Shown here piece after piece: positions 1 to 64,000 of a stretch of 64,000 bases of DNA (within the stretch, counting starts at the first letter, position 1; each line of letters opens with the position of its first letter). Source of the stretch: Tubulanus polymorphus (lineage: Eukaryota; Animalia; Nemertea); contig NC_134026.1 in NCBI RefSeq assembly GCF_964204645.1, forward strand, positions 6,471,950 to 6,535,949. Reading direction: 5' to 3'. The notes beneath the pieces were generated by a model. That model was not told the DNA's origin and made no database searches. It saw only the letters and a list, made by a program, of their open reading frames with translations. A program made the position numbers and the translations under genes.

Positions 1-155
1 AACCTTAGTGTCTGATGTACCACAAATTGGGTAAACTAGGATCCAGATCGACTGAGATCACTGTGAAACAACCACTTCCAGGACTGGGTGAAAAATAGTA
101 ACGACAGATTATGACTTGAGCCAGCTTGACTGTATTATTCTAATTAGTAACTTAC

Positions 156-1061
156 CATTAATGGTGCCCAGCATATCGTGAATATCAGAGTTATAGCGAC
201 TAAAAGTAGCACCATTTGAGATTCCATTGAGTGGCAAGGAGTTTGCATCGGCGACGGAGAACGTCTATCTCCATCTTCCCGCGCAGGCCAACTTAACCGT
301 ATCCGTTTTAGCCGAACTTTCAACAGAACACGAGTGACGAATATATTGCATCCGATTATCGTCAGAATCAATAGAATGTTGACGACGGCGAACGTGAAAG
401 CGTAGGCGCTTCCGACCGGATCTTCGGCGTGGAAATTCAAAAAACACCAAGTACCGGGATATTGCAACGCGTAATGACCGAACCCGAAAAACGGAAAACT
501 GGCGAACAGCACAACGACCGCCCATAACACCGCTAGTAATATCCGTGCTCGGGAATGATTAAAATACGTCGAATAGAAAAACCAGAAATTCAACGCGATC
601 ACTCTTTCGACCGCCATAGCGCAGACGATCAGAGGCGTAACCAGTCCGAACACGATCATCACAAACGCGTGGTATTCACAGGTAAGGTCGCCTCCGACCC
701 ATTTACGATTGTTGATATAGACGATTATAGGCATAAACGAAGTGAGAATCTGTCCCATGAGATCGGTGATGACCAGCGCGGCGACTAGCGTATAAAACAC
801 TGTTCGATGTTTAGATTTTCGCGATCGGTGCAAAACGACCAACGCTAAAACGTTGCCGATGAATCCGGCTAGAAACATTAACAGCGGAGCCGCTAAATTA
901 ATCCCGACCGTATCCCTGATTAAACAGCGCGTATCGTTTATACCGAGATCCAGTTCGCAGTTTATCGCGAAATTATCCATTTCTTCTTCGCTGAGGATTT
1001 GATCCGTTTCATTTGAAACAGTTCGCTGCTGATCGGTGATGTTGTAATTCGCCTTCATCAT
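156..1061 (-). CDS. Prostaglandin E2 receptor EP4-like class A GPCR, first coding exon (N-terminus to TM6); the rest of the gene lies left of the window
   Basis: Translation shows prostanoid-receptor motifs: GFIGNVLALVVL (TM1), FYTLVAALVITDLMGQ (TM2), CAMAVERVIAL (TM3), QYPGTWCF (ECL2 signature) and ICWAPLM (TM6). Acceptor ttttcAG lies before 1170, the first ATG is at 1061 (MMKANYN) and the donor GTAAGT follows 156 (phase 0, 302 codons). An intron in TM6 is characteristic of prostanoid receptor genes. Confidence 0.9.
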
Positions 1062-1974
1062 TGGCGTATGTCGCTTCCCTGGCGTGTATGACTGTCTGAT
1101 ACTGCTGCTGCTGCTGCCCACACAGTCGGCGTTGTTGTTGAAACCAAACAACCGTCCGTGACGTCTTGACCTGAAAATAAACAAGATTTCGTGTTAAATG
1201 GACGTGAAAACTGAGAAAACGTCTGAAACATGATATCTCTTTATAACCATTTACACAGATATACAGAAGCCACATCGTGGATGAACTGTCCCATTCACTA
1301 GCTTGATGAAATCAATTATACAGCCCAATAGAGGATGAATTCATTGCATTCAACAGGGCGTGGTTGTTAATCGTCATCATTTTGTGATAAGTAGCCAGCC
1401 GATAATTCGAATTCAGAATGACGTCATCTGTAGTTTATTTGCGTGAAAATGGCAGTGTTTGCGTAACAGTCTGAAATCTCAAAATCACACGCGGTACTTG
1501 TATAACACGTTTATATAACACTGATCTGATGACATCGTAGTGAGGGGAATAACATGAAAATGAACTTATTTTGACTTTGGTCACGATTTTATTCAAAATT
1601 GAATACAGTGACTGCGTCATTGTTATGCAAACTATTTGGATGGCAACACAAATTCTAACTTGAATAGAAATGGTTCATTAGTAGGAGTTAAGACAACAGC
1701 GCCAACACAAATACACAGTAGGGACTTATGTGACCTTAAATCTTGTTAACGAATGCGAGGCGTTAGTTGTTAAACTGGCTACAGAACTAGAATGGCCTAA
1801 GACGAAATTGGAACTATGACACCACGGTCCGGTACAAAAGTGGCCTTAAATCATAAGATTGGTCATAAAGTTGTAAGATGGCCTATAGAACTAGGATCGC
1901 GCCTTGACTGTGCTGTTCCCTGGAACTGAAAATTCAAATGAATGGTCTACTTGTGAACATATTATTGTTAGAAT

Positions 1975-2277
1975 CAAGGGTGTGTTTAGGGGGTGGACCG
2001 GGTGGACTGGTCCACCCCCTTAAAAAACTCGAATGTGCCCTCTAAAAAGTCTAGAAAAAACTTTTGCAAAGAAAATTTCAAAGCCTAAAAATAAATCAAA
2101 ATGGGTCCTGATAAGGGCAAGAAAAGCCCCTGTTTGGCCTAAATGTTCTGTGGGAGGGCCACCAGAACCCCCACCAATATTTCGCTTGCAGCCCTCGCAT
2201 TGCCAAATCCGCCCTTTCAAAGTGCCCATTCGAATTTCAAGGTCCAACCATTTCAAGGAATCCTAGATTCGCCCATG
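1975..2277. mobile_element. Non-autonomous DNA transposon (MITE), about 300 bp
   Basis: Imperfect TIRs: CAAGGGTGTGTTTAGG against the reverse complement of the right end, CATGGGCGAATCTAGG. Internal hairpin GGGGGTGGACC...GGTCCACCCCC. AGAAT occurs on both flanks (1970-1974, 2278-2282) as a possible 5-bp TSD. Confidence 0.55.
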
Positions 2278-5200
2278 AGAATACACCAGACATGAAGGTG
2301 TCAGCCCTCATCACGGTTCGTTTTCTCAACTAACCTTGTCCAACACAACTCTTTAGATGGTTATCCCGGCAGTCTGACCATTAAGACATTTACTGATACG
2401 GTATAGAACCAGCAGTGTGATATATTGTCAGTCGCTGTCAGGTTTGCTTATAAAAGATAAGCTTATTTGTATGCATAGGCTTGTTTGGTTAAATTGCTGC
2501 AAAGACCTTAGGAACCCGCTAACCAGCCGTCGATTGCCCACGCTCGCACGAGGCTTCAGATGTGCAGTTTGCGTCTCTTAAATAACGACTTTAAATATAC
2601 AATTTACGATTCCGGGTGGAAATTTCGATGAATAGAGGAATAGAGGTCTGTAGCATGATGTCGTGAAAAGGTCACGAATTACGCACGGGTTTTTAAAAGT
2701 CGACGTTTAGAATCGTTTGCAATCGACGTCTGACCTTTCGTTGCATCGCCGGGTGGTGCTTACTCGTGGCGAGCGCAGGGTTTTTTGAATATTTCTTATG
2801 ACGTCATTGTGGTAATACCACCAGTCGCAGGTGGTGGTGGTAGTGCTCGTGTTGAGAGCTCCAGATATTTCTAATTAAAGATACAAGTGATTACCGCTAT
2901 ACAAAGAAATTGCGTCGGTTTTATTGGATATGGCCGGGGCAATACATTACACCAATTCATATAATATGAGCGTAATTTGTCCCATTTCTAATATTCAATG
3001 TGTCATGACGTGAAAAGATTTGTCGACGTTTTTGCGCAGACCGCTAATCCCAACATAAAATATATATAACATGTCGAATTCAAAATGTCAGCGAACAGCT
3101 CCGCGACATTCTGCGCAAATTCGAATTGATGAATGCCATCATTAGTTCAGCATCCAGGGTTCGATTTCTACAAGGGGCTGAAGAGAATCTAGATTAACGC
3201 GTTTTCAGCCTTCGTGGTTACTTAATGGCTCACTCGGTGCAAGACTTATTGAAAAAAAGGTTTTAATCTAAAAACATTCGCAATGGGCTTATGTAAAGAA
3301 TGTCACATCGTTTAACTTGCTATTGTTGTATTATTGTTATGATTTTTATGCAATGATGACGAAACCTTACTAATCTCATAGACGTCAATGTCAATGTCCT
3401 TTCCGATAAATCGAAGTCCGTTAAGGTGTCAAATTGATTTGTCTTACGTTTTGTCTGATCACTTGTCTCGAAATCTTTTAGTATTTATTACGAAACACAT
3501 CCAAAGCCAGTGAAAATTTTTTCAGAGATGGTAAAATTATGAACGATGCTATAATGATAGACGCTAAATATTCATACGGAGTTTTTGATGTAAATTCCAT
3601 TCGAAATAGATTACACCGTTGTTGCACTTAACTCCAGACTGAAAAACGAATAAAACGAACGCGTTGGGAATTGCGTTTATTACATAAAACGTCATTTATC
3701 ATGCTATAATCCTAGCCGAGACACGATGACATTTTATCCGCTTATAGCGATTACATATTTTTCTTACCTTTCAGCAAAGATCCGCGTCTGAAACGACGTA
3801 GAATGTAATCATCCGACGAGTTGGAATTGAACGGAGCGTTGAATTTGACACGATTCATCTTTTTTATGATTGGCGAAATTCAATTGCCCCCGTAGCGCCC
3901 GACGCGCCGCGGTCTGTTTCTGGTAACCTAGACAATTTCATTCAAAATTCATGACAACGTAGTTTTGCAGTTCTTCAGACGTAATTAAGAAATCGGAAAA
4001 AAGACATTTCTATTCGCCTTTTCCCGGGGTGTCTGACTGGCGGGCAGTAAACTGCGGTATTCCCGACGCGGGGAAATTCAATTTTCTGTCTTAAATGGAT
4101 CAGACAATTTTCCTGTGTCATTTTGCAATTCTATCTCGAACCGAGCGACGAATAAAAGTGTTTCGACGGTTGCATCTAAATTGGAGTTCAGTTGACCGAA
4201 AAATACACACATTAGTGTTCTCGACGCGTTGCTGAGAATAGAAAACATTTTAAGGGAGTGGATGCTTCAAAAATGCTTCTGCCTATTCTGACATTACGAG
4301 TTTAATTAAGTATGAAGTTGAAGGGAGTGAAACAAGGAGAAACAGAGGGAAAGAAAAGTATAAAAGAAACAGCGAATAGACAAGGATGTGGAGGATGAAT
4401 TGAACCCGGGTCCCGTTTACAAAAGCCAATCGTAATAACCAGTACGGTAACCATATTCCACTGGCGGACGCCTAGCGTCCACAGTTAAAAAGCCGTAAGT
4501 CCTATTTGTGGAACAAATGCTAGTTGTAAGGTTACATTTTTCATAAGTAGCAGCTGTAGTCTTACGCAGATATCTTGTGACCTTTCCGGGACCGAAGAAA
4601 AAACGCCTCGGCCATCTTTTTAAAACAGATTTTGCTTGACAATCGCCGATGAAACTCGTAATGGGCAATTTCCTATATGAGATAAAAACAGTAATGGAGT
4701 AATGGAATAAGAGACTAACACAGTGACCAATGCCGCTGCAATCTAACGAACATAAGAGTAACATTTATAGACCCAATCGATCAGAAAGAAGCTTCAGACC
4801 ACATTTCTTCCATTATCGCATCCATAATTGTTTCGTAGCCACCGGAGAATCGGATTTCACCGCTTACAAAACATATTAGTCCCCCGTACATAGAGGCGAC
4901 ATTCTGCAGATCTCTGCGCGAGTTGCACAAGTTTCACTTTGCCTTTTATAAGCACGGTTAATTGACATTCAACTATTCACGACAGCTTATCACATTATGC
5001 CGGAAGTAAAGAGCTATAAACTGCATGCTTTTCCTCGCACGGATTCAATTGCTATTTTGAACATCTGAAACCGCATTGAAACGACATTAATTAACATTAG
5101 ACTGATGAATAATTCATTAACTAATAGATGAATTTCCTTTTAAAAAAATGTTAAGAATAAGACTACACTCCTGATAGACTCATAATTAGACTGCAGTGGT

Positions 5201-5354
5201 TATGTATTCATTCTTAGTCAAGTAAAAGGTAAAAAGGCAAGGGAGCGCTTTTTTGATCTGCATTTCTCGGGGAATTTCAAAAGAAATCGACATTTTGATC
5301 ATTACATGGTAGTTTGATCGATCGAAAAAAACGTCTCTACATTAGTTTCATACA

Positions 5355-5524
5355 TACGAACCCCGGAGGTGACATGGTGAAAAAGTAATTCGTGGGAACG
5401 AAATAATCTTTTTCGTAGGACCGAAAAGTTTTTCGAGGGAACGAAATGATATTTCGTTCGAACGAAAAGATTATTGCATTCCCTCGAAAAAGAAAAAAAA
5501 ACATTATTTCAGTATGGCTCCTTA
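5355..5524. mobile_element. Short non-autonomous IS3EU-like element (MITE) with 6-bp TSD
   Basis: CATACA direct repeat at 5349-5354 and 5525-5530. The element starts TACGAACCCCGGAGGTGACATG and ends in TA, with internal repeats of TCGNGGGAACGAAA-like modules. The right TIR is degenerate. Confidence 0.55.
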
Positions 5525-8500
5525 CATACATTCAATCTTGAAATATAAAAGATCTTTCAGCTAAAATGGTCTAGTTAGAAAAAAGACCTGAATGATTATG
5601 ATAAATTGTCACATAAATACAGGAAACCGAAGCTCGCATTGTTTTGATTGCTGTAAACAACAGAAATTGGCCGAAAAGGTCGTTTGTGTCGCGGTGATTA
5701 CGACAGTCATTTCTAGAAAATGGTTGATTTGATTTATTATTATAACTGTGTCCCTGGAAATGTCGTCCCGATGCGGTCGTTATTGGTAACCTGCGATTAG
5801 TATCTATAATGATGAAGACTTGCCCCACGGTTCAGTAATAACTCGGCACCAGCATTAGCAGCAGCAGCACCAGCACCAGCGCGACGGTAAACTGTCTCTC
5901 ATCAATCGTTTATTGTCGTCGTCCAGCGTTTGTTTTTTTTTCGAGTGAAGCAAAATATACTCAGAGGTTCCAGCGCGTTACTGATTGCGAATACAGCGAA
6001 TTAACCCCTAGTAGCACTTTACTCCTGATGATATTTACAATCAAATCACACACGTCGTCCGGGAATATCATTTGCTCGCGCTGAATTGGCAGCAAGAGAA
6101 AAGAAGCGAAAGTGAAATAGTGTTCGTCAATGAGTTCAACTATAACCAGCTAAGCGATTTATACAATGGCCAATCTGCTGATTGGTACTGATCATTTTTC
6201 GACGAGTGCAACTGTTAAGGTGACGTCATAGTGTATTTGCCAACTGTTTGCGCCGGAGACTTGCCATTAAAGATAAATCTCGGGCTTGTAATATTACGGT
6301 GGGGGATCTATAGCAGTGAGAAAATTAAAAGAATGGTAAACATATTGATAACCGATAGAATCGATCCGTGAAGCGACGGAGACAAGACGACTTTAAGAAC
6401 TAACGGTGGCTGTGTTTATCAAACTGCGTAATTTATACCACAAATTACTGTTAGCAAAATATTGGCTGATTTTTTTGTGTTTGTTCGTAATCAGAGGGTG
6501 CTGGCAACAATCTCTGCGGGGTGGCAGAAGCGAGAGGTTGCTGCGAATATCCGAGGAGTGGAAGAAGCGAAAACAAGACAAAATACATTGATTTCATGGG
6601 CCGCACGCGATTCTTCGTGTTCCAGTCGTGAACGGAACTATTTTTGTAGGATCCATTTCTCGATATCAGTTTAACATAATTCCACGTTGTCACATATTCT
6701 CTTCTTATCTTAGTATAACGACGAAAGTGTTTCATCGTGTGTTGGTTTCAAACACATTTACAACGTTGGAAGGAGGAAAAACTGTGAGCCAAATTGACAA
6801 GATGGAGACCCGGTTTCCGGATTAGAATTCCATCAATCTTCTTCAGTTGAAGAGACAAAAAAAACAACGGATATATTTTAACTCCAGATAGAACCCAATA
6901 TTTCAAAACCGATGAAAGAATGGTGGAGGGGTCCAGTCATCCACAATTATGAAGAAAAAGAGAAGTGACGTTTGGACTTAATTCTGTCGGCCATTTCTAA
7001 AACTAAGAGAGTAATGACATTTAGATTCTGTGAACCAGTTTTAAAATTGGCTCGTAGAATGTTCTTCTCTGCAATTGAGTATTGGGCATCCGCTTGTTTG
7101 TGGAAACCAACGAAATAGGAAGATATACATCTATGATTGTCAATGATTTGTTTATGGTTTGGTTTGATTTGCACCGAATTTCCACGTATTTGACCCTGGA
7201 TTGTCAGCCGTGTGTTTTGTCTTTGAGCAATGATCTATCATCAGCAATCAAGACGACAGTATCTCTTATATCACACGTAACAATCTTATAACATATCGCT
7301 GAACAAACTGCCAGTAATTGTCACGCTCAACGCGAGTCGAACAGACTATCAACAACACAGCACGTTCGTAACTTCCGTCGAGGTATTATGCACTGAATTA
7401 TGGACAAAGCTGTAGAAAACCACAACAATAGCATTTCCGGGGTGTCCACTGACATCATTGTATTGTTGATACTTCCAGCAATTAACGAATAATTCCGCTT
7501 ATCACCAACACTTTGTATGGATGGTAAGAGGGTTCAGTCCGGAGAAACACGAGGATCTGGCATTGCCAAAAAACACGTGCAGCTCTGGCACCGGATGATT
7601 TGTTCCGTATGAAAGCACGGGCTTCAAAGATCTTATTAGGATTAGATTTAGGATTCATAATTGAACTGTATTTATAGATTTACGGGCATTTATTTTAATG
7701 TTCCATCACGGATGTGATTGTTAATGTATTAATTACGTAGATCGGACTGTATTATTCCGTTGAGTTGCGATCAGTAGAGAATGCTAGATTTCCCCTGACG
7801 TTTGGCCAAAGGTTAATACACGCAAATAAAAGCACACGTTATTAATCCGTAGGTATCATGGAATCTATAATCATATTAAACTCTGTCATAGCGCTGAATG
7901 TAACCAATTTGCAATCAGTCTAATTCAATAGAGGTACATCCGCGGTGACCGACCCCAGCGCGGTGACCCGTCCACTTCGGGCCTTCCCAGTGGATTACTG
8001 CAACAACCTCGACAAATGAAACTTGATTGCATCGAGAAGGTCTCTTTCAATTATATAATAGAGGCAGAGAGGTTGTAAGGGGTCACAACCCGTTGTCATT
8101 ATTGCCATTCAAAGGAGCGCAAGCGAGGAGTGCAAATCTTCGAAAAATCAGTAAATATTGTAAGACGTGCAGAATAAGGCATGTCCATGTGTCGACGCGA
8201 AAAAGCGCGGTCCTCCTGAAGTACATTTCGTAGATGCGACAATTTTTTTGGTTATTCAGTGGTGTATCAGGAATGTTCAAGATAGCGGCTATGTGGGGGG
8301 TGTGATGATAGGACCGTATATATAGAAAAGGACATCATTGATTGTGACAAAATCATGGCCGTAAAAATGTGATATTTGAACTCAGTTAGCCCCGTGCGCT
8401 TGACGGATGATGTGCTGTGACGTGAATGAGGGAAACTTGACTATAAACGTTCAACCTCGGTTCCAGTGTACTGATCTTTTGACAAACTGCGCACTTATGT

Positions 8501-9534
8501 ATATTATCATATATTCACAGCGATGAATTTTATTGCAAGTTTTCGCTGGAATTGTTGACGATTAAAGTCGTGGTGAAAGCATATGAGAGTAATTATTACA
8601 ACCGACGGGTAAGATATAAAATGCCCGTTCCACCGGAGCACTTCACACTCCGTACATATCCGTCGACAGGCTTCAATAACGATCTTCCAGTATCAATAAC
8701 CTCCGATGAAGAACAGCTCATATTATATTGATCCAATTTCGATTTTCTTTTCGTTTGCGTGACTTCGAATAAAACGATATACGCGGCATTTATGTTATTT
8801 TGTACGGCCAGCGTGACGATAGGAAGTCCGATACTCCTATGCGTATTTTAGTGATTTCATTGACTCACTCAGCGGACGAGAATTGAGTCAATCAGACGAC
8901 GACATGAAAGAGACAGGTCGATATGATCGCTTTATTGGATATTGTTTGAAGTAGAGAAAATTGAGACGACGCCCAAAATATTTGATTTGCAGCGCACTTT
9001 CTACACAAGCTATCGACCAAATACAGAAATAACCGGCTGATCATGTCCATGATTTGACCTTTAAGTAGTTATCGTTGTAATTTTCAGCCCTCGAGAACCC
9101 GTGGCAAGACCTTGAACTAGCCGTAGTGATAACTGTCATTCGTATTAAGCGAAGTCCTTCAAATTATCCCAGGAATGAATGGTAACGACGGCTTTCATAA
9201 CTCCCTCGTCAGTTGCGCTTTCATCGAAAATGATATCTTTCGATATCATCGCGAACGCGCTCAACTCTAATGAATAGTAAGACGAGATTATGAGACTTAA
9301 AGAAGACACGTTTAATCGCATCCGCAGAGATCGAAATTAGATTCGTTAAACGGCTTTTGAGAATGAACGATTTACGTTCGCATTACACTAAAATATCCGT
9401 GAATTTATGACAGATATCTATGAGAAGAGATGGCCGCCGGATTAAAACTTGGAACCATGGCCCAGTTATACGTTGTGACTTGAGCAAGAATGGTGTCTTA
9501 AGTATTGGATTGTTACGTAGATCTTCTATAGAAC

Positions 9535-9568
9535 CTTGGAGTAATCATTTGAAAATGATTACTCCAAG
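9535..9568. mobile_element. 34-bp palindromic micro-element, copy 1
   Basis: CTTGGAGTAATCATTT-ga-AAATGATTACTCCAAG is a perfect 16-bp inverted repeat. Flanks ATAGAAC/ATAGATC match 6/7. A second copy is at 40335. Confidence 0.65.
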
Positions 9569-10034
9569 ATAGATCAAGATGGTCTTATACTGGTCTTACC
9601 GAAGCCATTACTCTACAACTAGCCTCAAGGTTTTTATGATTTTTGGAGGGATTTGTCCCCATAGATGTGTCCTCTGGCCACTTAGTAGATCTGTCAAGTA
9701 CCTCTCAGAGTTCATTGTATGAAAATGTTGATTTTCACATAAAATTCTTTCACAACAAGTGACAACCATAAAATTATATTATGAAATATATCAAAACAGC
9801 GTTGAATAATGCAAGACGAGTTCGTGTCAATTTTCAGCTCCGGTGGAAATTACTTTGTTTTGTATTCACCCGGAATCTATTGACGTGTGCGCCACAATAT
9901 TTACTTCAAAGCAGTTCCGCATTCCGTCAACACAAATCGATTCGAGTTGAAAGAGTTCTCGCGCTCATAAATCATCACGATATTCTCTCGGGATTCAATA
10001 ACCATATTAACGAAATCGTCTGATTGATACACTT

Positions 10035-10340
10035 GTGACCATTTCAGAATCGGGGGTCACTTATATTGCTTTATGTAATAACCCCCAAGTTTGCTTTGCC
10101 TCTTTTATAGCTGAAACGAAACATTTCGGACTTCGTCTTTCTTGTCTTATTAGTATGACATTTTCTATGAATCGGGGGTCGGTTATATTCACTATTGCTT
10201 ACCATTGCTTTAGATAATAACCCCCAAGTTTGTTTTTATGCCTTAATTGATTCGGGTCTTTTATATCTTTAAGGAAACTCGTCGGACTTCATCTTTCTCG
10301 TCTTATTAGCGTGGCATGCTCTATGAATGGGGGGTCACTT
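10035..10340. repeat. Degenerate tandem duplication, about 120-170-bp units
   Basis: Recurring blocks GAATCGGGGGTC, ATAACCCCCAAGTTTG and CGGACTTC-TCTTTCT-GTCTTATTAG. Confidence 0.55.
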
Positions 10341-11165
10341 GCTATCTGAGTGTGTCTTAACCATTACATATATCCGAAATCGTGGTGAAAACGGTCAGTT
10401 AATATGAGCCGCGAGTTAGGGGAGGATGTTTCTCTCTTTACTCAATTTGCCGGTCTTTGCTCGCAAACAATGACACGTGATTGATTTCTGTGGTTTTCGG
10501 TGGACATCAGCTGGAGGCAATTTCCATAACGACCGCTGAGAATCTCGGCACGATACTTATAGTCGAAGCTGCGGCTGATTTGAATAGCGATATTTTTCAG
10601 GGGTTTTTTCTGACGATCCTGCAAACGACAGGTTCAGAGTAGATTGACGCAATTGGCTCATTAACCGTACACAGCTGCGTCTGTTGTATGGTTAATTAAA
10701 TGTTAATTTATATAAATTGAATTCGCATGTTTAGACGCGAGGTGGTCTGTTGCTCTAGCTCTAGTATTTTACAAATGCGTCGATGCCTTGTTTGCGGTTG
10801 ACGGTTTTAATCAAATTGCGCGTCAACGAAGGGACCTTTCATTACAATCTAATGTCTGTGACGATGATGTATACGCGAAACGATATGTCTTGTTAGATTC
10901 GTCTCCGTAACGAGGTTTAGACCAGGGACCTGTTTCACTGGTATGGCTTAGATTCAAGACCAATCTTAGAATAGTTCTATAGCCAGAAATGGGCCTCGAG
11001 TGTTTATTTCCGTAGACGCAAACCGTACAATCTAAGAATAAACGATTTTTCAGAATATTCAAACGTTCAGAATGTATGTTCCACAGTTCACAGATTTGTA
11101 ATTTGTAATTTAAGGCTGACGATTGTTAGTCTAACGGCATGTTTTCAATGTAACACTCAGGATTG

Positions 11166-11827
11166 TATGGTGGCTGATTCGGGCCATGTAAAATTTTTTT
11201 TTCGTCCTCCACGAAAACGCGCAAAAACAAATATGACCGCGCAAAAACAAATATGACCGCGCAAAAACAAACTTTTAACGCGCAAAAACGAAATAATCCG
11301 TTTTTGCGCGCTAAATCTTTGTTTTTGCGCGCGCGCAAAAACGAATATTTGTTTTTGCGCCCGCGCAAAACCGAAAGTTTGTTTTTGCGCGCGCGCAAAA
11401 ACAAATATTACCGCGCAAAAACAAACTTTTAACGCGCAAAAACGAAATAATCCGTTTTTGCGCGCTAAATCTTTGTTTTTGCGCGCGCGCAAAAACGAAT
11501 ATTTGTTTTTGCGCCCGCGCAAAAACGAAAGTTTGTTTTTGCGCGCGCGCAAAAACAAATATTACCGCGCAAAAACAAACTTTTAACGCGCAAAAACGAA
11601 ATAATCCGTTTTTGCGCGCTAAATCTTTGTTTTTGCGCGCGCGCAAAAACGAATATTTGTTTTTGCGCCCGCGCAAAAACGAAAGTTTGTTTTTGCGCGC
11701 GCGCAAAAACAAATATTACCGCGCAAAAACAAACTTTTAACGCGCAAAAACGAAATAATCCGTTTTTGCGCGCTAAATCTTTGTTTTTGCGCGCGCGCAA
11801 AAACGAAAGTTTGTTTTTGCGCGCGCG
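11166..11827. repeat. Left TIR arm: unique terminus of about 50 bp plus about 4 copies of a 154-bp unit of GCGCAAAAAC/GTTTTTGCGC modules
   Basis: The 154-bp period is visible directly and in ORF-track offsets (11404/11558/11712). The arm is the reverse complement of 17934-18518. Confidence 0.92.
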
Positions 11828-11913
11828 TATTATCTCACAGCGTAGCCTGATATAGTTTTGATGTATGCGCACTTGGACATCGTCAGAGGATAGTCGTAGA
11901 CTTGTTGTGGACA

Positions 11914-14835
11914 ATGATGGATGATTTTATTAGAAGCCTTTTTATGAGTGGACATCAATACTCCGATATTGTTAATCTAATCTACCTTGATTGTGGTCGA
12001 ACAATGAGGTAAGTTATAATTTCCATATACACGTAAGAATCAATCACAGTATTGAACGGAACGGCGCTATTGCATGTTTGTCTACCACCCCATCACGACC
12101 TAATACAAATTAATGTGGATTGTTGTGACTCCATGGTTGTATGGACAGGGGTTTCACTGTTGCCTAGGCCTCATACCCGACAGCTTTTTCACGGTCATAT
12201 AGTGTAACTTTTATCAAGTGATAGCATCATAGGTGCGCACGAGGGGGTTATTGCAGTTTTCGCTTATTGTTTCATGGATTACATGTTAATTTTTAAAACT
12301 AAGAGTAGTTTATCATTCGATCACTCACTCATGACAACATTCATATATTTCTCAATGTTTCAGTGTGCGTCAATTAAAGCGCCATCTGAAAAGAATGGGC
12401 TTGAAGAGGAATAAAAATTATAGTTTGGAAGACGTCTTTCATGCAGTTTCGGTAAAGATTCTTACACAATTTCTTCATTACCGCCTTCTTTTCTTCTGAT
12501 AATATATTTGAGAAACAATGGATTTTACGCACTAAACCTCCTGCCAAGAACTTGAAATCAAAATTAATCGAGAAATCAAAATAGAATCGAACACAAAATG
12601 CAGTATGAATATAATCAAAGTAAAATAAAGAGGAGAAAATTCATTGAACTAGTAATTATCTCATTATCATTCGATATTTTAGAGTGAATTGAGTGGCAGC
12701 GGCTCTTGTTTAGGTTATAGGAGCATGACGGACAGGCTGCGTCATCGATATGGTATCAAAACTCCGAGGTGAGTTTTCCGGAGGCGTAGAGGTCTGTCGT
12801 CCTAGAATATATAGGCCTACATGAAATCTTGGTCGATATGTACCCTTATCGAGAATGCATATATTCTATTTTCAAGGAGTCTGGTAGCTAGGGTTCTTCG
12901 GGAACTAGATGAGGAAGGAGTTGCAGATCGTTCGAATGGAGTTTTGAGACGTCGTCGATATTCGAACAAAGGACCCAATTACCTTATACATGTTGATGGA
13001 TACGATAAACTAAAGCCTTATGGGTTTTGTATTCACGGGGCTATGGATGGGTAAGAAATTATAGATTTCACTGATTCAAGATTTATCAGCACTGAACGGT
13101 GGCCCGACACCGCCCGGGCTCTTCGTCCGTTAGGACAAGTTACGGTGGATGTTATATATAACATTGTAACCACCTGTTTGTTTCTATTGTTCAGATTTGT
13201 TTGTTTTTTTAATCTCTGTGTTTTATTTTATTGACATATCTGTCTCATGTAATATCGGTAATTATAAGGACGCAATAAATTTGGAATTGAATTGAATTGA
13301 ATTGGTGGGATTCGAACCCATCCTAATTTAAATCCTCGAGCAATGACAGAAGTAACCTCTCACAGTTCTATCAAAACTAAAGTAAACTTAAGTTTCTGCT
13401 ATAGGCCTATTTTCTAAGATTTTGGGTAGTAGACACAAACTATTACTGTGGTATATGAACGGTCACAATGACAAGCTAGGATGGAAACAAGAATATATGC
13501 CACAGACCACAATTCAGGGGGCATTTTCATATATTTTTAGGTTTTCAAGGAGAATCCTGTGGTTGAAGGTTGCCAGTACGAATAATGATCCATCGGTCAT
13601 TGGGTATTACTTCACTGATTACATCAAACAAATTGCAGGTTAGAGAAAATGATGTTATTTTCCGTTAAATTTAGATGTAAGTAATTAACGGCACCGTACG
13701 AATATACAATAATAGGCCTACAGTATATTTATCACCAAAAAAATCACTAACTTCTATGACAAAAATCGATTACAAGCTTTGACATACAATATTTTAGTGG
13801 TATGAACCATCCATTGATCTTTTGCAGGTGTCCCTCGGTGCATACGAATCGACGCCGGAACTGAAAATGTTCTACTCTGTGAAATACAGCGATCCTTTCG
13901 GGCCGATGACAATGACGACATGGCTGGAGATATGAGCGTCTTGATCGGTAAATCAACCAGCAACCAGGTGTGCAATGTATAACCTTGGCTAAATTTGTTT
14001 GGAAGCGGATCTTGAAGATGGCAATGCGGTATATCAAATAAATATTTCAAAATTGTGTAATATATTTTTTCAGAGGATCGAACGATTTTGGCGAACACTA
14101 CGAAACTCCGTTGGCCAATTCTGGATGAATATGTTTAAGGACATGAGTGACACTGGCATTTTTTCCAATGCAGATGCTGTTCATGTGTAGGTTGACTTCT
14201 GTCTTAGATTCAATTTTTGTGGAATTTTGTTATATTAGGATGAATATAAAGTAATATGGAAACAATCTTTTTTCTTTTAGTGAAACGATACGATTTTGTT
14301 TCCACCAACTTATAGAACAAGATCTTGAAGACTTCCGCAATGAATGGAATAGTCACAGAATAAGGCGTCAAAGAAATTGTGATGTACCATGTTCTAAACC
14401 GGATCTTTTATATTTTGCACCAGAATTATTTGGTATGTACACAAGACAGCCCATACGTACAAAATGTGAAATCTTAAAGTCAGATGATGAGATTGGAATT
14501 GAAATGTTACTATATAGCATGATTATCCAAAAATTGCATCTAGCGTAACGAGGCCTGTGTACTGTACAGCAGCTTACAGATATTTTGTGATAACAATTAC
14601 TTTTGTTTTGAATTTCAATTCCATTTTAGGTACTACTGATCATAAAATTGAAATCAATTATGAAGACGTCATCGATGTTCAAGCTGAATTCTGCAAACAG
14701 CCAAACGATCGTGGTAGCAGTGAACCTGTTTTTCCAACAATGTGTGACAATATCATGGCTGTTAATGGATTTTCACTGCCGCAGTCTGCTGATGAAGCCT
14801 ACGATTTGTACATTCAACTATTGGGCCAATTTTAA
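11914..14835 (+). CDS. IS3-type (integrase-core) DDE transposase, 9 exons, 383 aa, apparently intact
   Basis: Exons 11914-12008, 12364-12451, 12683-12768, 12877-13050, 13541-13638, 13828-13967, 14074-14186, 14281-14432, 14630-14835. All introns are GT-AG, phases are compatible, and the total is 1152 nt with no internal stop. Motifs: N-terminal helical SVRQLKRHLKRMGL and LGYRSMTDRL; GPNYLIHVDGYDKLKPYGFCIHGAMDGFSRRILWL (D1); VPRCIRIDAGTEN (D2); STSNQRIERFWR (E); EWNSHRIR. Confidence 0.9.
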
Positions 14836-15130
14836 TTTTTAAAACGACACCCTTCATATCGCCAAGATTGAAAACACAAGCTTTCTTTTGCATTGTACAT
14901 GTAGTCTTTACTTATTTCCAACAAATAGAATGTATGCTGTAATACAAATTAAAGTATGCCATAATTTTTAATACACGTAATCATTTTTCATTCTTCATGA
15001 AACTAGTGGAAGCATTATGTGGTCATTTAACAACATTCATAACAAGATTCATTGCGAGTTAGCCAAGTCAGCATAAACCTCGAAATACTTTTTAACCCAC
15101 TTATTAGCCCATTGTTCTATAAAGAAATAG

Positions 15131-15170
15131 CTGTGTTGTGACCTTTTGGAACAAAAAGGTCACAACACAG
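15131..15170. repeat. Perfect 17-bp-stem hairpin
   Basis: CTGTGTTGTGACCTTTT-ggaaca-AAAAGGTCACAACACAG. Confidence 0.8.
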
Positions 15171-15524
15171 TTATCTCATTTTAGGATTCTCCTGCATCGT
15201 TTGTTATATGATATAACATTAAACTTTGATTTAACCATTTTTTGGATCGGGTAGTTTTGAATGGTTTTTTGAGAAAAAATCAACACGTCTTTGGTCTCGA
15301 TTTTTAATAATTGTTGGTACTGTCATAGGACATCTCACATCGAATTGGGTTCACCCAGTGTATCTGTCTTACCACCAGGAGAGTTGATTATCCCAGGACA
15401 CTTCTGTAGTATGAGGTAAAAGCAACGAAAGAAATACACGACGTATCAGAAGATTTACGAGTACAACGACTTATAAGTGTATCATGTTATCCTTTATTTG
15501 CCCAATAATATACACTAAACTACT

Positions 15525-15846
15525 TGACAAGTTTATGTTCTGCTATCTACAGATACAAGAGAACATTAAGTCAGTGTCTTACATGCATTCACGCATCAGA
15601 TATATATTGACAAATCCTAACAATACGGATTAAGCGGGTTCGATTCTTAACAACTCAAACTCAAAACTATAATATCACAGCCGATATGAACTAAACGAAT
15701 TGACAGGTTAATGTTCTGCTGTCTACAGATACATAGAACTGTCTTACCATGCATTCACGCATCAGATATTGACAAATCCTAACAATACGGATTAAGCGGG
15801 TTCGATTCTTAACTCAAACTCAAAACTATAATATCACAGCTGATAT
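15525..15846. repeat. Tandem duplication of about 150-175 bp inside the transposon
   Basis: Two near-identical blocks (about 15525-15687 and 15700-15846) share CATGCATTCACGCATCAGATAT...GACAAATCCTAACAATACGGATTAAGCGGGTTCGATTCTTAAC...CAAAACTATAATATCACAGC. Confidence 0.85.
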
Positions 15847-16616
15847 ATCATAAACTAAAACATCTACATGCATGAACAACTATGCAAAAGGAAAGATGAA
15901 CACTAAAACAGTGTATGTCAATTAAAGTACAAGATGGATGTTATATCATGCCATAGACAGTAACTAGGGGTCCAGAGACGCCATGCCCACTTGGGAAGTG
16001 CTTTGAAGTGCTCGACAATCTAACAATTTCAAACATGTTGATATCTTTCTCAAAAAAGGTCACATGACGGCCAGGATTGCGTAAAAATTTGATTTAATAT
16101 ATGAATGGATCAACTAGTACAATAATTTAGTGAAATAGATAACGGTTTTTGAGTCCATATGGCGAAATCCGATAGACTACAATTGCTGACTATAACTTTT
16201 TTCACTCCCTTCAGGCCCCTGTCAAAAATTTACTGTTTGTATGATGTTCTATCCATGTATTTATCCAGGAATTATTCTATCCAGGAATTATTAATTGATG
16301 TCGAAATATATCTACAAATAGCTCTAATACTCCATTTTGTATAACCTCCCAAAAAGACCGCCATTTTCTTTTTCAAATGAAGATAGACTGACCGAATGAC
16401 TGAGAAAAATTATATTGATTCAGCAAATTTTTACAAAATCCTTGTTTAGGTTTATTCTTTTAAATGAAATGCAAATTATCACTATTATGAACTTGTATCA
16501 TGCAGATTGAAGAGCAGTTCCTTGATTGTTCAATGCATTATTATTAAATTTGATTGCTTGTAAATTCTCCGGACGAACGAAAAGTGAACGCAATAGCTGA
16601 ATAGCTCCCAAGTGAG

Positions 16617-17530
16617 CTAAAAACAATACATGTAATCCGATTTAACTACGCATCTGTAAAAAGTATGGCTAGCTCCTATAACTGCAAAGTCCATGTAACT
16701 TTTGAATTGTTCATATGTTGTATGTACAGGAATAGATAGTACGTTGCAACACGTATTCGCCGTTGGAAAGTTCTTCGTCGCATCACTGATTTCATCAGGG
16801 TGACGAAATTGGAGTTGAAGAGGTGGATCAAATCCGAGAATGGGAACCTGTTCCAAACCGGTGACAAACCGGAGAAAGTCAATCATTTGGTCTCCTAACA
16901 GAAAAGAATATAACAAGAATACAACATTTCCTCATTTTCATTTATAAATTTGGGTGTTTTAGTACGATATACCTTCAATGTCTGTCAGGTATTCTCGAAA
17001 CCATCCATACGATTTGTTTTCTAGAAGTCGACGGTTTGTACCAATTTCGTTCCACAGAATATTATCAAAACTAAATGCCGATAAAACATCCTCTGCCGTA
17101 AAAATTCTGTTTGCACCGGCACAGAACACATCTCTCAATAGATGTGGATATGCACCTACATAAAACAGGAGTCCATTTTCTTCCAATCCACTCTTAAACC
17201 TGCAATGACATTAGAAATGTTTGATTTGAATTAGCCATTCGATATTTCGATAGATGACCTTTTATGTAGCGCTTCAAATACAATGAGATATTACTTAAGC
17301 AAGGACGAGTGTCCATAAAACCCACAAGACATTCATTGAATTAAAGATACAGCCAATGGACACTTACTGTCTTAATGCTTCGCCTAAACGATGAACTGCC
17401 AGAAATACAGATAATGTTTTGATGAGTTTGTCCTTTTTTGAGAAATGTGCATAATTTATGCACCCAGCAACCGATATAACGTTTTCATACTTTGTCACTA
17501 ACCCATCAAAATCATCTGTAGTTGTACATT
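16617..17530 (-). pseudogene. HECT-domain E3 ubiquitin ligase (G2E3-like C-terminal part), 3 surviving exons, 5'-incomplete, carried by the transposon
   Basis: Phase-compatible GT-AG exons 17530-17368, 17199-16973 and 16894-16617 give ...ALRQFKSGLEENGLLFYVGAYPHLLRDVFC...YLTDIEGDQMIDFLRFVTGLEQVPILGFDPP...FPTANTCCNVLSIPVHTTYEQFKSYMDFAV. This matches the HECT C-lobe (FVTG...PxGF; PxAxTC catalytic Cys; LxLP-Y...F). Only about 220 aa are present and the start of the N-lobe is missing. Confidence 0.82.
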
Positions 17531-17933
17531 CTGAAATGTATAAAAACGATATAAAGATAAACATGCAGTACAGGGGCGGAGCCAGGATTTTCAAAAATGT
17601 GTCTTTTTTCACCAATACTACACAAACATTACTGAGTGAATCGGCTTAGACCCGGGTACATGACCTTTATCCACTGGGAAGTGATTAAAACCGTCTAACG
17701 ATCCATTGTTTAATGATATGTAAAAGTAGGCCTACACTAATGATTAATAGCCATATAACGATCAAGCAATTGAATCAAAAGTTTATATTTACATCTGTTT
17801 CTTGAGGATGATTAGCCATCTTCTGCGAGCGACCATGCAACAAGAGCGTGCTACCTCTATGAACATGGGGCACGGCACTCTTGTACGTAATGCGATCAGG
17901 ATCGATAAAAAATAATTCATTAAGCCTTTGTTG

Positions 17934-18518
17934 TTGCGCACGCGCAAAAACAAACATTCGTTTTTGCGCGCGCGCAAAAACAAAGATTTAGCGCGCAAAA
18001 ACGGATTATTTCGTTTTTGCGCGTTAAAAGTTTGTTTTTGCGCGGTAATATTTGTTTTTGCGCGCGCGCAAAAACAAACTTTCGTTTTTGCGCGCGCGCA
18101 AAAACAAAGATTTAGCGCGCAAAAACGGATTATTTCGTTTTTGCGCGTTAAAAGTTTGTTTTTGCGCGGTAATATTTGTTTTTGCGCGGGCGCAAAAACA
18201 AATATTCGTTTTTGCGCGCGCGCAAAAACGGATTATTTCGTTTTTGCGCGTTAAAAGTTTGTTTTTGCGCGGTAATATTTGTTTTTGCGCGCGCGCAAAA
18301 ACAAACTTTCGTTTTTGCGCGGGCGCAAAAACAAATATTCGTTTTTGCGCGCGCGCAAAAACAAAGATTTAGCGCGCAAAAACGGATTATTTCGTTTTTG
18401 CGCGTTAAAAGTTTGTTTTTGCGCGGTAATATTTGTTTTTGCGCGGTCATATTTGTTTTTGCGCGTTTTCGTGGAGGACGAAAAAAAAAATTTTACATGG
18501 CCCGAATCAGCCACCATA
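17934..18518. repeat. Right TIR arm (inverted copy of the left array, with different module order internally)
   Basis: Same GCGCAAAAAC modules in reverse orientation. The outer part of about 240 bp is near-identical to the left arm. Confidence 0.92.
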
Positions 18519-21500
18519 GGATTGGACTACTTGCCGCACGGAGAAATACAAATGTCAAATAGCGCTGAAAATGGCGGTAAGTCAACAGTCTTGGTCCCAG
18601 TGTTTAACTCGAATAGAGCAGTGGTTAGTATTAACAAAGCGAAACCACAGGAAACTTCAGGGAATCGCGTCCCAGACTGAAAGGAAATTGAGAGTGTCCT
18701 TAGAGAGCGGACGATACCGTTAAGGAAACCATAGACAACCTAGAACTGTAGAATTCACCGCGAGGAAGAGGCGATTTAAGAGCCGGGAGACGCAACTAAT
18801 GGAAATAAACATCGCACTTAGAGACGATCAGAAGCGAATAGACTGTGATTCGTGTCATACGCGGATAAATCTATTAGAACACGAGAGGAAAATACACAGA
18901 CTACACAGGTTTAATACCTAATACACTGTGAACAAACAGGAAATAATCAACGAGATAGAATCAGAAAACAGACCAGATTAAAGTCGTCTTTACGATGAGG
19001 AAGAAGGCACGAAGAGAACGTCTTCTTTAAATCGAGGATAAAGCGAGCTACGTACATACGTAATGGCTAGATTACATCCATCAGAATCACATTAATAACT
19101 CGGCTATTTCCGGTAGAAAATAAAACCAAACAGATATCACTGTCTCAGTAATAAGGCGATCAGAGAGAAACAAATAGAAAAATGATGAAATGCTTTCAGA
19201 TGACCAGGACACATCTGTTCTACATTTCCGTTCATCTTTTCCTTCTCACTGCGGTACTTAACTCGAGCGAGTGCTTTAAAAACTCCTCAAGACAAGCATC
19301 TTTATTCTTATGATCCCCGGAATTATGAATGCTATCAAAAATACATAAAGGGAAAAATATCGTAAATGCTGTTAAACTAATGGTTCAGCAATGTTTTTAA
19401 TAGGTGCACACCTTCTTAACGGGTTTTTCTCATACTTGTGTTAAGTACCTCCATCATCGCGATGCATTTTACTGCGTAACTGTGTTTACTGCTGCTAAGA
19501 CAAATAGTAACTTTACTATCGAAAACAAACATCATAATTCAAGATCGTATTGAATAACTTAATAGTTTATCCGTTAAACAACGATGGACTCGGAGTTCAT
19601 GATGCAACCTAACATCTTTATAAAGGTCTGTTACAGCATGGACTCTAAAACGAAGCGTTTTTCATGGTTACAGTTAAGTTTGAGAGAATAGCAAATTACT
19701 AAATTGCAGAAACTTATAGTCGGCGTGCCGAAGGTTCAAGAATGGGATATCCTGGCATGTTTTGTTAATGGTTGGTCCGATACATCAATCGATAGATCAG
19801 ATCCTGTAGGTAGTTTGTGAAAATATACCTGTTGCCTGTTGGGGTCCTCATTTCTTCACCTATAGGACGCGCTGAAGTTGCTATGGTTGATTACCATATT
19901 GCGGTTTTGTTTATGTCTTACTTCTTGAATAGAAATCATATAATACGATATCCAGCTTTAGACGGATACCTTTGTAGTATTTTATTGGAATTCATGTAGT
20001 TATTTTTGTATCTTATCTTTATGAATCGCTGATTTCTACATATCGACTAAACACCATACCAGTAGCGAATTCAGATTACTAATTAGGAATACATTTCACG
20101 CGAATGGGAATGCACTGGAAATTTTAATTTCACCTGCGAATTTTTCCTCTCGTCGCCTGCTTTCAAACGAGGAAAATGAAGATTGAATTACTAGACGATA
20201 AAATGATAAAAAGCGGTTTCATAGAACTCATTGCAATCAATGAAGTGTCATTAAATTGTAATTACATTGACGAACAGATATGCTACGTAGTGCTTTCCGC
20301 CTAAACACTTCAACAAGGTGTTTTTTTCAATAAGACATCGATATAACACAACGGTAGCTTTATTAATGGATAAATCTTGAAACCCAACGGAGTTTATTCT
20401 ATCACGTCGTTGTAACAAGTAGTTATGTGTTGAGGCCTCTCGATAAAGATATCGCTTTACATTAAACGGGTTTTGAAAAAAATCTCGATTTGTTTTATGG
20501 TTTGCATTGAATGGAAAATGGCCGTTAAATTCAATTTGACGTCGTTGATAGCAGTCGGTAATAGCGGAAATAACCATTACAGTACATCGGCTAAAACTCC
20601 ATAAAACACTTCAAATATCGAAATCTGATGAATTTCTATTTGTCTAATATGTTTCATGTCGTTTAATGTAGCATTCAACGTGTTTATGAAACGATCATTT
20701 GGGACTCGTTAGCGGGAAACGGGGATATAGCAAAATACACCAACAAGGAACCGCAACTCCCTTTTAACTGTAACGATTGCTGGGTTCGATTCCATAGTTC
20801 CCGCGGCAACAATTTTAATCTAGAGTTTAGACACTAGAAATATCTACTTTTCATTTTCAAATTTTGGTCCTTTAAAGGTCCTGTTAACATCTTACAGTCA
20901 ACATCATACAGACTACAATAGTTAATAATAAGTCCGTATTAGGTAAGTCATCTTTGGATCACATCTCAACTCTCGGTTTTGTGTACTGGGTCTAAAAGAT
21001 TTCGACCGACAGATTTAACTGACTCAATTTAACTCTGATTGGCTCTGAATCTTATCCCATTAGGAATGTCAGTAAGTTGGTTCTTTGAACCTGCGGTTTC
21101 TGATCAATTTGCTTTAGAAATCCTATCACGTCTTTCCCCGATACACGCAAACACACAAATATTTGTCTTTGAACCGACATTTGATTTAATAACCGCACGC
21201 GTTCTCAGCTTCAGTTTCGTAGCAATAAATACACTTTATCCCAATAGCACAAACACTCTTTGTAACATTTCCTGTACTGCACCGTGGAACGCTTCAAGGG
21301 TCACTATTCACACCTGTCGGGTTGGAGCTATTTTCAAAGTTTCTGCACTTCCTCAAAATGAAGTTTACTAAAACGAACCTATACTTTCTACAAATTCCGA
21401 TAGAAATAGATTTCTAACCCTGAAAAAAATCACGCGTAAATTCAGAAAAACGTATTGAACAAGGTATTCTATTTTACACGCGGGCGCTAGTCTATTTCAA

Positions 21501-23837
21501 CTCAACTCGGGGAAAACAGTACTATGAACGTCCAGTTAATGAAGACAAGGCCAAGGTCACATGTGACGTCACAACTCACTCGTAATTTTTTATCCGGCAA
21601 TACCCTGTACTAGCAACTTATACAAATATATAAATTAAAATTGGAAACTTCTTGATGTAAGATGTGCCCAATTATTCAAGTACGTATAGACCATTGAATA
21701 TGTGTAATGGATACGCGTAGGTGTATTTGCCAGGCGCGGAAGCCATGGTTCAGCAGAAGTTACGTGCTTGACTGCGGGGATTTAAAAACTATTGTTTTCA
21801 TGCAGCCATGGGAACGTCAGGAAACCGCTGTCAAGGGAGAGCCGAGCGAGAGCTCAATTTATTGAATATTATCTTCTATTTCGTTATTTGTCGTGCAATC
21901 ATTGTGCATTTCGCGTGTTGCACGAACTTTTATCAAATATTCAAACCCTTTTCCTCATCATGAACTATTCTGAACACAACTGACAGAAACAGCTTCACAA
22001 AATTCATACTAATAAACCTCCTGATCTTACTGATTTTCGTAGTAAAGTGGCCTTTGTTTCCTCGTTGAGTATGGCGAGTAATTTCCTCCCGTAAACGATA
22101 CTTTTAAGTAACTTTTTATGAGCTCGGTTTTTTACGCCGTTTAGAGGTTACAAATTAAGACAGTTGTCAATTGCTTGTTAACAACAGTTCCTCGCGGTTT
22201 AATGAGCGTAAAATCTAGTAAACTACGGAACTGACTTTAGTTTAGTAACTTGAGATTTCTCTTTCACAAACAACAACATGTTAGAACCTAACGAACTGTG
22301 CACTTTCCTTGAATTAGTGCATCCTTTAGGTTTAGCCCGCGCCGAGCTTTATTGAGGGATAGTTCTTTTTCACCGCGAAAAGGGGCAAATTCCTGTTGAA
22401 AATTGTCGGATCTTGTATAAGCCTATGATTTCATTTTCCAAAAAACGTGAAGCAAATTCTAAAAATATTGACCCGAATATTTTTCGACAATGACCTTATA
22501 TAGAGCACCGACGATTTTTGGGGATTCGTTCGCTACCCCGGAACCTCCCCATCGGCACGGGCCTGGATGGTAGCTTTTAAATTTGCGAATTGACTGCTGT
22601 ACTACATATCTTAGGAATAATTTTTGAAATATTCGATGAGACTGAACTATTTGAACGAACGAATCGACCATATCTATGTCGCTATAACGTGACGTCACTG
22701 TGGTTCGCAAATGAACGGATGACGTTAATCGCATGTTGTATCTCGTAGTTTATTTGTTCACTTATAGTTTTAATAGTCAAGAGAGTAATTAGTTAATGCA
22801 GAGGATGTGAAAGTTCACTGAGATTGAACTCTGATTCCAGAATTCACACGCAAAAACTGATTCTAACCGAATGGACACCGCAATAAACGAGTGTCACTGT
22901 CAGTGAATGTTGAATATTTAATGATTCAATAAACTACAGAATATCAATAACTACATTAACACTAGAACTGGTGGAAGAACCTAACATCATGAGTTCTGCT
23001 TTAAGATTCATACCAATATACATGAAACAGTTGTTCAGCTAATCAACACGAAATTAATCTAGTCAAGCAAAAATGAAATTATCTTAATTCATTTATAGTT
23101 CTATTCTTTTACCATTATTTGTATCAAATGACTTAGTTTCACTTTTCAATAGAACTTTTATTAAAATTCAGAACACAAATCGGCAGTTCTAAGCTGAGCC
23201 TGATTTAAAAAAAAGTTAATTCACTTCCAATTTGAACTGGAGAGTTATTTTCTAACTCATACGTCACTGGGAATCGGTTTCTTGTGTGGCATTCAAAAAG
23301 AAAATAACCTTCAGTGGTAATTACTCAAATGCTGACGCGTTTGACGGTGAATGTCAAGATGTAACGATATCATCCGTCAGAAAACTGTCATCATCGAGAA
23401 AATGCAGTTTCATAAAATATCCCGAATAGAGATTCCTGCGATTGGTCAAACACCGCTATTCGAAATATAAATCCTAGCAATTACACACATACCGTTACTT
23501 TAATCGAACATCGCCGAAATGATCGAAGATTACTTACAATATTGTGTCGTCGTGTTAAATCCGTTAAAGTTGTCCCCATAAGCTCAATTAAAACCGCGAT
23601 GGTAAGAGTGAGACGGGTAGAGAGAGGGTTGAGAGAGAGAGAGAGCTATCGGTGCTCCGTGTGTTACACCTCGCTCTAACGCTATGTCGCTCTCTCTGTC
23701 TGTCTGTTGCTTCCACTACTTCACTTCAATAGCGAATTATTATCATTTCCTCACAGCGCACGTGTTCCATAAACGCCTGTCGCCCTAAGTGCAATATATT
23801 TTCAATATAGTCTTTGCTGCGATATTTTACCGATATC

Positions 23838-24097
23838 GCGGTTCGGAGCAGCAACACTCGAAGTCATGAAACAAGACAGAAAAGTGACTGTTTCTGTGTC
23901 ATGTTACGTAGCAACAACACGCGTTGTCTTGAAACATGCCAGAAAAATGTTTCTGTTTCATGTTACGGAGCAGCAACACGTGCGATCATGAAACGTACCA
24001 GGAATGTGTTTCTGTTTCATGTTTCGGAGCAGCAACACGCGCGATCATGAAACATGCCAAAAAGTGTTTCTGTTTCACGTTTCGAAGCACCAACACA
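23838..24097. repeat. About 59-bp minisatellite, about 4.5 diverged copies
   Basis: Consensus approximately CATGTTTCGGAGCAGCAACACGCGCGATCATGAAACATGCCAGAAAAGTGTTTCTGTTT. Confidence 0.85.
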
Positions 24098-27000
24098 CCT
24101 ACGAGCATTCTCGTAGAACAAACACAGTTACGAAACAAGCCAAAGTGTTTCGGTTTCATGTTTCGTCTTACTGGTGTGCGGCTGTGTGCGCCATGCTTCA
24201 ATTTACCATCGATACGAATTAATTTGTTTCCAGAAAAAAACGACCCGACGCGACATCAATTAACAATAATATTGGAATATGCAGACACAAATCATTATAA
24301 CTTTTTCTCTCCAAAAGCGTATGGAAAATTCAAACAGTAAAATTGCTTCGGAGTCAGTAGTAAAAGTACATCTGATTTATCGCGTTTTTTAATGTTACAC
24401 AACGCTTAACTATATCTCGATGCACCTGTCGGCGTGTCAATGCGTGAAGAATATCCGAAATACTCGAGAACACCTGCTTAAAAACCACTTCAACAGCTGA
24501 AAATCGACACCTTGTAATTATGTGCTGCTCCTATCTTCTGATATTTAATACGAATTGCTGAAATTACTTCTCAGTGACTTTTAAGCACTTAAAAAATAAA
24601 AAATTCTTGGGTCCAGTAACAGCATGATGTTAGTTATTGAAATAAAAAACGCCATGATTGATTAATTGACGAAAACCAGAAAAAATCTAATTAAGATTAT
24701 TGATTAAAAGCAAATTAATGTAGGCCCTGAGCAGAGTTGTTACACCTGTGGCGAATCATTACAAAACGTGCTTCTAATGTAGGTAATCACCTAATAAGCC
24801 GATTTTATATATGTACAAGCAAAGCGTCGTCTCCTCGAATACTCGTAAATAATGAGAAAACTCCTGTGTATGTTGTGAATACAGTCTGAATGTGACGTAG
24901 AATGATGGAAAATAAGTTCATCGAGTATAGATCGAGAGTGCTTGAGAGGGAAAATGAGGGAAGTCTCAATTTTACAAATTTTGTCTCAACTTACAATAAC
25001 AGCGGATGTGAATGCATTCGTGATCAGTCACCACAAAGGTTGTAGTTAATGTAAGTCATATTGGGACACGAAATTATTACGCTAAGTAAATGTAGAATCC
25101 CCTTCGTAGAGATATATCCTTGAAATGAATTTTAAGCTAAAGGAAATATTTTGGATGTTTTTATCCTTAATGAGCAGGGAATCAAAAACGTCTTTACAAC
25201 GTAGACTCAGAGTGATTCATCAATGATCTTTACGCTAAGCCATGTTGATATGCCGTGTACAAATCTGATACCTAAACAACAAACAGTATATTTGGTAATA
25301 TGTATAAGGTGTCATGCACCAGGAAAACAATATCAAAAACATATCTTGTGTCCACTGAGATCTATAGGTACCCATTTGTAATTCATATTCCCATGTTTAT
25401 TGTCTAGGCGTGGTCACATTAGTTTCCAATATGCATTATAGTCTCTCTATTATACCAAGCATTCTTTGATTCATCTATTTTTTAGTAGTCAACTCCACTT
25501 GACTTCTTTCACTACGAACCAGCTGTTTACAACGAAACGTCGAATATACAATGCTCGCTAAATTCTATATCAATTCCGAACTGCAAGCTACTGTAAACAT
25601 TGATTTCTGTACAAATTTCGAAATTGAATAAAATTGTTTTTTTTTACATACAATCATTTCAATTAACTTTAAGACTCTATTCATATATGCATGTAGACGG
25701 TTTATGGGAAATGAAACACGATCGGAAGAATGAGAGAGCCTTTGAATTACCATCTTTTTGAAATAGTACAGTCATACGTATTCCGATAACCCTCTACTTT
25801 TCGATAAAAGATAACTGCTTCCTGAATACCCCTATGACATCATCAAATTAGCTTATAGTGATTGGATATTTTCCCAGAATGTTTTCTGCGTGAGTCTACA
25901 GATCCGTTTGTTAGTAGACAATTTAATGATGTCGCGGTTTTAGATAGAAGGGTGTTTATCCTGGGATGTTTTTTTTCGAAATTGGAATAAATGGAATTCG
26001 AAAGTAAGGCAGACACAAGTAAGGCAGGTAATTAGTGTAGGATAATGTTTGTCTACCTTTGAAGTCGAAACGTAAATTATCTTACCATCATCTTTACTTT
26101 ACCGTGTGACGACGTTCACAGATGACTAGTTCCTAGGGTGATTATACGCCGAGTAGAATACGACAGGAATCAGCAGTACTTAACGTCGAACTGAAATTGA
26201 TTCTCCCAACCGTCAATCCTACCACGACCACACCATCACATCAGCAGCTCAGAACTCCCGGGGTCGACGACTTTTCAATAGCATCTTTCCAATTAAAAAC
26301 CGCAAATTAATAGAATTCTTTCGGTTGATCAGAATCGCATAAGGCGAGCTGTATTCAGATGCGGTGACAGAGTAACTTCTTCATTCCGTATTCGGCAAAC
26401 CGTGTTATTCAGTACAACAGCGACGCAGGATGCATAAAACCGCTCAAACCTCCACGAAATAAAACACGCGAATCCCAGTCGTTAGAGAACGAGACAGCTT
26501 CTGATGAAAAAAGGTGGAATGTCACCGTGTCGTCATATTAAAACCAGCGATATCAATATCGTAATCCCCGTCATCTGATGGCTGAATTCATGCATATTCA
26601 ACTATGGTGGCGTTATGACAATGTCCGCGTTAAATCCCGCCGTACCAGGTCTGGTAACAACTGTCATTTAGATCATAACCACTGTTTCTATAACCGCCGT
26701 ATACCGCAACGAATCCGAAACATCTGATGTTAGACATTAATACAACACGCAGACAATTTCACGTCAGCCCGCATTATCGTTATGGGACAATTAAACTTTC
26801 GTTAATAATTCAGCAACTAAAGATACATACATTGAAAATGTATCTTACCAGTCGAAAAAATTTTTAACTGAAATCCATGCGAAATTGTTGTTCCTTCATT
26901 TTTTCAGAATTCAAACAGAATTTAAAGTCAAATCGAAACTTGAAAATCAACTTAGTACCTATCTAGCGAGAGACTACGCAATATTTCTAGTGGAGATACG

Positions 27001-28080
27001 TCCTTGGATTGTCTTTAGTCACTGTACCGAATCGATATAACTCCCAAAAACCGAACCACACGTGCTGTCACTCAATACGCCCGACTCTTCACCAGCGCTA
27101 TCGTCTGTAACAAGCTTCACTTATCGTCTGTAGCGACAACAGTCATTACCAGCAAAAACAACATAAAAGTCTTCAACGAAAGACCAGCCGTATATTGTAT
27201 TTAATGAACTCACAGCTATCGTCGTTACAGCGATATCGGGTTTACATTTCATATCAACAAACTAGATACCCGTATCACGTGTAAACAGAAAGTTACACGT
27301 TATAACCCAATTAGAGATTAAAATAGCCTTATATTTTACTAATGGAAATGATGATTTAATGGACGCGAGGAGCTGATCGAGTTTATATTCTCCGTTACCA
27401 TTGGTTCCCCGTGTTTATAAGGCAATCACTCATGACTTGTTTCTGTGCGGTTCATCAATCAGCCTGTATTCAATTAATGTATATGTGATATATTTAGCCA
27501 ATTTTTGTTATAAAGGTGATTTTAAACTGTCCATTGTTTCTATCTGTGTCGCTAAACCAAGATCGACAATCGTCCTAATTCGCATTGATATGTAGGATAT
27601 TGCGTTGGCGGAGCTCTGTTATTTATTCCAACGACTCGCTTTACGCTAATCAAATTATATGAACATATGAAATGATGTCCCCTAAAGATATGGAGACACC
27701 TACGCGTTATCAACCATCTATCGCCTACGCTGAATTAAAAACGGTTTGCACTTGCAATCAATGCGTTCATCAAGAAATTGGGAATGAAATTTGAGCTTTC
27801 GTCTAAAATCACATCCAAATAAGGCTGGATTCAGTTCCATCGTTCCCAGTTCAGTTTGACTCTCGTGATTTGAAATTGGTTTATTTCAAATGTTTCAACC
27901 CTAAAGCCAGACATCAACCGAGAAGTGTGGAACTACGAACATCCGAGAACTGTGGGTCATTAAATCGATTTCAATTTTTTACATGCGCTCCATTTTGATA
28001 CCGGAATGCACCGTACGGGCGTTACGTTATGGAGGACAACTGCATCTACGAATATTAACATATAAAAAAGAAAAAAAAAA

Positions 28081-28256
<176 letters not shown>

Positions 28257-31200
28257 CTTTTTTATATGTACTAGCCTGCGGATATGGTGTTAGTGTAGAT
28301 AAACAATTCGTAATTCGTATAATTCCTTGTGAGGTGGGGGTTCGTTGATCTGCATTTGTATGGTTCTCTTGGATAACGCGATGAACCCGACATACCCCTA
28401 AACCGCCATACACCTCATTAGAGAGAAACACTATTGAGAGTTGTTAATCTGCGAGTATTTGAACGCGGTGAGCGGCTGTGGCCAGGTAAACACTAGTCCA
28501 GTGCCCCGTAACGACATACTGCTACTGATTAACAGTAATGAAAGCTGATATATTGCTTCACTGATTACCATCATGTAGACATCACTTAATCACGTGTCTT
28601 GCGGCGAGATGTGACCTTGACATCGTGCCCAGTAACTGTGACGTAACAAAAGCATCTATCAGAGTTTTATAAAAATGACATGAAGCCGGGTTTTTTTGTC
28701 GTTTTACGCAGCGCCGTTTGAGGGGAGGATTTAAGACTACGTCTGGTGGTGATCAATTATAGAGACTTTGGCCGGCACCCAAACCAGTCGAATTCGTGCG
28801 AGTGAAGAAGACTTGGTTATTTAGAGGAAGCTCCGATCAGAACTATTCAGATTTGAGTCGGCTTTACTGGCTACAGAGTTGTGTTCTGTTCCGAGTCATC
28901 AGCAGCAACACGTGGGAACTAACTGCTCATACCGAATGGATGAATTACTTCTCAGACTAGGAGAAAATCTATCCGTTAAACGACGTCCTTCATGCTGAAT
29001 AGTTGTGAATAATGTATTAGGGCAATGATCAGTAAATCACGGATATGTGAAATTACTGGCCGATTATCGTAACCATTTCCACGAGATATTACATGTAAAA
29101 TACAGCGCTTTAAACGACGCGTAGATTTTATCAGACGAATTTCAGCAATTCGGCGCCCGAAGGCTTTGAGAGAATGTCTTAAACGGCGTCTTCGCTTGCA
29201 CCTCGCGGGATTGCGTTCAACCCCCAACTGGCTTGAAGATTAATTGTCTTGTCGCTGAGCGCGATTCGCCGATAGCGCGCAGGATCGGAATTACAGATTT
29301 CAAGACAAAGTAGAATTCACCGCAGAACCGCCAGTTTGATGAATAATTTTCATTGCCGCATTTCTTTTTGTCGTAAAAAGAAATGAAATTTGGCCGGAAC
29401 GCTGCGGCCAATTACAATCGGTTTTTTATAACTCGCTCAAACTCTTCTGATAATCATGATGCAATCATTATCATCGATGTTACTTGACGTATTGGTTAAA
29501 TATAAGAGTGAGAGTGTTCAGACAATCCGACGCTCCAACGCCGTCACACCCACAGCATTCTGACACTCGAGCTCGTACTGTAAAACACTCAGACACCTAC
29601 ATTATTGAGACACACATACACCTACATCAATCAGGCACTCAGACCGCTAAAAAACTGTTAGACTATTCGGTGGTTATTTGATATTTGGCGGATAGAAGCC
29701 ACAGGAGAAATACGAGATATGAATTGTATATTGTGACCAGGGAATATTACATTTCATATCACACCATCAGTATCATCTCAATCATTGATCCGCGTTTTTT
29801 GCGTAGGAACAGATGGAAATCTATTTATCAACTTTCAGATTTGCAAATATTTACTGAAATATGGTATACCTTCTACAAAGAAACAAATTATTTTCTTCGA
29901 TAAACCGTATGATCTTAAACATTTCAGCAATACATATCTACGTATATTAGATGGCGGGTAGTAGGCTGTTTTGTATTTGATTTTGTAAGTCGTTTTGTTC
30001 TGTATATTTTGATACGATCACCTGGCGCCGGATTTATATCAATTTATGCAGATTTAATCTACGTAAGGCTTACTTACGTATTAAACGTTCCGGATAGAAA
30101 ATCCACTCGGCGAAACGTACTTCTAACGAAGGTGTTAATTCCGAGATAAATCTCTACACAAAGTCCTTCTCTATAAACCTTCTTGATAATAGCCTACAAT
30201 GCCGTTTAATGGCATCTAACTGTAGAACTTTCACGATTTATAGATCTTCCCAGGGATCTGATGCACTCAATCAGTCGCTTTACGATTCGGAGTTTATGAA
30301 TCCACAAGTGATTCGTTGGTCATTTAATAGATCTGTGTTCAATTAATGAAGCGACGGCCATAACGAGTTGATTCTGTATACTGTGTTATTAGATAGTTAT
30401 TAGATAAACCAGGTTTATTCGTATTGATATGTATACGTGACCGTGTTGGATTTATTTCAACATATACTATACTCCCCATATTTGTATAAACTCTCCAGGA
30501 CCTGCCTCTGCAGCTGCTAAATCTAAACGATATATTAACAACGTAGCCTATCGGTGGTTTATTTCCCGCACAACCTGTGACAGCCTCTGGTGAAATACTG
30601 TTCAACAATATCATACTGAATAATATGAAATTCCACACGGAAGAATAAAACGAGAGTTCGAAATGTTTCCTGGGACAAATAATTTATTCGATGTTTGTAT
30701 TTTGTATTTCATTTTGAAATCTCATTACAATTTCGATATAACATGCGAACAAAATAAGAATGAGATTGATAAGAATTAGTTTCGACTTAATCTTAGTAGT
30801 CATCTTCAGGAATGTGGAATATCAAATGCAGGTCATCTGCGAAGATGACTATCAGGTTGTAGCTGAAACGTCGAATAAACTACTAGCTAAAGGAAACATT
30901 TATAGAATCTATTTATGAAATTGTCTGAAAAAACGTTATCAATTAATACAGAATATTCTAAAATGTTTATGTATGTTTGCAGTTATAAAAATGAAACACG
31001 ATGATCAGGTTCATTGTGTTTCAATATGAGAATGTTGGTATTGTCCGGTGACACATGATCTGGGTCTTTCTTCGCTCGGCGCAATGTTTGAATCTGTGTT
31101 AAGTTGGTACGTGGACACGGCAAGTAGACAGTTATAGCTAACACAGCAAATCTGATATCATACCCGGCAAATAATGCTACAAAAAATGAGGTGGCGTTGA

Positions 31201-34200
31201 AAACCTCTCAGACACGACTGGGAATTCTAAATAATTAATCCTCAACATAGCACAATAAACCTTTATTTCGCCCTCGCGTGTCACGTGGGCGGCTCCGATA
31301 AAACTCTGAAAGCATCTATGTTTGTAAATAAACCTGATCCATTTCTAAAAGAGCGGATTCATCCGATTTTAACGACAAAAATGTTTTTAAAAAATTGTGA
31401 TTTGCTTATCAAAAGAAGGTGCAGTCATCAACATTGTCAACTGACGCTTTATCCCATATTCAGAAATAGAATATTAATTCAGGTTTTTTCTGATGTATAT
31501 TTAGCCTCTCGTCAGTCATATTGTCATCAGCCTCCTACGCTTAGCAGTTTTTCATAAAATCCTGTTGCCGTTCTGATACCGTTCTCGTTCCGTTCTCGTA
31601 CCGCCATTAGGTGATACACAAATAGAACACGTCGCATTATTGCTATCCCTCGATACTTGAGGAAGATATTGCTAGTATATATGTATGTCTCTACGCCGCG
31701 TTAATCGGACTCACGCGAAGATAACTGAATATCTCGTCCTTGCTGTTGCGTGATGATTTTATCAACTCGTATATATTGTGTATCAGATTCCGCACACTTG
31801 TAATATGATCTGTAGCTATTGAAGAGTACGTATTATAGGAGATAGTTTTACGCAAATACGATAAGGCGCTGTATATTACCCCTGGCCAAGCGGACTAGTT
31901 CTATAGGTCTACTGGTTACAGCACGCTTGGCTTTGGTGCACGATACCCGGGTTAAAAACCCCAGTGAATCCATTAAACTACATATATATTGTCCTAATCC
32001 TTCCTAAATGCTCATCGTAAAATCTTCTCTATTTTTAAGAAAGCAGAAATTTCTCCTCGTAAACAAAAACATGTTTGTTTTGGTTGAGATCGTTATTGCG
32101 GATTCTTATTCTAGCGTGTTCCAAACACTTTGGTCAATCAGGCGATGTCTGGCGTCAACTTCCGGTTACAGGAAGTCGATCGAAACGACTGCAGCCGGTA
32201 TCAGAATAGACCGTCAACACACTTCATAAACACGACCAAAAACCAGCTTGCAACTAGCCTGACTTAGAAACCAGCCAACGCCAGCCGGCCAGAATCCAAA
32301 ACCAGCCAAACTGAGAACCAGCCAGAAACAAGCCAGAGTGAAAATCACCCAACGCCAGACAGCCTGAGAAACAAGTCAAGAAACCGGCCGGACTGAGATC
32401 TATCATTTGTAACCAGCTAGTCTCCACCGAAACACCAGTCATGTAGTTTACTAAGAAACCATCGAAGTCGACTCGGGTATGTCGGATAACTTAGGACGAC
32501 CCGCCTTTTGATTATGCAATTCAGTCTTGAAGTGTCGATCTGTCTTATTACAAGATTAATCACTTTTCACAGACGATTATTGCTGAATGAAATTTCAACT
32601 CTGGGGATCGATATGACTTGATACCGCGTAATAAATCAGTCAAAATATCGACAGATTCAGTCTCTGGATGGGAACAGTTCCCGATTAGTGGGAAAGGTGA
32701 ATCGTTCGTCATTGAATTTACGAGGTAAACACTCAACAAGATTATCGTAATTACGAGAAGAGAATATGAGGTTCTTGGCTAGGGAGAGGTCTCTTAATTA
32801 CGGGCAGTAGAGGTTTCCAGGAAACTATTATCCACTAGAATTTGAGCTGCATTAGTTTCGAGCTGGGAAATACAAATTTGCGCTTGAAATGGCTTTCGCG
32901 AACCGTGATAACAATGTATACACACTCGTCAGCGCAGGGACGCGATATTTATTACAATAAACAGGTTGCTGCAATCGGGGAAACTTTTGAACCAGATTTT
33001 AGACATTCATTGCAGGTCTTCGCTTCGTGGAAAACGACGAGAAAAGAAAACAATGTATTTAGCATAACATCAAATCTGCAATCAAATAAATAAGATGGAT
33101 GATTCTACATTTCAATAGAAAGCGGAGGCTATGGTTTAATCGATCTGTTTCTTAAGTGTCATTGAGATTGACCCACAATATCAATTTAAACGACTTTGTT
33201 TATCTTTGAATTTTCAAATAAACTCTGAAGATAGGTGAAAGGATTTCTCCCGACAAATAAGAAAAGAAAAACAATAGCAGTTGTTTAAATTGATATTGTA
33301 GGTTTCTCTCAATGGTATTCATCAAGGCTGGAAATAGTCTCAAGTATTTACAACCGTTTCTTGAAACTTGATTGTGAACCCCCGGAAAATGAAACTATAG
33401 TCTATAAAATCACTCCCACAATTCATTCAGTAATGCTTACGGGGGAGGGATAGGCAGTAGTAGAGACTGCTGTTGTTTGCGTCTAGATTCGTTTCACAGT
33501 CGGTCACCCTCGACAAACCACGCACGCAACAACAACATTTATCACACGCTCACTAGTATCCAAATTATCGGGAATCGCTGATGTAGGTTCATAAAAAAAC
33601 GCTAGAAATCCGAGCCGCGTGGAGAGGTTTCACCTAACATAACAGTAGATCAGAAGTTCGTGTCAAATTATGCGATCGGAATTACCTGCTATCTCTTGAC
33701 CGATAGTGGTTAGATGTAATTACTATGTTCGACAAGCGTGCAGCCTCTGTGACGCTCGTACCTTTGAAAAATAGTTACCGGCAAAAGACCGATAATATTC
33801 TTCATCTGCGTCGCAGAATTTATCACCGCTTCTCGTTTACGCGATTGATATGATGAATACTTGATAAGAACCGGTAAATCAGAGTGAAATTGTGGCCCGT
33901 TTCACAGGGTCACTTCAAGTTTATCATAGTTATACTACTGCTGCTAAGTACGACATTAAGTCAACCACTGAATATATACTTAAAATCCGATACTAAGAAC
34001 AAGATATAACAATGTGGTAGTAATATCTTACCTTCCAGAATCTAAAAGGGGCAAAAAATTCGAGTTGCTAATTGAATGCAGTTATCCTTGGAAATGTAGC
34101 TCTGGCAGCTCTTGCATTTACTAATAACGTATTGATTCTTAGTTCAATTTCAATGAACTTGATTAATCATCATATAGTACCATTCTTTTAGGTTCAGATC

Positions 34201-35797
34201 ATAGATTTAGATATAAATATTTCGCGCTCTATTCATCATTTGTATGGGATTTTACACAATCTAGACAACACGGACTCTGAGTGTTTGATGAATGGTTCCT
34301 ACTTATCACATTGTGAAACAATTAGTGCGTTATGATCAACAATGACATAAAATAGAATAGCATGAATTTTTCAGTGAGTAGTTCCGTCGTTTGGTTCTAC
34401 TGTTATCATGTGTATATATCATGCATCAAATAAATGAAAATTCTAATCTGAAATTTAACATAAAAATCCTGATTTGAATTCTAATTGACCAATGTTGACC
34501 TGCAGCCCTATATAGATTATGACTGACGCCAGCTGTCGTCTGCATATAGAATGCATACACTTAGGACCGGTTTCAATTAGTTTGCCCGACCAAAATGAAA
34601 TTCATCTATTAAGTTTTGACAGCCATACAACGTGTAACTGCGACCCGGCGTAAAATGTATCATTTTCAATTTCTGAATTAGCGCTAAATTCTTGTAGCTC
34701 AAGGAAACATTTCGGACTTTATTTTTTATTCACAGTGTGATATTTACTCCATTAACGTCACAAGCAAACAGAGTATTTCATCAATGGTTATCTTACTAAC
34801 GTATTCGATATCAATTAAGAATTATATTTTTTCTTCTATTGTATTCTTATGCATCTTAGAATAAACTATTTACTTCACCTAATCTACGAAATTTGTTACC
34901 TGTCTAGCTTTACTTATCCCGAGAATCAGTTGGCACTGCTGTAAGCGATGTCTTCTCTTTGGATACTGATATCCGATGTATCGGTTTTATACCGATCTTG
35001 AGCGTCCCGCGCACGAGTGAAACCTCTAACGGCAGAATGAGATCGGAAAAAACTGCAAATAACCTTCAATCGAACGGTCGTCAGACAGCTTTTGAATCGA
35101 GTAAATTATTGTGTTTTCTTTGAACTAACTCATAAATTTGAGGTAAATACTAAAAAGAAAGATAAGCTTTTGACTAGGAATTACATAGATAATCCACAGA
35201 CTTCAGTCCCACGTTATTTCGGTTAAAATTAATGTAAAATACATTGGAAATAAATCAGCCGTAATCTAAAAGGTTTCGGGAGGTCTCCATTAACGTATTT
35301 ATGCATTTGCTTAACGTGACATTATGTGATGGCAATCCGATATAAGAGAATATCTTATGTAAAATGCTGCCAGAACAAGTAATTAACATAATCGATGCAT
35401 GTTTGATTTAAATATCGTATGCGATGTGAATTGTTTATTTGAGAAATGTTTTTCGTGTTAACAGTTTCAAATACGCGTTCAGTTGATTTGACGCTGAGGT
35501 TTTTTCTGTTTCTTATTGACAAATTGGAGAATCTGGCGGTGACAGGGTCGTGGAATAAATCGCAGCTATTCGGTTTCATCTTCGATTTGACGGTTCTTCT
35601 CTTTGACTGCTTTGTTCAGGGCTCTCACTAACACGCACGTGAACCGAAACTCGAGATTTGAAAGGCATCACAATCCGTGTTTGACGACTGGATCACGCAG
35701 TCTAGCCGATATCGCGTGACTCTCGCGTTATCCCCGGCGCTACAGTCGTCTCCAAATTCGAACAACATTTCAGTTGAAAACGCGCTGCCGTGCAGAA

Positions 35798-36732
35798 ATG
35801 GCATCGAATGTCTCTTCTCAAGCAACTTTGAAGCCGTTGAGAGAATTCTTAGGTTACGTGCCGTATTTAGAACCGATCCTGATCGCTATCGGTGCATTTT
35901 TTCTGACCGTGAGTTTTTTCGGCAATTTCACGATCGCATTTGTTTTCAACGGTAAAAACCTTCGTAAAACCTCGTACTCGATTCTGTTCACGACTCTCGC
36001 CGTTTCCGACACGATCTATTTAAGTGTCACGTGTCCGCGACGCGTAGTTCAATGGGTGACGGTTTATCAAACTGATATCGTAAGGAATTCACCAGCGATT
36101 GTGTGTAAAATTCAGAAATATCTGGCCTATTGCACGGCAATGTTGTCGGCTTGGGTTCTGGTCATTATAAGCATTGAACGCTGCATCTCGGTCGCTTTGC
36201 CGATGAAAGCGAAAACAATTTGTACGCGGAAGAATATCCGCATCGCTCTGGCGGTCGTAGCGATCCCGATACTGGCAGTGAACGGTCACTACCCTTACGG
36301 TTGGTGCCCGTTTGTAGTTGATAGCAAATACCATCAAATCGAACAATATTTAGAGACTTTAGATCTGGTGTTGAGTGTCGCAGTGCCGTTTACCGTTTCT
36401 ATAACCAGTAATATCATAATCATCGTTTTAATGAGAAGGTCCAGACATGAACGTGAGGTTTTAGGCACCGGAGGTTTTAGGCACCGAAAAGTAAAATCGA
36501 TAGTGTCACTTTTATGTTACTGACGACAAATTTTACATTTATCATCCTAACCATGCCGTTTACGCTGTACATATCGATACCTAAAATACGTTATCCCGGG
36601 ATTATCGTTGACGCTGTTATCAATTTCTTTTCGTACGCGAATTACGGAATCAATTTCTGGTTGTATTGCATTAGCGGACCGAGATTTCGTCGCGAGATGG
36701 TACAAATGTTACGCTCCTGCTGTAGTAATTAA
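35798..36732 (+). pseudogene. Single-exon class A peptide-type GPCR (FMRFamide-receptor-like invertebrate expansion), frameshifted in ICL3
   Basis: ATG at 35798 (MASNVSS) follows an acceptor at 35773. Motifs: SFFGN (TM1), LAVSD (TM2), CKIQKYL...LSAWVLVIISIERCISVALPMKAKTICT (TM3/ICL2), VPF (TM5). TM6-TM7 (FMLLTTNFTFIILTMP...NYGINFWLYCISGPRFRREM) are in a different frame, and the switch falls at the duplicated GAGGTTTTAGGCACCG (36455-36486). Confidence 0.85.
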
Positions 36733-37329
36733 GTGTTTCGTTGTCAGCACGAAAATCGAACGAAAATTCACAGCATCGAAATACTGAAATACACGCATTA
36801 TGAAGTCACGTATAGTTTGTATGTCCCCAGGGGTAGATTTATTTATCCAAAAGATTGCTCCAAATGAAAGAGCATAAGGTCCGAATTAGTTCGGTTCGAT
36901 TAAAACCCGATTTTTGAAAAAATGATTTACACAAAAGGAGAGCTTCCGACCCGTATTTTCTCAAGACAAATAAATGCATGCATTCATTGATTGTGCTCGT
37001 AATAACACTTAGATGACGGAATGGTAATGATAGAAGTATGACACCATCTGATTTATCGATAGCAAAAAGCAAAGGTTCCCAAATGATGATCTTAGATGTT
37101 GTCTACCAGTCGTCCTCCAATCGTAGATCCACTTTCACCGATAGCAAAGATTTCGTTGACAAGATTTTATATTATATTTGATATATTCAATAACGAAATG
37201 AAAATATAACAAAGACGCCATTATAGACCGTTCGGGGTGTAGTGTTACAATTCAAATCTTTAAACAGGTTCGAACCCAAAATGTTGTCGTTCTTATATAT
37301 ATACGTACATGGTTCCCGCGTGCTACCGT

Positions 37330-39451
37330 TTAACGCTTAATGTATATTGCCATCTGATCCGCTTCTGCGAGGCTTGAAATCCCTTAAAAAAGATAGATTA
37401 TTTCAGTAAAATACTCATGTTAACGAGATGGTGAAGAAAATGAAAAGGAATGCTGTACATACTGCTTCTAGTTTTCTTAGGTGAATAGTAGATATGAGGC
37501 CACCCAGATTTCTTATCGTATGAACATCCGGGACTTCGAGGTTGAATCGGATCTGCAACAACCATCCACAAACGATCGTTAGGGCATCCTCCGTATCTTT
37601 CATTGATGAAAAATCGTCTGTTTAGCTCGGTTACCCGGATTGTACTACAATTAAACATTGAGAAACAAAATGAAGAATATTTTGATTTTCCATTGAAAGA
37701 AATTCTTTGATTTTCCACGTTCTTTTATGTCGCAATCGGCGGCCAGTATGACGCGTGTTTTTGTTGATACTCACTGTCCTTGCATGCTAAAATAATTAGT
37801 TTCAGCTACCATGCCACCGGGCTTCAAATCTAGCCAGCTACTTTCACCGAGTCGTTCCGGAGAAAACCAATTGAATTTTGTTGAACCGTCTCCGTCAAAT
37901 TTGGCAAATGCAACCGTTTCTTCGTCTTTATATAATTTGATTAAAACCTTATAAATGAAAAGTGTATACAAATTAAAACTTAAAACTCGATATCTAAAAT
38001 CCAAATAAGATAAACCTGAAGATGACACGGTACTGATTAATGTTCCATGATGTTTATAAGTGATAAGCGAAATGTCAATAGTTCAAATATTTGCTTTAAA
38101 ATACCTCTTTAATACATATCTTGTCCCAGATATCAACCAATGCACTTTTCCATGTACAGTCACATTTTGTTTTTGGATTTGGTTTCTGTGAACAGTTATC
38201 CGATCTAACTCTAGTCCAATAATCGAATATGCTTGTGCCGGTGTTCGCACTGGCTACGAAAACCAGCTCCCATTTGTTGTGTCCATCTAAACCTAAAGGG
38301 AATATTCATTGCAATATGTCATCTAAAACTAACCACAAATAAAGAATAATTGGACACTGACTATATAAGCATGGGTGGGGCCATGAAAAGTGGAAAAGGA
38401 AGGGCATTTCTCGCATAAAGCCGGTGGCCACAAGTCGGGTCCCTACCCTCAGTGATAGAAATTTTTGAGGAAATACATACGAAAAGATACAATTTTCGAG
38501 TGGATGGGTATCAAATTTGCAGGTTTTGATAGGGCGGCAACCGCAATGGGAAGGCCGGTTTCTAGAACCCCGAAATTACGTATATAAGCCGGGCGTAGGT
38601 CGGTCATCCGACGCGATGCGATCGATCGCCACGTTGCATCGCTAGTAAGTCGGTTTCGATCCGCGATTCTGGTTGTCACGTGGTAGCTAAAAATGGCACC
38701 AAACCACGCAAAGATAGAGAGTTTCGAATTCCTGACTATTGCAAGGGAAAATTCGGTTTCTAACACTCGGAACGAACATAACAACTCGCGTGTTGCTTTC
38801 TTCTGCATTGTCAATCCCCATCGACCAGGAGTTCCATTCCATTATTGATAGGCTATGTAGTAGTAGTCTTGACTTGAAGCTAGAATTCTGGTCTTTATGG
38901 GCAAAGCAGCATGAATACAAATGGAGGAGATTAAATTCTCGGAAAGAACTTTTAAGATTCCTTCAGAAAAATTATTTCAAAACGCATCTCATTACCAATG
39001 TGGGTTCGAATCCCAGCGCATCGCTCCCGGTTGCAAGAGCGCGTAGGTCGTTTGATTGCAAGCCGTCGCAAGGCCAACCTACGCCCGCATTTAAAGGGTA
39101 GAACAGGCATGTACAGCGCGCATACTGACCTGTTGAATAAGTGAATGGAGCAATATAATCATTCACAAAACATTTGATGAAGTCAGCCGCCATTTCGGAA
39201 ATCTTGTTCTTATTTGCATAACACTGGCTGCTGGTAATAACTGAAATAGATAGGTTGATTGTCATTTCAAGTTTTCTGTGTAACATTCTACATAATAACA
39301 TGTAATGTCTCATTTCAATTTGTTCTGGAATAAAGGGTAGGTAAAATATCATAACAGTATATACATAAATCAACATCAAAGTGTCGTGTGTCTTACCTGT
39401 CACCGCACAAAATAAGACTCCCAGAGATAACAGAATCTTGTGGCTCTGCAT
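37330..39451 (-). CDS. Uncharacterised secreted protein, 5 exons, 216 aa
   Basis: Exons 39451-39397 (signal peptide MQSHKILLSLGVLFCAVTG), 38292-38105 (WELVFVASANTGTSIFDYW...WKSALVDIW), 37947-37775 (VLIKLYKDEETVAFAKFDGDGSTKFNWFSPERLGESSWLDL), 37644-37463 (RRFFINERYGGCPNDRLWMVV...CSYDK...PHIYYS) and 37382-37330 (EADQMAIYIKR*). All GT-AG, phases 1/0/2/1 match, total 651 nt. Confidence 0.8.
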
Positions 39452-40334
39452 TTTACACGTATCAACTAAAATGATCCAATAAACCTCTTGATTAATGAAT
39501 GAACTGAAGCGTCCTGAGGACATATTTATTTTCCAAAAAAATTTTGATTAATATATCATGTCCCCGGGACGCTTCCGTACGAATATGTTTTTAATGATTA
39601 ATGAAAATCTGTCGTGTAATAGGTCTATTGTATATCGAATAACTGATATCCTGGATCCAGTTCCTCCAGCCAAATATCAACTCAGCGAGACCCTGTATCA
39701 ACTGTCCTACCTGACGGATAAACTGTTCAATTCTCAGCGTAGAAGACGCAATGAATGATATCTGACATTTATCATTTCAACAGTTTCTGGATTTTTCTAA
39801 TTCCCAGCGTCAGAGAAACAGTAATGAAAAGAATGTAATGATACGTGTTATTTTCTTTTTCATGTTTCGTTACTGTTTCTACGAAGATATGATGTAGATA
39901 TATCCTGAATTTGAATAAAATCAAATGCAGGATCGTTCATATCGATTGTCTTACCTTTCAAATATTAAGTTTCGACGGTTCACGAACGTTGAAATAGTTT
40001 CTTTTACTGAATGTCAACACTCCGATCAATTCATACACTTTAATATCCACCTCGGTGAACCAGACGATGATAAGATTCATTGTTTACTTATTTTATTTAC
40101 TTTACCGTTTGTTTTGATTGCGAAGAAAGTTCGTTTGAACTTTTTGCGCGTGTTTGTGCAAAATATTGATTTTCCCCTTGAACAGTGAACCGGCGAGAAT
40201 TCATGAGAACAAAAACAACTTTCTTTTCGTCATATTTGCAGATAATTTTATTCATATAAAAAATTACGATGCTGTGATGCGTGTAATATAGAATAAATTC
40301 TGATGGATCCTCAGAAGAAACCGATCAGTTCCAC

Positions 40335-40369
40335 CTTGGAGTAATCATTTGACAAATGATTACTCCAAG
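40335..40369. mobile_element. 35-bp palindromic micro-element, copy 2, with perfect 7-bp TSD
   Basis: CTTGGAGTAATCATTTG-a-CAAATGATTACTCCAAG, flanked by GTTCCAC at 40328-40334 and 40370-40376. Confidence 0.75.
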
Positions 40370-40626
40370 GTTCCACCAATGTCCACCGATCAATTCAATT
40401 CGATTTATTTTGATTCCATGTAAAGTTATAAAATATAACATGATGGAATATAATAAGGTGTATAAACGTCGATGAGTGAAAGCAAAGATCATTTAAATAC
40501 CACAAATATGCGTTAATGCCTTCAACCAACGTCGATGCCTAAACACCGATCAGTTCCACAGTCATAAAAGACCGTAAACTTAATTGCGGCAGTTCGTTTT
40601 CAATAAATAACCCAGAACTATGATCA

Positions 40627-40810
40627 GGTCCAGTTGCGCAGACGTGACTTAAAACCAATTGTGGTCTCTAATCTGGAGACCGAAATTAAGTTGTTAGATA
40701 AGCAATAGGACCAAGATGGTCTTAGACTGGTCTTACTTGTTATGAGCTACGGAACTTAGATGGTCTTAGACAGATCTTAAATATAAGCCGTGACTTGTGA
40801 AACTGGAGTG
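40627..40810. mobile_element. MITE-like repeat with CCAGTTGC...AACTGG termini (related pieces near 1800-1900, 9459-9620, 41990-42145, 51262-51375, 61906-62202)
   Basis: Starts GGTCCAGTTGCGCA and ends GTGAAACTGGAG. Internal GGTCTTAGAC/CTTAAGAC modules are shared among copies. Confidence 0.5.
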
Positions 40811-42516
40811 TTTCAGAGAACGACTTAAAGTTTCATTTCGTCATGATAACGCGAGACTTATGAGACTTAAAACGCCGACTGTAAGGCATGCAATTGTCCG
40901 AGGCCGCAAATTGGCGCGTTTAGGTCAACTGCGAGGTGACCATCAGCGCCAACCGTAGTAGATTGCGCCAGTTGCACCTGGCAGAGGCAACGCAGAGCTG
41001 GCAGTTGCAAGGATGCCGTTTGTCGAAGGGTTTTTGTGTCGCTGTCGGTCGAATTACAGCCGTCTTTCAGGAAACCCAAAGTCGCTGGTAGAACCGTGGA
41101 ATAGTCAGACTGATCACTCCTAGGTAGGACAGGCCACAAGTTGAATCATTCCATCAATGTATTCGAACTCATATTCTGTGTTTATCAAACGCGCTCGTGT
41201 CGGAAACGAGAGTGGAACCGTGTTAAAAGCGATCAACATTATCACATATAATCCTCCCCGAGACCCCGATATGTAGAAAATTTCATTCTCGTAGTGAAAA
41301 AAGTAACAAGAAAAACTTTCATGGAATAGAAACGATATATCATTCTGATCGCTGGTACATTTGTCGACAGATGGCGCAACAGAGCAAGCGAAAGCATTCG
41401 TTAGAAAACAGCTGTTCACGAGGTGTGTTGTTTTGAGCTACGAGCAATTATCATAGTAGTTTTGAGTTATGAATATGATATCATTGTGTTTACTGATTTC
41501 AACTTAATTGCAAATGTTGCCATGATTTTCTAGTTGTGCGATTGATGAAAAATCATCTTTACTGATACTAATCCTTAAGTTTTTCGGTATATATATATAT
41601 ATATATAAAAAATTTGTTTTGTTTTTCGTATATTTACTAGATAACTAAAATGAAGCTGCCATTACGGGCGATGTATAACATGCGTGCACTGAGGGAGTGC
41701 TCTGTCTTATATTCAACTGTAATCAACATTAAAAATTCAAATCTGCACATTCGGTACAAATACGTAAAACCATATAGAATATTGCCGACAACAACAACAC
41801 GTTTATTCAGTCATAGAGCCTGGGCTTAGTTGGGCATCACCTTACAGCATTGCGCGAAAACCCACAATATAAATCTAAACATCTGCTATTGTTCTTTTCT
41901 TTTCTTCTGTTGTTCTTTCTTACGTTTCTACTTGTGGAATACATCCACCCATCTTTGGAGTTTATTTGAAAGTTAGAAGTTTTGAGATTGACTTAAGAAC
42001 CAAAATGACTGCAGACTGGTCACAAGTTGTAAGATTGGCCATAGAACCAAATTGAATTTATACTGGTCTTAATTTGTGAGATTGCTTACAAAACTATTTG
42101 AGGGTCTTAGACTTGGTCTTAGCTTTACAACTGCAACTTGCCCCGGTGATGTTGACTAAAAGGACGGGCTGACACTAAGCGGATAGAGACCCATTTGAAA
42201 AATTGTGAAAAAATGATATCGCTGTCAAAACCGCGGTTAGTATCATCTTCTGATTGGCTGGGCTGGGGCTGGGGCGCTCCGAATGTCACGTTCATTCGAC
42301 ATAAACACAACAGCGGTGAATTAATGATATCGCGGATGTAACCCGGTGACTCCGGCGAGTATTTTCTTATTCATGCGATCATCTGGCGCTGTGGCGGCGT
42401 GTATACCAACCGTCGAGACGATACAAGGATATAAGATAAGCTAGACGCTTATCGGATAAGAGGCGAATAACAGCTTATCAAATCAGCAGATACTACACGA
42501 TTGCATAGAACTTTTA

Positions 42517-42774
42517 TCAATCACCGCAGCTATATTCCCCCTCGCTATTTTCATCTTCGTTCCCTTCGTCGCCATTTTCGATTTTGTCCTCGGAATTTGT
42601 TCCCGTCAGCATATTGTACAGGGATATATCGTTCATGCAGCCTTTGATAAACTCCTCTTTCGTTAAGACACCGTCAGAGTTTGTGTCCATCTTTTGGAAA
42701 ATTGATCGAGCGCGGTTGTCCGGCGGGAGATCGCTTTGTATTTCACCTTCATCGTCAACCATTAGATAAATAGC
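42517..42774 (-). CDS. NCS exon 4 (EF4 and acidic tail)
   Basis: ttgcAG acceptor; AIYLMV...[26 protein letters not shown]...YSCGD*. Confidence 0.92.
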   Translation of the reverse strand, partial: AIYLMVDDEGEIQSDLPPDNRARSIFQKMDTNSDGVLTKEEFIKGCMNDISLYNMLTGTNSEDKIENGDEGNEDENSEGEYSCGD

Positions 42775-45700
42775 CTGCAAATATAAATAATGATAGAATA
42801 TTCAGGATCTAGTAACAAATGAACTCATTTCAATCCCCCCTCCCGAACTGAGGGCAGGGTCCTGATCATGGAAGCATGTGTTGCGCTGATAATGTTCTCA
42901 CCGACAGTGCAAGGGAAAATTTGTTTTTGGTATCTTTTTGCAAGTCATACGAATTATTTATGTTTGAATAGACTATCTATATTTTCAGCTTCAGAGTTAA
43001 CGAGATTAAGACATCACTTTCGGTTGGTCTGGAAGGTCTTTATACGCGAGAACGTCGTATAGGTACAGGATTCTAGTGTTATAGATGTTTAGTGGATGGA
43101 ATATACATATATACATATATACATATATATATACTTGTATAATATATGACCGGTACTTTCTCTGGTGATTAGAAGCAATGATGCAACTACACGTTGCCTA
43201 CATTGATTGGTTTATAGCTCGATCTATCTCGGTAAAGGTGCAGTAGTTACTGTATTTATTAAATGTTCACACATCGATCCGAGACAACCAGCTTTTATAT
43301 TATACCACGGATATATCACGATTTTCCGGAATAACCGCGAGATTTTTTTATAGGGCTTCTTGCTCTGGTTAAGGGGCCGGCTAGAACTCATTAAGATACG
43401 TTGATTAGACGGCGAATTGATTTACTCGGAAAAGTGAGAAAATATGTTCTAAAGTCGTCGCCCGCAGACGAGAGCATTTTGTGCTGCGCGAAGTTTGGAC
43501 GCATTTAGCCAAGAATGGCTCGCATACCACGGGCTCGTATCCCATTTGTAGATTAATGTTAAAACGATGATAAATCTATTTGAATATAAAGGAATTTTTC
43601 TGTTATTACTACATCGGGATTGAGGGTCTAGCAAGGGGAAAATATGATTTTATTGATTCAAGTATCCCCATATCATACAAAAAGTAATAGTCATGTAATA
43701 AATCAACGTTGTTCTATTCTGAAATTAATACGAGGTCTAAAGATACATTTTTCAGACTAGGGAAATCTCTTAAGCGACCTGGCAGGCCATTGTGTCACTC
43801 CCCTTACAAATACTCGTTTCTCCATTGACTTGACTTGATATGTTGTACCCAATGAAAACTACTATATACATTAGCATTGAAAGCTCGCAATTTTTAATAA
43901 AATCAGTTAATCTACACAGTATAACCAATCTTCATGTTTACTGATTTGACACCTAGGTTATTTATCAACACGGCCAATCGACAACTTCTCTATCATATGG
44001 ATTTTACATAAAAATTGAAGTGAAATAGTCTGACCGAAGCCGCGCATTGAGAAACTATAGGTATCTGTTAAGTCTTTTTTCTTTTGACTGAATTATTGGT
44101 CCCTTTCGTGAATATAACACGATACAATCTAACATACAATAAGGGCTTTATCGACTCATTGAGCGTGAGAATGCTTACGGGAAAAATGCGCCTCCGATCG
44201 AATCCGACGAACCGACGACGGAAATCTTTCATTTAATGAAGCTTGTCTTAGATTTCCGTTAACAAATTTTCCTCTTATCTCGAGACGTCCCTCGGAGTTT
44301 CGATGGCGCGCGCGCGGCGAGGAGATTGACAAATCAAATCTAGACGCAAACACGGCAGACAAACCGATTTTATTGATTCGTTCCAGATAAACTACTGTCG
44401 TCAGTTCCAATAGACAGATCTCTCAATAACCCCCTAACTCATCACGTGACAACGCCAAGTTAAAGGTCAAACACGCCGATGAATCCCCAAAATTTGTAAA
44501 TCTACGTCTCATCTTTGTTCCTATTTTCAAGGCAAGACCCACCTGGCTATGGTCTTATGAAGAGAGTGCGAAACGTCGAGTCCATTTAGAATTTTCATTT
44601 AATTGATAGATTTCGTTCTTAATGTTTTCTTTTGTTTGTTTTAGTGGATTTTAAACTTATTGACTATTGTTTCCTATTCTACGCGTCGGGTGTACGGGCT
44701 ATTCTACTAGTAAGGTAAGTTCAAAGTTCAAATTTATTTCACGGTAAGTATATGACAGGCTATATACTAAGATTAATGGAGAATAAAAAACAATAAAATT
44801 AACAATATTTTCAACACGCACAATTATGAAAAGAGAGAAAGAAAAGCAGCTTTCTATGTGGGCCTCAAGGCCACTGTTGCGAGTACCCAGTAAAAGAAAG
44901 GAATGGAAAAAGATTGAGAAAAAAGAATTGATAAATTTCGTAACTTTAAGGAGAGTGTATAGGCATGGGCGTTTAAACTAGATTAACTCTAGTTAATACG
45001 TCCATGGTATGAATAAGCAAGAAAGTTCAGAAGCCGGAACAATTATAACAATCATGGGTCATTACATTGATGGATATCATTGTTGGCGTAGGTGAGATAG
45101 AATCTATTACGTTTTACGGCAAGTTTCGGCAAAACAAACTATGACGTCACGTTGACCGCACTTTACACGAGTTACTGTGACTGATGACAGACGATAATGA
45201 CGTCAGACATTCTCAGCTTTACCTTGATAATTTCACTCATTTCTTCCTCTTCGATTGCGCCGTTTCTATCGATATCGTAAAGTCTAAACGCCAGATCGAG
45301 CTTCTCTTCGGGTTTGCCGTCTTGCGTTATACTGATCGCCTGTAAAAGAATATTCTACACACATTCTATCAAAAATGGAGAATCATAAGCAAGGTATCAC
45401 ACGGAAAGGAAGGCTGGCCTTGGATATCGATGTACGGGCTCAATTTTCCGTGCTATTACGAACTTGTAATGGATATGATCATTCGAGGTAAAATTGTGTA
45501 TTCTATAATCAAATATCCATCGTGGATAGCAATCCAGATTGCAGCATTCGGCTGACGTAAGTTTTTCTGTCTGTCCCTCAGCCCCGTTATCTCAAAATGG
45601 GAACAATCGACACTTTCAACGATTTCCAGCCGAGCCTGTTTGTTGTATAATAAAGTCACGTCTGCGAAGCCCTGTAGCCGCAGATACAGATAATGAAACT

Positions 45701-48700
45701 TACGAATGATTAAGACTCGCCCCCCGCATTCCCCCCCCCCCCCGAGTTGACGAGTGAAAGTCGTATCTTGTAACAATCGCGGTAAACAGTCGACGACGTG
45801 AGCTGAGTTCTTAAAGTCTTAAAGCCAACACGTTGATGTTTTCGGCTATTATTTTATGGTGTAACTCAGTGGTTTATCGCTCGGTTAAGACGGAAATGTT
45901 TATCTACACTAACGATGGCCGGTGAAGCTATGGAATACGTGGTTAGTTTTGATTATATGTAATGTCTCGGTCTGAGACGATGGACTCGGATTGCATGCGA
46001 GGGACGAACTGTGTTGGCAGTTTATAATGCACCTTGAGAACGTCCCTCAGCGCGCATCCGTTCGCCTTAAAACAACAAGATGATATTGAATATAAAAAAT
46101 GCAATAGCACCGCAACCGAAGCATAAATGCTCAGTGTTGTGACTATAATATAGAGAATCATACAGCATTAAGAATAAAAAGTCCGAAATTGTCTCCGATA
46201 ATGAATGATGTCCAATGAGTATGTCCAAGTTATCTTCGTAACATCCTCCGTGGCAAGGATTCGGACCTGATGGCAAGTGCCGTGGCAGTGAAACCAGGTT
46301 CGAATCCCGATTTCTTCATAAGGAATACATTACTGAATCTTCATAAGGAATACATTCCTGATGATGACTCTTAGGATAAAGTCGAAACGTTGTTTAAAAT
46401 ATTGTGGCTTAATATTTCGGACTCTTTTCTCAGTCTGCAGGTATTTATGTTATTGCAATAACAGCATCTCGCGTGGTCCTACCAATAAGAATTCTTTGAA
46501 GTCGATTTTTCCACTGTTATCTACATCGAACGTTCTGAACAGGTGGTTATAGAACGACTTCGCTTTTCCGTCAGGAAATAACTGAGCGTAGATCTCCAAG
46601 AATTTCCCCCTGGTTATTTCACCTTCCGGACAGTCACGCTGTTAAAGAAAAGAAGAAAATCAACGTTATGGATTTCGCAGTTATGGATTTCGCATAGAAT
46701 TATGATACTGTCTTATTTCAGCTTAGGTAAAAATTTACATTAATAACAAAGTTTTATTTATCAAACAACGAAAATACCGCCATGTGCCACTGATTCAGAT
46801 AGAAGGACTAATATTTGCAATATTGAAATGAGAGAAATAAGTGCATATCGATAGAGAAGTTGAAACACAGTCATATCGCCCAAGGGATCTATACCTGTGC
46901 GAAAAAGTCTTAGAAATATCCATGATTCTAAGTGAAATTACTAACTTTGATTGTTATACTATTATTATCATAGTCATGGGTTGGGTTTGTTTCTTTAAAT
47001 AACAATATATTGATAGCAAAAATTCATGCAATATTTCATAAAGTAATATGTCTATAATTCAAAAGACAGATGCATATTTATATGTGATCGTGTTCTGTAA
47101 TGTGACCTTTGAAATAAGGAATTCTCATAAAATATGAGAGGTCAGTTTTTCAAATACAAATCGTGTGTTAGTCCCACAGAAAAGTGACTGTCTGGTAATT
47201 CAATTTAAGAAAGACCCACAATTATGAGGGTTAACTAAGATAGTGTTGAAGTTTCGAGCTGATTCTATGAGCCATTTACAAAACTAAATTAGTAGCGACG
47301 TTTAGACTAAATTCTAAAAGGCATTTTCAAAACTAAAAGAGTAGTGACGTTTAGACGCAATTCTATGAGCCATCTTCAAAACTAAAAGAGTATGGATGTT
47401 TTGACTTCGATGAGTTGTATACTTATAATTGTGAAAATGGTTCATAGAATTAAGTCGAAATATCAATGCACTCTTAGTTCTTTTCTTCGTGGTTTTCTTC
47501 GTTTGTGATCTAAACCTGCCACGGGTTTGTCAATACTAGCGATCACGGTTGACTCATAATTCAAATACGTAATAAAAACGGTTATGAAGCGACTGAAGAT
47601 GGAAGTTATTATTACAACCGCGTAATACATTTCGCCCTAAACGCGCAAATTTATTTGACTTCAAATTGCTCATGATTTCGCACGATATCGTAGCGCATTT
47701 CAGACTCGTTCTATACGACAAATCAATCTTCGCCATGCCGCCACCATGTTCATCTATTTTACCAATACATAATGCACTCGAATTTCATAAATCAGAAATT
47801 GTGTACACTGTCATTAACAGAATTCAGTTCCTGCAAATTTTCAACCGGCAAAAATCCACACAAAACTAATAGCGTAAATTTCATATTAGACTGTGTATAT
47901 TTATATAAGCATCATCGCCATGGTTACGTATCCTCTTTTCCCCGGGTTTACATTCCGAAATTGTCCGTCGCAAATAGAAACGGCTTTGTTTTCATCCACG
48001 TTTGTCCGTGTTCCGCGTTTCCTGTTCATTTCCCGGCTATCTGCTTTTGTCAACAGCCGACGCGGACCCGGCCGCAATCCGTACAAATCGAGGAACAAAT
48101 ACTAATGTCATTCGAACCCCGGCACCGGATGTGATTCGCTTCGTAGGAAATAATTAGGGTTTTATCCGTGAAGTTTTATCGAATAAACCGCTGCGATTAG
48201 GAAATTATGTCCGCAGTTTTTCCCCGACAGATTTCTTTTATAAGAATTATTCCAGATTCCGCGGTCAATTAAGACGGTTTTCTCTGCTCGTAAAACGGAG
48301 GAACTCAAACGTGACTCTGTTTCTGATTGCTTTTTTTCAAACTAGGAACGGTTTTCGAGTGCTATAAGGTCGATCGGGTTCCCAGAGTTGAGTTGGTATT
48401 TTTCTTCGCTGTTCAGAGCCTTTGATTTTTGTTACGTAATGAGCTATGAATCGAAGAACTGAACCGGGATCTGCATTGTGGTGGAACTGGGTCCTGCACA
48501 TCGGAACTGGGCCCTGCACTGCGGAACTGGGCCCTGCACTGTGGAACTGGGCCCTGCACTGTGGAACTGGGCCCTGCACTGTGGAACTGGGTCCTGCACT
48601 GTGGAACTGGGTCCTGCACTGTGGAACTGCGTCCTGCACTGTGGAACTGGGCCCTGCACTGTGGAACTGGGATCTGGTTATAGATTCCCCTGATCCCCTT

Positions 48701-51700
48701 CTCATTTCCACGATTTTAAATCATTGTATTTTCACCAGATATTTCGCGTCAATTTGAACGTAATCAATTCGCATGAAAATACCTTGAACTGAAAATTAAA
48801 AAGACCTCGTGATTGGCGCCTGGTGAGTGGTGCGTTGTGCGTGGTAGCACGCAACAATTTACATGCGCGAGGAACATTTGCGTTGTCTCCTTTGAAATCT
48901 GCACGGCTTATATTTGACAGTTCTCTGCGGTTTGACGCGCGCTGCATGCAACCCAGGCATCTATATTAAACCTCCCGATTAAAAAAATCTTGCGGCTTCG
49001 AGGGACAGTGAATATTATATGCTGACATAAGGTGAATTTAGTTGATTTAGTAAACAGCATTTTCAGACGATGCTACAAACAAAAAATACATCTACGCGGC
49101 ATCTTGAGAAAAAATAAACAACACACGAAAAATAATCGATAATTTTTTGCCCCGAAGATTTATGATCCTTTTGATTTTCGAAATGATTTTAGATGCGATT
49201 TCTTTCTATAGTTTCTTTTCATCCTACGCAGACACACTCTAAATATATACATATACACGCGTTTAATACATACGCCTTGAAGGGAGTTATATCTTAGCGA
49301 TATTGATCACTTTTTAAAACAAAACAGCCGACGCCTTCAGTATATTGTAAATCGTTCGTCTTGTCGTTCACAGTCTTACACCGCGCTGTGTGTGAGTGTG
49401 CGTATAGATTTTTGAAAACAGGAAACTTTTCAATGAGAATTTCGTACTCGTGGGAAATAACCAGGGAATGTCACTTTTGACTTTTCATCTTATATATGAC
49501 GCCGTCTGCAAATATTAGTTTTCAGCTATGCGTGACGTCATAGTTCGTCAAGTGTAAGGGGCCATATCTGAAGTGAAATTTCATTGAATGCCATGGCGGC
49601 CAATATATGTCATATCCGTGCTTAAACACTAAAATAATCGGGGCGACGTATTGACGATGCATCAGACGGTTAACTGAAGTTGAACGTCGCGGTTGGCGGT
49701 CAATGTGACGTGTATGTGGTCAACACGTGTGACGTCAGCGAAAATAGTGTATATTCAGGACCTCGTGACGTCATACGGTGTACTGTTTCTTTTTTAGATG
49801 ACAAAATAGACTAGAATAAATCATATGGTGCTTTATGTCACACTGTCGAGGTCTCAGGTTCCAGCCACCCGACTGAATCCTTCATGGTATAAAACATATC
49901 AAGTCCCTTGTAATATCTAGTTCTGATACGTAACTGGTTTTACATCTGGGGAGCCTTTCATTCGAGAATCAAAGATCACTAACTGTCCGATGAGGCTTTT
50001 TATCGGAACCGAAATGAGAACTTAAGAATCTGCAGTAAATTTCTACTACGACGTGTGTCAGACGATATTGTATCGTCGATGAAAGTGGTTTTATGGTGTC
50101 ACATTCTCGACTGTAACATGAAGTAGTGTTGATGTGGTGTGAGGGATCGCTATAACCCGGTTATCCATAGTGGATCGAGACGTCGTAATAACGCAATCTT
50201 GTCGTATGAATGAAGCTGATTCAAATCGCGCGTATACGATCCAAAAAACGTCATCTACTGCGCATTATTGCAACGAGTCCCTCCTTAAGTGAGCGCACCG
50301 AAAAGTAAATGGCGATTCATCGCATTGGAAACGTATTTAGGTCCGTTAACCATCGATGAGACACTCTACGTCCGTGTTGTGAAGATGATATAAAATCCCG
50401 CACTAGTTTGCAATGTTTTCTTGATTTCACGATTCAGAACATTAATCAAACATGATATCAACACTCCTAAAATACCCATTTTACGAAGTGTGAATGTGAT
50501 AATCGGTTAATACTCGGTGTAAATTTCTCTTCGTGTTTAAGTCCCGCAGTTTCCTGTGCGATAGTAATTAATTTTTCCGCGAAGAATATGAATGAAGTCC
50601 TATGAACGTTTGGGCACCCCATTGTTAATTGCAGGACCCATGTCGATATTAATTCTAGCTCAGGGGTTCATTGAATTGAGTTAGCCCCCGAGTTTAAGTT
50701 GATACCTGTTGGACCCTGTAGATAATAATTTCGAAACTCACCAGAAAACTCACCAGATTCATGAATGTTCATTAATTCATGAATGTTCATTAAGATCGAA
50801 TTTGAGTTTTCTCAGAAATCGTATATTTTCAACTTTATCACTAGGCCATGATTGCTGTATTTTTCATTTTCACAAATTGTCAATTTTAAGAACATCTATA
50901 CCAAAGGTATTCTGTATCGTCAGTCCAGTTCATTCACAATCGCACCAGTATACACTCATCAGTACTCACTGGTATCTGCCCCGATGCATTTCATATTTAG
51001 AGACTCGAAATAATATAATGATCAGAAATTCTATTGGAAAATAGAATTAGCGTGTCCCTAGGGGGCATATCCAGCGTGGAATATGCGGCTAGTGATACGC
51101 AAGGCGATGGTTGACTGTACTCGAGTTTGAGCTCCTGGAACTGCAATGAGCAGAGTTTGAATAATGAAAACTAGTAAATACAGTTGATAAATTTATTTCC
51201 GTGTCTCGAAACTCGTGCGACGAGTTTGGTCACTAAAATGTTGCCAATTCAGAAAACATGTGTTGCTTCACCAGTCGAAAAGCAGTCTTAGATATCGTAA
51301 GACTCGTCCTAAGATGCTAGATTATACGTTCTTAGACTGGCTTTAAATCTAAGCCTAGCTGTGCAACTGGCTCCAAGCTCTCTAATAAGCTGTCAGTTAT
51401 AAGATTAAGATTCATATAATTCTATATTTTTGAAGTCATTTTGTAATCGAGAGATCTAAGAAAGCATTGATCATTCGGGAGACGTGGTTTCAGGAATGGA
51501 TTTTTTCCAGACCGCCAGGTGGTGGCATTGGCCAAGACGACGTGTCCTTTCCACTGTTAACACGTGTCGACGTGTTAACAAAACTCACGGGGTTCTGGAG
51601 CAAAAATCACGAGGTATTTGCTCCATGTTTGCCTCGGTAGAAGAGAAGATGCTCGTGCGCTCTGATCAAGCGAGCTAGATCAGAAATTCAATTAAAATTC

Positions 51701-52698
51701 TGTCTCGCAATGAAGCGAAGATGTAATTAAGTTGATTTTGAAAGAATTTGCACGCTTTGAAAACAGCGTTCAGAGCGCAAATATCAGCGAATATTCTTAA
51801 TTGATACTTCGCATTTCTGGCGAGAATCGTGACGTTGATGGAAGATCGACTTTTATCGCAGTGTTTAATTCGATTAGAATTTCCCTCTGTTCAGAAAAAG
51901 CGATTGGCGCTTGCTAGAAGGTATATATAGATTTATATATAGATGATAATTTCATCAGAATATGCAGTGTGAGGTGAAAGGGGTGAAAATGCCTAGAACG
52001 CAGCGAGCAGACCAGATAACTAGTCCTATACACATGAGACACGCAGATATAATGAGCAATGACCAACGCTTGCTAGACACGCGAACATAGCGGCGACAAG
52101 TGCGTAAAAATATCTTCAAAGGCGTAATATGATCTGTGCCTGTTTATAATGCGGTATAGAAACTCGGCTTCGGCAAATGTGAAAAAAATGTTTCCTTACG
52201 ACGTGACGTGAATTTGTGCGCGATATGATCGCGTAATGAGGTGTCAGCTAGAGTCGGTGACATGTAATGCCTGCTCGGTGAATTGGCGACCCTTTTATAC
52301 CCCGAGTGTGTCAGGGGGTAATCGAGTTTAGAGAGTTCAAACTTCATCGAAAAACTGATTCGCTGCTGGAATTAGTTTTAAGGAAATCGCAGGTGAAAGC
52401 AAAGGTCGGAGCCCATTTTATAAATACACTATAACAATTGATAATAATTGTCATTTATGTAGCGCAGGTATCCAAACTAGAGTCTGTCCAAATGCGCTCC
52501 AAACTCGGTATAACCCCCAGCCTATGACTCTATTCATGTATCAGTCATCTCTCACTGTGGAGAAGTTACATCCGAGCAACTACTCAGGCGCTCAGGGGTC
52601 ATCTATCGAGTCAGATATCAGGTCAGGTCGGATATATATGTTGCTTGAGTTTTTTTTAGTTCGGCTCGGCTCTCGCCGTGTGGCCACGATCAACCAGC

Positions 52699-52762
<64 letters not shown>

Positions 52763-52999
52763 TCCCTCTCCCTCTCCCTCTCCCTCTCCCTCTCCCTCTC
52801 CCTCTCCCTCTCCCTCTCCCTCTCCCTCTCCCTCTCCCTCTCCCTCTCCCTCTCCCTCTCCCTCTCCCTCTCCCTCTCTCCCTCTCTCCCTCTCTCCCTC
52901 TCTCCCTCTCTCCCTCTCTCCCTCTCTCCCTCTCTCCCTCTCTCCCTCTCTCCCTCCCTCCCTCCCTCCCTCCCTCCCTCCCTCCCTCCCTCCCTCCCT

Positions 53000-53041
<42 letters not shown>

Positions 53042-56000
53042 TTCTCTTTTAACCATTTATGGCAGCGCAGAAATAAGCCTTACTCATTTCCTGAACTTTT
53101 ACAATTTCTCAATAACCCAAACAGTTTACGGCGCATTTATGGGTGAATGGAATTTGTGCATTTTTTTAACATAAAACACGAAAACAAGCAAAATATCATC
53201 ATATAAAGACTGACGCTTTATGGAGTGAACTAATAAATGGTAAAAGGTTTTTCTTGTTAGGTCGTCGAGACCACACGAGTCGAGGATATAAACTACGGAC
53301 ACGTTCAGGATGTTTTAATGAAAGCGCGGACCTTCACGTAACCAATAACCGATTGCAAATGGTACCAACAAAACGAGCTGATAATAATCTTAACAAGCAA
53401 CGACGCTCTATCCCTTAGCCACCGTTCAGCTGTGTGCTGCAATCGGAACGGCTCGATCGAAAAAATAATCCCAGAAAAATAAGTGAATTTTCCATTTTTG
53501 TCACGAGGGTATACCTGACGAATTCCATCCTTTTTTTCCATCACTTTGACTTTGAAATATCAGATCTAATTGGATTCCGGTACAACATATTCATGAACTA
53601 AGTCAACAGAAATTCAACTGGCTGCGACAGACAAAAAGTAGCCGCACTTTAGACAAAAAGAGTTGGGTCATCCAGGACAATTCAATGGTTGAATTCCAAC
53701 TTCATTCATTTCTTTCTACCATCTATCAAAAATATGTCCGTGTCCTTTTTGGAAAACTTCACCGTATTGTTACACCACTCATGGTTGTCAATTTGTGACC
53801 TTGACTTTGTCGACGAAAGCGCAGTCCAAGTAAAAACCACCTACGTGTCGCGACGAAGTGACGTCACATGTGCGTGTACTTGAGAACGTCCTAAAATATG
53901 GATGAGAAACGGCGCGATATTTTAGATCGTCCTGAGAAAAAACGCTTTTGCTTTTGCTTCGAAAGCACTTGTGATTTCTTTCAGGAACTCGCTCGTTATA
54001 GATCTTAGCTTTAAGTCTCTTCCTACCGTAGAATTTATTATATTATACAACTTCGTGAGATAATGCATTTTTGATTAAGATTGAATTGTGGTGACGGCAG
54101 ACATTGTGAAAAGTCGAGGCAAAGCGCAGTACCAACTCGATCGAGTGACGGTAGAAAAACAGAAGGATTTATAAACTACAGATTACCTTCCCACTTAGAG
54201 ACTTACTCAAATTAACCCGCCCCCTTAAGTAAGAATCCTACAAAAATAGAGAAGTTTTTACCCAATTTTAGTGGGAAATTTTCAAAAAACGTTTTCGAAA
54301 ATGGCCCAAATTGGGTCGAAACATCCAATGCTCATTTAGTTTTTCTTTATCATTGTGGGTTTTTTACTTACACACACTTGTCTATGGAAACAACTCCCCT
54401 CGTTTCATTCCCCTTGATTTAGTTATTTCTTCACACATGACGATGGTCTCTAGAGACAGTCCGAAATGCCTCCTAATTTCTGTCATTGATCTTTCAGATT
54501 TGTACATACAGTCGGTTTTAATCTTTTCCATGTCTGAGTGTTTACGGGCGTTCCTACTACAGCGACGAGAGACGGCGACAGAACAGAGCAATTCATTTTC
54601 TGAGTCGTAACAGGTGATTTTTAAAATCACTCCCTATCAGCAGAATCGGAGTGCTCTCTCTCTTTCTCCATCTCTCCAGTAGTTCCTTAATCGACGTTAC
54701 ATGAGCTGAATTTTAAGTGGATTTTAACAGCTCAATTAGACGGAATTGCACAAATCTTTCATCTAGCTCCGACTTTCGATATCGCGCTGCGTTATTCGAT
54801 GCAGAATGTAAGTGGGTGGAAAATATGGAGTCCCATATTTTTCAAAAATAAAACTAGCGGTTTCAAAAAAGCCTTGCGATGCGTATAGTGATCAATCGCC
54901 AACATCTATGTGAGAAATAAATGTGGCTACATTTGAAATAGGGCTAGTTGAATAGACTACATGGTCCAATATGGCGTAAGGTTAAAATCATTTACATTAA
55001 GAAAATTAAATCGCGTACGATTATAAAAATTGAATTTCTTGTAACACGTCCAGATTAGAAATGCCGTGACTAGGCATTTGAGAGATCCAAAGAAACATTT
55101 TTTTACGGCTTGCCACCATATTGCGATTTATTGTTAGCACCAATTGATAAAGTCGAAAAGTCAAAACGGATTTTTCATGCTATCGGAATGCTGCAATAGA
55201 GTACGCACAGCAATGCGATCGAGTACATAGTGTTTTGATAGCTGTATATAGATTTAGTTGTCTGGATGGATATCGGCATTTCTCGATTGATATCTCTTAC
55301 ACCCAAAATACACATTATCAATACGTATATTACGTAATATGGCGTGATAAAACAAGAAGGCGTTTTACACATGAAACCTATAACACGAAACACTTACAGA
55401 CTTCACGGGTAACAAGTTCTTTGAAGATCTTAGATCCACGTCTCTTTAAAGCATGAATAGCATATTCCAGTAAAGACACAAATTTCGTAATATCTGACAT
55501 ATTGAAAATATGCTAGTTACGTAGTAGATGTATGTGTTACCCTAACGTTGCTAACTATACCGGTCCCTCCCCTAGAATCAAACTAGACCGACAAGTGAGT
55601 CATGTGTATAAAAAAAGGAAGGGACAGGATTGGTTCAGATTCTGGTCAAACTCTGCTTTGAAACATCACTTCATAGGCTAAACGATTAGATCTACGAGGC
55701 ATGAGATGCCTATCCATCTAAAACATAGAGAGTATATTCTAAAGAAAAAAAAAGAAATCAATTCTTTTTCTTTCGTCAAAATTCAAAAATTCCAAATTTG
55801 AATCCAAGTTAGACATTTTCGATTATCCAACGTCCTCCCAGTGAATCATGCATAAAATCAATCGTATGATGAAGTAAAATTTGTTCTTCCGAGGAGCCTT
55901 AGATTTGACTCAGTTAACTCATTGAAAATTAACTAATTGAACTCGGAGCTGAATCTTACTCAAAACTATGGAACTGTATCCTGTTTTTTTTTCTCTATAA

Positions 56001-56142
56001 GACACAAACTAGCTGCGATACTTACCGTGAAAGCCTTGTACCAATCCTTGATTTGTTTGCGGCTGAAGTTCGTTTTCGTCGCCAGAAAATCCAAATCCTC
56101 GTCGGGAATTTTCGCCTGTTTTTTACCGATCTTATTCCCCAT
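42517..56142 (-). CDS. Neuronal calcium sensor (NCS-2/neurocalcin-like EF-hand protein), 4 coding exons, 215 aa
   Basis: Exons 56142-56026, 46638-46483, 45339-45223 and 42774-42517, all phase 0 GT-AG, total 648 nt. N-terminal MG; WYKAF-RDCPEG (inactive EF1 with Cys-Pro); canonical loops [24 protein letters not shown] and [12 protein letters not shown]; [12 protein letters not shown]. Confidence 0.93.
45223..45339 (-). CDS. NCS exon 3 (EF3)
   Basis: [39 protein letters not shown] between ttacAG and GTAAAG. Confidence 0.92.
46483..46638 (-). CDS. NCS exon 2 (EF1-EF2)
   Basis: [52 protein letters not shown] between taacAG and GTAGGA. Confidence 0.92.
47263..47480. repeat. About 56-bp tandem repeat followed by an inverted copy; related copies at about 6960-7050
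   Basis: Repeated TTCTATGAGCCAT-TTCAAAACTAAAAGAGTAGTGACGTTTAGAC, then the inverted GTGAAAATGGTTCATAGAATTAAGTCGAAA...CTCTTAGTT. Confidence 0.65.
48481..48671. repeat. 20-bp minisatellite, about 9.5 copies
   Basis: (GTGGAACTGGGYCCTGCACT)n in NCS intron 1. Confidence 0.95.
52699..53047. repeat. Compound polypyrimidine microsatellite
   Basis: (CT)n, (CTCTCC)n, (CCCTCTCT)n, (CCCT)n and (CT)n blocks, about 350 bp. Confidence 0.97.
56026..56142 (-). CDS. NCS exon 1
   Basis: ACAATGG start context; [39 protein letters not shown] followed by GTAAGT. Confidence 0.9.
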
Positions 56143-59100
56143 TGTGGTTAACAGTCTCTACCGGCGGCGGGGAGAGATCCGAGATCTGATGATCTCCGGT
56201 CGCCTTAATAATGTTTATGTTATATCTTTTTTCCCTCTAAATCTCCAGTCCGAACTAATCCATACGCTGACACGGGAACAGATGAGTCTGCATAGACATC
56301 ATGTAGCTCGTATTAATTCAAAATGCCGTTGCTTCGAGCGCCTTTATTGACTGCACTACGCGATTGCCGACATCCCTCTCCTCCCTCTCTCTCTCCCTCT
56401 CTCTATCCCTCTCTCTCTGTCTCTTCTCGCTACGAGCACTGCAAGAAGATAATAACTGGATAAATAGTCTTCTATCCTTTTATGTACACAGGGGTGGCGC
56501 ACTATCTCTTAACAGTTTTTATCCGAGGGCATCGGTATCCTTATGGTCGTTCGGTATGCTGGGCAAATGATGATGTATATGCAATATGCACCCGAGAGTA
56601 GCTAGAGAGCCAACGACTACTGCTGCCGCGTCTAAAATCCTTCACCTGTTAGTACCTCCTCACGGCAATTGATTTAGTTCGTTTAAAATCAAACGCATGT
56701 CACTCAACGCTCCACTCCTGCGAACCGATTTCCTGAATAATTAAACTACACCGATTTTTTCTCGTCGATTTGTGCAATTCAACCGTTGATAACGCTACGA
56801 CTCGCCTACCGCCCACGTCATAGACTCTCAAAAGGATCAAACAGTATTTTTACCGGATCTGACATTTTGACATCTTTGCCGCAACGATTTCTTATCATAT
56901 CAACACGTTCGCGTTATCTTTGATGACAAAAATATGAAATTGCCATCATTTCACTGTCTCTCAACTCGAAAAACATTACATTCAATCCATTTATCTTAAC
57001 TCGAGATTGAAATTTATTCCACATTTTCGTTTTAAAAAGCATTGGGAATGAACTATCTAATTCTACTTGTGGAACTGGATGTCGTGTACTTTCTGGGGTT
57101 CCGTTTATGAACAGCAGTGCTAACACGACTTTGCATTTTTTAATAAATAAACAGGCTAGACAGAAAATCGGGATTCGAACCAATAAACTTTGCCTCGCTA
57201 GACTCGGATAGGAACGATGATAGTATTGACCCTGTGAAGGTCCGCCTGGACCGAAATGACATCAAAATCATTACCGGACTGAAATGCACATAGAACTAAC
57301 ATTCATTCCGTTTACGAGCGATTAGACGCTGTGTTTATTGGAAACTAATCATTTTATGTAACTCTCCTGCAAGTTGAACTGGTGTCTGGAATCGATTCCG
57401 CCTGGAAACGTATTCGATTTCCCATTAATGACGTCACATATTTACATTGTCACAGACCCTGTTTTTAATCCAATACGAAGATCGTTGAATGAACAAGAAT
57501 TGTGACCATCATTGGAGCACGACTGGATGATTTGAATAAAACTGACGAAGGCATAGAAGTTGGTCCAGAAATCCACTCTCAAAATAGAAACTATCAATCT
57601 TCCACAGATTTGACTCTTGGGACACCAATGGGGCACCCGAAACACCAGCTAATCCACCAGATGGCGCGAAGAACAGTAGGCCTTCTGTTGTCAAAAATAG
57701 TTCATTTTCAATGAATTATGAACTATATTTTTAGACTCCCCGAATCCATATATAATCCGACACCCGCCAGATATACAATATATTCATTCTTCAACTCGGA
57801 TATTGGTAGCAAAGTTTTCATAAATGATTGATTAATTCAAGAGAAAAGTTCATTCAAGTCTAATTGAAATGTAGAAGAGATCGAACGCGGAACACCGACT
57901 CTCTTCTAGCAACTCCTCGCGGATCCTCGCGTGCCATACGTGGAATCCTCGATTGCCACAGTAGTGCTGCGGTTACCCCAATGAAAATTAACTTACATTA
58001 CTATCAAAGAGTGCAATTTAAACAATACCTTTTTAAGACTGTAGAACCGTTTCAGAAGAGAATCTATCTAAGTGCTTGGCGATGAATTAAGCTTGAAACT
58101 ACGTAGCTAAAATAACAATTTGTGAATTTGAAGCATGAAGTCATTGATGTGGAAAAGCTCTCCGGGGTAATGCTATTGTATGAAACGCATTATAAAGATT
58201 TCAATTCGATTGAAAATGCTCCGGGTTATCAAGGATTATTACTCCCTCGGGACTCATTTTTACGCGGGTTCAAGGGCACCCATTACTCAGATATCAGAGA
58301 GGGAGAAAAAAACCGACGAAATGCACCACTAACTGCGGCATTACTTGCGATCAGTATCAAGAGACAGCGAATTGTTTTGATGCAAGGAATCGCACATTAT
58401 AGATATTTGTGAGGAGAGAGAGGGGAGATAGAGCACCTGTGCGGACGCGCAGCGCCATTAGGCGTACCGGGGATGAAATTAAGTGATTCTTACTGCGGTA
58501 AGTCGACGTTAATGTATTTTATACGAGAGACATCCCTATCATCGCGATCTCTCATCTTCAAACTGAATCAACTGCATATAGACGGACATGGCGTATCTGT
58601 TCATACCGATCACGTGGTCAGTCGGACAATCTGTAAGCTGAACAGTGACACTCGGGAGAATGAATTGACCGCGTTAATCAAAGTAAACGATTTGCTGATT
58701 TGTCGGTAGATTATTATCACGATCCAGTACCAGACAGTTTATTCCGATTGATTGTGATTTTTCAGTTCCCCGGGAGTTTAAAAGTTGTCATTTACTAGCA
58801 ATCTAATGCTGTATTACGAAACCAGGAGCTGCTGAATTGAATTTGATCCTTGGACTGGTTTTAACCCGGGGCTAGTTCGATTGAAATTGAATCGAGTTAG
58901 CCCACGAGTTAACACCAGTCAGTAGCACTGATACCTGGCCCTGCGTTATTTTTTTTGAGATGGACTAAGAGTATATTTGGTTTAGCTGTATGACAGCTTT
59001 TAATGAAAATGATATATTACAATATTCACTTATACATTCAAAACTGTTTTAAAGATTATCAGATATGTGAGACTATAGTATCACATTACAATTTCTGTAA

Positions 59101-61905
59101 TGAGCAGAGTTGATTCTCAATAATTGACTTAACTCATTTACCGGATGAAGCTAATTAACACTAGAAGTGAAAGCTCGTAATTTCTAATGAAATCAGGTAA
59201 GCTACGAAGAGTTACCTGTTTTCTTGTACAATCGATACCAGGTTAGCACGCCTCGTCTACAACTTTTCCTGTAATGTGGGAATTTCTCATAAATTTTACT
59301 AAGAAGCTCGCCTGGTCGATCCGATCGCAGTTCCGAGCGCGTCCGGTTATACAACAAAAATATCTGATGGAGCTGATACGAATGTGAACCTTTACACAAA
59401 AGATGAGGTGTTTGGGAAACAGATTAACAGGGTGGGGAATCGACTGTGTAAATGATTCATCTTCAGATGATATTCGAGCTAGTGCGAACGAAATCGTTAT
59501 CTCCATTGTATTTACAGTAGTTTTCAAACTTCTCCCTCTCGGAAGCTTATCGACAAGTCTAAGTATTTCTACAGCCAGATATGCGTGATGTCTACACGGC
59601 TCGCTATCATAATATACCCAACAACACTAGAGCTAATCTCCATCTAGAGTGCGAAACATTACTTTACAGATAGTAAAAACCGACGGATCACTCCCGGGGT
59701 TTGACTCGATACCTGCGCGTCTCCATTAGCGGTATATTAGCTCTTCGCTTATTTGCACGTAATGGTCATTACTCGTGTTCAATTTACAAATCTCGACGGT
59801 ATATCTTCCTCGCGCCTCGCGATGACGGAACGCCATCCACGCCTTTGGACGCTGCACACGACGCGGGCTGAGTTACTGAGTTAACGATGACCAAACCGTT
59901 CAAATAGCGCCTCGAAAAAAACCGCTGACCGCCAGAAAGAGACAGGACATCGTATCCATGATACCTTACCGTTGTAAAAATTTCCATTATATTACTCGTG
60001 CAGTAGATTGTGTTTACCCCGGAGTCGAGTGCCTCGAAATATCACATCTAGTAGATTTTCAGAGTGCGAGATTTCTTTTCATTTAGTGTTGATAACCTCT
60101 ACGACCGGGCCCGTGTTTTACAGACTTTTAAAGTACAAACAATACCTGAAATATTTATATGTTTTAGTAAACTATTTAGTCAATTTACAGTTGGCTTTTT
60201 GCGTTTTATTTACAACAAAGCTAACACCGAAATTCGCCTCAAGCTTCATTTCATCTGCCGACTTGAAAATCTTAAGGTCGTAGCCCCTGCGCAATATATT
60301 TTAATCGTTTCTATACTGCTCGGTTTTGAATCAATAACACCCTAAACACGATCAACGACATCCGTTTTAGTTGCGCACAGTCGCGTGCTGTTTGCGACGT
60401 TATGAATGTAGAATCAGTATATGACAATATGACGTGTTCCGATTCGATCTGTAATTACCTACAAACCCCCGTGATTAATACGATAATAAGCGGTATATTT
60501 GTGTAGAATTGAACTAAGGGTCAATTTTGTAAACTTAGAGATCTCGTTCGATTATGAATCCAATGAAATTGAGTTAGTCTAATAAAAAGGCAGGTTAAGG
60601 TCAGTTTTCACTAGGAATCGTCTTGTTGACATTTGAATAGTCGGCAAAGTCTGCGCCCTCGGATATGGGAGTGCTCCATCATAAAAGTTACCACAGGGAA
60701 GCGAGTTTTTATTCAATTCAATAATTGTGTGGAAGTACAACAAGAATTCGTAAAATAAGGTTCATTTCTACATGGTATATTTCTAAAAGGAAATATACCG
60801 ATTCGAGGGTCCAGCTCAGGGTAGATTATCTTGTCTAGAATAAACATACGATGTTCACATGGAGGAGGGTTCGATCGAGTTTGAGTACCGGAAAATGATG
60901 TTTAAAATTCCGACTGTATCGTATAATGAACTGACGTGTACTCGTGAAATTGATGAAAACGTGTTAGAAAATTAAGTTTCAACTGCAATTCAGTTTCGTT
61001 TGTGTGAGAATTAATCGTCAGATGCAATTAACAATTCTTACATTATCGCGTTTTTAATCGTAACCGACATTGAACCAATATTCTGCAGTTTATTTTAGAT
61101 TCAGTCGGTGACGCAGGAGAATTCCTCGTCACTGACCGCATCATCATCATCACTGGGGATGAAAGCATCTCATACTGATCAAATAAACGTCTCATTTTCA
61201 TAATAAACTGAATAATGTATAATTGTCTTAATGGACGGATTCTTTTTATTGCCGCATAGGACGTGAGCTGTGCAAAAATATACACGCAATTTGATAATCG
61301 AGAATAAGATAAACGTTCGTGTCGAAAATATGGCCTAAATCTAAAAAATGTTTATGATCACTAATATAGATGGAAAACGCTTTTTACGAAACCTTTTAAC
61401 ACAAAAAAAATGCAATAAACCTAACCTAAACTCAGACATGGCTAACTCAAACTTTTGACTAACTTGGACAAAAACAAAATCATTTCCCCACTGCTTAGCG
61501 TTTTTTTTTTCGATCCTACTCAGGCTGCTTAATTTGGCCAATTTTGTCCGCAGAGTTAGGCGAGGTTCACTGCAGTATTCGTTTCTATATCACGAATATA
61601 CGTATGACTTACATTTCAATTCTAGTTTTATTGTCTTCCGCGCAATAACTCATATTTATTGGTTCATTGATAATTTATGAATCAGCCAGGTGTTTCGTAT
61701 CTATCTTCAGACACTGGTAAATCATAGAGATTTATAGCTAATTAGCCTACAATAATGGCGCTCAAAAACGCGATTTACTGATTTGAATTCAGAATTTCAG
61801 ATTTTTTATTCATGTTGGTGATTTATCAGATTCATAAAACAAGTTTTAACTGTTCCACTTAGATCTATTAGAAAAGATTCACATATCCCAGAACAACAAC
61901 AAGTA

Positions 61906-62202
61906 GGACCCAGTTGCACAGCCATGGCTTAGCTTAAACGACCAATATAAGTTCTATGTGTTTCTATTTTGGTTCTATAGCGTTAAATCTAACAACGAAA
62001 CCATCCTCATTTTGGTTCTATGATTGCAAATCTAAAAACTTAAGACTATTCCATGATCATGTTGGTTCTAAAGCAAACCTAAAACCTTCAAGACCAGTCA
62101 AAGCTCATTTTGGTTCTAGCAAATCTTACTAAGGCCTAATGTCAATGTCAGACTTAAGATTTAAGACGCTGTACTTAAGGCAAGACTGGTGCAACTGGAG
62201 CT
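61906..62202. mobile_element. MITE with CCAGTTGCAC/GTGCAACTGG TIRs (Harbinger-like) and internal TTTTGGTTCTA subrepeats
   Basis: GGACCCAGTTGCACA at the left end and GTGCAACTGGAGC at the right; four TTGGTTCTA(T/G/A)...CAAATCTAA-like modules inside. Confidence 0.6.
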
Positions 62203-64000
62203 GAGTGTCGTTTGCTCAAAAGTATTTCCCCCGATGCATTTCTCTTGGTTACCAGTGGTTATCTCAGATCCTTGTGGGGGGGGGGGGGGGTATGGGGAGC
62301 ACTGACTGGTCATTGGTCGGTAAGTACTGTTTGACAGTGCGATATTGTTTGTTATTCAGTAGTTATGACAGGAGGTGCTGTCCCGCTATCGTTGGCTACT
62401 GAAGAATCTCGTTCAGTTCCCGCCGACAATCTGAGAATATCACCAGTCATCCTCGACTGTAAATCTTCCGTCAGACGAATTTCACGCAGATGATTTCGCC
62501 TGAAACAGATTCGGAGAAAAAAGCGTGTATTTCATAAACGTATGCGAAGATAGAGAAAGTACAGTCAACCCCCGATATTCTGAAGCTCTTATGAAAACAA
62601 ATGCAAATATATAACAGAACCACTGAAACTGATGGATCCGTCAATGTTCGGGCTAAAAACTAAGATGATCTATCTATGCGTAAATGTGTTGCTCGTGGTA
62701 GAAACTGAGTCAAAAGTAGCCGTATTTTTGTTATCAAATTGATTTCCCAAACGACCACTTATAACACAAAGCGAACAGTCGGTGGTAGGATCAGCTTCAC
62801 TAATAACTCATCACCAAACATCAATTCATCAGCGATGAAAAAAAGAATTCATTATTCATCGGCAAAAAACATAAAACATTATCAGCGATCTTTAATGAAA
62901 TTCGAATATACACAATGTATAGAAGAAGTGATTTAAAAGATTTGAAGTGCCAGGCTGTCTGATTCCACGCTTTCTCGGGAAATCAAGTCAGTTCAGATCA
63001 AACGAATGGGTTTGGCAAGGTTACACTTTTTTCATCGATAATTTCCTTTTAAGAACTGCATCAGAGAACTGCCGGTCTATTGTAAACAACCTTATCTTGT
63101 AGGATTCAACTTTATACGAAATGCGGATGAAAGCTTCGTATGTAAATCAGGGATGAGATAAACGGGGAAAACTATTGTCACCACAATGGGCAGACGAACA
63201 GTGCACATCGGTCTCGAGACCTTTCCAAACTCCAACTGTTCGCAAAATCCCAACGGAATGAACTACAAACAAGGAGAAAATGACGTTCTCTCATAGGCTG
63301 TCTCTCTCCGCGGGATCGTCTGCTTTGGCTAATTACACCATCAAAGTATAATATTCATTATTTTCTCTGTGTTGCAGGTATCTCTTAAAGTTGAACTAAA
63401 TGAGACAGACCTACGACAGCGCGCTAGTCGAAAAATGAAAAATGAGATTCAGTGTATTTCTCTCGCGAGCGCGTATAGAACCCATCTAGATCTTTTATCA
63501 CCGAATTCCCCTCTGAGGCGGAATTGAAAAGACCGCATTAACCTCTGTCGCGCTTGAGGCGCAATTCTTCTCTGATTTTTTTCGGTGATTGAATAAGAAA
63601 ATGAGTGGCGGGCTATACGCACAATTAGGTCCGCGAGAATTATTACACCGTAGTTGCCGTTGCAGAAGCTAATCAACTATCGATTTGTATTGATTGACGT
63701 CAGGTCAAAAATCAATCCTTCGGTGGGAGTCTTCACTTATAACACAGTCTAATCTTGAGTCACGCGTCACGTTGAGAGCTTTGTTTTAACTTTGGACGTC
63801 ATCACCGGACTTACATAAGCTATGTTTATACCCTGTTCACTAATCACATTTACCAGTCAGTTCCACACGGGTTCCGACATAAGTTTTGACTGAAGGTCGG
63901 CTATATTTCAAAATAGAACTAATTTTAATCGTTTTTTTTTTTACTTTGTCTGTCGTTATCATCGTTGACCGATTCTCTCAAATCTTACCTGGATATATTT

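Follow-up and report, generated by a model that had tools for sequence, protein, structure and literature searches.

A 64,000-nt stretch of the Tubulanus polymorphus genome (the window; NC_134026.1, 6,471,950-6,535,949 on the forward strand; all coordinates below are window-based) carries what we read, with a probability of about 0.7, as an IS3EU transposon of low copy number that inserted recently and retains an intact transposase, its second gene being a 5′-truncated and likely inactive remnant of the HECT ligase often found in related elements, convergent with the transposase gene. By itself, the element is an ordinary active IS3EU copy. Were a group of DNA transposons to encode a ubiquitin ligase of its own, mobile DNA would gain direct access to the host ubiquitin system.

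A recently inserted IS3EU element with an intact transposase

The transposon spans 11166-18518 (7353 bp, with ends TATGG..CCATA) and is organized as follows, P0149 being the 427-aa HECT ligase of a sister family that Tubulanus polymorphus also carries.

11160..11165, no strand: target-site duplication, left copy (sequence comparison; empty-site joint)
11166..11827, plus strand: left terminal inverted repeat with the TATGG end and a subterminal array of 3.8 x 154-bp units (repeat alignment)
11914..14835, plus strand: IS3EU DDE transposase, 9 exons, 383 aa, intact (splicing, Pfam, RefSeq identity)
14836..16616, no strand: spacer separating the convergent 3′ ends (repeat comparison)
16617..16894, minus strand: HECT exon D, C-lobe with the catalytic Cys at 16751-16749 (PF00632 match)
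16973..17200, minus strand: HECT exon C, end of the N-lobe, hinge and start of the C-lobe (54% identity to P0149 272-345)
17367..17537, minus strand: HECT exon B, covering the latter half of the E2-binding region, first surviving exon (46% identity to P0149 214-270)
17538..17936, minus strand: 400 bp from exon B to the right repeat, likely deletion site (without similarity to the missing N-lobe)
17937..18518, minus strand: right terminal inverted repeat with the CCATA end and subterminal array (repeat alignment)
18519..18524, no strand: target-site duplication, right copy (sequence comparison)

The hexamer GGATTG occurs at both 11160-11165 and 18519-18524 as an exact target-site duplication (computed chance of a 6-base match between the flanks, 3e-4), and the terminal inverted repeats are 99% complementary across 276 bp, with the ends alignable over ~660/580 bp when the subterminal tandem units are included. 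An earlier sequence-only reading had described a perfect 6-bp duplication and near-identical terminal repeats, and both descriptions hold. The spacer contains an internal duplication of ~160 bp (15508-15858) and a 70-bp piece of a high-copy repeat (15962-16032). Within the window the element occurs once. Its nearest neighbours, at long distance, are two GPCR-like ORFs.

Comparison of the window with the sequencing runs X1, X2, X5 and X7 revealed an empty-site allele, represented in X5 by 5 reads with 3 starts and in X1 by an unbranched 5168-bp contig whose flanks show no differences, and the joint skips 7359 bases, equal to 7353 plus 6. Because the unoccupied site is present in two other sequencing runs, the insertion is recent, as the sequence-only reading had supposed in calling the transposon young. 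Read depth inside the element is ~2.5-3.5 times that of the flank, 12 X1 contigs connect other flanks to the element at 11166, and a near-identical second transposase copy (380/383) lies on another chromosome-size contig; in X7, one short repeat piece only was matched. The element is a low-copy, recently inserted cut-and-paste transposon.

The nine-exon transposase predicted on the plus strand was confirmed (11914-12008, 12364-12451, 12683-12768, 12877-13050, 13541-13638, 13828-13967, 14074-14186, 14281-14432 and 14630-14835): the spliced product of 383 aa has 0 internal stops and GT..AG borders at 8/8 introns, is identical to RefSeq XP_074643210.1 of this species, matches Pfam rva_4 (E 3e-36), and retains the catalytic residues D130, D189 and E230. 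Compared by eye with the published IS3EU alignment, its motifs are the same as those of IS3EU-1_DR and IS3EU-2_SK; the first Asp, at residue 130, lies within 100-300 residues of the N-terminus, and the HHCC motif is absent. As far as the available text of PMC10045372 and PMC6839031 describes the IS3EU/GingerRoot group, the element shares with it the TA..TA termini (TAYGG..CCRTA) with inverted repeats, the 6-bp target-site duplication, here backed by the empty allele, and the IS3/IS481-like, IS3EU-type DDE core. It differs from that description in its second gene, a convergent ligase gene; the main text of neither paper, within the portions available, mentions HECT or ubiquitin, and a literature search whose scope lay outside Repbase entries and Kojima's review (PMID 30416149) found no paper linking IS3EU to HECT. 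Similar in layout are the TAYGG..CCRTA IS3EU families of fungi that carry an alpha-kinase gene (PMC12730594, available text), which share the ends, the two-gene arrangement with the second gene opposite the transposase, and a protein-modifying enzyme as its product, but differ in host and in enzyme: here the host is an animal, the enzyme is a HECT ligase (a Ser/Thr kinase in three relatives), and a TET/JBP gene is absent.

A HECT gene recurs at one position in related elements

Among 80 related metagenome loci, which are not independent species, a convergent HECT gene was found at 20 with the first profile and at 27 after one iteration, including 18 of the 21 loci having at least 2.5 kb downstream, and none of the 80 carries a HECT gene in any other orientation. 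The Cys motif is kept in 25 of the 27, and locus L057 comprises a complete element bounded by TA ends and a 6-bp duplication, with both genes inside. In the two informative pairs, dN/dS was 0.06 and 0.20 for HECT and 0.09 and 0.15 for the transposase, values that point to purifying selection on the cargo. Apart from close pairs, the tree of the transposases does not agree with that of the HECT genes, and strict co-phylogeny was rejected. Two sources outside animals were also considered: viral contigs gave 4 pattern matches and no relative, and the 14 prokaryote-genome loci, all from metagenome-assembled records that contain introns or repeats of animal type, were read as host contamination and not as evidence of a bacterial origin.

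The sister family, one of two in Tubulanus polymorphus, carries the full ligase P0149, whose accession is consecutive to that of its transposase on one contig, the pair being XP_074656802.1 and XP_074656803.1 and the adjacency being deduced from these accessions and not from DNA. In P0149 the bilobal HECT fold is complete, and the Cys and the terminal Phe are both present: the Pfam HECT match, the only domain seen, with no UBX, covers 11-304 of 306 positions, the predicted structure has a pLDDT of 81.7, and a fold search matched HECT proteins only, the best being Smurf2, HUWE1 and NEDD4. The nearest relative of the element's HECT gene is multi-copy, and element and sister family pair together in both trees.

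Because of the 27 convergent loci of 80, the purifying selection and the full sister-family ligase, HECT is a standing second gene of IS3EU elements and not a recent capture. Many relatives have the complete gene at this position, and the ligase has probably assisted this group of transposons for a long time. The slot itself appears modular from domain matches: the catalytic domain is swapped rapidly among close transposase lineages, and a kinase occupies the HECT position in L026 and L092 (Pfam) and in L089 (motifs). Some relatives add a FAF1-like p97-adaptor domain with UBX hits, their N-terminal ORFs matching the FAF1 helix and UBX (E 2e-10), and the N-terminal region also gives di-ubiquitin fold matches; in L013, UBX and the HECT start lie within one ORF. 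An N-terminal module common to HECT and kinase cargo is suggested by a weak match (E 0.021 for L089). The helix and UBX are shared with FAF1, a p97 cofactor, and the module is absent from the present element.

Possible roles of the second gene

Based on these findings, we propose that the transposase would bind the terminal repeats and arrays, excise the element and reinsert it with a 6-bp staggered cut, as expected from DDE biology, and that in intact relatives the second gene would provide a protein-modifying helper with an N-terminal ubiquitin-like module and a swappable catalytic domain, either a Ser/Thr kinase or a HECT domain belonging to one of two classes. Where present, the FAF1-like helix and UBX domain would recruit p97 and so extract ubiquitinated proteins from chromatin. 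The likeliest substrate would be the transposase complex still clamped to the DNA once insertion is over, with host silencing proteins as the next candidate. In Mu transposition, the unfoldase ClpX removes the stable MuA transposase complex (PMC5540906, available text), and removal of the IS3EU complex would be the eukaryotic counterpart; such a disassembly step may exist, as predicted from domain content and this analogy. A literature search found no ClpX-MuA-like unfoldase role for any eukaryotic transposon. Since the helper would be diffusible, the present family would move either unaided or by using the complete ligase that the sister family supplies in trans.

It is possible, though we consider it rather doubtful, that the cargo ligase of intact elements is instead a counter-silencing weapon that ubiquitinates host proteins of chromatin or of the piRNA pathway, in which case the remnant in this element would be dead and its family a free-rider. 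Fungal IS3EU elements with TET/JBP dioxygenases, for which escape from methylation silencing has been proposed (PMC12730594), are consistent with such a role, rapid swapping of the catalytic domain fits a host arms race better than a fixed partner, and the present element moves although its ligase is broken; the putative N-terminal module shared by HECT and kinase cargo, however, fits a transposon-encoded target equally well. The locus represents a natural experiment, in which a family that moved recently with a broken ligase shares its species with a young sister family whose ligase is whole, and this contrast allows the need in cis, help in trans and the substrate to be addressed with two defined genes.

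The ligase gene of this copy is probably a remnant

The three HECT C-terminal exons were confirmed on the minus strand (17537/17530-17367, 17200-16973 and 16894-16617), tail-to-tail with the transposase. Exon D matches PF00632 (E 1.9e-13), and its catalytic Cys codon aligns with the invariant C394 of P0149, so the C-lobe with its cysteine is present. The gene had been thought to start whole just inside the right repeat array, which was not confirmed: exons B-D align only to residues 214-424 of P0149, its last ~210 residues, and ~150 N-lobe residues are absent by P0149 comparison, profile search and structure model. An N-lobe profile gave no match at E<=100 across the whole element and 7 hits in control loci, and nine helices/strand groups of the P0149 N-lobe model fall within the missing part; a complete N-lobe for E2 binding is therefore lacking. 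According to the available text of PMC13196369, the HECT N-lobe binds E2 and N-terminal regions recognise substrates. Having lost the larger part of its N-lobe and every N-terminal sequence that could bind a substrate, the 5′-truncated gene is unlikely to ubiquitinate anything. The idea of a dedicated accessory gene therefore survives at the family level but not for this copy, and that of a working two-gene ubiquitinating system fails for an element that has nevertheless inserted recently. Elsewhere, two overlapping X2 contigs (17320-17638 and 17609-18019) and even X5 depth show this truncated layout, and truncation may therefore extend to other copies of the family.

It is improbable that the remnant yields a short HECT protein, with a start within or close to the right repeat array, that serves as a ligase or C-lobe decoy. 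Exons B-D have no stops, canonical splice sites and the Cys, and the sole in-frame Met upstream that is followed by a plausible donor (17957; donor 17854), which falls within the right repeat array, gives an in-frame first exon in the window copy. Exons B and C, however, contain no Met, and the gene has no conserved start codon. The candidate first exon 17957-17855 was rejected, being without HECT similarity (its score was reached by 102-206 of 300 shuffles), and loss of one base at 17913 disrupts its frame in 9/19 X5 reads and the main X1 contig. A word-based and therefore weak search found no annotated protein of 134-2000 aa matching exon D, whereas the transposase is annotated in two copies.

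HECT ligases end in a short C-terminal tail, four residues after a functional Phe. In the window copy, an extra base near 16659 in exon D (+1 frameshift) extends the frame 12 residues beyond Phe; this base is missing from 15/17 X5 reads, and the differences in these reads indicate that the frame of other copies stops four residues after Phe, as in P0149. The C-terminal extension belongs to the active site (PMC13196369, available text). Open exons together with a tail frameshift absent from most reads could reflect selection on the remnant.

The alternative that the sequence-only reading had set against itself, a neutral fragment recently captured from a single-copy host ligase gene in Pack-type manner, would account for a fragment with introns and recalls clubmoss GingerRoot, in which 22/77 elements carry captured exon-intron fragments (PMC6839031, available text), but it is largely refuted and very improbable, since 27/80 relatives share gene, position and strand, HECT is under purifying selection, and the nearest relative is multi-copy, with an accession adjoining the sister transposase.

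Relation to G2E3-like annotations

The suggestion that such cargo explains 'G2E3-like' annotations in animals stands for the multi-copy cases, which fit transposon HECT cargo. Unlike the class IV divergent ligases G2E3/GL-Metazoa (PMC3673628, PMC2837046), the cargo HECTs are multi-copy and transposon-linked, and N-terminal PHD/RING-like zinc fingers are absent from the element, from P0149 and from 19/19 long relatives (Pfam). The available text of these two surveys contains no form of the word 'transpos-', and a weak profile search for HECT relatives returned 3 proteins, true G2E3 not among them. More tentatively, and with the odds against it, IS3EU elements could be two-gene machines whose modular protein-modifier, a conserved ubiquitin-like targeting domain with an exchangeable HECT or kinase and, in some families, a FAF1-like p97 adaptor, gives the transposon its own means to tag and extract the transposase complex or host silencing proteins, with families sharing it in trans; the majority of 'G2E3-like' genes in animals would then be this cargo, and the inactive HECT of vertebrate G2E3 would have been domesticated from it. 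If the cargo reading is true, many 'G2E3-like' host gene models would be reassigned to transposons, affecting counts of animal E3 ligase families.

A recently inserted IS3EU transposon

The element at 11166-18518 of the window is a real IS3EU transposon that has been inserted recently. Its features are:

11160-11165 and 18519-18524: target-site duplication GGATTG, outside both element ends
11166-18518: element, 7353 bp, starting TATGG and ending CCATA
11914-14835, + strand: transposase, nine exons
17537-17367, - strand: HECT exon B
17200-16973, - strand: HECT exon C
16894-16617, - strand: HECT exon D, the last

The inverted arms, in which the subterminal tandem arrays are included, are 99% complementary across 276 bp. 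TA..TA ends, usually with 6-bp duplications, define IS3EU elements (PMC10045372, available sections), and fungal members carry TAYGG..CCRTA ends (PMC12730594, available sections). The transposase model yields 383 amino acids without stops, and it has an independent annotation with the same exons, because it is 100% identical to XP_074643210.1, a RefSeq protein from the nemertean Tubulanus polymorphus; XP_074656641.1, on another contig, differs at 3 residues. The protein matches Pfam rva_4 (E 3e-36), retains D130, D189 and E230 and, compared by eye with a published alignment, has the core motifs of IS3EU-1_DR and IS3EU-2_SK. The sequence-only reading, which had proposed a young IS3EU-like transposon with a spliced nine-exon transposase, was thus right on these points. 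Many related transposases, such as the database proteins P0008, P0010, P0020, P0039 and P0063, open with a conserved hydrophobic, signal-peptide-like stretch, which is odd for a nuclear enzyme and is absent from the window protein.

The youth of the element is seen in empty sites in two other sequencing runs: five X5 reads with three start points join 11158 to 18518, and one 5168-bp X1 contig makes the same joint without flank differences, the 7359 omitted bases being the element plus one duplication. In X1, depth is ~111-130 within the element and 35 in its flanks; in X5 it is ~13-22 versus 5-8, and similar over both genes. In twelve X1 contigs, other flanks lead up to 11166; the window element's family is low-copy and polymorphic.

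Many contigs and reads also connect 11166-11310 with 18430-18518 over a short interior, and the ends are covered 20-60 times as deeply as the interior; such joints point to non-autonomous relatives, an abundant family sharing the window element's termini. At 12437, 14729-14730, 15072, 16089, 16658-16659, 16791, 16890 and 17825, nearly all or all reads from other runs differ from the window, reflecting either private changes in this copy or assembly errors; two of these sites change transposase residues 57 and 349.

The window HECT gene is truncated

The HECT gene read on the minus strand is real, as Pfam PF00632 matches exon D (E 1.9e-13), but it is not whole. Its best match among 395 relatives is P0149 (XP_074656802.1), a 427-aa 'G2E3-like' ligase from a second, sister IS3EU family of T. 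polymorphus, and exons B, C and D match its residues 214-270, 272-345 and 351-423 at 46, 54 and 64% identity, whereas residues 1-213 have no counterpart in the window gene. A 137-column N-lobe profile, which matched 7 ORFs in control loci, found no match in the element's six frames at E up to 100, and only 400 bp separate exon B from the right repeat, versus ~450 coding bases missing. From the predicted structure of P0149 (pLDDT 81.7; top fold-search matches are HECT structures), the missing part probably holds most of the large N-lobe subdomain; the N-lobe's first helix alone already matters for solubility (PMC9547173, available sections).

No Met lies within exons B and C, and the single upstream in-frame Met is a variant located inside the repeat array, its frame being broken by a 1-base deletion at 17913 in 9 of 19 X5 reads and in the main X1 contig. 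Near 16659 the window copy holds an extra base that 15 of 17 X5 reads lack, and without it the HECT frame would end four residues past the last Phe, like P0149. Counting against this reading, exons B-D are open and their splice sites canonical, which makes the N-lobe loss a recent one. To judge from the sequence, what remains in the window is the 3′ half of a broken ligase gene that the wider family bears whole, and the point of interest is the second-gene slot of the IS3EU family rather than a working ligase in this copy.

Transposase-HECT pairing in relatives

A transposase-profile scan of 36 of 64 parts gave 515 related metagenome stretches, and the best 80 of these were analysed. With a HECT profile derived from 14 proteins of the database, 20 of the 80 loci matched on the first pass and 27 after one iteration, the 27 including four near-duplicate pairs and hence not representing 27 species. 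With the iterated profile, HECT was found in 18 of the 21 loci among these best 80 that had at least 2.5 kb downstream, and in 14/16 with 3 kb. The ligase lies downstream of the transposase on the opposite strand in all 27 and retains the Cys motif in 25. Among the three long loci without HECT, L026 has a protein kinase in the slot and L054 a LINE insertion, and nothing was identified downstream of the L018 transposase. L057 is a whole element (55-5166; terminal match 29/30, 6-bp duplication) with both genes inside, and the ends of L076 match without a target duplication. Most of the 351 pairs were saturated or near-identical for dN/dS; the two informative close pairs gave 0.06 (101 codons) and 0.20 (215 codons) for HECT, and 0.09 and 0.15 for the transposase. 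The pairing is therefore general across IS3EU relatives, in which the ligase is conserved and selected, and the proposed two-gene system stands for these relatives but not for the window copy with its truncated ligase.

In the L059 family, Phe replaces the catalytic Cys, and part of the transposase is duplicated in inverted orientation within the L059 HECT region (1807-2062 and 4741-4970).

The accession of P0149 directly precedes that of the sister transposase XP_074656803.1 on the same contig, from which we infer that the two adjoin, and each has a 99% second copy on another contig. 'G2E3-like' proteins are multi-copy elsewhere, with one identical protein under three accessions in Patella vulgata and a cluster of 12 members from Erpetoichthys and Polypterus. 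T. polymorphus also has a third transposase family (P0002 cluster, 12 RefSeq models) and a further partial G2E3-like model (P0156 cluster).

By term search, 'HECT' is absent from the main texts of PMC10045372, PMC12730594, PMC11934779, PMC6839031 and bioRxiv 2021.09.26.461848, as far as these are searchable, and the available sections of HECT surveys, which present G2E3/GL-Metazoa as divergent families and G2E3 as late in origin, do not bring in transposons (PMC3673628, PMC2837046). The IS3EU-HECT pairing thus seems undescribed in the searchable literature, and Repbase entries and Kojima's review may mention it.

A modular second-gene slot

Agreement between the two gene trees is partial. On 21 rows, leaving out four near-duplicates and four short pieces, window and sister group together in both the transposase and the HECT tree, but overall the distances correlate weakly (rho 0.22; 120/3000 permutations, and 213/3000 without the two congruent tips). 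Three transposase sister pairs were rejected by the HECT data (AU p 2e-82, 2e-85 and 3e-4), these pairs having been picked after the trees were seen, from a quick transposase tree and with assembly chimeras possible. DNA similarity between L023 and L003 is limited to the transposase.

Several relatives carry, upstream of HECT, an ORF with a UBX match, which matches the FAF1 helix plus UBX (E 2e-10) and whose predicted structure has di-ubiquitin among its fold matches, as would fit a pair of ubiquitin-like folds; in L013 it continues into the HECT N-lobe. Fourteen loci came from metagenome-assembled prokaryote records (L081-L094), two with convergent HECT remnants. A convergent Ser/Thr kinase gene fills the HECT slot in L026 (2956-4352), in L092 (Pfam kinase, 9915-11425) and in L089, a whole 9331-bp element (5883-15213; ends 25/25, 6-bp duplication) whose second gene has kinase motifs. 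Among 17,315 sequences, a ubiquitin-like profile gave a weak match to the L089 gene (E 0.021), and each of its other matches below E 1 falls within a HECT protein or upstream of a HECT ORF. Whereas fungal IS3EU elements hold an alpha-kinase gene opposite the transposase (PMC12730594, available sections), the window element and its relatives hold HECT or, in these three loci, a Ser/Thr kinase. Taken together, the second-gene slot of IS3EU is modular.

The L081-L094 contigs are eukaryote-like, with intron-split transposases and animal-type repeats, and are likely host contamination.

We propose that the second gene could encode a diffusible protein-modifier, which with a p97 adaptor would tag, then extract, a chromatin-bound complex. 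By analogy with ClpX and MuA, the model for such a target (PMC5540906, available sections), this would be the post-insertion transposase complex, which we favour at roughly 55:45 over host silencing factors. The window element's family would either do without the helper when it moves or use that of the sister.

Other features in the window

15508-15858, in the spacer that separates the transposase and HECT genes: imperfect internal duplication, spaced at ~160-176 bp
15962-16032, inside the element: 70-bp repeat fragment of very high copy number (depth ~2600 versus 15), with a consistent continuation past 16032
144-1193, - strand: single-exon rhodopsin-family GPCR-like ORF
35720-36523, + strand: single-exon rhodopsin-family GPCR-like ORF
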